This document shows positions 1-64,000 of a DNA stretch of 64,000 bases, piece by piece (the first letter of the stretch is position 1; every line of letters starts with the position of its first letter). A program made the translations under genes and the position numbers. This DNA is from Moniliella sp. 'wahieum'. Lineage: Eukaryota. The notes beneath the pieces were generated by a model, which saw nothing but the letters and a program-made list of their open reading frames with translations, was not told the origin of the DNA and made no database searches. The DNA lies in contig RSEE01000158.1 of the NCBI GenBank assembly GCA_003971905.1, forward strand, positions 1 to 64,000. The letters run 5' to 3'.

Positions 1-11
1 AACCCTAACCC
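1..11 (+). repeat. Telomeric repeat seed (CCCTAA)n at the window start
   Basis: AACCCTAACCC is the C-rich strand at the 5' end, as expected for a left telomere. It is absent from the homologous position of copies 2 and 3 (GGTGCGCCGCCGGTTC). Only ~2 units are visible. Confidence 0.6.
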
Positions 12-2642
12 GGGTTCAAGGAGGCGGCCGGACGCATGGGCCGCGGTACCTCGCGCGCCCCTCGGACCACGCCGTGTTCAACCTGCTGGCGCTGCCCAAG
101 TGCGGCCTGCAGGGCGACTCGTCGTCGACCGTGTGTGCGTCGCTGCGTGCCTACCCCGAGGTGCCCTGGCCGCAGGCGGCCAAGCGTCCGACGCGCGAGA
201 TGCGCCGGCGCGATGTGCTGGACAAGGCCCACGCCAAGTGACGCAGGGCATGCTCGGCCGCGCGGTCCGGACGCTGGAAGCGGACCAGGACACGGGTGTC
301 ACTGACCGAGGCGACGTACCAGTCGCTGCAGGACAAGCACCGACCGGCCCGCGCAACCCGATGGCCGGTGTTGTGGTCCGGCAGGTTGCGAGCGCCGCCG
401 CCGACGCTGACCGGCGACGCGATCGAGGACGACGAGGGCCACCTGCTGGAAGATCTCGAGGTTCAAGACAAGGATGTGGACCGTGCTGCTAGCTCTCCCG
501 CGACGTGGGAGGCGGCGTCAGTGGCTGGTCCCAGCCGCTGTGCGGCTCGCGCTCCAGCACGACGACTTCAAGGCGGCGGTCAAGTCGATGGCCACCGCCA
601 TGTAGCGGGCACCTGCCCCGGCGCCCAGCTGCTCTGCACCAGCAGGCTCACGGCTCTTGCCAAGCCGGACGGGGTGTGCGCCCCATTGCCTGTGGGGAGC
701 TCCTACCGGCTCCTGGCCAAGATCCTCCTGCTGCACATCGACGTCCGCTCGCCCTCTTGCGCACCCAGCTGGGTGTCAAGTCCAAGGGCGGCGTGGAGCC
801 GATTGTGCGGCTGCTGGACCGCGTCGTCACCGGAGGCGACCAAGGCAACGGCCCCGCGTGGGAGGACCGGTTCAAGTATGTGACGTCGCTCGACTTAAGA
901 ACGCGTTCAACAGCGTGGACCGACATGTGATGGCGCAGGCCGTCAACGACCACTGCCGCGAGCTGGTGCCCTTCTACCGCTGGGCATACGGACACGGACA
1001 GCACACGCAGCTGGTCGCGGGCGGTGCGGGGAACGTGCGCACGATTGTCAGCCAGCAAGGCGTCCGGCAAGGCGATCCCTTTGGCCCCTTTTTCTTTTCC
1101 GTCGCGATCCGGGACACGCTCGCCGCGGCGCAGCGCGCGCTCGGCGACGCAGGTGTGGTCGTGTCCTACCTGGACGACACCTACCTGCTGTCGCGCGAGC
1201 CAACGCACTGTCGCTCGTGTCGGGCGCCTGAAGCACGGAAAGACGGGGCTGGAGCTCAACGTGGCCAAGACCAGCGTCACCAGCGTGCAAGAGATGCAGG
1301 CCCAGGGTGCCAGGTCCTCGGCTCGTGCATTGGGCCCCGGGACGCCCGCCTGGCCTTTCTGCGGGACAAGATTGCGGACCAAGCCTCCCGCTACCCCGCC
1401 CTGCATGGCCTTGCACTGCAGGACCGGCTGCTGCTCTTGCGGTCGTGCCTGCAGCACAACCTCCGCCACCTGCTGCGCTGCATGCGGACTGACGATCTCG
1501 CGGAGGAGCTGGCGCCGCGAGATTGATGGGCAGCTGTGGCAAGAGGTCAAGGCCATCCGGGGCGCCGACCCGAACGACGTGGAGGGACAACGGTGGGACG
1601 AAGCTCTTCTTTCCCTGCCCGCCCGCAGTGGCGGGCTTGGCTTCTTCTCCCACCTCGACGTTGCCCCACACGCGCGGGGCGGCCTCATGCGAGGAGGCGG
1701 ATGTGTGGGTGGAAAAGGTGATTGCTGGCTGCCGACCGGAGAGAGAGAGAGAGAGAGACGCGCCAGCCGCCACGCGACAGTCGCAGCGGGAACGGACGAC
1801 CGCCATGTTTGCCGACCAACAGGCGAAGCTACTGACCGAGCTGCCGCCCGAGTTGGGCCACCGGCTGCTAGAGAACGCCGAAGCGCTCAACCGGACGTGG
1901 ATGTCGGTGGTGCCCTCGACTCCAGCTTTAAACGCTTCCTGACCACGAGGTCATGGCTGGACTACACCTCCGCACCCTCTGCCGGCACGCCGCCGTCTGC
2001 CGGAACTGCAACGGACCCTGCCCAGATGTGGGGCACCTGCAGTCCTGCAACCGGTGGCGCTCGATTGGCAACTACCGCCATGAGATGCTCCGACGCTGCA
2101 TCGTCAACCTGGCCCGGCACATTCCGGCCACCGAGGTGGAGACCGAGCCCTTCACCCAGCCGCAGCGCCCCGGGCGCTACGACCGCACCGCCAACCGCAC
2201 CGACATCAAGCTGACAGGAACCGGTGCCTCCAAGGGCACCTCGACATGCTACGACCTGACGTTTTGGTCTTTCGGGAACAAGACGCGCGACGCCGACATG
2301 CGCCGCGTCCGCCAGCAACTCGCCGCCACCACGCCGGCGCCCGAGCTGCGCAGGAAGGAGATGGATGTGTTTGTCGAGACCGCCGCCAAGGACAAGCACC
2401 GCAAGTACGACGCGATTACTACAGGTGCTTTTGTGCCCTTGGTCTTTACCGCAGGCGGCTACGCCCACGGCGAGGCCAAGGCTGCTTTGGCGCACTGGAA
2501 GGGGGAGGCGAACGCCGGTGCCTACCGCACGTTCACCGCCCTCTTTTCGTCCTGGCTCTTGCGTTGTGCGGTACAAGGCATGCGAGTCGCCCCTTCCCAC
2601 CGCGCCACCCCACGGATGGCGGGGAGGGGGCGATACTCGTAG
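12..2642 (+). CDS. RT-RLE polyprotein, 5'-truncated; frameshifts probably sequencing indels
   Basis: ORF pieces 657-1526 (RT core) and 1953-2642 (Zn knuckle plus PD-(D/E)xK-type endonuclease); stop TAG ends at 2642. Confidence 0.8.
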
Positions 2643-2710
2643 AGCCCCGCGCGGCGTAAGCCCAGATGGCGTACACCCCATCCTCGGTACTACTCCTGTC
2701 AGAGCGTTTT
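12..2710 (+). mobile_element. CRE-clade (Cnl1/MoTeR/SLACS-like) RLE non-LTR retrotransposon, copy 1, lacking the first ~1.3 kb
   Basis: Near-identical to 4273-6953. RT motifs QQGVRQGDPFGPFFFS and YLDD; C-terminal CRNC-x8-H-x3-C, RHE, RTDIKL, YDLTF, KHRKY, FVPLVFTAGG. Confidence 0.92.
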
Positions 2711-2774
2711 AGGCGCCAGAAAATGCACCCCCGGGATAACTGGCTTGTGGCAGCCAAGCGTTCATAGCGACGTT

Positions 2775-2810
<36 letters not shown>

Positions 2811-2864
2811 GCCGTAGCAAAATTCGGCAAGCGTTGGATTGTTCACCCACCAATAGGGAACGTG

Positions 2865-2902
<38 letters not shown>

Positions 2903-2958
2903 TCCTACCGTAACACGCGAGTCGACAGTAGTTCCGGCGAGTACGAGAGGAACACCGG
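2711..2958 (+). rRNA. 28S/LSU rRNA segment (PTC, H89-H93, sarcin-ricin loop H95), duplicate 1
   Basis: GGGATAACTGGCTTGTGGCAGCCAAGCGTTCATAGCGACG...GATGTCGGCTCTTCCTATCAT...GGGTTTAGACCGTCGTGAGACAGGTTAGTTTTA...AGTACGAGAGGAAC are universal eukaryotic LSU signatures. Confidence 0.95.
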
Positions 2959-5900
2959 CGCCGCTGTGAACCTGTGCTTGACGGAGCTACGGCGCGGGAC
3001 TACGAGACGACGCTACGGACTACGATGCGCGAAGAAGGAAACGTTTTGGTGCTCGCGTGCCGCACTGCGGGCTGTGCTCCCGCTACGGCCATGTGGACGC
3101 TGGTTGCCAGTCGGTGGTGACGACGGGGAAGCTCTGTGGCGTGTGCCACACCCCGGGCCACCGGCGGGACCAGTGCCAGGAGCTGGTTGACCAGTCGATC
3201 AGGCGCATGGCCGAGCAAGCCGGAGCGGAGCCGCACGATGTGGCCTTGGATGCGGCGGCCATTGTGGCCATGCGCCGAGCGACTGGGCATTGCCGCTGCG
3301 CGAGCGGCGTGCCCGTCGGCGCCCCCAGGACCGCCTCCTGGGCCAGGAACCAACAAGCGTGCCCGAAGCCCAGCCCCCTGACCAGCTCGGACGGGGAGGC
3401 AGACGACGACTGGGTGGACCAAGCCGCAGCCGCGCCGCCGCGCCGCTCGGAGCGCAGAGCCGCCGCCAACGCGGCGTTTGCGCGCCAGGCGACGCTCCTG
3501 GCCGCCGCCGCCGCTGTGCCCCTCCCCTCGTCGCCGCGGAGCTCGCCCTTGTCTTCGCCACGGCCGTCCGATGTGTCGACCAGCTCGGCCCCCCCCTCGC
3601 CCGCTCGCCCCGCCGCGGCGCTCCCGCCGGGTGTGGTGTCTGGTGAAGATCTTCTGCGCCGCCCGCCCCAGGTCCGCCCTGGGGCGGATTCCGGCGTGGG
3701 TGATGTCACCGGTGCCGCGCCCGCTGCGGCGCCCACGGGTGATGATAGCTCGGACGATGAGATTGCCCGCCTGCGACTTTTGTCCTCCCACCCCCTCCCC
3801 CCTCACCCCCACCCAAGACGTGCTCGCCACCCCCCCCCCACCTCCCGCCCGTTCATTGACTTTGACCCTCTCGACTTTGCCGCGGCGGCCGCGCGCTGTT
3901 CGCCGAGTCGCCCTCGCCTGCGCCTGACGCTGCTGCCGAGGAGCGTGGGGCCACCGGCGCTGCCCCCGCGGGCAGCGCCGACCCGCGTTTGACGCGCAGT
4001 TCCAGGAGCTGCTGCAGGAGCAGCAGTGCCCGCGCCCGCGGCGCGCCGCACCGTGGCGCCCGTGGCGCCCGCCCGAAGTGACGGCCGGCGACGCCCGCCG
4101 CGCGGCCCGTGCCCAGCTCTCGCCCTCGCCCGCGCCCCCGCCCGTCGACCTGCCCGCCGACCCGACGCTCGTGCCCGGGTGGCGCGACCAGCGCCCGCAC
4201 GCTCAAGAAGCGCTTTGCCTCGCTGGCAGAGTGTGCCGCGCCCTCCTGGCCCGGCAGCACCATGGTGCGCCGCCGGTTCAAGGAGGCGGCCGGACGCATG
4301 GGCCGCGCGTACCTCGCGCGCCCCTCGGACCACGCCGTGTTCAACCTGCTGGCGCTGCCCAAGTGCGGCCTGCAGGGCGACTCGTCGTCGACCGTGTGTG
4401 CGTCGCTGCGTGCCTACCCCGAGGTGCCCTGGCCGCAGGCGGCCAAGCGTCCGACGCGCGAGATGCGCCGGCGCGATGTGCTGGACAAGGCCCACGCCAA
4501 GTGACGCAGGGCATGCTCGGCCGCGCGGTCCGGACGCTGGAAGCGGACCAGGACACGGTGTCACTGACCGAGGCGACGTACCAGTCGCTGCAGGACAAGC
4601 ACCCGACGGCCCAGCGCAACCGATGGCCGGTGTTGTGGTCCGGCAGGTTGCCGAGCGCCCGCCGACGCTGACCGGCGACGCGATCGAGGACGACGAGGGC
4701 CACCTGCTGGAAGATCTCGAGGTTCAAGACAAGGATGTGGACCGTGCTGCTGCTAGCTTCTCCCGCGACGTGGGAGGCGGGTCAGTGGCTGGTCCCAGCC
4801 GCTGCTGCGGCTCGCGCTCCAGCACGACGACTTCAAGGCGGCGGTCAAGTCGATGGCCACCGCCATGTACGCGGGCACCTGCCCCGGCGCCCAGTGCTCT
4901 GCACCAGCAGGCTCACGGCTTGCCAAGCCGGACGGAGGTGTGCGCCCCATTGCCTGTGGGGAGCTCCTCTACCGGCTCCTGGCCAAGATCCTCCTGCTGC
5001 ACATCGACGTCCGCTCCCCTCTTGCGCACCCAGCTGGGTGTCAAGTCCAAGGGCGGCGTGGAGCCGATTGTGCGGCTGCTGGACCGCGTCGTCACCGGAG
5101 GCGACCAAGGCAACGGCCCCGCGTGGGAGGACCGGTTCAAGTATGTGACGTCGCTCGACTTTAAGAACGCGTTCAACAGCGGGACCGACATGTGATGGCG
5201 CAGGCCGTCAACGACCACTGCCGCGAGCTGGTGCCCTTCTACCGCTGGGCATACGGACAGCACACGCAGCTGGTCGCGGGCGGTGCGGGGAACGTGCGCA
5301 CGATTGTCAGCCAGCAAGGCGTCCGGCAAGGCGATCCCTTTGGCCCTTTTTCTTTTCCGTCGCGATCCGGGACACGCTCGCCGCGGCGCAGCGCGCGCTC
5401 GGCGACGCAGGTGTGGTCGTGTCCTAGGACGACACCTACCTGCTGTCGCGCGAGCCCAACGCACTGTCGTCGTGTCGGGCGCCCTGAAGCACGGAAAGAC
5501 GGGGCTGGAGCTCAACGTGGCCAAGACCAGCGTCACCAGCGTGCAAGAGATGCAGGCCCAGGGTGCCAAGGTCCTCGGCTCGTGCATTGGGCCCCGGGAC
5601 GCCCGCCTGGCCTTTCTGCGGGACAAGATTGCGGACCAAGCCTCCCGCTACCCCGCCCTGCATGGCCTTGCACTGCAGGACGGCTGCTGCTCTTGCGGTC
5701 GTGCCTGCAGCACAACCTCCGCCACCTGCTGCGCTGCATGCGGACTGACGATCTCGCGGAGGAGCGCGCGAGATTGATGGGCAGCTGTGGCAAGAGGTCA
5801 AGGCCATCCGGGGCGCCGACCCGAACGACGTGGAGGGACAACGGTGGGACGAAGCTCTTCTTTCCCTGCCCGCCCGCAGTGGCGGGCTTGGCTTCTTCTC

Positions 5901-6953
5901 CCACCTCGACGTTGCTCCCCACGCGCGGGCGGCCTCATGCGAGGAGGCGGATGTGGGGTGGAAAAGGTGATTGCTGGCTGCCGACCGGAGAGAGAGAGAG
6001 AGAGAGACGCGCCAGCCGCCACGCGACAGTCGCAGCGGGAACGGACGACCGCCATGTTTGCCGACCAACAGGCGAAGCTACTGACCGAGCTGCCGCCCGA
6101 GTTGGGCCACCGGCTGCTAGAGAACGCCGAAGCGCTCAACCGGACGTGGATGTCGGTGGTGCCTCGACTCCAGCTTTAACGCTTCCTGACCACGAGGTCA
6201 TGGCTGGACTGCACCTCCGCACCTCTGCCGGCACGCCGCCGTCTGCCGGAACTGCAACGGACCCTGCCCAGATGTGGGGCACCTGCAGTCCTGCAACGGT
6301 GGCGCTCGATTGGCAACTACCGCCATGAGATGCTCCGACGCTGCATCGTCAACCTGGCCCGGCACATTCCGGCCACCGAGGTGGAGACCGAGCCCTTCAC
6401 CCAGCCGCAGCGCCCCGGGCGCTACGACCGCACCGCCAACCGCACCGACATCAAGCTGACAGGAACCGGTGCCTCCAAGGGCACCTCGACATGCTACGAC
6501 CTGACGTTTTGGTCTTTCGGGAACAAGACGCGCGACGCCGACATGCGCCGCGTCCGCCAGCAACTCGCCGCCACACGCCGGCGCCCGAGCTGCGCAGGAA
6601 GGAGATGGATGTGTTTGTCGAGACCGCCGCCAAGGACAAGCACCGCAAGTACGACGCGATTACTACAGGTGCTTTTGTGCCCTTGGTCTTTACCGCAGGC
6701 GGCTACGCCCACGGCGAGGCCAAGGCTGCTTTGGCGCACTGGAAGGGGGAGGCGAACGCCGGTGCCTACCGCACGTTCACCGCCTCTTTTCGTCCTGGCT
6801 CTTGCGTTGTGCGGTACAAGGCATGCGAGTCGCCCTTCCCACCGCGCCACCCCCACGGATGGCGGGGAGGGGGCGATACTCGTAGAGCCCCGCGCGGCGT
6901 AAGCCCAGATGGCGTACACCCCATCCTCGGTACTACTCCTGTCAGAGCGTTTT
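2959..6953 (+). mobile_element. CRE-clade RLE non-LTR retrotransposon, copy 2, full length (~4.0 kb)
   Basis: Bounded on both sides by the same LSU segment. Contains two N-terminal CX2CX4HX4C knuckles, a Pro/Ala/Ser linker, RT and RLE. Confidence 0.93.
3025..6885 (+). CDS. Zn-knuckle/RT/RLE polyprotein (~1280 aa if indels are corrected; start uncertain)
   Basis: CGLCSRYGHVDAGC and CGVCHTPGHRRDQC; LAKPDGGVRPIACGELLYRLLAKILL; SLDFKNAFNS; GVRQGDP; GLELNVAKT; RLE motifs; TAG ends at 6885. Confidence 0.8.
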
Positions 6954-7017
6954 AGGCGCCAGAAAATGCACCCCCGGGATAACTGGCTTGTGGCAGCCAA
7001 GCGTTCATAGCGACGTT

Positions 7018-7052
<35 letters not shown>

Positions 7053-7095
7053 GCCGTAGCAAAATTCGGCAAGCGTTGGATTGTTCACCACCAAT

Positions 7096-7142
<47 letters not shown>

Positions 7143-7196
7143 TCCTACCGTAACACGCGAGTCGACAGTAGTTCCGGCGAGTACGAGGAACACCGG
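6954..7196 (+). rRNA. 28S/LSU rRNA segment (PTC to sarcin-ricin loop), duplicate 2
   Basis: Same as 2711-2958 apart from small indels, with identical junctions on both sides. Confidence 0.95.
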
Positions 7197-10100
7197 CGCC
7201 GCCTGTGAACCTGTGCTTGACGGAGCTACGGCGCGGGACTACGAGACGACGCTACGGACTACGATGCGCGAAGAAGGAAACGTTTTGGTGCCTCGCGTGC
7301 CGCACGGGCTGTGCTCCGCTACGGCCATGTGGACGCTGGTTGCCAGTCGGTGGTGACGACGGGGAAGCTCTGTGGCGTGTGCCACACCCGGGCCACCGGC
7401 GGGACCAGTGCCAGGAGCTGGTTGACCAGTCGATCAGGGATGGCCGAGCAAGCCGGAGCGGAGCCGCACGATGTGGCCTTGGATGCGGCGGCCATTGTGG
7501 CCCATGCGCCCGAGCGATGGGCATTGCCGCTGCGCGAGCGGCGTGCCCGTCGGCGCCCCCAGGACCGCCTCCTGGGCCAGGAACCAACAAGCGTGCCCGA
7601 AGCCCCAGCCCCCTGACCAGCTCGGACGGGGAGGCAGACGACGACTGGGTGGACCAAGCCGCAGCCGCGCCGCCGCGCCGCTCGGAGCGCAGAGCCGCCG
7701 CCAACGCGGCGTTTGCGCGCCAGGCGACGCTCCTGGCCGCCGCCGCTGTGCCCCTCCCCTCGTCGCCGCGGAGCTCGCCCTTGTCTTCGCCACGGCCGTC
7801 CGATGTGTCGACAGCTCGGCCCCCCCTCGCCCGCTCGCCCCGCCGCGGCGCTCCCGCCGGGTGTGGTGTCTGGTGAAGATCTTCTGCGCCGCCCGCCCCA
7901 GGTCCGCCCTGGGGCGGATTCCGGCGTGGGTGATGTCACCGGTGCCGCGCCCGCTGCGGCGCCCACGGGTGATGATAGCTCGGACGATGAGATTGCCCCG
8001 CCTGCGACTTTTGTCCTCCCCACCCCTCCCCCCCTCACCCCCACCCAAGACGTGCTCGCCACCCCCCCCCACCTCCCCGCCGTTCATTGACTTTGACCCT
8101 CTCGACTTTGCCGCGGCGGCCGCGCGCCTGTTCGCCGAGTCGCCTCGCCTGCGCCTGACGCTGCTGCCGAGGAGCGTGGGGCCACCGGCGCTGCCCCCGC
8201 GGGCAGCGCCGACCCGCGTTTGACGCGCAGTTCCAGGAGCTGCTGCAGGAGCAGCACGTGCCCGCGCCCGCGGCGCGCCGCACCCGTGGCGCCCGTGGCG
8301 CCCGCCCGCACGTGCCGGCCGGCGCGCCCCCGCCGCGCGGCCGTGCCCAGCTCTCGCCCTCGCCCGCGCCCCCGCCCGTCGACCTGCCCGCCGACCCGAC
8401 GCTCGTGCCCGGTGGCGCGACCAGCGCCCGCACGCTCAAGAAGCGCTTTGCCTCGCTGGCAGAGTGTGCCGCGCCCTCCTGGCCCGGCAGCACCATGGTG
8501 CGCCGCCGGTTCAAGGAGGCGGCCGGACGCATGGGCCGCGCGTACCTCGCGCGCCCCTCGGACCACGCCGTGTTCAACCTGCTGGCGCTGCCCAAGTGCG
8601 GCTGCAGGGCGACTCGTCGTCGACCGTGTGTGCGTCGCTGCGTGCCTACCCGAGGTGCCCTGGCCGCAGGCGGCCAAGCGTCCGACGCGCGAGATGCGCC
8701 GGCGCGATGTGCTGGACAAGGCCCACCGCCAAGTGACGCAGGGCATGCTCGGCCGCGCGGTCCGGACGCTGGAAGCGGACCAGGACACGGTGTCACTGAC
8801 CGAGGCGACGTACCAGTCGCTGCAGGACAAGCACCCGACCGGCCCGCGCAACCCGATGGCCGGTGTTGTGGTCCGGCAGGTTGCCGAGCGCCGCCGCGAC
8901 GCTGACCGGCGACGCGATCGAGGACGACGAGGGCCACCTGCTGGAAGATCTCGAGGTTCAAGACAAGGATGTGGACCGTGCTGCTGCTAGCTTCTCCGCG
9001 ACGTGGGAGGCGGCGTCAGTGGCTGGTCCCAGCCGCTGCTGCGGCTCGCGCTCCAGCACGACGACTTCAAGGCGGCGGTCAAGTCGATGGCCACCGCCAT
9101 GTACGCGGGCACCTGCCCCGGCGCCCAGCTGCTCTGCACCAGCAGGCTCACGGCTTGCCAAGCCGGACGGAGGTGTGCGCCCCATTGCCTGTGGGGAGCT
9201 CCTCTACCGGCTCCTGGCCAAGATCCTCCTGCTGCACATCGACGTCCGCTCGCCCCTCTTGCGCACCCAGCTGGGTGTCAAGTCCAAGGGCGGCGTGGAG
9301 CCGATTGTGCGGCTGCTGGACCGCGTCGTCACCGGAGGCGACCAAGGCAACGGCCCCGCGTGGGAGGACCGGTTCAAGTATGTGACGTCGCTCGACTTTA
9401 AGAACGCGTTCAACAGCGTGGACCGACATGTGATGGCGCAGGCCGTCAACGACCACTGCCGCGAGCTGGTGCCCTTCTACCGCTGGGCATACGGACAGCA
9501 CACGCAGCTGGTCGCGGGCGGTGCGGGGAACGTGCGCACGATTGTCAGCCAGCAAGGCGTCCGGCAAGGCGATCCCTTTGGCCCCTTTTTCTTTTCCGTC
9601 GCGATCCGGGACACGCTCGCCGCGGCGCAGCGCGCGCTCGGCGACGCAGGTGTGGTCGTGTCCTACCTGGACGACACCTACCTGCTGTCGGCGGAGCCCA
9701 ACGCACGTCGCTCGTGTCGGGGCCCTGAAGCACGGAAAGACGGGGCTGGAGCTCAACGTGGCCAAGACCAGCGTCACCAGCGTGCAAGAGATGCAGGCCC
9801 AGGGTGCCAAGGTCCTCGGCTCGTGCATTGGGCCCCGGGACGCCCGCCTGGCCTTTCTGCGGGACAAGATTGCGGACCAAGCCTCCCGCTACCCCGCCCT
9901 GCATGGCCTTGCACTGCAGGACCGGCTGTGCTCTTGCGGTCGTGCCTGCAGCACAACCTCCGCCACTGCGCGCTGCATGCGGACTGACGATCTGCGGAGG
10001 AGCTGCGCGAGATTGATGGGCAGCTGTGGCAAGAGGTCAAGGCCATCCGGGGCGCGACCCGAACGACGTGGAGGGACAACGGTGGGACGAAGCTCTTCTT

Positions 10101-11181
10101 CCCTGCCCGCCGCAGTGGCGGGCTTGGCTTTCTCCCACCTCGACGTGCTCCCCACGCGCGGGCGGCCTCATGCGAGGAGGCGGATGTGTGGGTGGAAAAG
10201 GTGATTGCTGGCTGCCGACCGGAGGAGAGAGAGAGAGAGAGACGCGCCAGCCGCACGCGACAGTCGCAGCGGGAACGGACGACCGCCATGTTTGCGACCA
10301 ACAGGCGAAGCTACTGACCGAGCTGCCGCCCGAGTTGGGCCACCGGCTGCTAGAGAACGCCGAAGCGCTCAACGGACGTGGATGTCGGTGGTGCCCTCGA
10401 CTCCAGCTTTAACGCTTCCTGACCACGAGGTCATGGCTGGACTACACCTCCGCACCCTCTGCCGGCACGCCGCCGTCTGCCGGAACTGCAACGGACCTGC
10501 CCAGATGTGGGGCACCTGCAGTCCTGCAACCGGTGGCGCTCGATTGGCAACTACCGCCATGAGATGCTCCGACGCTGCATCGTCAACCTGGCCCGGCACA
10601 TTCCGGCCACCGAGGTGGAGACCGAGCCCTTCACCCAGCCGCAGCGCCCCGGGCGCTACGACCGCACCGCCAACCGCACCGACATCAAGCTGACAGGAAC
10701 CGGTGCCTCCAAGGGCACCTCGACATGCTACGACCTGACGTTTTGGTCTTTCGGGAACAAGACGCGCGACGCCGACATGCGCCGCGTCCGCCAGCAACTC
10801 GCCGCCACCACGCCGGCGCCCGAGCTGCGCAGGAAGGAGAGGATGTGTTTGTCGAGACCGCCGCCAAGGACAAGCACCGCAAGTACGACGCGATTACTAC
10901 AGGTGCTTTTGTGCCCTTGGTCTTTACCGCAGGCGGCTACGCCCACGGCGAGGCCAAGGCTGCTTTGGCGCACTGGAAGGGGGAGGCGAACGCCGGTGCC
11001 TACCGCACGTTCACCGCCCTCTTTCGTCCTGGCTCTTGCGTTGTGCGGTACAAGGCATGCGAGTCGCCCCTTCCCACCGCGCCACCCCACGGATGGGGGG
11101 AGGGGGCGATACTCGTAGAGCCCGCGCGGCGTAAGCCAGATGGCGTACACCCCACTCGGACTACTCCTGTCAGAGCGTTTT
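7197..11181 (+). mobile_element. CRE-clade RLE non-LTR retrotransposon, copy 3, full length
   Basis: Near-identical to copy 2. ORF 8863-9987 holds an uninterrupted RT core (LAKPDGGVRPIACGE...LDFKNAFNSVDR...QGVRQGDPFGP...YLDD). Confidence 0.93.
7264..11118 (+). CDS. Zn-knuckle/RT/RLE polyprotein, copy 3 (apparent indel frameshifts)
   Basis: ORF pieces 7205-7876, 8863-9987, 10507-11118 and 10725-11183 carry the same motifs as copy 2. Confidence 0.8.
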
Positions 11182-11323
11182 AGGCGCCAGAAAATGCACC
11201 CCGGGATAACTGGCTTGTGGCAGCCAAGCGTTCATAGCGACGTTGCTTTTTGATCCTCGATGTCGGCTCTTCCTATCATGCCGTAGCAAAATTCGGCAAG
11301 CGTTGGATTGTTCACCCACCAAT

Positions 11324-11370
<47 letters not shown>

Positions 11371-11740
11371 TCCTACCGTAACACGCGAGTCGACAGTAGT
11401 TCCGGCGAGTACGAGAGGAACACCGGGGCCGGGCCTCCAGTGAGCACCTGTCCGACCGGGCAGAGGTGCGCAGCCGCGCCCGCCGAGTAAACACCTGAAC
11501 GCTCTAAGGTGGAACTCGTGCTAGTACGCTCGCATGTGGCTGGACTGGGTACCAATAGGCGCAAGCCGTACACCACGGGGGGGTCTCTGGGGGGGCGACG
11601 CCCCACCACACGCCCCACAATATACACATGAAGCACACTGCAAATCCCCCGCATACGACGGGGCATGGTCCGAGCGCCGTACGCCGTAGAGTGGGCTTGT
11701 TCCCACGATCGGCTGAAGCCCATCTCGGCACCTCTGATTC
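11182..11740 (+). rRNA. 3' portion of the 28S/LSU rRNA gene (PTC, SRL at 11408-11421, domain VI to the 3' terminus)
   Basis: Beyond the SRL it continues with CTGAACGC-TCTAAG, GCATACGAC, GTAGAGTGGGCTTGTTCCCACGATC and terminal CTGATT, colinear with the recalled fungal 25S 3' end. Stems are preserved by compensatory changes. Confidence 0.92.
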
Positions 11741-12156
11741 CCCCCCCCCTCGGGAGGGGGTTCCTGACCAAGTCCCAACCCTACCCCCGAAAAAATATGG
11801 AAAAATAGCGCGCTGCGGCGCAAGAAAGAACGAAAAGAGGGAAAGAAAAGAGGGAAGACTGCGTGAGCGGCGCCGGACGCTCTATCAGGTTTGAGCCATA
11901 CCCTTTACTTGCCCCGTTTTCCCCCCCGTTTTACCCGCTGCGAGCACCCCCAAAACCCTACTGACCACCGCTCGCTCCACTGCGGCGAGTATCCCCTGGG
12001 GGTGTCGCTAGGGGGCTCCCTAGGGTTCTCCCTAGGGTTTCCCTTGTGGATTCTCCCTCCTCCTCCTTGTACTCTCCTACTGGGCTAGCCCCAGTAGGGT
12101 TGCCCCTTGTCAATATACGCCCCCCCCCACCATACCCCCCTCCAAACACCCTGTGT
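11741..12156. other. rDNA 3'ETS / intergenic spacer IGS1
   Basis: Lies between the LSU 3' end and 5S. Contains C/G homopolymer tracts, a C-run/G-run hairpin right after the LSU end, and several AACCCTA/TAGGGTT motifs. Confidence 0.8.
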
Positions 12157-12273
12157 ATCCGCGGCCATAGAACTGTGAAAGCACCGCATCCCGTCCGATC
12201 TGCGAAGTAACCACAGTATCGCCCAGTCAGTACTACGGTGGGGGACCACGTGGGAATCCTCGGTGCCGCGGTT
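12157..12273 (+). rRNA. 5S rRNA gene, same strand as the LSU
   Basis: ATCCGCGGCCATAGAACTGTGAAAGCACCGCATCCCGTCCGATCTGCGAAGT...AGTACTACGGTGGGGGACCACGTGGGAATCCTCGGTGCCGCGGTT; 117 nt with pairing ends; basidiomycete-type 5S. Confidence 0.97.
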
Positions 12274-12274
12274 C

Positions 12275-12279
12275 TTTTT
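12275..12279 (+). terminator. Pol III terminator (T5) of the 5S gene
   Basis: TTTTT immediately after the 5S 3' end. Confidence 0.85.
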
Positions 12280-13169
12280 GCCAACTGACCCTCTGTAAGT
12301 AACCCCCCTCCCGCTCTCCTTTGCACACCCACCCTCCATCGGCAGGGCTCCCCCCGTACTAATACACCCCGCCCCCATCGGCCACCGTTGGCGCTACACC
12401 CCATTCTACCCCCATCTTCGACCCCCCGCCCATGCCCACAACTCTTCCCCCCGCGCCCCACGCCGCCCACACCTCCGTCTCACCCCCCTCTCACTTCGTT
12501 CTAATACCACTTGGCCGTACTCCAACCATGAGGAGCTATAGCACTTCCCCGCATGCCCCCTATAGAGCACGTATGTAGTCGCTGCCCTGCCCACCGCCCC
12601 ACCTCCGGCCGTAACCTATAGAGCCCGTACATATACAGTTTGGCGTACGGGTGTAGCATCGTGCTTCCCTCAGCACGTTACCCTATAGCGTGTACACCCT
12701 CGAAGCGCGGCTTGGAATTATAATTAACCCTAGTTCAGTCGCTGCGGATTCGCAACCCTAGTGCCCCGTTGCCATTGAACTGTGCTGGTTTTTCGGGCCT
12801 GCCCCCCATCCTCTCACCCACCACCACCACTACACGTATGCCAAGGCATCGCCCTGACCACCACCTCCAGCATGCATGTTACCTCTGTCGGCTGACCTCC
12901 GCGACGTGACCAATGCCGGGCCATGCCGGGCATCCTCCCAACGGTGCTCATTTCTCTTGGCCACTCGCCCCTTCCACAACACAGTCTTCCCCTTCCAATT
13001 GCCATTTGTGTGCCGGCGAAGCGCATAAGCCGAGGAGCGCAACAACATACCGAACGTCAGTTACTCATCGGCTGAACGCATGCCCTGCTTGGAGTCACTA
13101 GTAAGTCCCACTATTGCCTCGTTGCTCATCGCTGACTGTCCAAGTGCAGATATGAGTGCCTTACGGGAT

Positions 13170-13920
13170 GTACTTGTCCCTATCTATACGTTGCGAAACC
13201 ACAGCCTAAGGAACGGGCTAGGCAATTACGGCGCGGGCAAGAACATTGGTACGATGACGATGCGCCCTCGACAATGCGAGCGGTGCTCCCGATTCGGGCA
13301 TACGGCAGCGGTCTGCCAACGCGACTGGGGGCAAGAAGTGCGGCCTGTGCCGCATCCCCGGCCACCGACGCGACCAATGCCAAGACTGATTGATGCGTCG
13401 ATCAGGGCGATTGCTCGCAAGAAAGGGGTACCCCGAGCAAGTTGAATGCAGCGCAGAAGAAATCGTGGCGAACGGGTCGGAGCGAATCGGAGTGTTGGCA
13501 GCAGCGGCTGCCGCGTTGGATGCGTCCCGGGCAGGCGCGCGTGGTTCATGGAAAGAAAACGTGGTCGGTTTACTACTCCCCTCCGACTCGGAGGGGGAGT
13601 CTTTTGGCGGCGGTCAAGACGCCAGGACGGGGACGATCGCGGTCGCCGGGCGTCAATGGGGCCGGTGCGCCGCTCGACGCGGAGGGCAGCGCTCAACGCT
13701 TGTCTTTGTGCGCAGGGCTGCCGTTGCGGAGAGACGGCCTTGGTCCCCTTGCCTGGTGGATCCGACAATGGGTTGGAGTCGGGCAAGGAAGGAGGGGACG
13801 GAGTGGGAAGCGAGGGGGGTGGATCGGAGGGCGAGGGGGGCGGCGGCGAGGGTGAGGCGGCCAGCTCGGGGCGGAGGCGTTCTCGAGGCGGCCTCTGGTC
13901 TATCCCCCCCCCGTCTAGCC
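13170..13920 (+). mobile_element. Degenerate 5' part of a related CRE-like element (twin CCHC knuckles plus low-complexity linker)
   Basis: CERCSRFGHTAAVC, then KCGLCRIPGHRRDQCQ and LIDASIRAIA, matching KLCGVCHTPGHRRDQCQELVDQSIRRMA of the young copies; shared TACGGCGCGGG upstream. Confidence 0.8.
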
Positions 13921-13948
13921 CCTGGCGAAGCTCCTTCCCAGTGAAAAG

Positions 13949-14548
13949 AAAACAGTGCCATGTTCACCAACGTCGCCTGGGGCACCATGCTAGCCATCGC
14001 TACACACGCTCTCACACGCCGCTCCCCCACCAAGCTCGTCCCTCCACCAACACTGCCACCACAGTAAACGCCACTACTAAGCAGGTGCGTTGTTGCAGCG
14101 TTGGACATACGTCTGCATGCACATCCCCTCCCTCCTGCTTCTATTCTGCTCACCCCCGCGTCTACTCTGCGTTGCCTCCTCCCCCCCAGGCCCAGCATAC
14201 GGCTCCACACACCGGGCATATGCCATTTGTCGTTTAAGGTGGGACTTTCGGCCATCCTGTTTGCCCGGTACGTGCCGGCTCTGGCGTATCCCCTTAAAAT
14301 GCCCTTGCCTCTCACACCACCGAACGTGTCGATCCTGACGTGTTTTCCTCTCTCCTCTCTTATATAGCGGATTCTTCCCTCTGACATACCACCAGGCATC
14401 ATGGTCCCCGCCCTGCTCGACAACCCACTGCCCATGCCGGGGGGAACTGACGAGCCTGACTGGGAAACCCAGTAACGTCAAGTGATCCGGGCCAAAGGGG
14501 ATAAAACATGCCATGTTCACCAACGTCGCCTGGGGCAACCATGCTAGC
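13949..14548 (+). repeat. 46-bp direct repeat pair (13949-13994 and 14503-14548)
   Basis: AAAACA(G)TGCCATGTTCACCAACGTCGCCTGGGGCA(A)CCATGCTAGC occurs twice, differing only by single-base indels. Confidence 0.9.
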
Positions 14549-17500
14549 GGGCATGCCCTTGTGGAACATCTCGTGCAAGTCAATATCAAACGCGCCGACC
14601 AACGCAACCTCGGTGCTGTTGTCTCGTCACTGTCCCTCGCCCGCCTATCTACTTGCTTCCCGCCAAGAAACGGTTATTGCCACTGCGTACGAGCGACTCT
14701 GGCATGAAAGTGGTGGCAGGTGGCCGTTGCAGCCCTTTTATGAGTCCCCTCGGTTTCTCATGGCGCCCTGCCCCAGCTCTGTCTCGAAGCGCCCCACGCG
14801 TGTGCAAGACGATGAATGTGACGCAACTGAGTGCCGATGACTATGCCCCGAATCGGCAGTGGTTGGACGAACGGCTCCCCCAGCCCAGGCGACCCTGGAC
14901 GATCTCAAAGCTCGATCAAAACCGGATCATCGATATCTCTACCACGGCGGCTGTCCTGGCTAACTGTGTCAGTACATTCGATGACCCGCCATCCGTTGGG
15001 ATGCTCTTTGTCCTTTTGGCAGCCCGCCGCGGTAACAGGTGAGATGATGAAAGGGGGTAAAAGGAGAGAAAGAGCGCGAGGAGTAAGAGGTGCTAACCGC
15101 ACATGCCTCATGAGGAGATGGGGCGCCATCCCAACTCTCACGACTGCGCAAGATGATGCACTCTTCTTTGTCCGATACTCAACGTTGTACCTCAACTCAC
15201 GTCTTGGTCAGCACATCACGGGGGGGACCGCAACGTTACAACAACTGGAATGATACGGAGGACCGAATGAGTATCTGGCGACCAGAACGTACGTATATGA
15301 TGATGCTCTTTTCAGGGTCGTGACGCAAATCCCACTAGAAAAGGAACCGAAGGGGACGATATACTTACTGGATTCATTTTGCCTATCAGTTTGACCAGGC
15401 TTCGCAAGATGCCTAGCGCTGGACAGCCAAGTTGTTTGTCGCCATGGAAGGCGCTGCCCACCCCGCCAAGGAGCAGCCCCCTTGAATAATAGAGTGCCTC
15501 CTTTGACTGGAACGCTATGCATGGCTCGTCGGTGTTGACGAGCACCTCAGTGCTTCATCCCATGCCGCCTCCATCTTCCTTGCTCCAGCGACGAATGTTC
15601 TCTTGACTGGGATAAGGGCGTGGCAAGGCTGCCGTTGGCACTGGTGTTCGGTTTATGACTATCTGCCCTGCTGGCCCAGGTTGTGATGGCGGTACGTCAC
15701 CCATGTCTCTTGTACAGTTCAAGTTACTGACACAAAGCAGATCAACACCGCGCATAAGCAACTGCGACGTCCGTCCTCATGCAACAAGGAACCTGCCTGG
15801 ATCAATACCCCTTTTCCAGGCATACGCGCGTACGCGGTGGCCATTCAGGCACTGCTCCACTTGACGATGGGCAGGTGCACTGGCAACGAAAGTTCCCGCT
15901 CCACTCCCCCTTCGATGGGGTCTGCTCGACGATCTGATTGCCATTTGGCCGGGCAGGGACGTGCGAAGGCGGTGTCGGGACCTGCATCATCTCTTTTAGC
16001 GGTCGGGCGCCGCCCCTGAGGGATAGCCAGCTGCTTGGGCAACACGGTGGACGCCTTCCACGCATCATCTGCAGCACTTCCTGCTGCAGGTGCTGCATGG
16101 AGCGGCTGCTGCTCGTGCGAAAGGGAGAGACAGGTGGTTGGTAGTTTTCTTGGCCGCAACGAGAGATGTTAGGCGACACAAAGCGAGCACCCCGGCGAAC
16201 AACAACAATCGACCGACTCGGCGAGGGTGCGAGGATGACTGGCGAGTCGAGGAGCAGCCGGCAGGGCAACGGCATGCACATGGCCTCGAGGCGAAACAGC
16301 TGCAGAAGCATGGTTGCTGGGCGGGACAACAGCCAAGGAGGTAGCCAAATCGGTTGCGGCGGCTGGAACAACGGGGACAACGGCGGTGAAGGCGAGAGGG
16401 GGGACGAGACGCGAGGGGAAGGCAGGGTGTACCACCAAAAGACGCACTGGGTGCGCTGCGTGCCGGATTGGCGGGTGCGGTAGACAAGGCACCGCTTGCT
16501 TGGTCCGCTGTGCTGCCGAGCGAGGCTAACGCCTAGTGCTGTCCCCAAGAATCGGCAGGGTAGGTTGGTTCGTGGCCAGGCCAGGCCGGTAAGGACGCGC
16601 CAACAAGGCGGGTGTACATGGGCCGGGAAGCCGCGCGCGGCGAAGCGCCAGTGGCGGAGCGTGGTGCCGATGTGGGTGCGGATGCCCCCCCCGGCACACC
16701 CTGGGCCGCTCAGCGTCGTCGCGTTGCGGCCGCCGCGTCGGTTGGCGCGCGCACGCCGTTGCAAAGTCCCACATTGGCTGCGGCCACACCTACAACCCTA
16801 GCGCCGCACTCAATTTAATCTCGCCGCGTCTGCGCGGCTTTTGCTTCTGCGCCACCAACCAGCACTGGGGCCGCTGCTGCAGCTCGTCCAGCTTCTTCTC
16901 GTGTACACCAAGACGGCTGCGTTGCTCATGCGCCCCTTGCCTCCGCTTCTTGCTGCCCATCCTTGTTGATGCCGGCCCGATGCGAGAGCGCGGCTGGGAC
17001 GCAGGCCTAGACGAGTCCCAGGCCTAGGCGATGGTTGCAGCAGCATGCCGAGCAAGACCGCTGTTCCCTGACCCTCCCACCTCCAGTCATCGGTCCGAAG
17101 AACCTGGCCTTCTGTGCAAACGTGGATCGTGTCCTTCCCCAATCGGCCGCTTCTACTCAAACGCGGTCGACGCGATGCGTGGCGGAATGCAAATCAACCT
17201 GAAGGTGGCCCACCCAGGGGTCCTCACAACTGGATTCTGCGTTTGGTGGCAACGAGGGCAGCAGCAGGGATAGCCCGCTCCCCTTTTCTGGTCAGCAACA
17301 TGCATCATGGACACCTCTCAGAGCCAGCAGCCCACCAACCAAACGCAACACCACTCGCAGACGATTCATTTGCTGGTATTTGCCGCCTTCCATTTGCGTT
17401 GCTTTCCATATTGGCCAACGGCAGCGCGCCAACCTCACTCTGCGATGGAGCACCGACAGCCCGCTTGTATCGACTTTAGTTGTCTCTCCAAATCGGCCGT

Positions 17501-18089
17501 GCTTGGCGCCCAAGAGCAACCATTTGCCACAAATCGGCTTGGTGGCAACTGTCGTGCCAGGAGAAGTGGTCTCATTTCCTCTTAGCAGCTGTGCGTGCGT
17601 TTGGGCTTGTCGGAGTGGGGTGAAGCAACAAGCTCTTGCCACATCAACCTTTGGAGTATTCCTGGTATGGGTATGAGCTTTACCTTGCAAACGCGGATGC
17701 CAACAATGACGACATTCCGGTATTTTTGCCAGCAGTTGCACTGGCAATGTGGGGTCGGATTTGGGTCCATTGCTGTGAGGCTGCTCGTACTGCTGCTTCC
17801 TCGATTGACGACCCAGGCGGGCCCATATCGTCCTGTCCCCCGTGGCGGGTTGCGGCCAAGACGGGGTTGCGCTGTTAGCAAGGTACACTGTTACGCGTGT
17901 GGCCTCTCGTCAGTCTTGTGTTGCCGTTTGCTTCCGGTAAGCCCATCTCCGCCACCTTCCTGGCCGAGGTGCAGCCAAGCCGAGGTGCTACACGTGCAAA
18001 TCCTTTTTTACATTGTCTTGCGCGACGTTGGTCCCGCTATACCCACTATGTGTTACTCAGGTACGAAAGTACCCCATGCCTTGCTCTGC

Positions 18090-18560
18090 TGTGATGTACT
18101 AACAGCGCGCTAAACAGGTACGACTATGCTCTGCCAGAGCCGAATAGCCGATGGAAACAGGCAAGTGGTCAACCCCGCCATCTGCAGAAGCGTCGCTTCA
18201 CATCAGATTAACATGCCGCCAGGCAGCGACAACCTTGGATGGAGGCGGAGGTTGCCAGTTTCCGCCATCCACCTGGCCTGGGATCGTTCCCAATGAACAC
18301 AATGGGCACCCTTTGCAAGAGAGCTTGAGGTCCATTATAAAGACGCGAATCAAGCCATTGCCAGTTTATACCGCGTCGTTTGTGTCGATGAAGAAGGAGC
18401 ACGCATCCGGAGATGGCCTCGCACCTTGAGGGATGGGGCAGCATGGTGGTATGAGAACAACAGATGAAAAGAATTGCTCCTACTGATCGTCCCTCATGAT
18501 GTGTTTGGTCGCGGTGCACACTTCTCTCAGGGATTACCGATCCAGGATGGGCCCAGCGTG
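18090..18560. repeat. Diverged duplication, paralogous to ~30145-30570
   Basis: Shared CAGCGCGCTAAACAGGTAC, GAATAGCCGATGGA, GATGAAGAAGG, GTCCCTC.TGATGTGT and TTACCGA.C.AGGATGG in the same order. Confidence 0.75.
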
Positions 18561-20730
18561 CCAATTTTCTTGGTGTGGATGTCGATGCTTGTACGTGGTC
18601 GTTGTGCTTCTATTGTAGCCCAAGTTGTGACATCTATCATTAGCCAAGCGCAGCATCGGAGGCAATCGGGCCGGACGCATGCAGCCCTTCAACTCGTCAC
18701 GTCAACGCCCCACAGCCAGTCGTTCAAAGTGCGAATTGAGACGCACGCCGACACGGCACTGCCCTGTTTGGTTATCGGCGCTGCACCACAAGCCAAGCCA
18801 GTCCGGATTCGCACTCCCCGCGGTTCCGCCGACAAGGAAGGCCCTCAAGTTGCTATCGAGGAGCAAGTGCTGTTCGCTGCTGTCTGTTATGCGGGGCCGG
18901 TACAGACGTGGAGAACGGGTGCAGGGAGCGAGCGGCCACCGCGGGCTGCCTTTTGCACAGTCACAGCACTTCGAAAGAAGATGGGGTCGGCGGCGACAGG
19001 CTTGTCTGCTGCCAGAGAACGCGTTTGCTGACCGAGCAGGCCGGTCTAGCCGCAGTTCCATCCCTTCACCGTGCACGAGACCCGGTCTGTCGTTGCCATA
19101 AGGAGGGATGAAGGGCGCCGCATCTCGAACCCCTGAAGAGGATGCAGATGGTCTGGTTAGCGTCAATGAACCTCGCTCTCGGTAGTAGAATATTGATGAT
19201 TGATGAGACGATTGGCTCGCCGCGCTTGCCGATGGGGTGGGCTGTCGACCCCGGAACCCGAGCCGTGTCGGAGTGAATCCTCAGCCCGCTCTTCTGTTTG
19301 CCACTCCCTCATCATTCACCATTCAGCTTCCCCCTCCCCCCACCCTCGGCCCCTCCGGTGGCGTAGGAGATACACCCTTTGTCCTGGTGCTGTAAACGCG
19401 ACGGTCGTCCTGGAATTGTCTCGTTCTGCTTGGCCGGCAAGAATCGGTCCCCCCCCCGAGCGCGTTGCGGGTCATAACGAAGAGATGCAAGCGATGGGTA
19501 TACCAGCCTGTTAACCTGGTCCACCTTCGTGGCCTCCATGCCATTTTCGACCGAAGTGGATCTAAGCTGTCTTGTGCTTGCTTGTACATTACGTGTACAT
19601 CTAAGGTACATCATCTTGGGGAACTCGTTGCTGGCACTGCGTCCTGGGAGACCCAAGCATGTCCATTCATTCCTTGCGACTGCCCGGCATATATCGCACC
19701 GATCCCACCACACAGACGCCTCGGAACCCCACCGCCCAAGGAACATCACTCGCCACCAAACGGGTGTGGGTGACTGCAATGTTGGGGACTGATTCTGCTA
19801 TTCTTCCAGTGGGCAGCGCAGCTTCGGTCGCGCCAAAAGCGTGTGTGGCAGTGCGCTCGTCCTCTGTACTCGGAGCAGGAGACGACAACGTTTGGGCCCA
19901 TATTCGCTGTTCGGCAACGATTCTGACATGTGCGTGGCGTTGGTTGGGCTAAGGACGCGGCCGGTGTGCGAGCTGCAGAGCAGGGTAGCACCGGTGCCAA
20001 CACCAAAGGTACTCCTGGTGGGGTTGACGAATACGAAGGCTAGCAACGCTCCATTCGCCGAAGAGCCAGACCCCTACCGCCTAAGAGCGTCGATGGCTAG
20101 CAATAAGCGCCTTCCTTGCATGAGCATGCCAATAGCCTCTCAGTGCTTCATCCCATGCCGCCCCATTCCTTGCGCCAACTACGAATATCCTTGTCGGCTT
20201 GCCTGTCATGACGTATGGCAATGCCACTATCGTTATTGTTCGCCTTGGGGCCCTGGTACTGTGTGAGTGCGGTGCTGTACACCTTGTCCATGCCGTGATA
20301 ATGTGGCGCGATGTCGCCGCCGTTACCAACGATAGGATTAGCTGCTACCGGTACGGGCGGTTTCACTGCAACATTGTTGTGCACATTCGTTTCGACGAAG
20401 CTTGCTGGCTCGCATTGTGGTAATAGTACGTTTGCCCCCGCTCTCTTGTCCTCTCTTGCGATGCGAGTTACTGACAACCGACGCAGCCCAAACTCAGCAC
20501 CAGTAGTAATTGGAACGAACATGCTTGTCCAAAGAAACTGGCTGTATCAATGCCTCTTTTCCACAGCATCCGACGCGTACGCGGTAAACGTGTAGCGCTG
20601 CTCTGTGGGACGATGAGCAGTGCCCTCGCCAGTCAACTGCGTGCACTGCTCTCCCCTATGTTGTACGGAAGGCGCAGGGGCTTTGGGCAGCAAGGGACGT
20701 GCGAAGCCAGTGTCGGACGAGCGCCACCCG

Positions 20731-23700
20731 CCCGCTTCAGCAGCTGTGCGCCAGGCCTGCATGGTAGCGAATGTGTCTGGCACAACCGGCGGGCACCTTG
20801 CCGCCGTCGGCAACGCTCCCTGCTGCAGTGCAAGTCTACAGGGCTGCTACGGCGGCAGCGGACAGCGAGCAGCCCCGCAAGCAGCAGCAATCGACTGCCT
20901 CTCCGCGAGACGCGCAGAAAGGGCTGTTCCGTCGTGGGGTTAATGTTAAACGTGCGTTTGCCGCCGCGCTTGGCGCGCAGAAGTCCTCCACATTGGCCGC
21001 GGCCACACCGCCCAAGCCCCCTCCCCGATCTGGCCGGCTGCGTTTAAGATCGCTTTGCCTCTCCACGACCAACCCGCTGGGACTCTATGTAGGGCTCATG
21101 TCCTTGCTTCCTTCTCGCGCTGCGCACCAAGCCGGATGCATGCTCACGGGGGCCCACGCCCCTCGGCTCCGCTTTTTGCTGTCCATCCTGTCGATGCAGT
21201 GCCTGAACTGGCATCGAGAGCGCGGTTGCGTTACCGAGCTCGGCATGATGCGCAGCGGTGGAATGCAAATCAACCTGGAGGCGATCCACCCGTGGGATGC
21301 GTATCTTGATGGTGGTGATTCCTGTACGTGTCCATCTCCTTCTGCTGAAACCTAAGTTGCTGACGTTTCACCTTAGCTGGACGCAGCACTAGAAGCAATA
21401 TTGCTCACAAGCAACCATTAACTTGTCACGTCAACGTCCCCCAGCCAGTTGGGCAAGGCGCCAATACCGGGAGTATTGGCAAAGGCAGGGCACGCCTTCC
21501 GCCCCTGCGGATGCGCCGGCAGCAAAGACCTCTACGGCTGGCGAAGAGCAGAAGCTGCTCGCTGCTGCTGCGTTGGGGAATGGGCGCGTAGAACAGGTCC
21601 GGGGGGGGGGCGTGGCTGCTCTTCACTACCCTCGTTGGACCCCTGAAGAGGATGGAGACGGGGTGGGTAGTGTCAATGAGCCTCACTCTCGATTGGATAC
21701 TGATCGTGGATGTAACTGCCTCGCGGGACGCGTTTATTGATCAGGTGGACTGGGGCCAACCACTTAACCGAGCTATGCCAAAGTGAATCCTCCACCTCGT
21801 CCTTTTGTTCGCCTCTCGCAGCAGGGCTGTGCCCCATTGCGCTCCCTTTTTTCCCCTCCCGAAGTCGTGCCCCCACGCCTCCGCTGCCCGCACAGACCGG
21901 CCAGGTCCTCACCCAGTATGGCTGGGTGTTCTTTAATAGGAACCCGCCTTGATCTCCACCCAAAACTGATCGAAAATGGGCCGAACTCTCGGCTGGTCCA
22001 GCAGAAGGCCCAAGCTCTTCTCAGTCACATCGCGGCGGAGACCGCCGCACCGACCTTCACGATACGCAATCCCTTCCACACGGCGAACATTCCTCTCACC
22101 TCAAGCTTGCTGCTGCCGACAGTCAGCGCCTTTCATACCAAAGCCAAAAACGATGATCCGCGCGGCCCTACCCACTACGGGGTCATGATTCTCTCTATGG
22201 TTTAACATGTACGACGACGACCCCTACCCACACTTCCTCTGGTATGATGTATGACGACGCGCTTGTGCAGGCCCGAACGTACAAGCACAGGTGTGCTGAC
22301 GGAGATGGATCATGAAGAGTGTCCGAGAACTAACGCAAGGACATGGATCAAACCGCTGCCCGCTTTTCATTTATGTGGAAGATCTTAGCGGTTCTTTTGG
22401 AAGCTGCCAAGTGATATGCTTCCAGGCTCCGCCTCTTCTTGGGGCCACTATCCTACTGCTCATATTAGAGCACTCTCTCCCCCCTCTCCCAGATGGGAAT
22501 CAAGTCCAAGGGAGAGTGGGGCACATTGTGCGTAGGCTAGACATTCTGTCACAGAAAGCGATCGAGGCAAAGGGCCCAAGCAAGAAAAGGTTCCAAAACG
22601 CAGCGTACAAGAGGCGCAAACGCAACGTGCCAAGATCATGGGCTTCTGCATTGGGACTAGTATCACCTGACTGACGTTCTTGCGGGCCAAGAATGTGGAT
22701 CAAAACCGCTCGCTACCCTGCCTGAAATCCCTCCCGTTGCCCCACCGGTTGTTCATTTTGCGGTTCGTGCTTGCAGCAGCCCCTCCGCCATCTGTTTCAC
22801 TCGAGGCGGAGAAACGAATCTGGCAAGGGCCAAACTCCCGTGGGTAGGTGAGCAGCAATAGCACGAGGCAAGTCATCCGGGGCGACGATCGGGCAATGTT
22901 GTCGGTCAATGGTAGGACCAAGTTATGCCCGTCACTTTGGGCAGATCACTCCTGCTCTCTCCTCTTGACTTTGCTCCACCAGCCAACGCATTGACTTGGG
23001 CAGCGAGGCGAACGTACGGGTGGACCAGGTGATCGGCAGCCAACCAGAGGGGCCCGAGCCTGCTCCTCGTCCTGGCACAAGAAAAAAGACCACGGTTTTG
23101 CTCGCCCGTCAGCATACGAAGCTGCTGCTCCTGTGACTACATCGTTGGGCCTGGCTGATTGAGAAAGCAGAAGTGCTCGATCGGAGCTGGAGGTCGGTGG
23201 TGCCCTCCAAACCAGCGTTCGCTTTTCCTGGCCACGGGATCATGGCTGGGTACGGGACATTCCGGCCACTATGGTAAAGCCCGACGACCGATCCAACAAT
23301 CCGGAGCGAATTGGACGCTCCCACGCCACTGTCACCGTCGCTGAGGTCACGATTGCAAACGCAGGTACTCCAAAGAGCCCATCCATATCGAACAGCCTAA
23401 CCCTTTGGTCCTTCGGAGACAAGACGCGCGACGCCTATCCTACGTCGTTTCTGCCATCGGCTCGCCTCCGTCCCTCCGGCACACGCGCTGTGCAAGGAGA
23501 TGAACGCCTTGTTCGACACGGAGGCCAAAGCAAGGCACCAACGTACAATCCTTGTGCAACGGGTGACTAGCTCTGTTCCCTTGGTCTTCGCTGCGGGTGA
23601 CTACGCCTATTATTAGTCCAGGCTGCTTTGGCGTACTCCAAGTGGAGAGCAAGCTTCGGTTGCCATTGCGCATTCATCTTGCCGCTCGTGCGAGCTAAGG

Positions 23701-24260
23701 TATAAGGATCACCCCATCCAAATGCACCACTCCTTTAACACATGGATCAAGGGGCTTTTACTTGATTTCCCCGCCGACCACATTGCCAAACCACAGCCTA
23801 GGAGGCGGACTATGCATTCGCGGTGCTTTGGCTGCCCAAAAATGCAAGACGAGCAAGATGTGTATCCGCAGAACGTTCTGGACTGCGTGCGCTACTTTAG
23901 CTACGAAAGTGTCCAGTGCACTCTTGAATGGAGATGAAGCGGGCAATACAAAACTTGTTCCTTCTCCACGTTTCTACCGCCACCTTCTCCTCCGCCTTGC
24001 CCGCCGTCTGGAGGTCGTGGCGAATCATGTGGTCCCCTTCCGTGATGCGCGTGAACTAGGCCGGTGGGAACTAGCGTAACACCAACAGCTCAGGGCGCAC
24101 GCGCTACGCCAGGCAGTCGGTGCCGGCTGTGCTCAGCCCAGTCAGGCAGCCGAAGCGGACCACCCCAGCAGTTCCGATTCGGATCCATTCGAGTGGTGGA
24201 GTGCGCTGTGCTCACTCCGCTGGGCAGCGCAATGGTGCGGCGTCGGTTCAAACGAGGCGG
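20731..24260 (+). repeat. Segmental duplication copy A (paralog ~25008-29260; older partial copies ~16740-17230 and ~19100-19760)
   Basis: Colinear matches from GCTTCAGCAGCTGTGCGCCAGG through GGAATGCAAATCAACCTGGAGGCG and TGGACCCCT.AA.AGGATGGAGA to TCGTGGCGAATCATGTGG. Confidence 0.85.
22260..23735 (+). mobile_element. Heavily decayed RT-RLE relic of the CRE-like family
   Basis: CAAGTCCAAGGG (KSKG), TGGTCCTTCGGAGACAAGACGCGCGACGCC (WSFGDKTRDA), GTTCCCTTGGTCTTC (VPLVF); many stops and deletions. Confidence 0.8.
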
Positions 24261-24935
24261 CCGGTCGGTTGGGAAGAGCGTATTTAGATCATCCCGACGA
24301 TGACGCCGTGTTCAACCTGCTTGCCCTGCCGAATGCGGGCTTGCGGGGGGGCTCTTCGCCGCCGCGTTTGTGCCACCCTCAGGGCCTATCCGGAGGTGGC
24401 GTGGCCGCCAGCTATGGAGAAGGGCTCTGCAGAGCGCCAGCGTTCCGATGATTTGACCCGTGCACACCGCCAGGTCAAAGAGGGCATGCTGGGACGTGCG
24501 GCGCGTACGTTGCGTCCCCAGGATGCGGCGGTGGGGTTTGGGCCGGAAACGGTTGAGGCCCTGCGCGCGAAGCACTCTGCATGCCCGAAGAAACCCGCTG
24601 GCTGGTTGGTGGTTCGGCAAATGTCGGAGCGGGTCCCGCCTGGTTTAACGGGCGACACCGCAGCGGCGGACGCCGGCGAGCCCCCAATGGTTTTGGAGTT
24701 GGATGATAAGGGCATCTATCGCGCGGCAAGCAGCTTCTCCCGGGACGTGGGGGGAGGCGTGGGCGGATGGTCGGTGCCTCTTCTCCAGTTGGCTCTAAAG
24801 CACGATGACTTTAGAGCGGCTCTCAAATCCATGGCGTGTGCATGTTTCATGGGACGTGCCCGGGTGCTCAGCTGTTGTGCACCAGTAGGCTGACGGCACT
24901 TGCGAAGCCTGACGGTGGAGTGAGACCGATTGCCG
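24190..24935 (+). mobile_element. CRE-like relic, pre-RT to RT N-terminus
   Basis: MVRRRFK, RAYLDHPDDDAVFNLLALP, GMLGRAARTL, FSRDVGGGVGGWSVPLLQLALKHDDF, CTSRLTALAKPDGGVRPIA; protein-level similarity to the young copies with diverged DNA. Confidence 0.88.
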
Positions 24936-26544
24936 GTGCCTTCCGCACCTCACTCTGTCGCGCCGACCTCCATCTCTACGAAAGAAGATGGTGGTCGGCG
25001 CCACACGCCTGCTTCAGCAGCTGTGCGCCAGGTCTGCGTTCCAGCGAGCCGTGCCTGGCCACACGGCGAGTGCCTTGCCACCGTCAAGAGTGCACCCTGC
25101 TGCTGTGCAAGTCCGGAGGGCTACTGCTCATGACAGGGAAGGGGAGCTTGGTTGTGATATTTCGTGGCCGCAGCGATGAACGGTAGCAGCCCAAGTAGCA
25201 GCAATCGACTGCCTCTCCGCGAGACTCCCCGAAAGCGCTGCTCCCGTCCCGAGGTTACGTGCGTTTGCCGCCTCGCTTGGCGAGCACACGCAGTCGCAGT
25301 TCCTCCACATTGGCCGCCGCCACAGGGCTCAGTCTTAGCCCGCGCCGATTCTGGTCTGGCCTCGTCTGGGACAGCGTTTGCCTCTCTACCACCAACACGC
25401 TGGGGCTCTGCTACGCCTCGTATCCTTGCTGTCTCTAAGCTGCGCACCAACCCGGATGCGTGCTCACGAGAGGGCACGCTCCTCGGCTCCGCTTTTTGCT
25501 GTCCGTCCTTGTTCATGCAGCACCCGAACTAGCATCGAGAGGGTGGCTGGGTTCCCGAGGTTGACACGATGCGCAGTGGCGGAATGCAAATCAACCTGGA
25601 GGCGGCCCACCCATGGGGTGCCGCAACTTTGATGGTGGTGATGCCTGTACGCGTTTATGTACCCTTCTTCTAGAACCCCAGTTGCTGACATTTCACATTA
25701 GCTCGCCGCAACTCCAGAGGCACTGTGCGCCCACTCAAGCAGTCTTTATCTCGTCGCATCCACGTCCCCCCAACACATTGTGCAAGGCGCCAATTCAGGC
25801 AATATTGGCAAGGGCAGGGCACGCTTCCCGCTCCCTGCGGATACGCCGGGAGGGAGGCCTCTACGGCTGGCGAAGAGCAGATGCTACTCCATACTGCTCT
25901 GCTGTGCGGGACGGGTGCCCATAACAGGGCCCAGAACAGGTCCGGGGGGGCGCGGCTCTTCTTCATCCCCTCGATGGACCCCTAAAAAGGATGGAGATGG
26001 TGTTGGTGAGCCTCACTCTCGATTGGATATAACTGCCTCGCCCACCTAACCCGAGCTATGCCGAAGTGAATCCTCCACCTCGCCCTTTTTGTTCGCCGCT
26101 CGTAGCAGGGCTGTGGCCCCATTGCGCCTCCCTTTGTTCTCCCTTCCCCAATTCGCAGCCCGCACGTCTCCGCTGCCCCACAGATCGGCCAGATCCTCTC
26201 CCACCAGAGTGGCTGGGTGTTCCTCAACATGGAAACCGCATTGATCCCCACCCAAGACTTATCGAATGGGCCCGGCCTGGTTCCAGCAGCAGGCCCAAAC
26301 TCTTCTCACACGCACTCCCGGCGCAGACCGCAAAGACCTCCATGATGCACAATCTCTTCCACACGGCGAACGCGTTCCTCTCCTCAAGCTTGCTGCCGCC
26401 GACCGTCAGCGCCTTTCATACTAAAGACGAAACAATCATCCACACGGCCCTATTCAATACCGGGGTCATGATTATTTCTACTGTTTTACATGTACGACGA
26501 CGATCCCCACCCACACTTCCTCTGGTATGATATACTGACCGACG

Positions 26545-28095
26545 CGCTTGTGCAGGCCGGAACGTACAGGCACGGGTATGCAGACGGAGATGGATGGTCA
26601 AGAGTGTCCGAGCACTACGGCACGGACATGGGTCAAACCAGTGCCCGCTCTTCATTTACGTGGGAAATGTTAGTGGTCCGGCATCGCTTTACACTTGGCC
26701 ATCCCTCAACATGATGACGCTGTGGAAGCTGCCCATATGCTTCCAAGGTCCGTCTCGTCTTGGAGCCAATATCCTACCACTGCATATCAGAGTAACCCCC
26801 CTCTTCTCCCAGATGGGACTCAAGTCCAAGGGAGAGTGGGACAGATGGTGCGTTGGCTGGGCACTTCGTTACAGAAGGCGATCGAGGCGAAGGGCCCGAG
26901 TGAACAAAAAATCGGTTCCAATGTGTAACGTGCCTCGACTTAAACACAGCGTGCAAGATGTGCAAGCGCAACGTGCCAAGATCGTGGGCTTCTGCATTGG
27001 GGATAGTATCACCTGACTGATGATCTTGCGAGTCAAGAATGTGGATCAAACCACTCGCTACCCTGCTTAAAACCCCTCCCGTTGCCCCATCGGTTGTTCA
27101 TTTTCGGTTCGTCTTTGCAGCAACTCCTCCGCCATCTGTTTCGCTCGAGGCGGAGAAACGAATCTGGCACTGGCCAAACTCCCCCTGGGTAGGTGAGCAG
27201 GAATGACACGAGGCAAGTCATCCCGGGCGATGATCGCGGCAATGTGGTCGATCAATGGTAGGACCAAGTTGTCATCCCGATGCTCGTCGGTTTGGGCAGA
27301 TCAGTCTTGCTCTCTCCTCTTGACTTTGCTCCACAGGCCAGGCATCGACTTGCACAGAGAGGTGAACCTATTGGCGGACGAGCTCTTCGGAGTCATGTAG
27401 GGGCATAAGAGCCTGCTCCTCGCACACGGCGCAAGGAAAAGACTGCGGTTTTTCTCGCCCGCCAGCATACGAAGCTATTGCCTCCCGTGATTACACCGCT
27501 GTGGCTCCTGACTGATCGAGAAAGCAGAAGTGCTCGATCAGAGCTGGAGGTCGGGGTGCCCTCTAATCCAGCACTCACTTTTCCTGGCCACGGGGCCATG
27601 ACTGAGTCGCAGGACATTCCGACCACTATGGTAGAGCACTTATCCAACAATCCGGAGCGAATTGGGCGCATCCACGCCACTGTCACCCGGGCTGAGATCA
27701 CGATGGTTAAGGCAGGCGCTCCAAAGAGCCCATCCATATTGAACGGCCTAACGCTTTGGTCATTCGGGGACAAGACGCGCGACGCCTATCCTACGTCGTG
27801 TCTGTCATCCACACGTTGCCGCCCACACTCGTTGTGCAAGAAGGAGATGATCACCTTGCTCGACGCGGAGGCCAAAGCAACGGACCAACGTACAATTTTA
27901 GTGTAACGGGTGTCTAACTCTGTTCCCTTGGTCTTCCTTCAGGGTGACTACGCCTGTGGTTAGTCCAGGGCTGATTTGGCACACTGCCAGTGGAGAGCAA
28001 GCGTTGGTTGTCATTCCTCATTTGCCTTGCCGCTCGGTCTCTTGCGCTGCGCGAGCAAAGGTATAAGGATCACTCCATCCAAACGCACCACCCTG
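26545..28095 (+). mobile_element. Decayed RT-RLE relic (paralog of 22260-23735)
   Basis: QMGLKSKG; LTFPGHGAM; GLTLWSFGDKTRDA; CKKEM; VPLVF. Confidence 0.8.
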
Positions 28096-28871
28096 TAGGG
28101 CATGTATCAAGGCGCTTTTGCTTGATTTCCCTGCCGACCATGTTGTAAAAACCACAGCCTAGGAGCCAGACTAGTCATTCGCGGTGCTTTGGCTGCTACA
28201 AGACGAGCAAGATGTGTATCCGCAGGAACGTTCTGGACTGCGCACTCTACTTTGGCCACGAATGTGTCCAAAGCACTCTGGTGTACGACTCCTCGAGTAG
28301 TATGGAAGCGAGTTCAGTCAAATTAGTGTGATGGCCACTTTTTGCTCTGACATTTAGCGTAAGGAGGCTCGAGCCATCAACCCCGTCATCAGGACGGTAC
28401 CCGAAATGGTGAGGTCCGTTGCCGACCCCGTTCCCGTCACACGCCGATTGCCAAGCCAAAACTGGGCCGAAAGTAGCCAGCCAGCGTAGTGGGCCGGGCG
28501 CACCCCAAGACCTCGTGGGCTGGACGGGGAGAAGCCTTGTCTCGGTCGCCCTTGCTTGAGGGGTGATGGGCGGCTCTGGCTCGCGATGTGAGGGACGGCA
28601 CTCACGGGTTCCCTGCGGTTTTCTTCGTACGTTCATCCCCCAAACAGCCGGTCGGTATGGAATGCATGACAACCACACCCTACCCGACTGTTGTTCCTCT
28701 GGTCTACGCCAAGAGCGACGGGAACGAGGTAATGGTGCGTGGTGGGATGTTGATCCCGTCTGGGCGAGATGTGGATCGGATGCAGGACCAAACGCGCCAG
28801 TTGGCGGTGGCAAGAGAGCAGTCCGAGCGGTGCTTACCGAACCGGTTCGTTTGGGCGATGGAGGCGGCTGG

Positions 28872-28906
28872 GGTCACCGGTCACCGGTCACCGGTCACCG
28901 GTCACT
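28872..28906. repeat. Heptamer tandem repeat (GGTCACC)x5
   Basis: Directly visible; the last unit is GGTCACT. Confidence 0.9.
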
Positions 28907-29209
28907 GGAGCAGGATTGATTGCTCGATTGAATCTTGAAACGATCCTGTGGCGGGTGAACCAACAAGCCGCTGGCGCCTCCTGACACGGCCCAAGCTGAA
29001 CTGATTCCTTCTCCATCTTTCCACCACCTCCTTCTCATCCGCCTTGCCCACCGCCTGGAGATCGTGGCGAATCATGTGGCCTGCCGTGGGCGCGTGCTCG
29101 CGGCCGGTGGGAACTCGCGTAACCACCGACAGCCGCTACGCCAGGCAGTCGGGGCTCAGCCCAAACTTGCCACACGAAGCGGACAACCTAGCAGTCCGAT
29201 TCAGGCCCA

Positions 29210-29780
29210 TTCGAGTGGTGGAGCGCGCAGCAGCCTCGCGGCCGGGCAGCACGATGGTGACCCAAACATGCGGCGTTCGCTTGGGAATTGCCTATCTAGA
29301 TCAACTCGACGATCGCGATGCGTTTAACACTGCTTCCTTGAGAAGGCGGGCTGGCAGGGAGGCTCCTCGGTCGACATTTGCGCCTCCCTCAGGACCGATA
29401 TCGAGGAGGCCTGGCCACAGCTATCGATGATTTGGCGCGTGCGCACCGCCATGTCAACCAGGTGTCCTAGGGTGGTCGGCGCCTACGCTGCGTCCCCAGG
29501 ACGCGGGGTTGGGTTGGGCCACAGGCGGCTCTGCGCCCTCGTTGCACGGGTTGCCGCTGCAGGACCGCTTTGTTGCGGGGGTCTCTGCAACAGAATATTC
29601 GGAATCTGCCCGTTCAATGAGGGCGGAGGATCTGGCGGACCAGCTCCAGCAGATGGACGAGTAGCTCTGGCATGATGTGAAGGTAATCCGGGAGGGGTGA
29701 TCCGAGAGTGCGAGGCTGGTCAGAGGTGGGACAAAGCTCTTTTCTCCTTGCCAGCCCATATGGGTGGCTTAGTCTTTCGG
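29210..29780 (+). mobile_element. Internally deleted CRE-like relic
   Basis: RPGSTMV and IAYLDQLDD, then a jump to EDLADQLQQMD and GQRWDKALFSLPAHMGGL (cf. GQRWDEALLSLPARSGGL). Confidence 0.75.
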
Positions 29781-32444
29781 GTGCCAACAGTGGTGGTATT
29801 CCGGTTGTCTATTCAAGGCACTGGTAAGACGGGGTTGGATATAGCGCCTTCCATTGCAGTGGGCCTGCTGGATCCCTGATGGACTGGACTCATATCACAC
29901 CTGTCCTCCGCGGTGGTGCTGCGGCCAAGATGGGGTTGGCGCTTCCATCAGGCACTCTGTGAAGCGGTGAGATATCTCGCGGTCCGCTTTTGGTTCCTGT
30001 TCGCATGCGACAAGCCTATGGCACCACCGCCTTCCTTTCGGCCATACGGCCGCCCGAAGGGCGAGACGTGCCAATGCAGTTTCCCTCTTTCTTCTATTAC
30101 ATCCACTTGTTAGTAATCATGGCGGAACACCAACCCTTGCTCTCCAGTGACGTACTGACCAGCGCGCTAAACAGGTACCAATACGTTAGGCGCAGGAGAA
30201 TAGCCGATGGATTAAGCAAGTGATCGCCTTGCTATACTCGAGACATTTCCTCCGCCAGCGGTCAAACATCCCTCCAGGCAATGATGAGCTCGAATGGTGG
30301 CGGGGCAGGTTGGACAGGACCCGCTGTCGACGATGACTAACCATTATGAAGGTGTAGATCGAATCTTGGCCAGCTTCTTCCATGACCTGGTGCCGAGATG
30401 AAGAAGGGATCGCTCACCTGCAGATCGCCTCGTTCAAGCCGACTAATGTGGCTCAGTCATGGGGTGTACGACCTGTGGATGAGAAAGAGTGCGGGTGCTG
30501 ACTGTCCCTCGTGATGTGTGCTCGCAGTGTCCGTCTCTCCGGACTTACCGACCTAGGATGGCGCTGGCGCGCTTAATTGGTGTTCATCTGCTCTACGATG
30601 GCCCAAGTTGCTGACATTTCGCATTGGGCGGTGCTGGCGCACACACTGTAAGCCAGGCGCCGGCGAACTGCAACCGGGCGCCGAAGCGGCTGACAGTGGT
30701 CCTGATCCAAAGTAAGTAGAAGGCCCCCAACGCCATTCCAAAGGCAGCGGCCGCGAGCCCATGGCCAAACCAAGTCATGCTGGACCGCCCCTCGGAGCGT
30801 GACGCGTAAGAAAGGGGAGAGACTATGACCATCTTGGCTCACCCAGTGCCTCGCAACACCTATCTTCCAACTCCAGTCAAGTGAATACATCGTCCACCTC
30901 ATCTCTTGCTTCCCCTCTCCTGGACCCTCCATTACCCTCCTTTTCCCCAAATCAGGTTCAGCCGGTGGGGGTCCAATGACACTTGGGGCACGCCGAGGAG
31001 TCTACATCATCCCAACTGCAACACGCATCACCTCCCTCATCTGCCACCGCGTTGCCTCCAGTACATTTCCTGCTACCCTGTTCTGACCACGACAGGTGAA
31101 CAAGAGTAAAGATACTGCATACGGATAGCCCCAGGCCCAAAACCGAAGGGAGAAGATTCGATTCGTGCCGCGTACGGTGGCAGGTGTGGTTGAAGTGGGA
31201 GTGGGAAAGTGGGGAAGGACCCAATACCCTCGACAAAACACCAAGCCAAACAAGGCCGAAACAAGGAACGCAACAAGGATCATGAGCCGTTGAAGTCGGG
31301 GCTTATTAGGGCATGTTGCCCCGTTGACGGCAAAGAACGAGCGCAGCACACGAGTCCGTTGGTGGGTGGCCGAAGGTGACCCGTGGCGGTGGGTAAGAGA
31401 ACAAGGAAAGAGGTGGAGAGGCAGTGGTTGGTGAAATGTCGTCCTAACCCGGTGCAGGGTTGGTGACTGGCGTGCCCGTCTCACTTTCGTTCTACCCCAG
31501 TCAACCTTCCATTTGTACCATCATCAGCTCGGGAACGACCACCGGTCCGCTCATCACCATCTTCCGCCTCTCGATGGCGACTGCCCCATTCACTTTCAGC
31601 TTTATGCACATCCGCATTGCCCCTGCCAGTTGACATGACTATCAAACGTCCAGGGCCAAAGCTTGCGATATTCGGTCTCCCCTCCTCTACTCCTGTGCAG
31701 GCCAGCTCTATGTGCCCTTCCCCGCGTCCCCTCCTGCCAATAGCTTGGAGTCACCATCCCACCTGCTGGGACCATCCACAACAATGCCTGTCAGCCGGCC
31801 ATCGCATACGTCGGGGAAGGTTGCTGGATGAAGCAGTCAGCGACATCGTGTCACTGTGCCGAGGACGATGGCGAGTGCGCTTTGAGTGGGAAATATGGGC
31901 AATCTGAGCAGTCAGGACATCCGTAACGCGTTGCAGGAGACTTGAAAAGTGTGATGATGTGGTTAGCACAGTTCCGGAAGCATGGGGCGTGAGTCTAGCA
32001 ATGTATTTTGATGGAGAAGGAAAGGCGGGGAAGGAGAAGGAGAAGAAGGAGGGACGAGATCAGTGGTGTCAGGGTAGGATGCAAGAGTGGAACGCAAAGC
32101 GGTTACTAAGAATGGTCCTCTTCGATGATTCGAATAATCTCATCTCCCACTCTTCTTGCGTCCCCATCTCCTTCGCAAACTAACAATGCGTCTCTCGCTG
32201 CAGGTTTCTCGACATAGCGATGACACTTTTAAACCTCAACTGAACCGATAATCTATCTCAGTGCTTTTCCAGAGAAGGAGCCGGCCGAACGGGTGATATG
32301 GCTCGCTGCGGCTGGTTCTTCATCGTCGCTTCTTCTCGCAGCTTGAATTAAATTATGGTAGTATCATCTTTCCCCATCTCTTTATCTCCTGGTGCTTAGC
32401 GACCACTCAACCACACGGGCGATGTGTGCCGCTAATTCCTTAGC

Positions 32445-34583
32445 TTACTCGGCGTTGAAGACGCGAGACATGGCGGCTTGGCGCTTGAGTGCAGGTGGGC
32501 AGTCGCCCCGGGGCAGGAACACCTCGATAACTGTACACTTTGCAGCACGGTTAAAAGCACGGTCATCGAGGAGGTGGTCAAGCTCCTTCTTTGTGTGGAG
32601 GGCATAGTATGCCGTTTGGCTGGGCTCGGGGTCGTTGGCATGCGACTGCACCTGTGGTCGCCCATCCGGGAGGCGCACTGAAGAAATCAAGCAAGAGCGA
32701 GTGGTTCCAAGGCGCAACGCTATAAGGTTAGAGATTGAGTAGGAAAAAAAACAGAAAGGGGGAAAGAGCGTGTGGTTAGTAGGTCTTATCAAGCAAGTCG
32801 CGCGCGAGGGGCATGCTCGTTGTACGACTCGTCTTCCCCAAGATTTGCCGTTCAATTTCGTATCCATCATTGTTGAGGATTGAAGATAAGAGGGGTCAAC
32901 CGTGACGGAGAACCGTACTTATTTCCTGCGCGTGAGTTGGAAGCGAACCGTCTCCGATGAACAGAATGGTGCGGCCCGGGCGGCTAGGGTCTTCTTTCTT
33001 CAGCTGCCGCAAGCCCAGTGCTGCGCCTAGCACTGCCCCTCCAGTGTAGCCAATGGACCCCCAAAGGACCTGCGAGAGCCAATGCACATTGGTCGGGAAC
33101 GTGACGTCCATTAACCAAAGACAGAGGTACCTGTCTCGCCCAGGATCACATCGCCTGTGCGGAAAAAATTCCCGACCCGAGGCCAAAGATAGGCTTGAGT
33201 AATAGGATCCTTCTCCTTGTAACCCTCTACGCCTCCAATGGACTCAAGTGCCGTAGCATCCAGCTCGTCCAGGTCTTCCTCTGGCGTGGGCAGTTGGTTG
33301 AGCAAAGCGGCGTAGGCGGGGGCAAGGATTGTCCGTGTCTGACCCCCCGCTCGGCCTGGCGTTCTTTGAGCCCCGCGGCAATCTTGGGGATGAGGTGCTT
33401 CATGCTAATTTCTTCAAAACGAGCAAACCCGATCTCGCAGTAGGTGCTGTGGAGTTCAATGGTGAGATTTGCGAGTCCGGAAGCTGAACGAGTTGGTGTT
33501 GTAATCCGAAAGGAGTGTACCGATGGAAATGACCAGATCCGCCTGATCCTCCACAATATCCTTGACCGTAGGGTGGGACGAAGATCCGTGGTACACGCCA
33601 CCAAAATGGGAGTTTTGCTCATCCAGTCCACCCTTTCCCATGGGTGGTGTGAAAAAGGCCAAGCCGCTTTCCTCCACCAACTCGCGCACCTCGCTTGCAA
33701 CATTGTGCCGGTTGGCGCATGCATCAACGATCAAGACGGGCAGGTTTGCAGAATTGATCACCGCAAGAATCTCTTCCAACACGCTCGCCTCCTTCTCCAG
33801 GTCGTTTGGGGGAGGTTCAGTGACCAAAGGTGTTTCCAACCGGAGAGCAGACTCGGCTGGCAGTTTGTAGTCCACCAGGTTGCTTGGAAGGGCAATGTAA
33901 ACGGGAAGCGAGCGCACCAAGCAGTGCTGCACCGTGGCATCGAACGCGCGCAGCAGCATCATCTCCCCCAACCAAGGTGTCGTCGGCGTCGGTACGCTGG
34001 ATCAAGCGTCCTTCGCGGTAGAGAATGTAAAAATCAAGCTGCTTGGAAGTGATTTGACGGGCCATGTTGAGGAACGCGTCAAACTTGTGATCGCCTATAT
34101 GCACATAAGTGCGCGAATATACACGTAAGTGCGCGAAAAGGATGCAATAGCGCTTGGTTAGTTACGACTCTTTTTTTGGAGGGACGATGATGAGGCAGGA
34201 AAGGGACACATCAACGTACCAAGTGTGTGGTGAAGTAGAAGACCCTCATCCTGAGCCTTTGGGAGAGGAGTACCGACAATGTGGATAACAGGCAAGCGTT
34301 CGGCCATGCTTCCTCCCAAGGCGTTGCAAGCACTCAGTTCTCCCACGCCAAATGTAGTGGTAATCACCGACGGACGGGGTTGGTCTTCTCCCAAAACGCG
34401 GGCCAAGCCGTCTGCTGAGTATCCTGCATTGAGCTCATTTGTGTTTCCCACCCACTGGAGCCCTCCCTCGCGAAAACGGGTGAGCAGCGCCAAATTGAAG
34501 TCGCCCGGCACTCCTTGGATGTAATTGACACCAAGCTGGCGCAAGCGCTCAATCATGTAACCGGCCAAGGTCAGATCAGACAT
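32445..34583 (-). CDS. PDC1: Pyruvate decarboxylase (TPP-dependent); introns ~34095-34219 and ~32720-32816
   Basis: GVPGDFNL, WVGNTNELNAGYSADG, TTFGVGELSA, HHTLG, ETGTS, QVLWGSIGY, GDGS, LNNDGY; TATA near 34675. Confidence 0.93.
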
Positions 34584-35762
34584 GGTGACGAAAAGCGTTG
34601 TGTGTTGCGGATGGAGGTGGTTGTAAGGGGGACGATGAGATGAAGAGGACAGGGGAGGGGCGGTCCGAAGGCGTATATAATAGGGGAGTCACTATAGTCA
34701 GGAGCTTATGCTGTACGGCGAGAGGGCACGCATACGCCACAAACGATAAACGCTTTCGCAGCGGAGCCCAATTCTCGTGCTAGTACTAGGCAATAATCTA
34801 TCCTGGTCCCACCCGACCACGGCGGCTGCCGGGGCTGCCGGTGTGGTGGGTGGATGCCAGCTCGTCTGATAACAGCCGCCGGCATCAGAGGAGGGGAACT
34901 CTACAGCCATTCTGCGATCTTCGGTAGCTGTGGATCAAAATGCATGATGCGCATGCGTGACCAGGGGCATTGGGCGCTCGGCGCAGCCAATCGAGATGGA
35001 GAAGAGTGAATCATGCGGACGCCGTGGCGCCGCCTGCTCCAGACAAGACAAGAGGGCCGCCGGCGCCGGTGGTGTACCAGTATCAGGACCGTGATACAGC
35101 CGCCCATAGAGCAAACACACCGGCATCATCATCGCTGCCCCCTTGGTAGCAGAAACACAAAAGGGCGGCAGTGGCGTAAGGAGACCAGTTTGATGGCGCT
35201 GTTGGGCGCTTTGGCGCGATATGATGCTATCAGCGCATCTCTCCCCATACTGCGTATATACTGGCTCACTCGGCCGAGTTGCGCAGCTGGACTACACAAG
35301 TATTAGGCCCATCCCCCTAACATTAGCCCGAATCGAGTCGCAGTCATGTCAGCGAATTCCCGAGACCAGAATGGGTAAGGAACCCTGGTCTACCTACAGC
35401 CCACCGCCACAGCCCGCCGTGACGTTCCAGCCCGGCGAAGCGCCCACCACATGCCTCTACATGTTGACGCACAAAGCCTAACTCATCTGGCAAAGGTCGT
35501 GCCTGGTCCTCCCTTTCTGGCCTCCCAACGATTGCAAGTGAAGCCGGTACCTGGTCCGCTTCCAACGTGGGATGCATAAAACACATGTAGTGCAGTGGCA
35601 GAACCTGCCCGACAGGGGTCCCATAGAGGCGGGTGACACAGGCATCGGTGAGGGCCCAGTCGAACCCACGTTTGCCTGGTACCCCTGACTTTTGGAGCAT
35701 TGCGTGCGCAATGAAACGCCCAAAGCGAGATGCGACGGGAGAAGAGTGAAGGAACAGATGAT

Positions 35763-36258
35763 TTACTTCTTCTTGTTGTCCGACGCCTTGTTTTGGCGGT
35801 GCCAAAGAACTTCTTGGCGCGGTTCTTGCGCTCCTTGCGCAGCTTGCGACCAGCGCCCTCGACCTTCTCGGCCAGGCCGAGCGGACAAGACGGAACTTGG
35901 GCTCGAACTTCTTCTGGGCCTCGGCCGAGTCGTAAATCAGAGCAAAGCCCGTGGTGCGTCCACCACCAAAGTGGGTGCGCAGGCCAAAAGTGACGACCTG
36001 CTCGGCGGGCGCCTTGTAAAGCGCACCGAGCTTCTCAGAAAGCTCAGCACGGCTCACGTTAGGACGCGCGGGGTGGATGACCTCCAGCAGCACTGCCGCC
36101 GCTGGAGAAGAGCGTTGCGCATAAACTTACGCGTGCGCAGCGTCACGGGCGAGTTCGGGTCCTGCAATCGTTCGAGTTAGCACCCCGTCGTTCATCATGC
36201 GGATGGGTCCCAGCGCTGCCAGGGTCGCGCGGACGGGCAGAGGCGTAGCACTCACCAT
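35763..36258 (-). CDS. RPS24: 40S ribosomal protein S24 (eS24); ATG-only first exon, intron 36162-36255
   Basis: [71 protein letters not shown]. Confidence 0.95.
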
Positions 36259-36344
36259 GTTGGGCTTGGTGAGGAGTCGTCGGCACGAACCACCGGACGC
36301 GTGGCCGCAGTGGGAGATTCCAGCAGACCAGCAACCGCCAACAG

Positions 36345-36387
36345 TAGGGTTGGGCCGCAATGTACTGCCGCAGCATTTGCAACCCTA
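36345..36387. promoter_or_regulatory. Inverted pair of AACCCTA (telo-box-like) motifs upstream of RPS24
   Basis: TAGGGTT at 36345-36351 and AACCCTA at 36381-36387 in the RPS24/VMA21 divergent promoter; function inferred. Confidence 0.45.
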
Positions 36388-36654
36388 GTCGTACATGGGC
36401 TCGACGGATGCAATTACTGATGGGGTGTCCATATCGGGCATGTCACGCGTGATGTGATGTGCCTTGCCGCCTGTTGTCACATGGTCACACTCCCCAGGCG
36501 CAGTTGAAATTGGGAGGGCGGTTGTGCTGCAATTTCAGATAGAAGCTGACGCGCGGACCAACGAGGGTTCCCGGTTCCCGCACTCGCTACGCCCTGAGTC
36601 GGAGGGCTCGTCGCGGTGTGTGGTTGCGTGGTTGCGTTCAGCCATTCATCCACC

Positions 36655-37105
36655 ATGTCGAGCTCGCTCGCTGCCCCCACAACTTCCGAGGGGCAAGTCC
36701 GGCAGCGCATCGCTGCTCTTCCCCGCAACCCCCGACTGCGTTCTCTGCAGAGCAGAATGCATCCTCCTCCGCCCCCCCATCGACCTTGGCGTCGGCGCCC
36801 CTTGCCGCTGCTCCGGTGCCGCCGACGGGCAGGACAGACGGCTCGGTGTGGCGCACCTTCTCCCTCTTTTCGTTCGCCATGTTTCCTTGCCCATTGCGGT
36901 GCTCTATGGCTCAAAGGACACTCTGTTTGCCGGCAACATTAACTATGCGGGCGGGTTGGCGGCCGTAGTGGCGAACATGGTGCTGGTGGCGTACGTGGTG
37001 GTGTGCTTCTATGACGACGATGGTGCTACTCAGGCTGCGCCTGCGCCTGCGCCTGCGTCGGTCGCCACACCCACACCGCCCAAAGATCAAGGCAAGGACC
37101 AATGA
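36655..37105 (+). CDS. VMA21: V-ATPase assembly factor Vma21-like (start and intron uncertain)
   Basis: LPIAVLYGSKDTLFAGNINYAGGLAAVVANMVLVAYVVVCFYDD two-TM signature. Confidence 0.75.
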
Positions 37106-38589
37106 CTCAAAATGTGACGGGAGGTTGTTCGGTTGCCTGAGAGCGCCGAGCTGTCCAGCATCCCCCCCCAGCCTAGCTGCCATCGCCGTGACGCAGACGG
37201 CCTGCAAACCGGCTGTACTTTCTCAACAATCCAACCATCAACGGGTAGATGCCCAGCACGGCCGGTCCTGAAGTCTCCAGCTCACCTGTGGCTGAGCTGG
37301 ACAGAGGGAGCCTTAGCAGTACCAACGATTCCCGTTCCCGCGGTTGGATTGAGCAAGCATATAGGTAAGAATTTCTTCCAAGACGCAGTAGGCGGATGCT
37401 GGCTAGGCGGTGGGCACGTACTTGGAGTACCACACGGTGGGTGGTTGTATACGCGATGGGGTGTGCTTCGTGTCAGCGTCCCGGCCAGTTCACTGCGGCC
37501 AATTCACAGCAGGCGAAGGACCTCTGGTTGGTTGCAGGTCAAACTCGGGGGATGTGGTGGAACAGCTTAATACTCGCCCCTTAACACCCTCCTTACCCTC
37601 CCCCCCACACACACGTCTTAGTGAGGCAGTTGATCCCAGGAGGCACGCAATGGGATGGACGAGATACCAAGTGGTGTGGTGGTGGGGACCGTGGAGCGAT
37701 GCCCGAAAGGGAATCGAGCCGCCGACAGGGAGCCAAAACGAGGACGCAGGGGCAGGGACAGGGGGAGAGGGCGTTGGAAGCCAGCATGCAGATGGGGCTC
37801 ATCGCTCAGTCAGCTCATCACCCCGATGTCTGAGATGGCCTGAGAACCGGGGCTGTCCATGGATCCTCCCAGCATTGGCGCTTCCGCCCATTCAACCGAA
37901 TCACGACAACATTTGGCCCCTCCTGCTTCCGCAGAGCTGGACCCCACTTTGGTTTTTGAGGGGGGACCCCTTCCAAACCTGCAAGTCAGACGGGGAGGCA
38001 GGTTTACGTTTAACGCCGTGTAACCCCCGTACCGCTATCAGGCCTACTAAGGCTTTTATAACTGTACGGCCGGTAACACGTATCAGGTGAAGAGCGATCG
38101 CCAGTACCGCCTGCCTGTCCTGGCACCGTCCACCACACGCGCAGCAGGCCAATCTCGAGCTCATGCGCAGCGCGCCTGCCCCCATTACTAGTCATGCATT
38201 GTTGCCATCTGCGTGTGCTGCATGGCTCGCTCCATGCCAGAGGGGAGCTGAATCCATTACGAAACTCAGGAGCCGGCAACCGAGAGCCCAGCCCGTTCGG
38301 GCTAGCATTTTCCTGGTTGCATGCCTCGGACGCATTCGTCTTTCGTGTACCACAGACGATGCAGATGTAGATGTAGATGCAGATACAGATACAGATGCAC
38401 AAGTGCAAGGTGCAAGTCCGTAGCCACTCAATCCCCAACCCTGGACTTGTCGCGTCGTCGTAGGACAGCAGGGCCACCTCACCTCCACGTCCGTCCTCGC
38501 TGTCTGGGCGGGCAGACCGCAGGAGACAGGTGGCGCGTGTAATCAACCTCTGCCCATGGGTCGGGTAGGACCATGGTAGCCGTCTCCAG

Positions 38590-40086
38590 CTACGGTGCGT
38601 CGCCCGCTGAGTCGCCCGCCCCGTCATCCGCCACGTCGTCCGCCACATCGTCCGCCACGTCCATCCAGACCCGGATGCTAGGATCATGTTCCATGCTGCC
38701 CGAGGCGATGATAGGGAGGGTAGGGTGTACCTGGCAGAACGACGAGGTCAGTAATGCTGCATATCCGCAATCCCCGCCGCTGCGCTGCTGCCTGCTTCCA
38801 GGGGCCCAGACTCACCGCGAGTGCCAGAATGACGTCGGTATGTCCAAAGAGCGTCTGTACCACCTCCTTGCTCTGCACATCCCAGATCCAAACTTTTTGG
38901 TCCTCAGCCCCGCAGACGACCTGAATCTCAGGCAGTGATGCGCGCTCTCCGCCGCTGGGCCAGCGGGGCGGGTGAAAACCGCCTTGGTGGGGTACCGTTC
39001 GTTCATGTGACCAGTGTAGGTCTTGACGATCTTACCGTTGATCACGTCCCAGAGGCGGACCGAGTTGTCCAATGTGCTCGCCAGCAGAAAGGAGGAGGAA
39101 GGGGCAAATTTGACGGACGCAACAGGCGTGGCAACTGTGGCCATCATTGGACCCGTCTGGGGCACAAGCGTCTTGAGACACTGCCCCGTCAGCACGTTCC
39201 ACAGCCGCCTGAAGGGGTGCAGGTCAGCAGTCAGCGTTCAGTCCAGGGCAACCGCAGAAGCCCCCAAAGCAGAAAAAGGAGTAACGTACACCAGGCCGTC
39301 GTAGCTCCCTGTTGCGGCCATTGCGCCGTCGGCACTAAAATCCACCGAGGTCACGGCCTCAGTGTGGGCATTGATCACCTTGAGACATTCGCCTGCACAG
39401 GATACCGCGTCAGATCAGAATCGCACCTTTGCGGGGGGGGAGAGGACCTACCTCGTCGCAAATCCCACAGCCGCAGTGTTTCATCGTACCCTCCGCTGGC
39501 CACCAGCGTTCCTTGGGGGTTAAATGCCACGCACAAGATCCAGCTCTTGTGGCCTTCCAGCGTGCGCGCCAACTCGCCCTGCAGGAGAAGGAACAAGGTT
39601 AAGAGATGGCCAAGGGTTAAACGTGGGGGGGAGGTCACATACTGTCCGAGCATTCCACACCTTGACCATTTTGTCGTCGGAGGCAGAGGCGACATAGGTC
39701 GAGTCGGGACTCCATGCCACGTCGGAGATGCCTTGCGTATGACCGCGGAGCGAGAAGAGCAGGCTGCCGGTTGGCAGCGACCAGACCTGCACGACGCGGT
39801 CTGAGCCAGCGGAAGCCAGACGCGTACCGTCGGGGGAGAAAGCTAGGGCGGACACAGAGCGCGAGTGGCCATGGAGAGAGACGACTTGCTGGTAGCTGGG
39901 GCTGGGATGTGAGGCAGTGAGAGGACCTGGGGTGGTGGAACTGAGCGCTTTTGCTGCTTGTGCTGGGTCAGGCTGCTGAGGCTGGGACTCCAGACGCCGG
40001 CGCTTGCTACTGGGCGCATCCTCCTCCTTGACGGGGTCCGAGCCGAGACACGTTTGTTCCTCCGAGTCGGGGCGAAGTACGAGCAT
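38590..40086 (-). CDS. SWD3: WD40-repeat protein, WDR5/Swd3-like (several introns)
   Basis: [48 protein letters not shown]...[14 protein letters not shown]...K.KTYTGH.NERY. Confidence 0.8.
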
Positions 40087-40524
40087 GGCGGCAGAATGTG
40101 GAGCTGCGTGGGAGCATCTGCTGTGGGGGTGGGAGGGGGGGGTCGGGCGAAGGGTGGGCGGAGGGCGAGAGTGGAGGGGCGGCGGTGGAGAGCGTGTGGT
40201 GAGTGGAGGACCCAGCACCGGCGGCGGGCGTGGCCATGGAGAGGGCGGTGGTGGCGACGGGCACGACGGAGGGAGACGCGGCGGCGGGAGCGTGGGGGCT
40301 GCTGTGGAACGCGTCGCGCAGCGTCGGGCGGGGACTCTAGCATCGGATCAGTGACCCTGGACCTGCGCCAGTTGGCCGGCGGCGGAACAGACAGCGGCCG
40401 TTTCAAACGTTCATCCAATGGGCCGTCCATCGTCACGGGTCGGTCCTCGGCGCCGTTGCGCGTGGGCTCCGCTCTGCTCCGCTCGGGTGGCAGCCACGCT
40501 CCGCCGCCTCCGCCCTGCCCGTCC

Positions 40525-42143
40525 ATGCCGGCCCTGCGCTCCTTCCTGGCCGCGGCCTGGGTCCTGGGCTTGGGCCTGGTCGCCCGCCGCGTGAACGAGG
40601 AGGTGTCGGCGCCGTACATGGACGAGCTCTTCCATGCGCCCCAGGCAGCCGCCTACTGCCGCGGCGAGTGGCGCCGGTGGGACCCCAAGCTCACCACCCC
40701 GCCCGGCCTCTACCTCCTCTCTGTCCTGGGCGCCATCCCCCACCGCCTCCTCTCCGCACTGCCGTCCTTTTGCACGTCGCTGCCCTTCCTCCGCCTCGTG
40801 CCACTTCTGTCCCTCTTGGCGCTGCCGTGGCTCCTCGCCGCGCTGCGCTTCGCGTTGGCCCCCCCCGGCGGGGCCTACACCACTGCACTGCTCGAAGGCT
40901 ATGCCATCTCATCTCTCTCCCCGCTCTGGATGCTGGGCTTTCTGTACTACACTGATGTACCTAGTCTGGCCTCGTTCCTGCTCTGCTATCTGTTGGCCAC
41001 AAAACGGCACTACGCTTTGTCCTCCGTGGTACGTATTTTTCGGCTGATTCCTGGCAGCTCTCCTCTGACTGTGACTGCGGTGTTGATACCGGGTGCGCCT
41101 CGTAACGTCCAGATGGGCGTGGTCTCGCTTTTCTTCCGCCAGACAAACATCATCTGGGTCGCCTTTGTGGCCTGGACCGTGCTCCTGACCGACCTGGAAG
41201 AGGGAGGGATGTACCTGCCTCCATTGTCCAGGCAAGCGCCTGGCCATTGCGTCCCTTGACCATGATGGCTCATAGCCTAACGCATCTTTCGTGGCCTGCC
41301 TGGCGGCGGGCTGCAACCCACCTAGCCTTCTACCTCCCTTCTCCCATCCTCTTTGCCGCGTTTTTGTATTGGAACGGCGGTATCGTTCTCGGGGACAAGA
41401 GCAACCACCAAGCTGGGCTTCACTTCATGCAGCTCCCGTACCTTGCGCTCTTCACTTCCCTCTTTGCGTGGCCGTACCTGTTCGCCTTGGCGGGAGGCAC
41501 TGTGCGCGACTTGTGTACCGCCCAGTCGCGACGTACTAGGGCGACCGTGGCGCGTGGGTTTTTCGTGCTGTGCCTGGGGTTGGTGGCGCTGTCCGATGGG
41601 GCACGCTATTCCATCCTTTTCTCCTGGCTGACAACGCCCTATCCCTTCTACTTTCGTCGCCGTCGCTGGCCGGCCGGCGACGCGATACGGCGCTGGTACC
41701 GCTGTATGCATTGAGTGTGCGCTTGTGGGCGGCGCCTGGCCCAGTCCCGCAGCCGCTCTGGCTCGTTGGCCTACTCGGTCTCGGCCCTGGTGCTCGTCCC
41801 GTCGCCGCTGCTGGAGCCACGGTACTTTGTGGTGCCGTACATTATCATGCGCCTAAACCTACCTGTACCTGGGTGCCGGCTGCGATGGGCGAGGCCCAGC
41901 GGACGAGGCGGACGAGAGGGACAAGACGGGCGATGCGGACGGTACGGAGGGGCTGCCGGCGCACGTATCGGATCCGAGAGATTCTCAGTGTGCCAATGTG
42001 CGCGACGGGTCGCTCCTGCGCCGCTGGGCCACTGTCGAGCTAGGATGGGCCATGGCTCTCAATCTTGTCACCATGTCCATCTTTCTCTACCGACGTTTTC
42101 GTGGCCGCAGGAGCCGGGGCAGGCCCAGCGGTTCATGTGGTGA
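40525..42143 (+). CDS. ALG10: Dol-P-Glc alpha-1,2-glucosyltransferase (DIE2/ALG10 family)
   Basis: PYMDELFH, WDPKLTTPPGLY, FLYYTDV, FRQTNIIW, WNGGIVLGDKSNH, HPFLLADN, PLLEPRYF, terminal QRFMW. Confidence 0.93.
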
Positions 42144-42459
42144 CCACCGTGTCCCACTTCCGTCACGATTGTCCGTTGCGGGATGCGTAGAGGACGGGCG
42201 AACGAACGCCAGGCAAGAAGGTCTCCACCTATTAGAAGGATACGCCAACCCAACCCCGCCTGTCCAGTTTGCCCTTGATCCCAGCGGCTCCACCCCCTGG
42301 ATCCCATACTGCACTGCACTTTCCTACAACGCCCCCGGACTAGCTCGCACTTTCCATGGCCACGCCCCGCTCCATACCAAAGCATACTCATAACTCAAGG
42401 TGGTGTGGTACGCATGATGCTATTGGCCTGACGCCGCCCCCACAGGCACCCACTTCATT

Positions 42460-42801
42460 TTAGATCGTGGGGTCTTCCACGGGCTTGGGGCCCTGGCCAC
42501 CGGGACCGCCGGTGTGGTCGTAGTCTGGCCAAGCAGGGGCACCAAAGGGAGACAAGTCAGCAGAGTCTAGGGAAAGCCGAGAACAGCATATGAAAGCAAG
42601 GCGGAAAGAGGGGTTGTTCGTACCAGCTGGATTTGCTCGTGGTGCCCGACTGGAGCGAGGTGTGCTTGGGATTTGAGGTTTGCCCTCTGCCTTGAGCTGC
42701 TGGTTGAGTTGCAGGCGCTCCTGCTCTGCCTCGGCGGCTTGCTGTGGTGTTTGGCCGGCCTTGGCGCCAGGAAGGGATTCGTTGAACGTGGCCTGGACCA
42801 T
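42460..42801 (-). CDS. Small hydrophilic hypothetical protein (~80 aa, one intron)
   Basis: ATG downstream of TATATA (~42893); removing a GTACG...CCAG intron joins ...RANPA to DYDHTGGPGGQGPKPVEDPTI in frame. Confidence 0.55.
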   Translation of the reverse strand: MVQATFNESLPGAKAGQTPQQAAEAEQERLQLNQQLKAEGKPQIPSTPRSSRAPRANPAGTNNPSFRLAFICCSRLSLDSADLSPFGAPAWPDYDHTGGPGGQGPKPVEDPTI

Positions 42802-43848
42802 GGTTAGGCGGGTAGGGGGGGTGGGGAGCACAATCGATGGCGGAGACCGGGATGGGGTGGACGTGCGAGAGAGGAGGGTAGGGGGGAGGGCGATATATAC
42901 ACCCCCGACCTGCTGGATGGAGCCGAGGGAGGGGATGGACGAGGCCGCTGCGTTGGTGAGACGCTCTCGATCCGCACAGCGCATCTGCTTCGCCGCGTAG
43001 CGCTAAGCTCCATCGCCAACCCGATCGCAGTGACTTCTTTGCCGTCCCGGAGCCCCCCTTCCAATATGCCCCTGGTGACGTCAATTCCCGCGAGTACTAG
43101 CATCGACGTATGTGCGTGCCCCTCCACACCCCCCTCTCCTCGACTCGTCTTGCCTGTCCGATTCTCCTGCCCCCCTCGCTAGGCTCGGGGTACGCGTGCA
43201 GAGCAGATGTGGCGAGGAAAGCATAGGGAAGGCGGCGGAGCAGCAGGCACGTCAATAGCATTTAATTGAGCAAGGCGGTTCAACGTGATTGGAGAGAAGA
43301 TCGGAGGAGTGGGCGACTGAATCCTGCGTCATCACGTCATCTTACATCATAAGCACTAATCATTTGTTGCATCAACATCGCAGCGATCGTTACGCTGGTC
43401 GGCCTGCGGCCTGACTGAGGCCTGGGTCCCGAGTCGAGCCTGAACCAGCCATCGCCCTGATGGCCACAACGTAGGACACATCGGAGCGCAAGCGCGGGCG
43501 CATGCCCGCCGAGTGAAGGCCGTGCACGATACTATGGGATCAAAAGCCGGGACCGAGTCCCTCCGAGCGCAGTACCAAGAGAAAAATGCACGACCCGCGT
43601 CCCCACCACGCAGCAAGCCGAGACAAGAATGTCCTGGGTTTTCGCACTGCGGGAAAGGGGTACAGGCGGAAGGCACCCCCTTTTAGGAATGTGTAGATAT
43701 GGGTAGAGAACATGGAAATAGTGACATCATACATCTGGCCATCCACCAGTGTGGGAAGGGGTGGGGGGGTGGGGGGGTATGGTACAGAAACAGAGGACAA
43801 GGGAGAGGGACGATCGCGCCGAGCAAAAGCCACGGCGTCCCCCAGAGC

Positions 43849-44666
43849 TTAGGACTTCGCATCGCCACCCTGATCCTGAGGAGGTTGTGTGAGCCGTTTG
43901 ATCAGTTCGGTGGCTTGGCGAGCGGCCAAGCTCTGGGGGAAGTGACTGGTGGAGCAAAGCAGAGGTTAGAACCCGATCGAGCGGGTGCATGACATGGGAA
44001 AGGAAAGCTGGGAAAGACGTACGAGTTCCAGCTGCTCGGTATCGCGCAAGGCGGCACTGAGGTGCGAGCCTGCTGATCCCTGCGTTCGGCATTGGGGAGA
44101 GGGGGGAAGAGGTTGAGTGGCAGTGTGTTGCAGGAGGGCCTTGTGAGCGCGGCCTGCGTCGCTCGGGCGTGCGTCCAAAGCAGCTTGGACCTTGCCGCGA
44201 CCCTCTCACGGTCCTCCCGTGCTTCACGGCGTGCTCTCGGAATCTCCTTCCGCCCACGCACGGCCGGTCTCGGTCAGCTCCTCCACACGGCCGTCAGCTG
44301 AGCCACACGCGCTGCAGGTCAACGTCAAACGCTTCGGTGTGACTCGACGCTGGGAGAGCAGCGCCCTGTGCGGTCCATGGCACACCGTCTACTTCGATAT
44401 TGGGAAGGAGGCGCGCGCGGGCATTGGCAAGCCACTGGGGAAGGGTATGCAGAGCGTCAGCTAGGACGGTGGGGCGGTGGGGAGGCAGGGGGCGATGGAC
44501 GTACGTCGTCAACGGCGGAGGAGCTTGCGCTCGTCGGCGGCACTGCGGAGCGGGAGGAGGAGAGCTGCTTGCGTGCCAGGTCGTGCGCATGGGACGTAAG
44601 CGCAGCGAAGGCCCACTCGAGGTCGCCTTCGGTGGCGAGCTCCAGCTTGGCAAAGTTTTCGGGCAT
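43849..44666 (-). CDS. Probable kinetochore Mis14/Nsl1-like protein
   Basis: WLANARARLLPNIEVDG...EAFDVDLQRVW...RKEIP resembles the recalled basidiomycete Mis14 pattern; introns and indels make the ends approximate. Confidence 0.5.
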
Positions 44667-46413
44667 GGCCGGGATGGAGGTGGAGGCGTGGCAGCCGGGG
44701 CGGTTGGGTGGGTGCGTGTGGATGGGGCGGCCCAGGGGGGGAGTGTATGGGATTGCGCCGACCAACCCAACGCGTGGGGAACGTTACCAGTCACGTGGCT
44801 GGTGACTTGGCGATCTACATCGCAACATGGCCTACGTCGCCGCCTGGCTATGGCAGCTCACATCGTCTGCTTAGCTAATCTTTTCGTGCCGTCGGTGGCG
44901 GGCTGCTGAATAAGCAGCTGCAGCATGGGGACTGGTCGCCTGGGGCTGCGCTCGGGCCTGCTCGGCACGGACACGGAAGCAACGGTAGTAACTACCAAGT
45001 GATCTCGCGATCGACCAGCGAGGTAGATAGAGCGAACTCAGCGCTAGCCGCCTGAGCCTCTGGGTGTCAGCACTGGCGCCTAGCTGGGCGCTCAGCGTCA
45101 GCAAGGATCGATGTTCAAGGTCCCAAGCCATGTGCGGCGCCGCCGGGAATAGCGGCGTTTACACCGGCGCCATCCAAGTCCATGGACGAGCGATGCGAAT
45201 GTAAGTACTGGTGACATGTTTGCTGGTGGCCAGGCACCGAAACTACCCGGTGGTGGCAGGGTGTGTGTCTGGCTGGCTGGCACCCAGAGAGCAAGCCGAT
45301 CGGAGAGAAGACACTCTACGAGGGTAAGGCCTAAGGAGGGGTAACCGGGAAGGTTGCCCTCTCTGCCCCCCTCCACGCCCGCTGCCAGCAGTGGAGGGCC
45401 CAGTGATGTGCAGACGACGAAGGAGAGGCGGTGAGTGCGACTTGGACTGGATTGGAGTGAAGCTTGAAGCTTGAAGCTTGAAGATGGAATGGCCGGCTGG
45501 TCAATGCGTGAGCGCTGAGTAGCTGAGCGCGTGAGGCGGCGATAATGAAACGCAAGCATACAGGCGTGCTGTGGGAAGGATGCGCGTTTTGTTTGGGGAG
45601 ACGCCTGACCAGTGCCGGCTGATGCCGGCTGGTACGGGGTGCCGACGCAAGCAGCAGGGAGGCTTACGTGCTTGCGCGCTTAGCGCTTGCGACGCACGGG
45701 GGCGGGGAAGGGGAGTGGGTGAATACGGAGCCACCGGGCGAGTACGGAACGCACTGATCATCCATTCGCCGCAATCCGGGGTGGGCAAGCGCGGAGCCGC
45801 GGGCGGTGCAAATAAGCGTACGCAGCCAGCCACAGCGCAGTGCGTGTGCCCCCATGCGGCCGGGGCAGGGGGCAGCGAAGCGCCTCGGGAGGCAGTCTGG
45901 GGCGCGCTGGGATCTGGGGCCCCGGGGAGCGGTCGGACTGAGTACGGGCTGATACGCGAAGGGCCGCAGCGGATAGTCGATGGCGCCCACCAGGCAGCAC
46001 AGGGCAGCACACCGCACCCACGGCCCGGCGCCGCCCGGCCGACCGCAGCGCCGCCCATGCCGCTGCCAGCCGCGGCCAGGCGCTGCCCCCCGCCGCCCTC
46101 CCGCGCGCGCACACGCAGCTGCCCAATCAGGACGCAGCCAGTGCCCCCCTGCTGCGTCCGCAAGCGCAAGGGCCGCGTGGGGCTGCGCTAAAGTACAGCC
46201 CCAGAGTAGGGTTGGTGCGGAGCATGTGCTCCCGTGCCAGCCGGAGCGAGCAGCCGCAGCCTCCACGCCCCCCCCAGAAGCACGCCCCACCAGCCACGGC
46301 CCACCCGCATTTGTCAGCCTGCTGCGCGCGCTACTTGGGGCGAATCTTACGCCCGCCCTTCTGCTTCCGGCCCCCACCACCACCACCACCCCCACCCTCT
46401 CTGCGCATCCGCC

Positions 46414-47791
46414 ATGAGTCCGTCCCCTCCCCTCCCGTGTCCTGCCTCACGCCCCTGCGCCCGTCTTCTCGCATCTCGACTGACTCCTGTCCTTCTCTGC
46501 AGCCTTCAGAAGATCAAGGTTGCCAACCCCGTCGTCGAGCTCGACGGGGACGAGATGACACGCATCATTGGCAGAAGATCCGGGAGGAGCTCATCCTGCC
46601 CTTCCTCGACATTGACCTCAAGTACTGTACGTCCCCTGCGCTTCATCCGACCGGCCCTGTTCCTAACCTTTTCCCACTCCCCTGCCCCTCCCCTCTAGAC
46701 GATCTTGCATTGAGCACCGCGATGCGACCGACGACAAGGTCACCGAGTCGGCCGAGGCCCATCCTCAAGTACAAGGTTGGTGTCAAGTGCGCCACCATTA
46801 CCCGGACGAGGCGCGGGTAGAGGAGTTCAAGCTCAAGAAGATGTGGCTCTCGCCCAACGGCACGATCCGCAACATTCTGGGTGGCACCGTCTTCCGCGAG
46901 CCGATTGTGCTCAAGTCCACCCGGCCCCATCCCGGGCTGGACCAAGCCCATCGTGCTCGGCCGCCACGCGTTTGGCGACCAGTACCGGGTGTGAAACTTT
47001 GTGGTGGACAAGCCGGGCAAGTTCAAGATTGTCTACACGGGACGATGGATCGGAGACCAAGGAGTGGGATGTGTTTGACTACCCGCGGTGGTGGTGTTGG
47101 TCTGGGCATGTACAACGACCGAGAGCATCATTGGCTTGCCCACGCTTCCTTCAAGATGGCGATTGAGAAGAAGAGAGCCTCTACCTCAGCACCAAGAACA
47201 CGATTCTCAAGGCGTACGATGGCAAGTTCAAGGATGTGTTCCAGGAGATTTACGAGGCCAAGTACAAGCCCGAGTTTGAAAAGCTCGGCATCTGGTACGA
47301 GCACCGCCTGATGACGACATGGTGGCCCAGGCCACCAAGTCGTCGGGCGGGTTTGTGTGGGCGTGCAAGAACTACGATGGCGACGTGCAGTCGGATGTGT
47401 GGCGCAGGGCTTTGGCTCGCTGGGGATGATGACTCGGAGCTGATCACGCCGGATGGGGATGTGATCGAAGCCGAGGCGGCGCACGGCACGGTCACTCGGC
47501 ATTACCGCCAGCACCAGCAGGGCAAGGAGACGTCGACCAACTCGGTTGCCTCATCTAGCCTGGACGCGTGGACTCAAGTTCCGCGGCAAGCTGGATGGCA
47601 ACCAGGCCCTGATCGACTTTGCGACGGCGCTGGAAGATGCGTGCGTCGAAAGCATTGACCGTGATGGCATCATGACCAAGGACCTGGCGCTGTCGGTGCA
47701 CGGCAAGGACCTCAAGCGGGAGCACTATGTACTGACGTTTGAGTACCTGGACCATTGTGCGCGACCTGCTCAAGGCCAAGCTGGGCGCTAA
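46414..47791 (+). CDS. IDP1: NADP-dependent isocitrate dehydrogenase
   Basis: [75 protein letters not shown]; ends approximate. Confidence 0.93.
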
Positions 47792-48961
47792 TGCTGTGTA
47801 TATCCAATGCCCACCGGTGCATTGCTTTTCAGGGCGACTGCGAGCCCGAGTGCGGGATGCGCTGTTACCAGATGATTGCATGCGATGCGACATGTGTAAG
47901 AGAGACGAAAGAGCAAACACAGTGGATGTCATGATGTGTTTCCTTGCAGCATGAGAGCCGAGGGAGCGCGCTCGGCAGGGCTACAGACGAGAGTACATTC
48001 CTCACCTCTGCGGGAAGGTTGGCGCGGACAGATGCATCACGCGGCCAGTCGGAGGTAAGCGGTACGGTACGACCAAGACCGGTAACGTGTAACACCGTAG
48101 GTGCTGGTACAACGAGGTAGGATATCGGGAACTTGGTGGTGGTTACCAGCGCCATGACCGCAGCGTGTGGCGGTGTGTGCTGTCTCGAGCGGGTGCCGCG
48201 CTGCAACACACCTTCGCAAGTCTTACTTGAGTTAGAAGTTCATTACTGAAAAAACGTCTTTGTCGAGGTACCCAGCCCGCCACGCCGGTTTTCCAAGCCT
48301 CCTCGCCCACCCAAACTCAAACGTCAGTGCGTCAGTGGGTATTATGAGGAGACGTTGGGGCGTGAGAACTCATCTAGTAGCAGGGGAGCGGATATGCGCA
48401 GCAGGTGCATGATCCCATCGACCAGGGGTTGGCGATGGCGGGGGCGGGGTGATACACCTTCAAGAGAGGCCTTCAACAAAGGCCTTCCAGCTAGGAGAGC
48501 AACACGAAGCGCCCAACCCCCCTGGCCCTTGGCTGCCTCCCGGCTACAGTTGTGGGGGCGGACTGATTCGGATCCGCACTACCGCCCTCCTGTGTCCTTC
48601 ACCATGCCCATGCCCAGTCCGTAGAGGCCAGTTTCTTCGGGTCTGAGATCTGACAGACTTTCCGGCCCGCGGCGACGCCTCTCTTCCACTCCTGATGACG
48701 CCGAGCTGGATTCAAGGTCTACCTGGCTCTCTGACATGGGACCGATGGCACCAGGCGATTAGTTGGACAGTCTTCCAACGCTCCCTCGGAAGAACAAGAC
48801 CAGAGGGTTTGAGAGTCAGATCCCCTCTCCTGTACGTTTGTTACCAACCAGTGTACCTAGCAGTATTTTTCATGCATGTGTATTGTATGCGCATCTATCA
48901 CGTCTTTCCCTGCCCGATGACGCATGGGCAGCAGTGGGTAGAAGGCGGATGGTTGGTGGGT

Positions 48962-50325
48962 TTAGTAGGCTGCCGGGGGAAACGAGGGCAGGTCCATCCC
49001 GGCCTGCTCGAGCATATCCTCGGCGGCCCGGAGACCCGAGCGGTAAGCGCCGTGCACGCAGCCCGCGCCATCCCAAACGGTATGTTCGCCGGCAAAGGCG
49101 ATTTTGTCATGGCCGTCGATGAAAGGCTGGACCATCTCGGGGTAGCTCTGACCAATCCTTCTTGCCGAATACGAGCCGCGGAAGAGCGGGTCCTGGGTCC
49201 ACTGCGACACTTGGACCAGTTTCGGCTGTGGAACAGGGCGGGAGCGGTCTTTTCGGATGGCCTCGAGGGACGGACGAAGTAGGTTGTAGACCGCGGCAGG
49301 GGTGGGAGTGCGTTCCAGCTCCTGGGTCAAGGGGGGGCCGGTAAGCGCGAGGAGCAGCGCGCCGCGCTCCGGGGCAAAGTGGATGAACGGGTTGACGAAA
49401 GTGACGGGTCGTTGGAGCGGGGGCAAGACAGCGTCCAGAGGTTCATCGACTAGGACCGTGAGCAAATCGGCCTCGGGCCGCCACCACACCTCGTCGAACA
49501 CAAGGAACGCCTTGCCCAGAGCGGCAATGTCGGTCGTCTGGATTGACTGCGTCAAGGCACGAGGCAAAGGGGGTGTGAAGAGGCCAGTTTCCAGGCCCCC
49601 TTGAGTGCACCCATTGGCATGGTACAAACCACCCCGTCCACCTCCACTGTACGCTTGGCCGTGCCCCCTGAACACCGCGCGTTGTCTGACTGACAGAGGT
49701 AACCGGCTCCCCCAAATGAAGTGAGACTAAGGCAGCGTTCCGCTGGGCCCACACCAAGTCCCACACCTTACGCATCCCACCTAGGACAAACGCATCGCGG
49801 CCGAGCGAACCGTGGACGGCTTCGGGCTGGGATATCCTCCCATGCCTGGGCCGTGAAGTGCTCGTTCTCCTGCAGCATGCGGCCAGCGAGGCGGCGCTGC
49901 TGCTCCGTGATCAAGGGGGCCTTGGCAAGAAAGTCAAGGACAAAGGTGCGCAGAGAGACCATAGGGGCGCATGCGCTTCGTCTGCATGGTAGGCCAAGGC
50001 AATCGCTTGCTCCACCTCGGTCTTGGCCGGGGAAGCACGTGTGTTGCTGCCCACCACCTCACCGGAGGGGAGAATGTACTGGGTAAGTGCGTCGCTGTAG
50101 GCCATCTCCACCCCCGCTTTGAGCGCGAGGGGGAAGAGAGGGTTGACCAGCGTCTCGTGCAACCAGGAGGCGCCTAGGTCCACCTCTCCGTCCAGCAGAG
50201 GGGCAGCGCACACGGCCGCCGAGCTCCTGGGACGCTTCGAACAGCACCACTTCCACCCCGGCCTTGGTGAGATGAGCGGTGGCGGCGGCGCCGGCCATGC
50301 CGCCTCCAATGACGCATACACGCAT
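48962..50325 (-). CDS. Flavin-containing amine oxidase (polyamine oxidase-like)
   Basis: VCVIGGGMAG, FEASQELGGRV, DLGASWLH, VVCTMPMGAL, WTQDPLFRGSYS, FAGEHT, GCVHGAYRSGLRAA. Confidence 0.88.
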
Positions 50326-50503
50326 GCTGGCAAGGGGAGGTGGAGGACGGGGTCGGGATGGGGCCGTCACTAGTCACTAGCATTCTTCGTCTTTTATGAC
50401 GCTGGGCCAGCCACAGGAACATCGGGTCGCTGTCTCAGCCCATGAGCTGATCACGCCAACCCTATTTTTTCTTCCGGGCAGCTGGTCGGCTGCGGCGCGT
50501 GGC

Positions 50504-50598
50504 ACATGTCGCGTGTCACATGTCACGTGTCACATGTAGCATGGTGAATGATGCATGATGCATGATGCATGATGCCGATGCATGACATGTGACATGTC
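50504..50598. repeat. CATG-rich low-complexity tract ((ATGCATG)n and GTCACAT repeats)
   Basis: Directly visible upstream of the amine oxidase gene. Confidence 0.7.
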
Positions 50599-53489
50599 CC
50601 ACGCCAGCCTCGCCCGCGTGCTGGGGCGAGGCTTAATATTGGCGGCGACTTGTTCACACGGCCCAAGTGTAAGAGGCCGACAGAAGCGTGGGGGCAAAAA
50701 CAGCCAGCGCGAAAGCGAATGGGAGCGCGTAGCCGCGTTAGCCGCGGCCGTGACAGCTCCACAGATGTCGAACTCGTTGCTGCACATGCTTGATGTGGTG
50801 CCGGCCTCCGATACATATATAGGAAGAAGCACCCTTGCTTAATTGTTATCTTATCTGAGGGCTGGTGGGGGGAAGAGAGGGAGGAGCTTTTTCAAATTGG
50901 GAGAGGCAAGAGCAGCAGAGCAGAGGCTTTCCCCGGTCACCGGGGTGCCGGTGACTATCTCCCAGGCTCATCGACATCGATCATCGAGATCATCGATCGC
51001 CCTGCATCTTTTCATCATCGACATTTTGGCCATATCGAGCATCCGTCGACCACCATCGTCGTGCATTATATCGTTGACATCATCGGCATCACCAATTTTA
51101 TCTGTGAAGAGGGAGGATGTGCTAGGATTCCCCTACAGCATGCCCTCACGAGGGACGTTCGCGTAATTGGGGGAAAGAGTTCCGTCTGTGTAGTGTGGGC
51201 GCAGATTGCAGGTACGCAGCCTGTCATAGTTTGGCTGATCTCGCTCCCATTTCCAATTTCTTCGTCTCGAGCGTCTCGCTCCTTCCCTGTTCCTTCCACT
51301 TCGCACCATGTCCTCTGTTCTTGCTTCTTCCCCACGAACGATTGCTACACCCCTTGGCCTAGTCCGATCCTGGTCTCCCTCGCCTTAGCCCCGACTGTGA
51401 CACAGCCCGACCTCTCGCTTTTGTTTTCTCTGTATCTTTCCCTTTTCCGTGTGATTTGCACAGTCTATCCTAATGATGTGGCTCACCCACTACGGACGTC
51501 CTTCTGATATCATTGATTCCAGGATGTTCGACGACGTCCCAGACCGCGAAGCCTCCTCGGGAGCCAGAGGGGACCTGGGGTATCAGCGATATCAGTATAT
51601 TCGGCGATATCTAGTAGACTGCCTGAGAGGTTAGGCATTTCGGCGGGATCCTGAACACTAAACACTTCAAAAGGATTTCGTGTAGTTGATAGATGGGTTA
51701 AGCATCCAGGATTTCGGAGAGATCAGGATATGGAGGAGGATCAATGATTCCATCGAGATCGGCGGCACCACTGACAATTTCCAAAGTTGTCATGGAGGTC
51801 ATTAACAGAATCATATGACCGAAGGGGGAGCGTACAGATCTTGCAAGATGGGCTGCCAAACGTTCCACTTGATCTCAAACGCTTCAGTCTTCTTGATGGC
51901 CTCAGCCTCATCAACCGCGTTCGAACAGATCTTCTCAAATGCGGACTCCAAAGTCTTGATGTCGTCCCGATTTGAAGTACCACGCGGTCGTTTTGGGATC
52001 CTGCATTCGCCGTGGCAGTGGGCATGTTGTGAGGCCCCCGGTCCGCCACGCCCTCCAATGGTTCTATACTCAGACATTCCAAAGAGAAACAACGAAGGAT
52101 GCGGATGCGTCTCTGGCAATAAGCTTCTGGGTTTCATCCGCCGTGAGGGCACTGCGCGCATATAGTCCCCCACATAATAACTGGCAAAGTTCGGGTGAAA
52201 GTGGGGAAAACACTGGCAGCATCCCGCCTGGACGCGTTGTCCACACCCAGTGGTGCTTATCCACCTGCAAATGGATTCAAATGAACAAGCGATGGTCAGA
52301 TTGTTCCTTGTGGGGAGAAAAGGATCCATACAAACTTACGCACGTTGATTATATGTTCATAGCGGTTATCCGTTATGCACACTGCGTCATCTTCCCTCAA
52401 TTCCCTCGCCATAGGATCCCTCCTTAGTTACGGCTTCCACAACCTCCAGAGGAACCCCCGGTTTGGCAACGTGAGTTTGTGCCCATTTCTGCTCACCCCA
52501 GCCTTCGTTGTCAGAGAGAGGGATTTTGCTCGAGCGGCTCGGAATGGAGACGCACCGCGCAGAATTCATGTAGATGAACCGCATCTCACGGAGCTACGAA
52601 TCATGTGCAACACAACGCTAGTAGTAGTAGCTGCTTCATGTACTTGCGCTGCAAGCCGTGGTGTTTACACGGATCCTGCTGGACAGTCTTGAGCCGCCAA
52701 AGATGAAACAAGGAGGATTTACAATGTGGACGGACGTTTACAGCAGCGTTATGGGGCTGTTTATGTGGGTCTCCGTCCCTGTTCTTAGAGGTCCGCTGGT
52801 TGACCACCTCCTTAAGCTCATGAAGTTCCCGTTGCACTTTGGAGATGCCTGTCAAAACAGCGGCTATGGCCCCTCATTGCCAGGAGGCGGCTGGATGCCA
52901 AGATTTTGAGGTGGCTGAGCATAGAGCAGATGATCCTGCGTGAGACGGTGCCGTGTTCCCCCTCGACGAATAATATGATCCTCTTCATTATTTCCACATC
53001 TCCATCTGCTGATGGTAACGATAAAGTACTGCCTTTTTATGACGCCGAGCCATATGAGTGCAATCGAGGGCATATGATTCCGAACCGTGCATGTCACGGT
53101 GCAGCGCTCACACAACTTGAATCCGTGCCCAGAGGTGGTGGGGAGAGCATTTGGGGCGGTCCCTCCATCACTGTTCAGTGACTGCTGAGGGCAGTGTGGG
53201 CATTCGGCTCAGAGCGTTACAGAGAGGAAAAGAGTCAAGGGGAAGAAGTGAGGACCAAGCATGAGATGCAGGGGGTGAGAGACGAGACGTGGGTCCAGGG
53301 CAAAGCGGTCCCCAGATGAGAAACGAGGCGAGAAACCGAGTCGAAACCATAGTATACTGGAGCTCAGGCCAGAAAGTGCCCCAAAACGATGGTGGGCCTT
53401 TTTGCAGGTGGCACTTGCACAGTTGTCCATCTCCCGGGCGGCGACGGAGGCGAGAGAGGGCGAGTCGGCGGGCATAAGAGACAGGCTTT

Positions 53490-54420
53490 TATCGGAGTTG
53501 AGGGCATGGAAACGGAATAACAGCTCGGCGCCATGAGACATGTTCGCGGCGAGCATCATACCCACTCCCCCTCGTGGACGGGATAGCCCCGGAAGTGAAC
53601 GAAGTACTCACAATGCGACCTCCACGGCCTTTGTTGCGGCGAGAGTCGAGGACGTGTTCGACCTCGTATAATGAACAGCACCATCGTCAGCATATTTGGG
53701 GAGAAGGCGGGGACTCGATCAAGCGGGCAAGGACGACATCACCCGGGGTGTAGGCAGGTTATACCAAGGGGAGGACCTGAAACACGTCATGGAGGTGTGT
53801 AAGTAGGTAGTAGGCGGGAATTAAGGCGGACCTGCGGTATACACACGCGGCGCAGCCCACGGTGCGGACAATGGGAAAGAGGCCGAGGTAACGATCGTCG
53901 AGGCCGTGAGAAGTTAGCTGGATAGACACACATACCCGTCCCGGCGAGCTAAAACTGGCTGTCAGAGTGAAGAGAGCCGCCTCAGTGCGCTGCTGGTCGA
54001 CACAGTGCTTGTAGCGTTCTTGAGCCGCGGCGAGCGCGTCGGGCGGGCCATGCACCCATCTGGCCGGGGCTAAAGCAAATCCTCAAGGTACGACGCAGCG
54101 CGTCGCGGGCATGGGCGAAGTGGCGGGCTCCAACTCCCCCCGGGGGGAGTAACCATAAGTGAGGACAAAAGGGGACTGGCGGGTGCTTGAGTGATAGGAC
54201 GAGTTGCAGGCAAATGCGGCCGTGGGAAAGAGAGGTTAAACCAATTGTGGACTGTCGCCGCATGCTGCTGTGCTCGTCGAGTTAACAGCGCTGGTACTGT
54301 TCGAGTATCTGGTTGAGGCGCTCAGTCTGGCCGTCCGTCTGCGGGGTACGTGGCGCTGAGGCTCCACTTGACACTCATCAAGTCGGCACGCGTGGCAAAG
54401 CAATGACTCAAGCGGGATGG
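53490..54420 (-). mobile_element. Ty3/Gypsy (chromovirus) integrase-chromodomain relic
   Basis: Minus strand: SLSATY-PQTDGQTERLNQILEQY (integrase core end), LDDRYLGLFPIV...HDVFQV (GPY/F region), YEVEHVLDSR...EYFVHFRGYP..EGEW (chromodomain); degenerate. Confidence 0.85.
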
Positions 54421-54870
54421 GGCAAGCAAAAATATTCTCTGCGCTGCGGTAAGCACAGGGAGGCTAAGCCGCGCTCGGAAGCGAACACGAGGTTTATTTG
54501 AAAAAGTGCTCAAGTCCATTTAATGATCAAGTGCGCCCCTGGGTGCTTCAAGTAAAAGGCGTGAGGCACATACCGCGAGGAACACTTGATGGACCGGTGG
54601 TACCATATAAATTTCACCATTGCCCCAGGTAACGGATTTGAACCACGGTCCCCATGCGAATGATAGGTTTATTTCTTTAGTTTTTTAGTGGCCATAAGAA
54701 ATGCTTGCATTTTCTGTGCGCACACTGCCTATGTGGTAATGAAGAAAAGTACTGATCCATGAGAGAACTGAACGCGTACAACATCAAGGTGCTGCTAACA
54801 GCTTCAGCTGGGGGCCGTCAAATATATTCCAAGGGGGCAGGGAGAGCGGGGGCCCACACAGCAGCTAATA

Positions 54871-57541
54871 TTAGGTTCTAGCAAATTGGCCAAAAAGGAA
54901 CCCATTGGCCTGAGCAGTCGTAGGGAAGGCAGAACCAAGCAGGAAGTCCCCTGTGAGATCTCTGTCCCCCTCGCCGGCAGCCAGGCTCGAAGGGAAGAGT
55001 TCCAGTAAGGCGCTTGGAGGCATGGCGAACCCACTTAGGTCTGCTTCGGGCGCAAGCTCCACGACTGATGTGCTGCCATCTTGCGGACTCGTGGTAAGTT
55101 CGGGGCCGAGACGAAGCGGAGCAGGGCGGGGACGAGAGGCGGATATGGCAGGCTGTTCGGGAAGAGAGGCCTGGGGAACAGGTCGAACTGGCTCCACCGA
55201 GATGGAAGGGGCAGGGGGTGGCGGTGGAGGAGAAGGAGAATGGGCGCAGCGGGGGGAATTGCCTCCACTGAAAGAAACCAAGACGGATCGATCGGCTGCC
55301 CAAAACCCTTACGGGAAGAGGCACTTGGGTGGAAGGGGCGGAAGACGCGCCCCCATCAATGCCGGGATGCGATGAGGCTCATCAACATCGAGTGAATGAG
55401 AACGATCCACGGTTGGAGATGGAGCTGAGGTCGTGCCACCAAGCTCGGGTGCAATATCGGGTGATAGGGTAGGAGGGGCTAGATTGGAGTTGGGAACTAG
55501 AACAACTCGGCGATGTTGGATCCACTGGTCCCATTGCATACACAATCCTCGGGTAGTGCAGATGTCGTCGAGCCAACCAAAAAACTTATGCCCCATGGTG
55601 GTACCTAGATGAAGAGGCATCTGGGCTTGGTCCGCGGATGGCTGCAGAGGAAGCGTTCTGCCTCCCGTCAAGTGCCATGCCGAGTCCAAGACGCCGACCA
55701 ACGCCGTAGGGTTGATCCCACCCGTCTCGGACGCTGCCAAGTTTGGGGGCAAAAGAGCATCGAGGGCGAGCGTAGGTCCAAAAAGAACACTGTGGGTCAT
55801 ATGGAAGAACGATAGAAGCTCGTTCCAAAGCAACGGAGGGGGGTGTTCTTCCCCCACACCTCTTGTTGCAAAAGCGGCTGAAGCAGTTCGGTCCGTAGAC
55901 GCTTGACCCACTCGTTCATGTCATCCAGAGGCCCGATCTTGGTCTGTTCAAATGCGTTCACCACCGTCGCGACTTGTACTGCATCCCCTGACGCTTGCGA
56001 CAGAGCTTGAATCCACGCCCTCTGATTTGCATCGAACTTGTTCAGTCCATGTTGCTCAATGAACCGTGCAAGTTGGACGTGATGCGATAACAGTTGGAAC
56101 TGGACAGCGTGAGGATGAGTGAGCTCGTGCCCCCAAAAGCAGGTATCGTCTTGCTGGATTGCACAGATGAGTTGCTGTTGCAACTCAACATGCAGCTCGT
56201 TGTCCATCATTGACGGAAGCCGATAAGGACGTTGGGTAACCAGCCCCCCAGCTTTTCTAGCGTGTACAGTGACCAATAAAGGACCCATGCTTGGGGTGTG
56301 CCACCGTTAGGATTATGAAAGATGGTTTCGTAGGCCATACTCATCGTGCCTTCCAACCAATTCACCCATGTGGCCGAACCCAACCCGCCCGAGCCACACC
56401 AGTAATAGCCGAGCAACAACTGGGCTTGGATCAGGTCCACATTGACAGGCGCTCCCTCGCACCCGAAAAGGCTTGTATGGAGAGAAGAAGTATGGTGGTC
56501 TAATTGTTTTTGGACCGCATCGTGGGCCAGGCGCCACCCCTCGGTCCGCCCCCAGGTAAGCAATCCAGATTGATGTTCCTGTACCAAGGGACGATGACTC
56601 GATGAGCTCGCCATCGTTGCTCCGGCAGCAGCGATGGCGAGGAGGAGATGGGTTGAGATGGGTTGGATAGGAGCGACAGCAGGATCGTGTTGTGGGAGAG
56701 GTGAATTCAGCGCCGCCCATTGGTTCAGGACCGTCGTTCTGTCCAAGCTGACACTCGCTAAGCCGGAGTGATCAAAAAAATGGTGCAACAGTTGTTCGAC
56801 CACAGAAGGGAGTAAGTCGGAGGGTATGATGGCAAACCGATCTAGACCCCAAGTTTGCACATCGGAGCTAGGTCGCGGGCGATCTTGAGGCGCAGACGGT
56901 TCATTCGAGCTACCGACCAGCCCGTGGTTGGTCACCCGGGTAAAATACAGCCCGTTGCGCCAGCCCTGAGCAAAGTCGCACTTGACCCCAGCTTTGGCGC
57001 AGTTGCTGCATGGCTCGTCGTCAGCCTTATGCTTTGCATCGCACCGTAGTTTCCGCCTGCGACAGGCAGCGCAAGATGTGAAGGTGATCTCCCGGCGCTG
57101 CCGTGGACGAGGGGCCGGGCTAGGCCGCCCCCTTTGAGGGGGTAAGGGTGGCTTGCGCCGCATTTTTGACGGTGGGATGGCTAGGCTAGGGTCGAGATGG
57201 ATTGGGTTTAGATGGGGGTTGGAGCTGCTGTGTTTGCAATGGGCGTCGAGGACATCAGTACCGGATGCACCGTCGGAGGATGCGGAAGCGAAAGAGCCCT
57301 GCGGCGTTTTTCGACTATTACTCCTTGCGACCGAGGACGAAGACGAAGCGTTGGCGGATGGTGTGGTCAAAGGGGCGGCGAGGTGTGGCTGGGAAACAGT
57401 GGGGATATTGGTGGTTGTGGAGCTGTACAGTTGCCTGTGGGCAGCATAGACGACATTGGGCGGCAGGACGGTGTGGACGGTGGGGGCGATGTGCGCGTCT
57501 TCTGGGGCGGCCGGCGGCAAGCCGAGGTTGGTGCTGTCCAT
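54871..57541 (-). CDS. Zn(II)2Cys6 fungal transcription factor
   Basis: CAACRRRKLRCD-x7-PCSNCAKAGVKC, followed by a middle-homology-like region across frameshifted ORFs; 3' end approximate. Confidence 0.85.
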
Positions 57542-58273
57542 GAAGAAGGTGAAAGGGAGTGGCCGACGTGGCGGCGGCAGGGGCGGTGGCGATGGAGATG
57601 ACGATGGTAGGTACAGCCTCCGGCGTGCTAAGGAATATAGCAGCCCATCAACCAGTCAGTGATAGGCCCCGAGGCAGCTGCCAGAGATGTGCAGGCCAAA
57701 CCGACACAAAGGCGGGCACTGCTACGCTGCCCCCGCACCTACCCCGCGCTCTGGCACTGGCGCTGCGCTGGGGCAGCCGGGGGCTGGACGATTGGGGGCG
57801 TCATGCGCGTCATGCATCATGCGTCACGGTGCTGCTCTGCTGGAAGAGGCGGGCGCGATCCAGCCCCTTTGGTCGCATGTGGTTTGCCTAGCAGAGGCGC
57901 CGTGGTGCTTCGTCCAGGCGCGCCTGCGATTGAAGCGGCGGAGTTGCATTCAGTCACGTGCGCCAGGCGGGCTGCCAGCCAAGCATGCCAGCCCGAGCAG
58001 TGACTAGTGACTAGCTTGACGGGTTGCACGGCAAAACGCCTGCAAACGCCCCCTGCGAGCTAAGCAAATCAGACAACTCGGGCACACAGCTGCCAACCCT
58101 ACTGCGCACTGCTGGGGCGTCCAGCCACTTCTGGCCAAAAACCTCTCCTGTCCACGTCACGCGCATGGCGGCGCACAAACCAGCCGGTAGCTGCCCCCTT
58201 GCAAGCGCTCCAGCGGCTCTGATAGGCGTTGCGACTCCCTCCCGCGGCCACCCTGACGACCACGACCCTTCGC

Positions 58274-59024
58274 ATGGCCGGCGCGATCATCAACTCGGTC
58301 GGCGGAGCGCTGGTGCTCATCTCTACTGCTACTGCCTTTCTGCTGGGTACACTCGCGGTCCACTGGACTGCGGACCATCTGGTGCTGTGGCAGCGGCCCC
58401 TGACTGCTGAGCATCTTGCTGCCGCGCACGCGTACTATGCTCGCACCTTCCCCGCGACACCTTGCCTACTGGTGGCGCGGGCGATGTGCATGCCTGGGCG
58501 CAGCGCGGCATTGCCTTGGCTGGCATCATTGGTGCCGGTGGTGCTGGTATCAAGGTCTTTGCTGGTGGCGAAGACAATTGGCTGTTTGACGGCGCGACCC
58601 TCGTACGTACGAAGCGCCTTGTCCTCCTTCTCTTCTCTCCCTCTTTTGGTGCTCGATCCGACCCGCTGACGTGCGCCTCGCCTCCCAGTTTTGCTCGGCG
58701 CTGTGGGCCTCATCACTCTGAACAGCGTGATTCCCATCCTACGTGCTCTGCCTCCTTTCCCATCCCGGCCACCCCAGGGTCAGAGTTCAAACTGAACCAG
58801 CAGCTCCAAGACCTGGCGTCGATCAACGTGACCATCGCCGCGGCCTTGGTGGGGGTGTTGCTACTGCGTGCGGGCAATACTATGCGACGCGCTCGCAGTC
58901 CAAGGAGGACGAGGCGTTGTTGGAAAAGAAAGTGAACAAAGCACGCAAGATTGTAGCTAGCGCCAATGCTGCGCCTGCCCAGAGCGCCGCGGCAAGCTCT
59001 ACCCCGGTCAAGTCGTCCAGTTAG
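58274..59024 (+). CDS. SHR3: ER membrane chaperone Shr3-like
   Basis: TAFLLGTLAVHWTADHLVLW, AHAYY, NWLFDGATL, LASINVTIAAALVGVLLL; one probable intron ~58603-58688. Confidence 0.8.
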
Positions 59025-59483
59025 ACTACACACTGGTCAAAACGTGACTTGGACATCCGCTGTCGTTCCATCTTAAGCCCCCCCCCCCCCCCCCCCCTGT
59101 GCATCTTCTTTGCAATAGGAACTACCAGTTATGGGCATCAATGTCAAAGAATGAAAAGGGGGTGAGATGATAGTGGCCTATGACTACGAGAGTGTACCAA
59201 AAGCGGCCTAGAATACAGGTCAACCGCGGAATGCACGCCACCCCTGGGAGAGGTTACCCTCGGAGAGATCAATATGCGTGCTACCCAATCTGACGAACGT
59301 TGAACCATCAGAAAAATCGGTTGGAGTGCAAGTAGCATACTGGGGGAAGGAAGAGGAGATACAGGAGAATCAAGGGAAGGGCATAGAACACTCGTAGCTG
59401 TTTGTTCCACATAGCTGAGTGGCATGTGCCGATGACGAGAAGGATACGTAGGACTATTTGCCTGATTACTTGACCTCGCTCAC

Positions 59484-60338
59484 TTACTTCTTGGATGCAG
59501 CCTTCTTGGGCGCAGGTTTCTTGGGCGCCGCCTTCTTGACTGGCTCGGTCTTCTTAGCAACAGACTTCTTGGGCGGCGCGTCCTTAGGCTTTGGCTCAGC
59601 GGGCTTCTTAGTGGGCTTAGGCTTGGCACCAGGTGCGAGCTTCACCTTACCCGAAGGGCCCTTGGGTAGCACAAACACCCTTCGTTTCCCCAAAGTGATC
59701 GCGCGGGCCAAACGCGAAGCAAACACCGTATCAGAAACGGCGGCAGTGTGGGAGTAATTGGCAAGGATCCACTTCTTGAGGATCGGACGCGAGAGGCCCA
59801 AGCGGCTCTCCTCGGGTGGGCAAGGATCGCAGCTTTGATCATCTGATCATCGAGTAGGGGCGGACAGAGACCATTTGGGGGCAGGCCAAGGCGAAAGAAA
59901 AAGGGAGCAATGGGCAGGGAGTGTAACAAAGGAGAGAGAGGGAAGTTGGGTCAGGAAACCATCCAAAACAGGCACACAGAGTACTCGGCGCAAGCTGCAT
60001 CCAAGAGCCAAATCACAGCCTCTTGGTCCGTGCCCCCGGCCTCCGCCCTGATGGCAGCGCATTCGCTAAATAACGCTTGCGCCGTGCCAGCTGCCGACGT
60101 TGGGGCGCTTGGGCGGGCAGCAGAGGCAGCACCGACATAACGACGGCGGTATGCATGCCCCGCAGCTTCACCAGCACTCCCCTAGCAGGATACAAGGCAC
60201 ACCAAGGGAGGAGAGCGACGTTGGACGGGAGCGGGCTCTGGCGGGAGTTGGGGCTGACGTGGCGGAGGGGACTTACCTCGTAACTGGGTCCGGCGGGCTT
60301 CTTGGGCGCGGCTTGGCGTCTTTGGTTGCAGCAGCCAT
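59484..60338 (-). CDS. Linker histone H1 (intron ~59843-60276)
   Basis: PSYE|MIKAAI, GLSRPILKKWILANY, FVLPKGPSGKVKL, Lys/Ala/Pro-rich tail; TATA near 60470. Confidence 0.9.
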
Positions 60339-61776
60339 GTTGAGCAAGGTGGGACTGTGGAGGATGGGGCGGATGGGAGAGAAGCGCGGGCCAAGGCGAG
60401 AAACAAAGGGCGAGTGGGAGCGGGGGGTGGTGGGAGCGGGCTCGACCGCTGCTGTGCCGCTCGACGGGTTTATAAGTCGCGCTCGACCCGCGGCACGTAG
60501 CACGCCCCCGGGCCACACTAGCCCAGTGCTCTGGATTGCAACACTGCCGAGGTAATAGCCGTGCGCATGATGCTGCGCGAGCGCCCAAAGAGGAGGCAGC
60601 CCCACGGGGGCACTTTCCAGCACGGATCTTGGCCCGCACGTCTCCATCGCGTGGTCTCTGTTCTCCCCCTCTGCCTTCATGTGGGCGCCAATCGGCTATA
60701 CTGCACTCGGACCAGAGGAAAGCCCCCTCATGAGGAACATGGTGAGAGTGCGTTCAAGTCACAGTTCATATCCCGCGGTTGGTGTCCGAGTTTCGGGGGG
60801 AGAAGTTCGTTTGTTCATGGGTCACTGGCTATAGTACTAGTATCCCGCTGACGAGGAGGACACGGGGAATGCATAGGATGTGTGGATGTGTAGGATGGAC
60901 CGGCTCATCTGACACGGCAATGGGGTATATAGTGGATCATCCTCTGCTTCATCTGTACCTCTAGCTTCAATCCCTTCTTCAAACCGACGCTGCTCTGTCT
61001 GCGAACCCGTCGTCTGTTATATATGTCCGGCTGAAAAGCAAGGCGGTCGACATGACAGACGGGATGAGGAAGCCAGAGAAAGTTCTGAACTGTGGAGAGA
61101 GAGGGCACAAGAGCCCGTATTATCCTAAACCATGATTCCCCCGATCCCTTCTACCATCCTGCCCGTCCGGTCCGCCGCGTCTGCCGTGCCATCAGCGCCC
61201 ACGCTGTCTATAGTAACCGCCCACTGTAAGGAAAGAATGGGGACGCAATTCCACCATCGGTGCGCTGTCGGGGACTGTGGGGGGCACGATGGCACTGCAC
61301 CCAGTAATGGCCGGGGCATGACACCTTCTCTGGCCTCGAGCAGTTGTCCAGTGCACTGTCCATACCACTCCCCCTTCTCACTTTTTGCTAGGCGAAGGGG
61401 CAGAGCAACGCAGATCGGTAAGATACAATATTGTTATTTTGGCACAAGGGATGGATACAAAGGGCTTTGAAGTTCTTCCTTGACCTGCACATGCGCGTTC
61501 CTCTCATCTACCACTACGCCCTCAGCGCCCATGCCGCTCTGCGAGCTGCGCTTCTTCTCCTTATTACATGGAATGACAAGAGGCGGCTGCTTGGTTGTTC
61601 CCCGCCGTGGCGCTGTGAGACCGAGTGGCAGATGTATGAGCCGCACCCCTCTTCAAGAAACCTGGTCACGCACGTCATGGTCATGAACCGGACCACGAAC
61701 GGATCCAACGCGCTCTCTATTCTTTTCCCCGTCGACCCGCGGGGCTCCGTGGCTCCAGAAAGGCATGCGTGGTGCA

Positions 61777-64000
61777 TTAGGATGTAGGGGGTTGGGAAAA
61801 TCCAAGCGGAGCCATCGCATCGCTCCATCCCAGCAGACTCGAATCTACATTGGCGTTCCCTTCGAATCCCGTGTTCAAGAGCGAGCCCGTGTCCAGGCCA
61901 AACAGATCGGCCTGTTGAAAGGAGGCAAACCAGGGCTGATCCATGATCAGCGATGCGTCTGAAGCCAAGGAGCTTTGGGGCGCGGGATGTGTCCCAACGG
62001 TGGCGGGGCCGGGGAGCGGGGGCAGAGCCGAAGCGTGTCGAGCCACCGTTGGCGCAGGCGCAAGCGCGGCGGACGCCGTTGCGGAAGAAGTTGTGGGTGG
62101 AAGAGGGGGATGAAAATCCCGCGACTGATCTGGCAAGCAAGGGTCACAGGGCAGGATGTGGGGGGGGGAGCAGCAGCAGCAGGGGTCCGCGCGGCCTCCG
62201 AGGGCTGCGCTGGCATGCCACGCTGTGCTTCTGGAGCGGCCAATAGACTGGTGAGTACTTGGTTTGGGACTTGCCACATGGGACCGGCGAGCAGGAGCAA
62301 GTGGCGCAATTCGATCAGGTCGTTTAGGATCTCGTCCTGCTTATCGGCCAAAAGGATGGGACCTGTGTCGTAGCGTTGGATCATGAAAAGGTGATGTTGA
62401 AGTAGCAGGGCAGCCAGTGCAGAGAGGCGGCCCAGCCATCCGCCCGAAGCAAGATGGAGACGATGAATGTAGAGGTCCTCGGGCTCTTCGCCGGTCTCCT
62501 TGGCCAACTGCACAGCCTGCGCGATGGGACGGAAACCCTCAGCCTCGTTCCAGATGAGCATCAGCTTCACCAGCTCGAAGGCAGCTTGGGCGGCTGCGTC
62601 GCGAGACCGGCCAAACCGTTGGGGCTCGAGCCAGCCTGGGACATAGTACCGCAGATGCAACGCGCGAAGAACAAAGAAGCGTGCCCCATGGATCGCCATC
62701 CCAATCTGCATCCGCTCCAAGCTGCTGTGGATGGGGTTGAGCACGTGCGGGGGCACTCGGTCCCAGACCGAATTAAAGTGGGCGTGGAGTTCTTGGATCA
62801 AAGCGTAGGCGTCTTCCTCTGGCATCTTATCCGTCTCGAGCACACGATGTATAATGTAGCTCACTTCCCATTGGAACTTGACGTACAGAGGCCATCGGCC
62901 ATCTTCATGGATCTCCCAAGAGCTGTCCGAGTAGAGAAAGGAAGGGGTAGGTGGATTGCGAGTGATCGCCATGGTTGCCCGGCGCGATGTAAACACAGTG
63001 AGGGATTCGAGCAGTATGTCAGCGTCCACAAGCGGTACCGGTCGTATCGTTCCTCCTCTGACGCACTCGGGGGAGGGTCCTGGTCCAGTCCAAACGCCAG
63101 GCATCGCGCCACGCACATTGCGATCATGCTGTCGCCAAAGTGGGGCGGGCGCACCCGAATGCTCAACCGAGAGAGCATCAGTTCCACACGGATTGTCTCC
63201 AGAGTGGGGTGGACCAGAGCGCTGCCGGCCACGAGAGCTGCCATGGAGAGGTCGGCCATAACGGTAATGGGATTGCCATATACGCGCAGCAGGGGCCGGT
63301 ACAGGTCTAGGTTGCTCGGCCGAGGCACGAGGAAGGAGATGGCGACCAGGACGAGAGTAAGAGCAAGGAAGATGAGCTGTTCACGCGCCTTGGCGGGGGA
63401 GAGCGGCCGATAATTTGGCATAAAGAGCCCTGTCTGGACTTCCCGTGCCCATTGGGCCCGAAGCGATGACTGTCCACAAAGAACCGGGCGAGGAAACTGT
63501 GTTCCAGGGCGACTCGGCACATGGCCTCGACCACCGCTGGCTCCGGCATGGCCTGGACGATCATACCCAACACTGTCTCCATTGCGGGCACACCTTGCTC
63601 GTTCCACCCTTGCCGCATCAGCTCCAGAGGATGCTCGCCGCGCGGGGGCGGGAACGTGTCCCCGGCTGCTGCGGGCAAGGGGGGAAGGGGTGGGTATCGG
63701 GGATAGGAAGATCGCTAATGTCCACCTCTAGTTTCTGGGCGAGGAGAGCGGCGAGGTGGTCGACCTGATCCAGCCGCTTGACCAGCTCGCTTGCAGCGGC
63801 GGTCGCGGGAGCCGGACGAGGTGGTTTGGCGCCGGGGGGCCACTTGCACAGGTGGACCTCGTTGCGGTCCACACACGCCCCACAGGGGAAGGTGCGGTCA
63901 CACTTGAGCTTGCGGCTGGGAGAGCGTCAGTGAGGAGGAGGGACAGGACAGGAGACAGGAGGCAGCGGGCAGGAAGGGATGCGTACCGCCGGCAGTTCTC
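61777..64000 (-). CDS. Zn(II)2Cys6 transcription factor, 5' end beyond the window
   Basis: ENCRR|intron|RKLKCDRTFPCGACVDRNEVHLCKW, then fungal TF-domain-like GLDQDP...EERYDRYRLW. Confidence 0.85.

What the first reader, a model, noticed from the sequence alone, without database searches (positions are those of the whole stretch)
12..12273. Fungal CRE-clade retrotransposon that appears to target 28S rDNA at the peptidyl-transferase centre
Seen: three head-to-tail RT+RLE elements whose 3' ends join the LSU at the same point (...GAGCGTTTT|AGGCGCCAGAAAA; 2711, 6954, 11182). The LSU then continues after copy 3 to its 3' end, IGS1 and a 5S gene, so this is a genuine rDNA unit. Known: the RT motifs are CRE-type; CRE relatives target SL-RNA genes (SLACS, CZAR, CRE1) or telomeric/subtelomeric regions (MoTeR, Cnl1). 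The rDNA-specific non-LTR elements I know (R1, R2, R4, R9, RT) are animal and from other clades. Inference: an independently evolved, compact rDNA-specific element in a basidiomycete, with a site distinct from R2's. Copies differ almost only by indels, suggesting recent activity.
Basis: partly seen in the sequence, partly recalled or inferred. Interest (0 to 1): 0.93.

Follow-up and report, generated by a model that had tools for sequence, protein, structure and literature searches.

The report
Chromosome-end retrotransposon array on rDNA stump
Three nearly identical copies of a Cnl1/MoTeR-like retrotransposon sit head to tail at a telomere-capped chromosome end of a basidiomycete, each joined at the same point to a piece of the large ribosomal RNA gene, which may mean a first fungal rDNA-targeting element but could also be one accidental junction that was later amplified.

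Summary
The sequence observation holds. The junction GAGCGTTTT|AGGCGCCAGAAAA occurs exactly three times. After copy 3 the LSU runs to its 3' end, followed by IGS and 5S.

Three things change the picture:

1. This is not a full rDNA unit. No SSU or 5' LSU lies anywhere in the 64 kb. Only about 250 bp of LSU, from the PTC region to the sarcin-ricin helix, separates the copies.
2. The window begins with a telomere repeat (AACCCTAACCC) fused directly to 5'-truncated copy 1. The array is therefore at a chromosome end.
3. The relatives are telomere elements. The RT groups with Tilletia and Cryptococcus neoformans (probably Cnl1) proteins. Of 80 metagenomic relatives, 9 are flanked by sense (CCCTAA)n and 0 by LSU.

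The copies are essentially identical. Their indel differences look like assembly errors.

The layout, with the 5' end at LSU T+250 and the 3' end at T, is what a fixed LSU insertion with a roughly 250-bp target-site duplication would produce. It could equally come from one junction amplified by unequal exchange or break-induced replication. I put LSU targeting at about 0.45 and the amplified single junction at about 0.40. No genome or reads were available to decide between them.

The parts
1..11 (+). Telomere repeat (C-strand, AACCCTAACCC) capping the array
   Evidence: Read directly. It is the only CCCTAACC in the window. It has the same sense orientation as the (CCCTAA)n flanks of relatives.
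12..2710 (+). Copy E1, 5'-truncated (starts at the position equivalent to unit base 1565); RT and RLE present
   Evidence: blastn 97.8% to unit 2. RLE motif at 1998-2255. The homology-supported frame stops at 2640-2642, leaving a 68-nt 3' UTR.
2711..2963 (+). LSU piece 1 (about 250 bp, from T = AGGCGCCAGAAAA to just past the sarcin-ricin loop)
   Evidence: Alignment to the LSU after copy 3 (253 nt, 98.4%). Rfam LSU alignment, model positions about 2803-3050.
2964..6953 (+). Copy E2, full length about 3.99 kb. ATG at 3025, out of frame with the knuckles as assembled. Two CCHC knuckles at 3066-3176, a Pro/Ala-rich region, then RT and RLE.
6954..7203 (+). LSU piece 2 (same extent as piece 1)
7204..11181 (+). 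Copy E3, full length; RT ORF piece at 8863-9987
11182..11740 (+). LSU rRNA 3' part, from site T to the 3' end of the gene
   Evidence: Rfam RF02543: 11191-11370 and 11383-11740, reaching model position 3399 of 3401
11741..12156 (+). IGS1, with telo-box-like heptamers
12157..12274 (+). 5S rRNA gene
   Evidence: Rfam RF00001, 103 bits, model 1-120
20721..29520 (+). Older, degenerate head-to-tail array of a related element (65-89% nt identity to E over the short matching pieces; period about 4.28 kb), same orientation, with no LSU between copies
   Evidence: blastn. No Rfam match at E<=1 across 12275-31000. The inter-copy region is not similar to the LSU piece or to E's 5' region beyond shuffled controls.

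Best explanation
What it is (high confidence): a terminal head-to-tail array of a single-ORF non-LTR retrotransposon. The ORF has N-terminal CCHC knuckles, an RT and a C-terminal restriction-like endonuclease. The element belongs to the fungal Cnl1/MoTeR-like lineage. The array sits on an orphan rDNA stump (LSU 3' 559 bp, IGS, 5S) at a telomere-capped chromosome end of a basidiomycete.

How it most likely arose (inferred, about 0.45; the confidence value given refers to this part): the element has switched from telomere repeats to a fixed LSU site T. T lies just 5' of AGGCGCCAGAAAA, about 24 nt upstream of the GGGATAAC of the peptidyl-transferase loop.
1. The endonuclease nicks the bottom strand at T and primes reverse transcription there.
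2. The top strand is cut about 250 bp downstream, just 3' of the sarcin-ricin helix.
3. Each insertion therefore carries a target-site duplication of about 250 bp: LSU(..T+250)-E-LSU(T..).
4. Re-insertion into the intact upstream T, or unequal exchange between the two 250-bp repeats, then builds E-250-E-250-E.
5. The distal copy was later broken, or its cDNA was left incomplete, and telomerase healed the end.

The short 5' leader (about 60 nt) and the sense orientation would allow co-transcription with rRNA, as in R2.

Shown: the junctions, the layout, the domains, the telomere cap and the relatives. Inferred: nicking at T, the duplication, and the target switch.
For: - The 3' junction is exact in all three copies and the 5' junction is the same in both full-length copies.
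- Having the 5' flank at T+250 and the 3' flank at T is the signature of a long target-site duplication. By recall, R9 makes 126 bp and SLACS 49 bp; of the R9 paper I saw only its title in reference lists.
- Both breakpoints lie in the most conserved LSU segments, and the element is in sense orientation.
- E's last 68 nt carry no telomere-like motif. Three intact relatives end in ACCCCCTAACCCCTA-like motifs (L003, L006, L014), and in the 9 of 80 loci with sense (CCCTAA)n the repeats flank the element, at the 3' end in most. This fits a changed target.
- The N-terminal nucleic-acid-binding module differs. E has two CCHC knuckles, whereas the 5 of 9 relatives' N-termini that show a zinc-finger-like pattern, Tilletia's among them, are C2H2-like (read by eye).
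- Apart from indel noise the copies are identical. Frameshifts fall at different places in different copies, so the underlying ORF is probably intact and the element young.
Against: - All junctions lie in one tandem array, so they may represent a single event copied at the DNA level.
- No LSU upstream of T is present anywhere in the window. The predicted left end of a duplication, LSU(..T+250), is therefore never seen in an otherwise complete gene.
- 0 of 80 metagenomic relatives have the LSU segment (blastn), and 0 of the 20 relatives scanned have any Rfam family.
- The clade is telomere-associated.
- The array has the position, orientation and telomere-capped truncated distal copy typical of CNL1/MoTeR terminal arrays (papers).
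- An older array of the same family 8-17 kb inward has no LSU.
- No ribozyme family was detected at the 5' junction.
- The CCHC knuckles are not supported by Pfam (E=1.1).
Confidence: 0.45

Rival explanations
1. One accidental junction, amplified. E is an ordinary telomere or chromosome-end element of the Cnl1/MoTeR kind. A terminal rDNA array was truncated within the LSU, and E was added once to the broken end, either by end-primed reverse transcription or by insertion followed by deletion. The de-protected end then invaded the sister chromatid at T+250 by microhomology (CCGG/GCC) and copied outward. This created the E-250-E unit, which unequal exchange expanded. On this reading LSU is not a preferred target.
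For: - Telomere cap on a truncated distal copy.
- Relatives are telomere-flanked (9 of 80) and never LSU-flanked (0 of 80).
- rDNA telomeres, rDNA truncation with de novo telomere addition, a MoTeR1 inserted one repeat away from rDNA, and BIR-type duplications are all documented in M. oryzae (PMC7367193, passages read).
- The older array in the same subtelomere shares internal rearrangements between its copies, so it grew by DNA-level duplication.
- E copies and LSU pieces are identical apart from noise.
Against: - It needs three unlinked events.
- There is no telomere repeat at the E-LSU junction.
- It leaves unexplained E's missing telomere-like 3' end and its different N-terminal module.
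- The full-length 5' end lying about 60 nt before the ATG would have to coincide with the erosion point.
Confidence: 0.4
2. Read-through tail. The 250-bp LSU segment is part of the mobile RNA. A progenitor at T was transcribed into the LSU and processed near the sarcin-ricin helix. Copies carrying this tail are then added end to end at the chromosome terminus, much like HeT-A.
For: Units abut without any other spacer. The 5'-to-telomere orientation fits end addition. Relatives carry read-through-like telomere motifs at their 3' ends.
Against: It requires the same RNA 3' end and a full-length 5' end in both events, and it still needs an original insertion at T. By sequence alone it cannot be told apart from a target-site duplication within this window.
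Confidence: 0.1
3. Assembly artefact. The copy number, or the telomere join, comes from a noisy long-read contig end.
For: The indel error rate across the first 12 kb is high, including at universally conserved LSU positions.
Against: Both junction types recur with the same sequence, and a collapse or expansion cannot create them. An 11-nt telomere match placed exactly at the truncation point is unlikely by chance.
Confidence: 0.05

Closest known systems
Cnl1 (Cryptococcus) and MoTeR1/FoTeR (Magnaporthe, Fusarium) telomere-associated RLE retrotransposons
   Same: - Single ORF with an RT and a C-terminal CCHC + RH(D/N/E)..E..(R/K)xD..D/E endonuclease (pattern quoted in PMC12857005).
- RT core 50% identical to C. 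neoformans proteins.
- Head-to-tail terminal arrays, 3' ends facing the centromere, truncated distal copy capped by telomere repeats (PMC12810828, PMC7367193).
   Different: - No telomere repeats at the 3' end or between copies; a 250-bp LSU segment lies there instead.
- N-terminus has CCHC knuckles rather than C2H2 fingers, and the region upstream of the RT is about 230 aa longer.
R2 / R9 (animal 28S-specific RLE elements)
   Same: - RLE single-ORF architecture, sense orientation in the LSU, very short 5' leader.
- The closest solved structures are R2 proteins (E about 1e-5 to the Tilletia relative).
- R9 makes an unusually long (126-bp) target duplication (recalled; only the paper's title was seen, in reference lists).
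   Different: - Different lineage.
- Different site: by recall, R2 inserts several hundred nt upstream in the TAAGGTAGC region.
- No ribozyme detected.
- The duplication would be about twice R9's.
- Fungal host.
SLACS/CZAR/CRE1-2 (trypanosomatid spliced-leader-specific CRE elements)
   Same: Same RLE motif class. By recall, SLACS makes a long (49-bp) target duplication. FoTeR authors place Cnl1 and MoTeR in the same clade.
   Different: Different target and host.

Membership tests
RLE-bearing non-LTR retrotransposon (R2/CRE supergroup) | Reverse transcriptase domain | tested here: met
   Pfam RVT_1, E=1.7e-11, at 8863-9987. 4807 library hits, the best about 50% identical.
RLE-bearing non-LTR retrotransposon (R2/CRE supergroup) | C-terminal CCHC + PD-(D/E)xK-type endonuclease motif | tested here: met
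   A regex built on the published pattern matches E1 at 1998-2255. Indels break it in E2 and E3.
CRE clade / Cnl1-MoTeR lineage | RT phylogeny with named members (CRE1, SLACS, MoTeR1, Cnl1) | tested here: inconclusive
   E groups with Tilletia and lies in one clade with C. neoformans proteins (quick trees, SH-aLRT 90-96). That the C. neoformans proteins are CNL1 is inferred. No named CRE, SLACS or MoTeR sequence was available.
CRE clade / Cnl1-MoTeR lineage | Telomere-repeat target: (CCCTAA)n at the 3' flank and a telomere-like 3' end | tested here: not met
   The 3' flank is LSU in all 3 copies. The last 68 nt carry no telomere-like motif, unlike L003, L006 and L014.
rDNA-specific retrotransposon (R-element-like) | Same junction in several independent insertions | tested here: inconclusive
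   There are 3 identical 3' junctions and 2 identical 5' junctions, but all lie in one tandem array of identical copies.
rDNA-specific retrotransposon (R-element-like) | Insertions lie in otherwise complete rDNA units | tested here: not met
   The 64-kb window holds no LSU upstream of T, no 5.8S and no SSU.
rDNA-specific retrotransposon (R-element-like) | Copies absent from, or rare in, non-rDNA sites genome-wide | not testable with these tools
R2 | Insertion at the canonical R2 site of 28S | tested here: not met
   The junction maps to Rfam LSU model position about 2803 (GUGUCAGAAAAG), next to GGGAUAAC. The location of the R2 site is recalled, not computed.

The most novel reading that the evidence does not exclude
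This would be a first fungal rDNA-specific non-LTR retrotransposon. A Cnl1/MoTeR-lineage element would have switched from telomere repeats to a fixed site in domain V of the large-subunit rRNA gene. It would make a target-site duplication of about 250 bp, spanning the peptidyl-transferase loop to the sarcin-ricin helix. That would be the longest known for target-primed reverse transcription. Its insertions in a telomere-adjacent rDNA would also drive chromosome-end breakage and healing.
Probability: 0.4. Interest if true: 0.8.

Novelty: new variant of a known kind. Interest (0 to 1): 0.55.

Why it matters
If LSU targeting is real, 28S targeting has evolved independently outside animals, from a telomere-targeting ancestor. 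That would give a natural example of target reprogramming in an RLE retrotransposon, here associated with a swapped N-terminal module. It would also add a new safe-harbour-type site and an extreme case of staggered second-strand cleavage.

If it is not real, the locus is still a clear example of how telomere-associated retrotransposons and terminal rDNA remnants rebuild a fungal chromosome end. That, however, is known biology.

Tried and rejected
- Whole-genome search for other copies: no genome is held for this window.
- Rfam at E<=1 over 1-12400: no ribozyme or other RNA family beyond LSU and 5S. The three weak 5_ureB matches, at the same place in each copy, are treated as noise.
- Rfam read LSU as extending 68 nt upstream of T. 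This is a low-identity stretch that requires a 180-nt deletion in the alignment, so I rejected it as spurious.
- The apparent similarity of the old copies' 3' flank to the first 17 nt of the LSU piece did not hold up. Local alignments of the old inter-copy region to the LSU piece and to E's 5' region scored at or near the level of shuffled controls, within 1.3 SD and below the shuffles' maxima.
- Viral-contig scan with the RT alignment: 96 pattern matches, none a relative.
- A three-copy majority consensus, built and used only inside scripts, still carried at least 3 frameshifts. The errors fall close together in different copies. It was used only to place E in the tree.
- The 'careful' tree did not finish within the time limit, so the quick tree is reported.
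- Literature searches for a fungal 28S-specific RLE/CRE element and Table 1 of review PMC10946416 (its fungal entries are Hideaway, Ty1 and Nosema MITEs) found none. Repbase/Dfam and the supplements of the Fell et al. inventory mentioned in PMC13580325 were not seen and could hold one.
- The exact insertion sites of RT, R5, R6, R9 and the planarian LIN 28S families were not checked against T.
Full report
**Observation**

GAGCGTTTTAGGCGCCAGAAAA occurs three times without mismatch, and none of 100 shuffles gave a match. These junctions define repeat units of 4243 and 4228 bp. Rfam finds LSU rRNA from the third junction to the 3' end of the gene (11191-11740, reaching model position 3399 of 3401). 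It also finds a full 5S gene at 12157-12274.

The element encodes an RT. Pfam RVT_1 matched with E=1.7e-11 in 1 of 10 ORF pieces tested; the other 9 gave nothing, because the frames are broken. It also encodes a C-terminal restriction-like endonuclease. The motif CxxC-x8-H-x3-C-x9-RHE...E...RTD...D is intact in copy 1 at 1998-2255. It follows the pattern quoted for MoTeR/SLACS/CRE in PMC12857005 (passages read).

1. The LSU between copies is only about 250 bp long. It runs from site T (AGGCGCCAGAAAA, about 24 nt before the GGGATAAC of the peptidyl-transferase loop) to ...GAGTACGAGAGGAACACCGG, just past the sarcin-ricin loop. The 5' end of the next element follows directly.
2. The 64-kb window holds no SSU, no 5.8S and no LSU upstream of T. 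The rDNA is an orphan stump of 559 bp of LSU, IGS1 and 5S, not a complete unit.
3. The window starts with AACCCTAACCC, a C-strand telomere repeat. It is fused directly to copy 1, which lacks its first 1.3 kb or so. It is the only CCCTAACC in the window.
4. An older, degenerate head-to-tail array of a related element lies at about 20.7-29.5 kb in the same orientation.
   - Its period is about 4.28 kb; its copies are 70-76% identical to each other and 65-89% identical to E over short matching pieces.
   - It has no rRNA remnant at E<=1.
   - The region between its copies shows no similarity to the LSU piece beyond shuffled controls.

**State of the copies**

I compared the 2.7 kb shared by all three copies. 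There are 81 indel columns and 23 apparent substitutions, and 22 of the 23 lie within 7 columns of an indel. The three LSU pieces differ by 6 indel events and 0 substitutions, some at universally conserved positions. Frameshifts fall at different places in different copies.

I read this as three essentially identical copies, probably with an intact ORF, seen through a noisy long-read contig end. It is not real divergence by indels.

The ATG at 3025 lies about 60 nt from the 5' junction. It is out of frame with what follows in the assembled sequence. Two CCHC knuckles follow at 3066-3176. Pfam does not support the knuckles (E=1.1).

**Relatives**

The RT piece finds 4807 library proteins, the best about 40-50% identical.

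- The only named close hits are from Tilletia and Cryptococcus neoformans (50% identity over the RT core). I infer that the latter are CNL1.
- ALG10 in the window has only basidiomycete best hits at 30-50% identity, and a Zn2Cys6 gene is present. The host is a basidiomycete with no close relative in the databases.
- In a 104-row quick tree the window copies fall in a starred 37-row clade. That clade also holds Tilletia, C. neoformans and the telomere-flanked loci L001, L004, L006 and L009. Eight rows with under 170 filled columns, and copy 1, were left out.
- In a 53-row tree E is sister to Tilletia P0152 + P0006 (SH-aLRT 91). This is the quick result, because the careful search did not finish. 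E was represented by a consensus built only inside the script.

Of 80 metagenome loci encoding relatives:

- 9 carry (CCCTAA)n>=2, always in sense orientation, and 0 carry it in antisense.
- 0 of 80 contain the LSU segment.
- 0 of the 20 scanned with Rfam have any RNA family.
- The intact relatives L003, L006 and L014 end in telomere-like ACCCCCTAACCCCTA motifs. E's 68-nt 3' UTR has none.
- Five of the nine relatives' N-termini printed, Tilletia's among them, show C2H2-like patterns, read by eye. E has CCHC knuckles.

The closest solved structures are R2 proteins (E about 1e-5 to the Tilletia relative).

**Interpretation**

The layout has a 5' flank at T+250 and a 3' flank at T. That is exactly what a staggered cut with a 250-bp target-site duplication would leave. 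Re-insertion into the intact upstream T, or unequal exchange between the two 250-bp repeats, would then yield the observed E-250-E-250-E array.

Several things favour a real switch to an LSU target:

- both breakpoints lie in ultra-conserved LSU sequence;
- the element is in sense orientation;
- the telomere-like 3' end has been lost;
- the N-terminal module is different.

Against this, all junctions lie in one array of identical copies, so there may have been only one independent event. The array also looks like a CNL1/MoTeR terminal array in every other respect (PMC12810828 and PMC7367193, passages read). The M. oryzae work documents telomeric rDNA, rDNA truncation with de novo telomere addition, a truncated MoTeR1 one repeat away from the rDNA, and BIR-type end duplications. 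A single E-LSU junction amplified by microhomology-mediated BIR and unequal exchange is therefore a serious rival.

A read-through 'LSU tail' model cannot be separated from the duplication model using this window alone.

My odds are:

| Explanation | Probability |
|---|---|
| LSU targeting with a long target-site duplication | about 0.45 |
| Amplified single junction | about 0.40 |
| Read-through tail | about 0.10 |
| Assembly artefact | about 0.05 |

**Novelty**

I found no fungal 28S-specific RLE element in the held literature (searches; Table 1 of PMC10946416). Repbase, Dfam and the supplements of a recent RLE inventory were not available to me. The sites of RT, R5, R6, R9 and the LIN families were not compared with T.

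As it stands, this is a new variant of the Cnl1/MoTeR kind. Whether it is the first fungal rDNA-specific retrotransposon depends on genome-wide flanks, which could not be obtained here.

Noticed in passing
window 1-11: C-strand telomere repeat AACCCTAACCC at the very start of the window, fused to the truncated copy 1. The window therefore starts at or near a chromosome end.
   Followed up: yes
window 20721-29520: Older degenerate tandem array of a related RT/RLE element. Its copies share an insertion of about 1.8 kb and several deletions relative to E, so it grew by DNA-level duplication or by trans-mobilisation of a defective copy. No LSU lies between its copies.
   Followed up: partly
window 11777-12760: The rDNA spacer around 5S holds 4 of the window's 9 AACCCTA heptamers and 3 of its 6 TAGGGTT heptamers, including CCCTAGGGTT palindromes. 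These may be telo-box-type protein-binding sites rather than telomere remnants.
   Followed up: no
window 1739-1758 and the equivalent places in copies 2 and 3: A (GA)n microsatellite of about 20 nt lies inside the element, between the RT and endonuclease regions.
   Followed up: no
window 1-12000: Indel errors of about 1% per copy, including in universally conserved LSU positions (for example a 2-nt gap in the sarcin-ricin loop of LSU piece 2). The contig end looks unpolished.
   Followed up: partly
L006 3300-4619; L015 4128-4193; L013 1-183 and 4095-4139: Metagenomic relatives form element / short telomere tract / element arrays. Their 3' ends abut CCCTAA after a terminal A (for example ...TTAAA|CCCTAA and ...TTACCA|CCCTAA).
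   Followed up: partly
window 40096-41259 and 56207-57541: An ALG10/DIE2-like glucosyltransferase ORF that covers only half of the Pfam profile (intron or frameshift), and a Zn2Cys6 transcription-factor ORF. Both are ordinary fungal genes 28-45 kb from the end.
   Followed up: partly

What the first reader, a model, noticed from the sequence alone, without database searches (positions are those of the whole stretch)
2711..2958. ~248-bp apparent target-site duplication spanning exactly the PTC to the sarcin-ricin loop
Seen: the layout is element-X-element-X-element-X-rest of LSU, with X at 2711-2958, 6954-7196 and 11182-11426. X starts just upstream of GGGATAAC and ends right after the SRL stem (AGTACGAGAGGAACACCGG), where copies 2 and 3 begin with the same 5' junction. 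Known: TPRT with a downstream second-strand cut gives X-element-X; trypanosomatid CRE TSDs are tens of bp and rotifer R9 makes ~126 bp. Inference: either an unusually long fixed TSD, or X travels in the element RNA (Pol I co-transcript) and is used for homology-directed junction formation. Either way an inserted unit keeps an intact PTC and SRL upstream of the element.
Basis: partly seen in the sequence, partly recalled or inferred. Interest (0 to 1): 0.85.

Follow-up and report, generated by a model that had tools for sequence, protein, structure and literature searches.

The report
Tandem rDNA retrotransposons separated by LSU piece
At the edge of a fungus's ribosomal RNA genes, at least three head-to-tail copies of a site-specific jumping gene are each followed by the same ~248-base piece of the large rRNA gene, which looks like a very long target duplication but cannot be proven one from this window.

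Summary
Window 1-11426 holds three head-to-tail units (period ~4.24 kb). Each is a ~3.99-kb non-LTR retrotransposon followed by the LSU segment X (2711-2958, 6954-7196, 11182-11426). The last X runs without a break into the LSU 3' end, and 5S follows.

The three X copies show no substitutions, only 6 short indels that look like long-read noise. Both X|element junctions are the same, and all three element|X junctions are the same.

The element has N-terminal zinc knuckles, a reverse transcriptase and a C-terminal CCHC plus restriction-like endonuclease. Its nearest relatives are basidiomycete proteins (38-48% identity), and solved R2 proteins are the nearest structures.

My best reading (about 0.45) is a long target duplication made at least once, then built into an array by a second insertion or unequal exchange. 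The Drosophila R1 array, with its 33-nt rDNA spacers, is the precedent.

Three things keep this open:
- The junction left of the array lies outside the window.
- No genome or reads could be obtained.
- 79 metagenome loci of relatives show no LSU or 5S sequence.

A "fixed 248-bp TSD" is therefore unproven, and a one-off tandem duplication remains a live rival. I rate it a new variant of a known kind, of moderate interest.

The parts
1..2710 (+). Element copy 1, cut at its 5' side by the window start (begins at about element position 1305)
   Evidence: Alignment of the three units; repeat family D8 pairs 46-295 with 4309-4558; weak RVT_1 match in 606-1523 (E 1.7e-5, below the curated cut-off)
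1932..2642 (+). C-terminal open frame of copy 1: CCHC motif plus restriction-like endonuclease motifs (RTDIKL, YDLTF, KDKHRKY, PLVFTAGG), with stop TAG at 2640-2642
   Evidence: Translation; BLASTP to the C-terminus of homologue P0004, E 2e-16, 28% identity over 217 aa, aligning these motifs
2643..2710 (+). 3' untranslated tail of the element (68 nt, no poly(A)), ending ...GCGTTTT
   Evidence: Sequence; same in all three copies apart from a few short indels in copy 3
2711..2958 (+). X copy 1: LSU rRNA segment from just 5' of the peptidyl-transferase core to 9 nt past the sarcin-ricin loop motif
   Evidence: Rfam LSU match 2643-3037; alignment
2959..6953 (+). Element copy 2, complete between two X copies (~3995 nt)
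3066..3176 (+). Two CX2CX4HX4C zinc knuckles at the element's N-terminus, read by eye
   Evidence: Translation of 2982-3989; Pfam gave no hit for this piece at E<=0.01
6954..7196 (+). X copy 2
   Evidence: Rfam LSU 6978-7135, 199.8 bits; alignment
7197..11181 (+). Element copy 3, complete
9157..9705 (+). Reverse-transcriptase domain (copy 3)
   Evidence: Pfam RVT_1, E 2e-11, 44.4 bits, residues 120-302 of the frame 8800-9984
11182..11426 (+). X copy 3, continuous with the rest of the LSU
11427..11742 (+). Remaining 3' end of the LSU rRNA gene (B)
   Evidence: Rfam alignment reaches model position 3401 of 3401
12157..12274 (+). 5S rRNA gene, same strand
   Evidence: Rfam RF00001, 103 bits

Best explanation
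This is a tandem array of at least 3 copies of a site-specific non-LTR retrotransposon with a restriction-like endonuclease, sitting in the LSU rRNA gene of the last (or an orphan) rDNA unit of a basidiomycete. X is most likely the stretch of target between two points. The first is where the element's 3' end was primed, a bottom-strand nick just 5' of AGGCGCCAGAAAA. The second is where its 5' end was joined, just 3' of the sarcin-ricin loop. On this reading X is a target duplication of about 248 bp, created at least once during target-primed reverse transcription. The array was then built by a second insertion into a duplicated target, by unequal exchange between X copies, or by both, as proposed for the Drosophila R1 array. 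What is shown: the structure, the identical junctions and the type of element. What is inferred: that X also stands left of the first element, that the two ends of X mark nick or joining sites, and how the array grew.
For: Three element|X junctions and two X|element junctions are each identical, and X3 is continuous with the LSU 3' end. The element looks complete at both junctions. The zinc-knuckle frame opens 24 nt after X, and homologues carry their first finger within about 10-25 residues of the N-terminus. The stop codon lies 68 nt before X. The element type is secure: RVT_1, a CCHC plus RLE C-terminus aligned to homologue P0004 at E 2e-16, and a family profile that hits solved R2 proteins best (E 2e-26, against about 1e-6 for LINE-1 ORF2p). 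Each part of the ORF is open in at least one copy, and the copies differ mainly by 1-nt indels (115 indel against 24 substitution columns), so the element is young. Precedents exist: CRE, R4, R8 and R9 elements make target duplications (PMC3636483 passages), and R1 tandem units are separated by an identical 33-nt rDNA duplication explained by double insertion plus unequal exchange (PMC5932611 passages).
Against: The decisive junction left of the array lies outside the window. No genome is held. There is only one locus, and all units are near-identical, so the number of independent events may be one. None of the 79 metagenome loci of relatives has LSU (X+B) or 5S sequence (blastn), and 0 Rfam families were found in the 19 closest loci. 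Of 21 loci checked, 4 had direct repeats flanking the RT match, but these were 73-87% identical pieces or a 35-nt match, not long near-identical flanks. The true length of the element's 5' UTR is unknown, so 'complete at the junction' is weaker than it looks. The assembly is noisy at about 1% indels.
Confidence: 0.45

Rival explanations
1. A one-off DNA-level tandem duplication. The element inserted once at the 5' edge of X with little or no duplication (LSU-element-X-rest). A 4.24-kb segment of element plus X was then duplicated and expanded by slippage or unequal exchange. On this reading X is not a target duplication, and no X stands left of the first element.
For: All units are near-identical and X has 0 substitutions among copies. 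rDNA and its edges are known to expand repeats by unequal exchange (PMC5932611). The leftmost junction is unseen.
Against: The duplication breakpoint would have to fall in the short stretch (at most ~107 nt) between the element's start as seen here and its first zinc knuckle. No significant similarity exists between the element's first 150 nt and the LSU downstream of X that could have guided an exchange (score 15; 485 of 500 shuffles scored as high or higher).
Confidence: 0.27
2. X is carried in the element's RNA. Pol I co-transcripts of an array, cut at each element's 5' end, would give unit-length element+X RNAs. Template jumping or homology-guided joining during reverse transcription would then lay down element-X concatemers, or fix the 5' junction at the end of X.
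For: R2 RNAs that keep upstream 28S sequence give uniform 5' junctions by annealing to the target (PMC3774820, abstract). The two X|element junctions here are uniform. R2-type elements have no promoter of their own and are co-transcribed (PMC3636483 passages).
Against: No self-cleaving ribozyme family was found at E<=5 in 6500-7700 or at gathering score in the whole window. My loose HDV-like descriptor found 2 candidate sites in 110 nt at the junction, against a background of 4.4 per 100 nt inside the element, so there is no enrichment. A single-nick model with X only in the RNA cannot create the first X-element-X.
Confidence: 0.15
3. An assembly artefact. A noisy long-read assembler mis-joined or over-expanded rDNA reads, and the real locus has one element or none.
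For: About 1% single-base indels between copies (84 indel columns between units 2 and 3) show an unpolished consensus. The window starts inside the array.
Against: The array runs without a break into the LSU 3' end, 5S and 52 kb of ordinary genes. Noise of this kind does not create 4-kb periodicity with precise junctions.
Confidence: 0.08

Closest known systems
Drosophila melanogaster R1 tandem array (Kidd & Glover 1980; Roiha et al. 1981, as described in PMC5932611, passages read)
   Same: Head-to-tail copies of an rDNA-specific non-LTR element separated by an identical piece of the rRNA gene target. It lies at or outside the edge of the rDNA. It is explained by double insertion into a duplicated target followed by unequal exchange.
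   Different: The R1 spacer is 33 nt, against about 248 nt here. R1 is an APE-type element of insects (recalled), whereas this is an RLE-type element of a fungus. The insertion site in the LSU is different.
R9 of bdelloid rotifers (Gladyshev & Arkhipova 2009; title seen only in reference lists; the paper was not held)
   Same: An RLE-type, LSU-specific element reported to make an exceptionally long target duplication, which implies two strand breaks far apart.
   Different: R9 belongs to the animal R2 clade. Here the nearest relatives are fungal proteins, the N-terminus has CCHC knuckles, the site differs, and single insertions have not been seen.
Fungal CRE-like RLE elements (Cnl1, MoTeR, FoTeR; PMC12857005 passages)
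   Same: Same overall protein plan: N-terminal fingers, RT, C-terminal CCHC plus RLE. They are fungal, and they form head-to-tail arrays at a repeated target.
   Different: Those elements sit in telomere repeats. No telomere repeat is present in this window, and the target here is the LSU rRNA gene. Clade membership was not tested, because no reference sequences were available.
Utopia elements in Phytophthora U2 snRNA gene arrays (PMC4640811 passages)
   Same: An RLE element whose copies are each followed by the same 3' fragment of the target gene, within arrays.
   Different: There the target itself is a short tandem gene, and the pattern is read as deletion of the target's 5' part on insertion, not as duplication.

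Membership tests
RLE-type (R2-group in the broad sense) site-specific non-LTR retrotransposon | Reverse-transcriptase domain of non-LTR type | tested here: met
   Pfam RVT_1 E 2e-11. Nearest solved proteins are R2 proteins (E 8e-5 for the single sequence; E 2e-26 for the family profile).
RLE-type (R2-group in the broad sense) site-specific non-LTR retrotransposon | C-terminal CCHC motif followed by a PD-(D/E)xK-like restriction-like endonuclease, with no APE domain | tested here: met
   The motifs align with those of homologue P0004 (E 2e-16). The consensus of 33 family members shows the same C..C..H..C, RxDI and DxT..K..Y pattern. There was no direct Pfam or PDB hit for this domain alone.
RLE-type (R2-group in the broad sense) site-specific non-LTR retrotransposon | Insertion at one precise site of a multicopy gene, in one orientation | tested here: inconclusive
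   Three identical 3' junctions and two identical 5' junctions, but all are in one array that may stem from one event. No other rDNA unit is visible.
R9-like long target-site duplication | The same target segment flanks single insertions on both sides, with constant length among independent insertions | not testable with these tools
   No genome is held, no runs were listed, and the left end of the array lies outside the window.
R2 clade proper (animal R2/R8/R9) | Phylogenetic placement within R2; N-terminal CCHH fingers plus a Myb motif | not tested
   No tree was built, for lack of named reference sequences. The N-terminus shows two CCHC knuckles by eye. The top database hits are basidiomycete proteins.
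CRE clade (CRE/SLACS/CZAR/Cnl1/MoTeR) | Phylogenetic placement with these elements; target is a spliced-leader gene or telomere repeat | tested here: inconclusive
   Placement was not tested. The target feature is not met: no telomere repeats, and the flanks are LSU rRNA.
TE tandem array by double insertion plus unequal exchange (R1-array type) | Complete head-to-tail elements separated by an identical copy of the target sequence | tested here: met

The most novel reading that the evidence does not exclude
This fungal element routinely cuts the two strands of the LSU rRNA gene about 248 bp apart, at two universally conserved sites that bracket the peptidyl-transferase core and the sarcin-ricin loop. 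Every insertion then carries a fixed ~248-bp duplication. That would be about twice the length recalled for R9, and it would come from what may be the first rDNA-specific LINE described in fungi.
Probability: 0.25. Interest if true: 0.7.

Novelty: new variant of a known kind. Interest (0 to 1): 0.45.

Why it matters
How RLE-type LINEs cut the second strand and join their 5' end is still debated (PMC3636483 introduction passage). An element that reproducibly leaves two breaks about 250 bp apart would give that step a second, independent natural example beside R9. It would also add a fungal rDNA-specific lineage with a new target site. The table passages I saw in the rDNA/TE review PMC10946416 list only an LTR element (Hideaway) and Ty1 for fungal rDNA. 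My searches turned up no fungal LSU-specific non-LTR element. If instead this is a one-off array, it is a neat fungal parallel to the Drosophila R1 satellite, showing how site-specific elements seed tandem repeats at rDNA edges.

Tried and rejected
- Whole genome: none is held for this window.
- Sequencing runs for 7100-12400: none was listed, and no RNA holder was listed.
- Relatives' loci: 79 metagenome loci have no match to X+B or 5S (blastn, E<=1e-4). There were 0 Rfam families in 19 of the 79. No long near-identical flanking repeats were found in 21 of the 79. In that check L011 has a 1356-nt repeat at 87%, L032 and L042 have ~125-nt repeats at 73-74%, L042 has a 35-nt match at 94%, and L056 has an 80-nt repeat at 80%.
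- Ribozyme at the element's 5' end: Rfam at E<=5 found none, and my HDV-like descriptor was not enriched at the junction.
- LSU-derived 5' end: MAFFT hinted at similarity between the element's 5' end and the LSU downstream of X. I rejected this, since the local score was below that of most shuffles.
- Telomere repeats: none found.
- Decayed related copies at about 22.5-27.8 kb: no X-like piece lies beside them.
- GGCGCC at both junction types: noted, but it was found post hoc and is not significant alone.
- Earlier scan notes searched by sequence: nothing.
- Papers: the R9 paper and the Shivram et al. paper were not held, so the 126-bp figure is recalled.

Full report
WHAT IS THERE

The first 11.4 kb of the window is a head-to-tail array with a period of about 4.24 kb. 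Each unit is a ~3.99-kb element followed by a 243-248-nt piece of the large-subunit rRNA gene, called X here. X stands at 2711-2958, 6954-7196 and 11182-11426.

Rfam's eukaryotic LSU model matches X1 and X3 at gathering score. X2 was missed in that run but scores 199.8 bits.

X3 continues into the rest of the LSU up to the model's last position at about 11742. A 5S gene follows on the same strand at 12157-12274.

No SSU, 5.8S or 5' LSU is present anywhere in the 64 kb. Beyond 12.4 kb lie ordinary fungal genes: a Zn2Cys6 factor, ALG10, RPS24 and an amine oxidase, which are 4 of the 12 ORFs scanned. The array therefore sits in the last unit of an rDNA array or in an orphan partial unit. The first element is cut by the window start, so three copies is a minimum.

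X begins about 22 nt before the GGGATAAC core of the peptidyl-transferase region.

HOW GOOD THE COPIES ARE

Within X the three copies show 0 substitutions and 6 short indel events, all in short homopolymer or dinucleotide runs. Over the shared part of the three units there are 115 indel columns against 24 substitution columns. Units 2 and 3 differ by 37 substitutions and 84 indel columns over 4155 matches.

This is the signature of an unpolished long-read consensus. Frameshifts in the element and small differences between copies therefore cannot be read as biology.

THE JUNCTIONS

- All three element|X junctions read ...CAGAGCGTTTT|AGGCGCCAGAAAA.
- Both X|element junctions read GAACACCGG|CGCCGC(C)TGTGAACC.
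- The uninterrupted gene reads GAACACCGG|GGCCGGGCC.

Secure LSU identity starts at AGGCGCCAGAAAA. Infernal's alignment of the ~25 nt before it skips 180 model positions and is not convincing. The 3' junction is therefore known only to within a few nt.

WHAT THE ELEMENT IS

- Of 54 stop-to-stop frames scanned, two hit Pfam RVT_1. The better is 8800-9984 (E 2e-11).
- The frame 1932-2642 of copy 1 encodes a CCHC motif and PD-(D/E)xK-like motifs. It aligns with the C-terminus of homologue P0004 at E 2e-16.
- The frame 2982-3989 of copy 2 starts 24 nt after X and carries two CX2CX4HX4C knuckles. The only ATG before them (3025-3027) is out of frame in this noisy copy.
- The stop codon (2640-2642) lies 68 nt before X, and there is no poly(A) tail.
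- The best database relatives are basidiomycete proteins from Tilletia, Filobasidium and Wallemia, at 38-48% identity. They come from 72 hits among 8000 scored candidates.
- A profile of 33 family members hits solved R2 proteins at E 2e-26, against about 1e-6 for LINE-1 ORF2p.

This is an RLE-type (R2-group in the broad sense) non-LTR retrotransposon. Earlier unchecked notes call the genome a basidiomycete and mention a Cnl1/MoTeR-like element elsewhere in it. I did not test clade membership.

HOW THE LAYOUT COULD ARISE

Any model must put X on both sides of at least the last two elements. It must also make both element ends coincide with the X boundaries.

Simple single-nick models in which X is only read-through RNA do not produce the first X-element-X. 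A donor inserted at the 5' edge of X has X downstream only, and a donor inserted at the 3' edge has X upstream only.

The economical reading is target-primed reverse transcription from a bottom-strand nick at the 5' edge of X, with the 5' end joined at a top-strand break about 248 bp downstream. That is a long target duplication.

Passages of PMC3636483 state that CRE, R4, R8 and R9 elements make duplications, and that the outcome depends on where the second nick falls. The R9 paper's title reports an exceptionally long duplication. The paper itself was not held, and the 126-bp figure is recalled.

Once X-element-X exists, there are two ways to get element-X-element-X. A second insertion can enter a duplicated target, or unequal exchange can occur between X copies.

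This is how the Drosophila R1 satellite is explained. Its units are separated by an identical 33-nt rDNA duplication. Other R1 tandems have longer or shorter rDNA pieces, and one scaffold ends in five tandem R1 copies next to an rDNA unit (PMC5932611 passages).

That precedent cuts both ways. It makes the array a known kind of structure. It also shows that independent tandems can carry rDNA pieces of different lengths, so one array cannot establish a fixed duplication length.

WHAT SPEAKS AGAINST THE LONG-DUPLICATION READING, OR LEAVES IT OPEN

- The junction left of the first element is not in the window.
- No genome is held.
- Relatives give no support. None of 79 metagenome loci (the best 80 kept, of 288 confirmed among 599 pattern matches) contains LSU (X+B) or 5S sequence.
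- The 19 closest of those loci have no Rfam family at all.
- Among the 21 loci I checked, 4 had direct repeats flanking the RT match. None was a long, near-identical flank.
- Many of these contigs are short and may end at the element, so this is weak evidence.
- A one-off DNA duplication of element plus X after a plain insertion would look the same from inside the window. Its only cost is that the breakpoint must fall in the ~107 nt or less before the first knuckle. That cost shrinks if the true 5' UTR is longer than what is seen here.
- An unchecked note on another piece of this genome reads repeated broken RT units beside rRNA genes as multiplied as DNA (e1-7648353).

THE RNA-BORNE VARIANT

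Its general basis is the R2 ribozyme work: upstream 28S sequence kept on the RNA gives uniform 5' junctions (PMC3774820 abstract).

I found no ribozyme family at E<=5 around the junction. My loose HDV-like descriptor was no more frequent there than inside the element (2 sites in 110 nt against 4.4 per 100 nt). The apparent similarity between the element's start and the LSU after X is chance.

FUNCTIONAL REMARK

A transcript ending after an upstream X would have the peptidyl-transferase core and the sarcin-ricin loop. It would lack the last ~315 nt of the LSU. Nothing here suggests that such an RNA is useful.

VERDICT

The long-duplication reading is the best single explanation, at about 0.45, but it is unproven and not shown to be fixed. 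The structure is a new variant of known things: a parallel to the R1-type tandem array, and possibly an R9-type long duplication, in a fungal RLE lineage at a new LSU site.

Noticed in passing
window 22488-27786 (+): Decayed, rearranged relic or relics of a related RT element. blastn gives 65-89% identity to pieces of the array element, and tblastn to homologues hits 22605-22818 and 24164-24988. No LSU piece lies beside it.
   Followed up: partly
window 2712-2717, 2957-2962, 11183-11188, 11425-11430: The hexamer GGCGCC stands at both junction types (element|X and X|element). The uninterrupted X|B site reads GGGGCC. GGSGCC occurs only at these two places in 11101-11760. I noticed this post hoc, and it is not significant on its own.
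   Followed up: partly
window 3066-3176: The element's N-terminus has two retroviral-type CX2CX4HX4C knuckles, whereas the printed homologues P0001, P0003 and P0004 begin with C..C..H..H-like fingers. This could be a swapped DNA-binding module that goes with the new target.
   Followed up: no
window 11427-11742: Outside the universal cores, the LSU 3' domain differs at many positions from the Rfam eukaryotic consensus, and it lacks part of the last variable region in the alignment.
   Followed up: no
window 12008-12058: Four copies of a 12-mer (CTAGGGTTCTCC) lie in the spacer between the LSU and 5S.
   Followed up: no
L032 5236-5334 / 7803-7922 and L042 8657-8757 / 11353-11474: Two of the closer metagenome relatives carry a ~125-nt direct repeat (73-74% identity) on either side of the RT region, about 2.6 kb apart. 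This is probably an internal repeat of the element.
   Followed up: no
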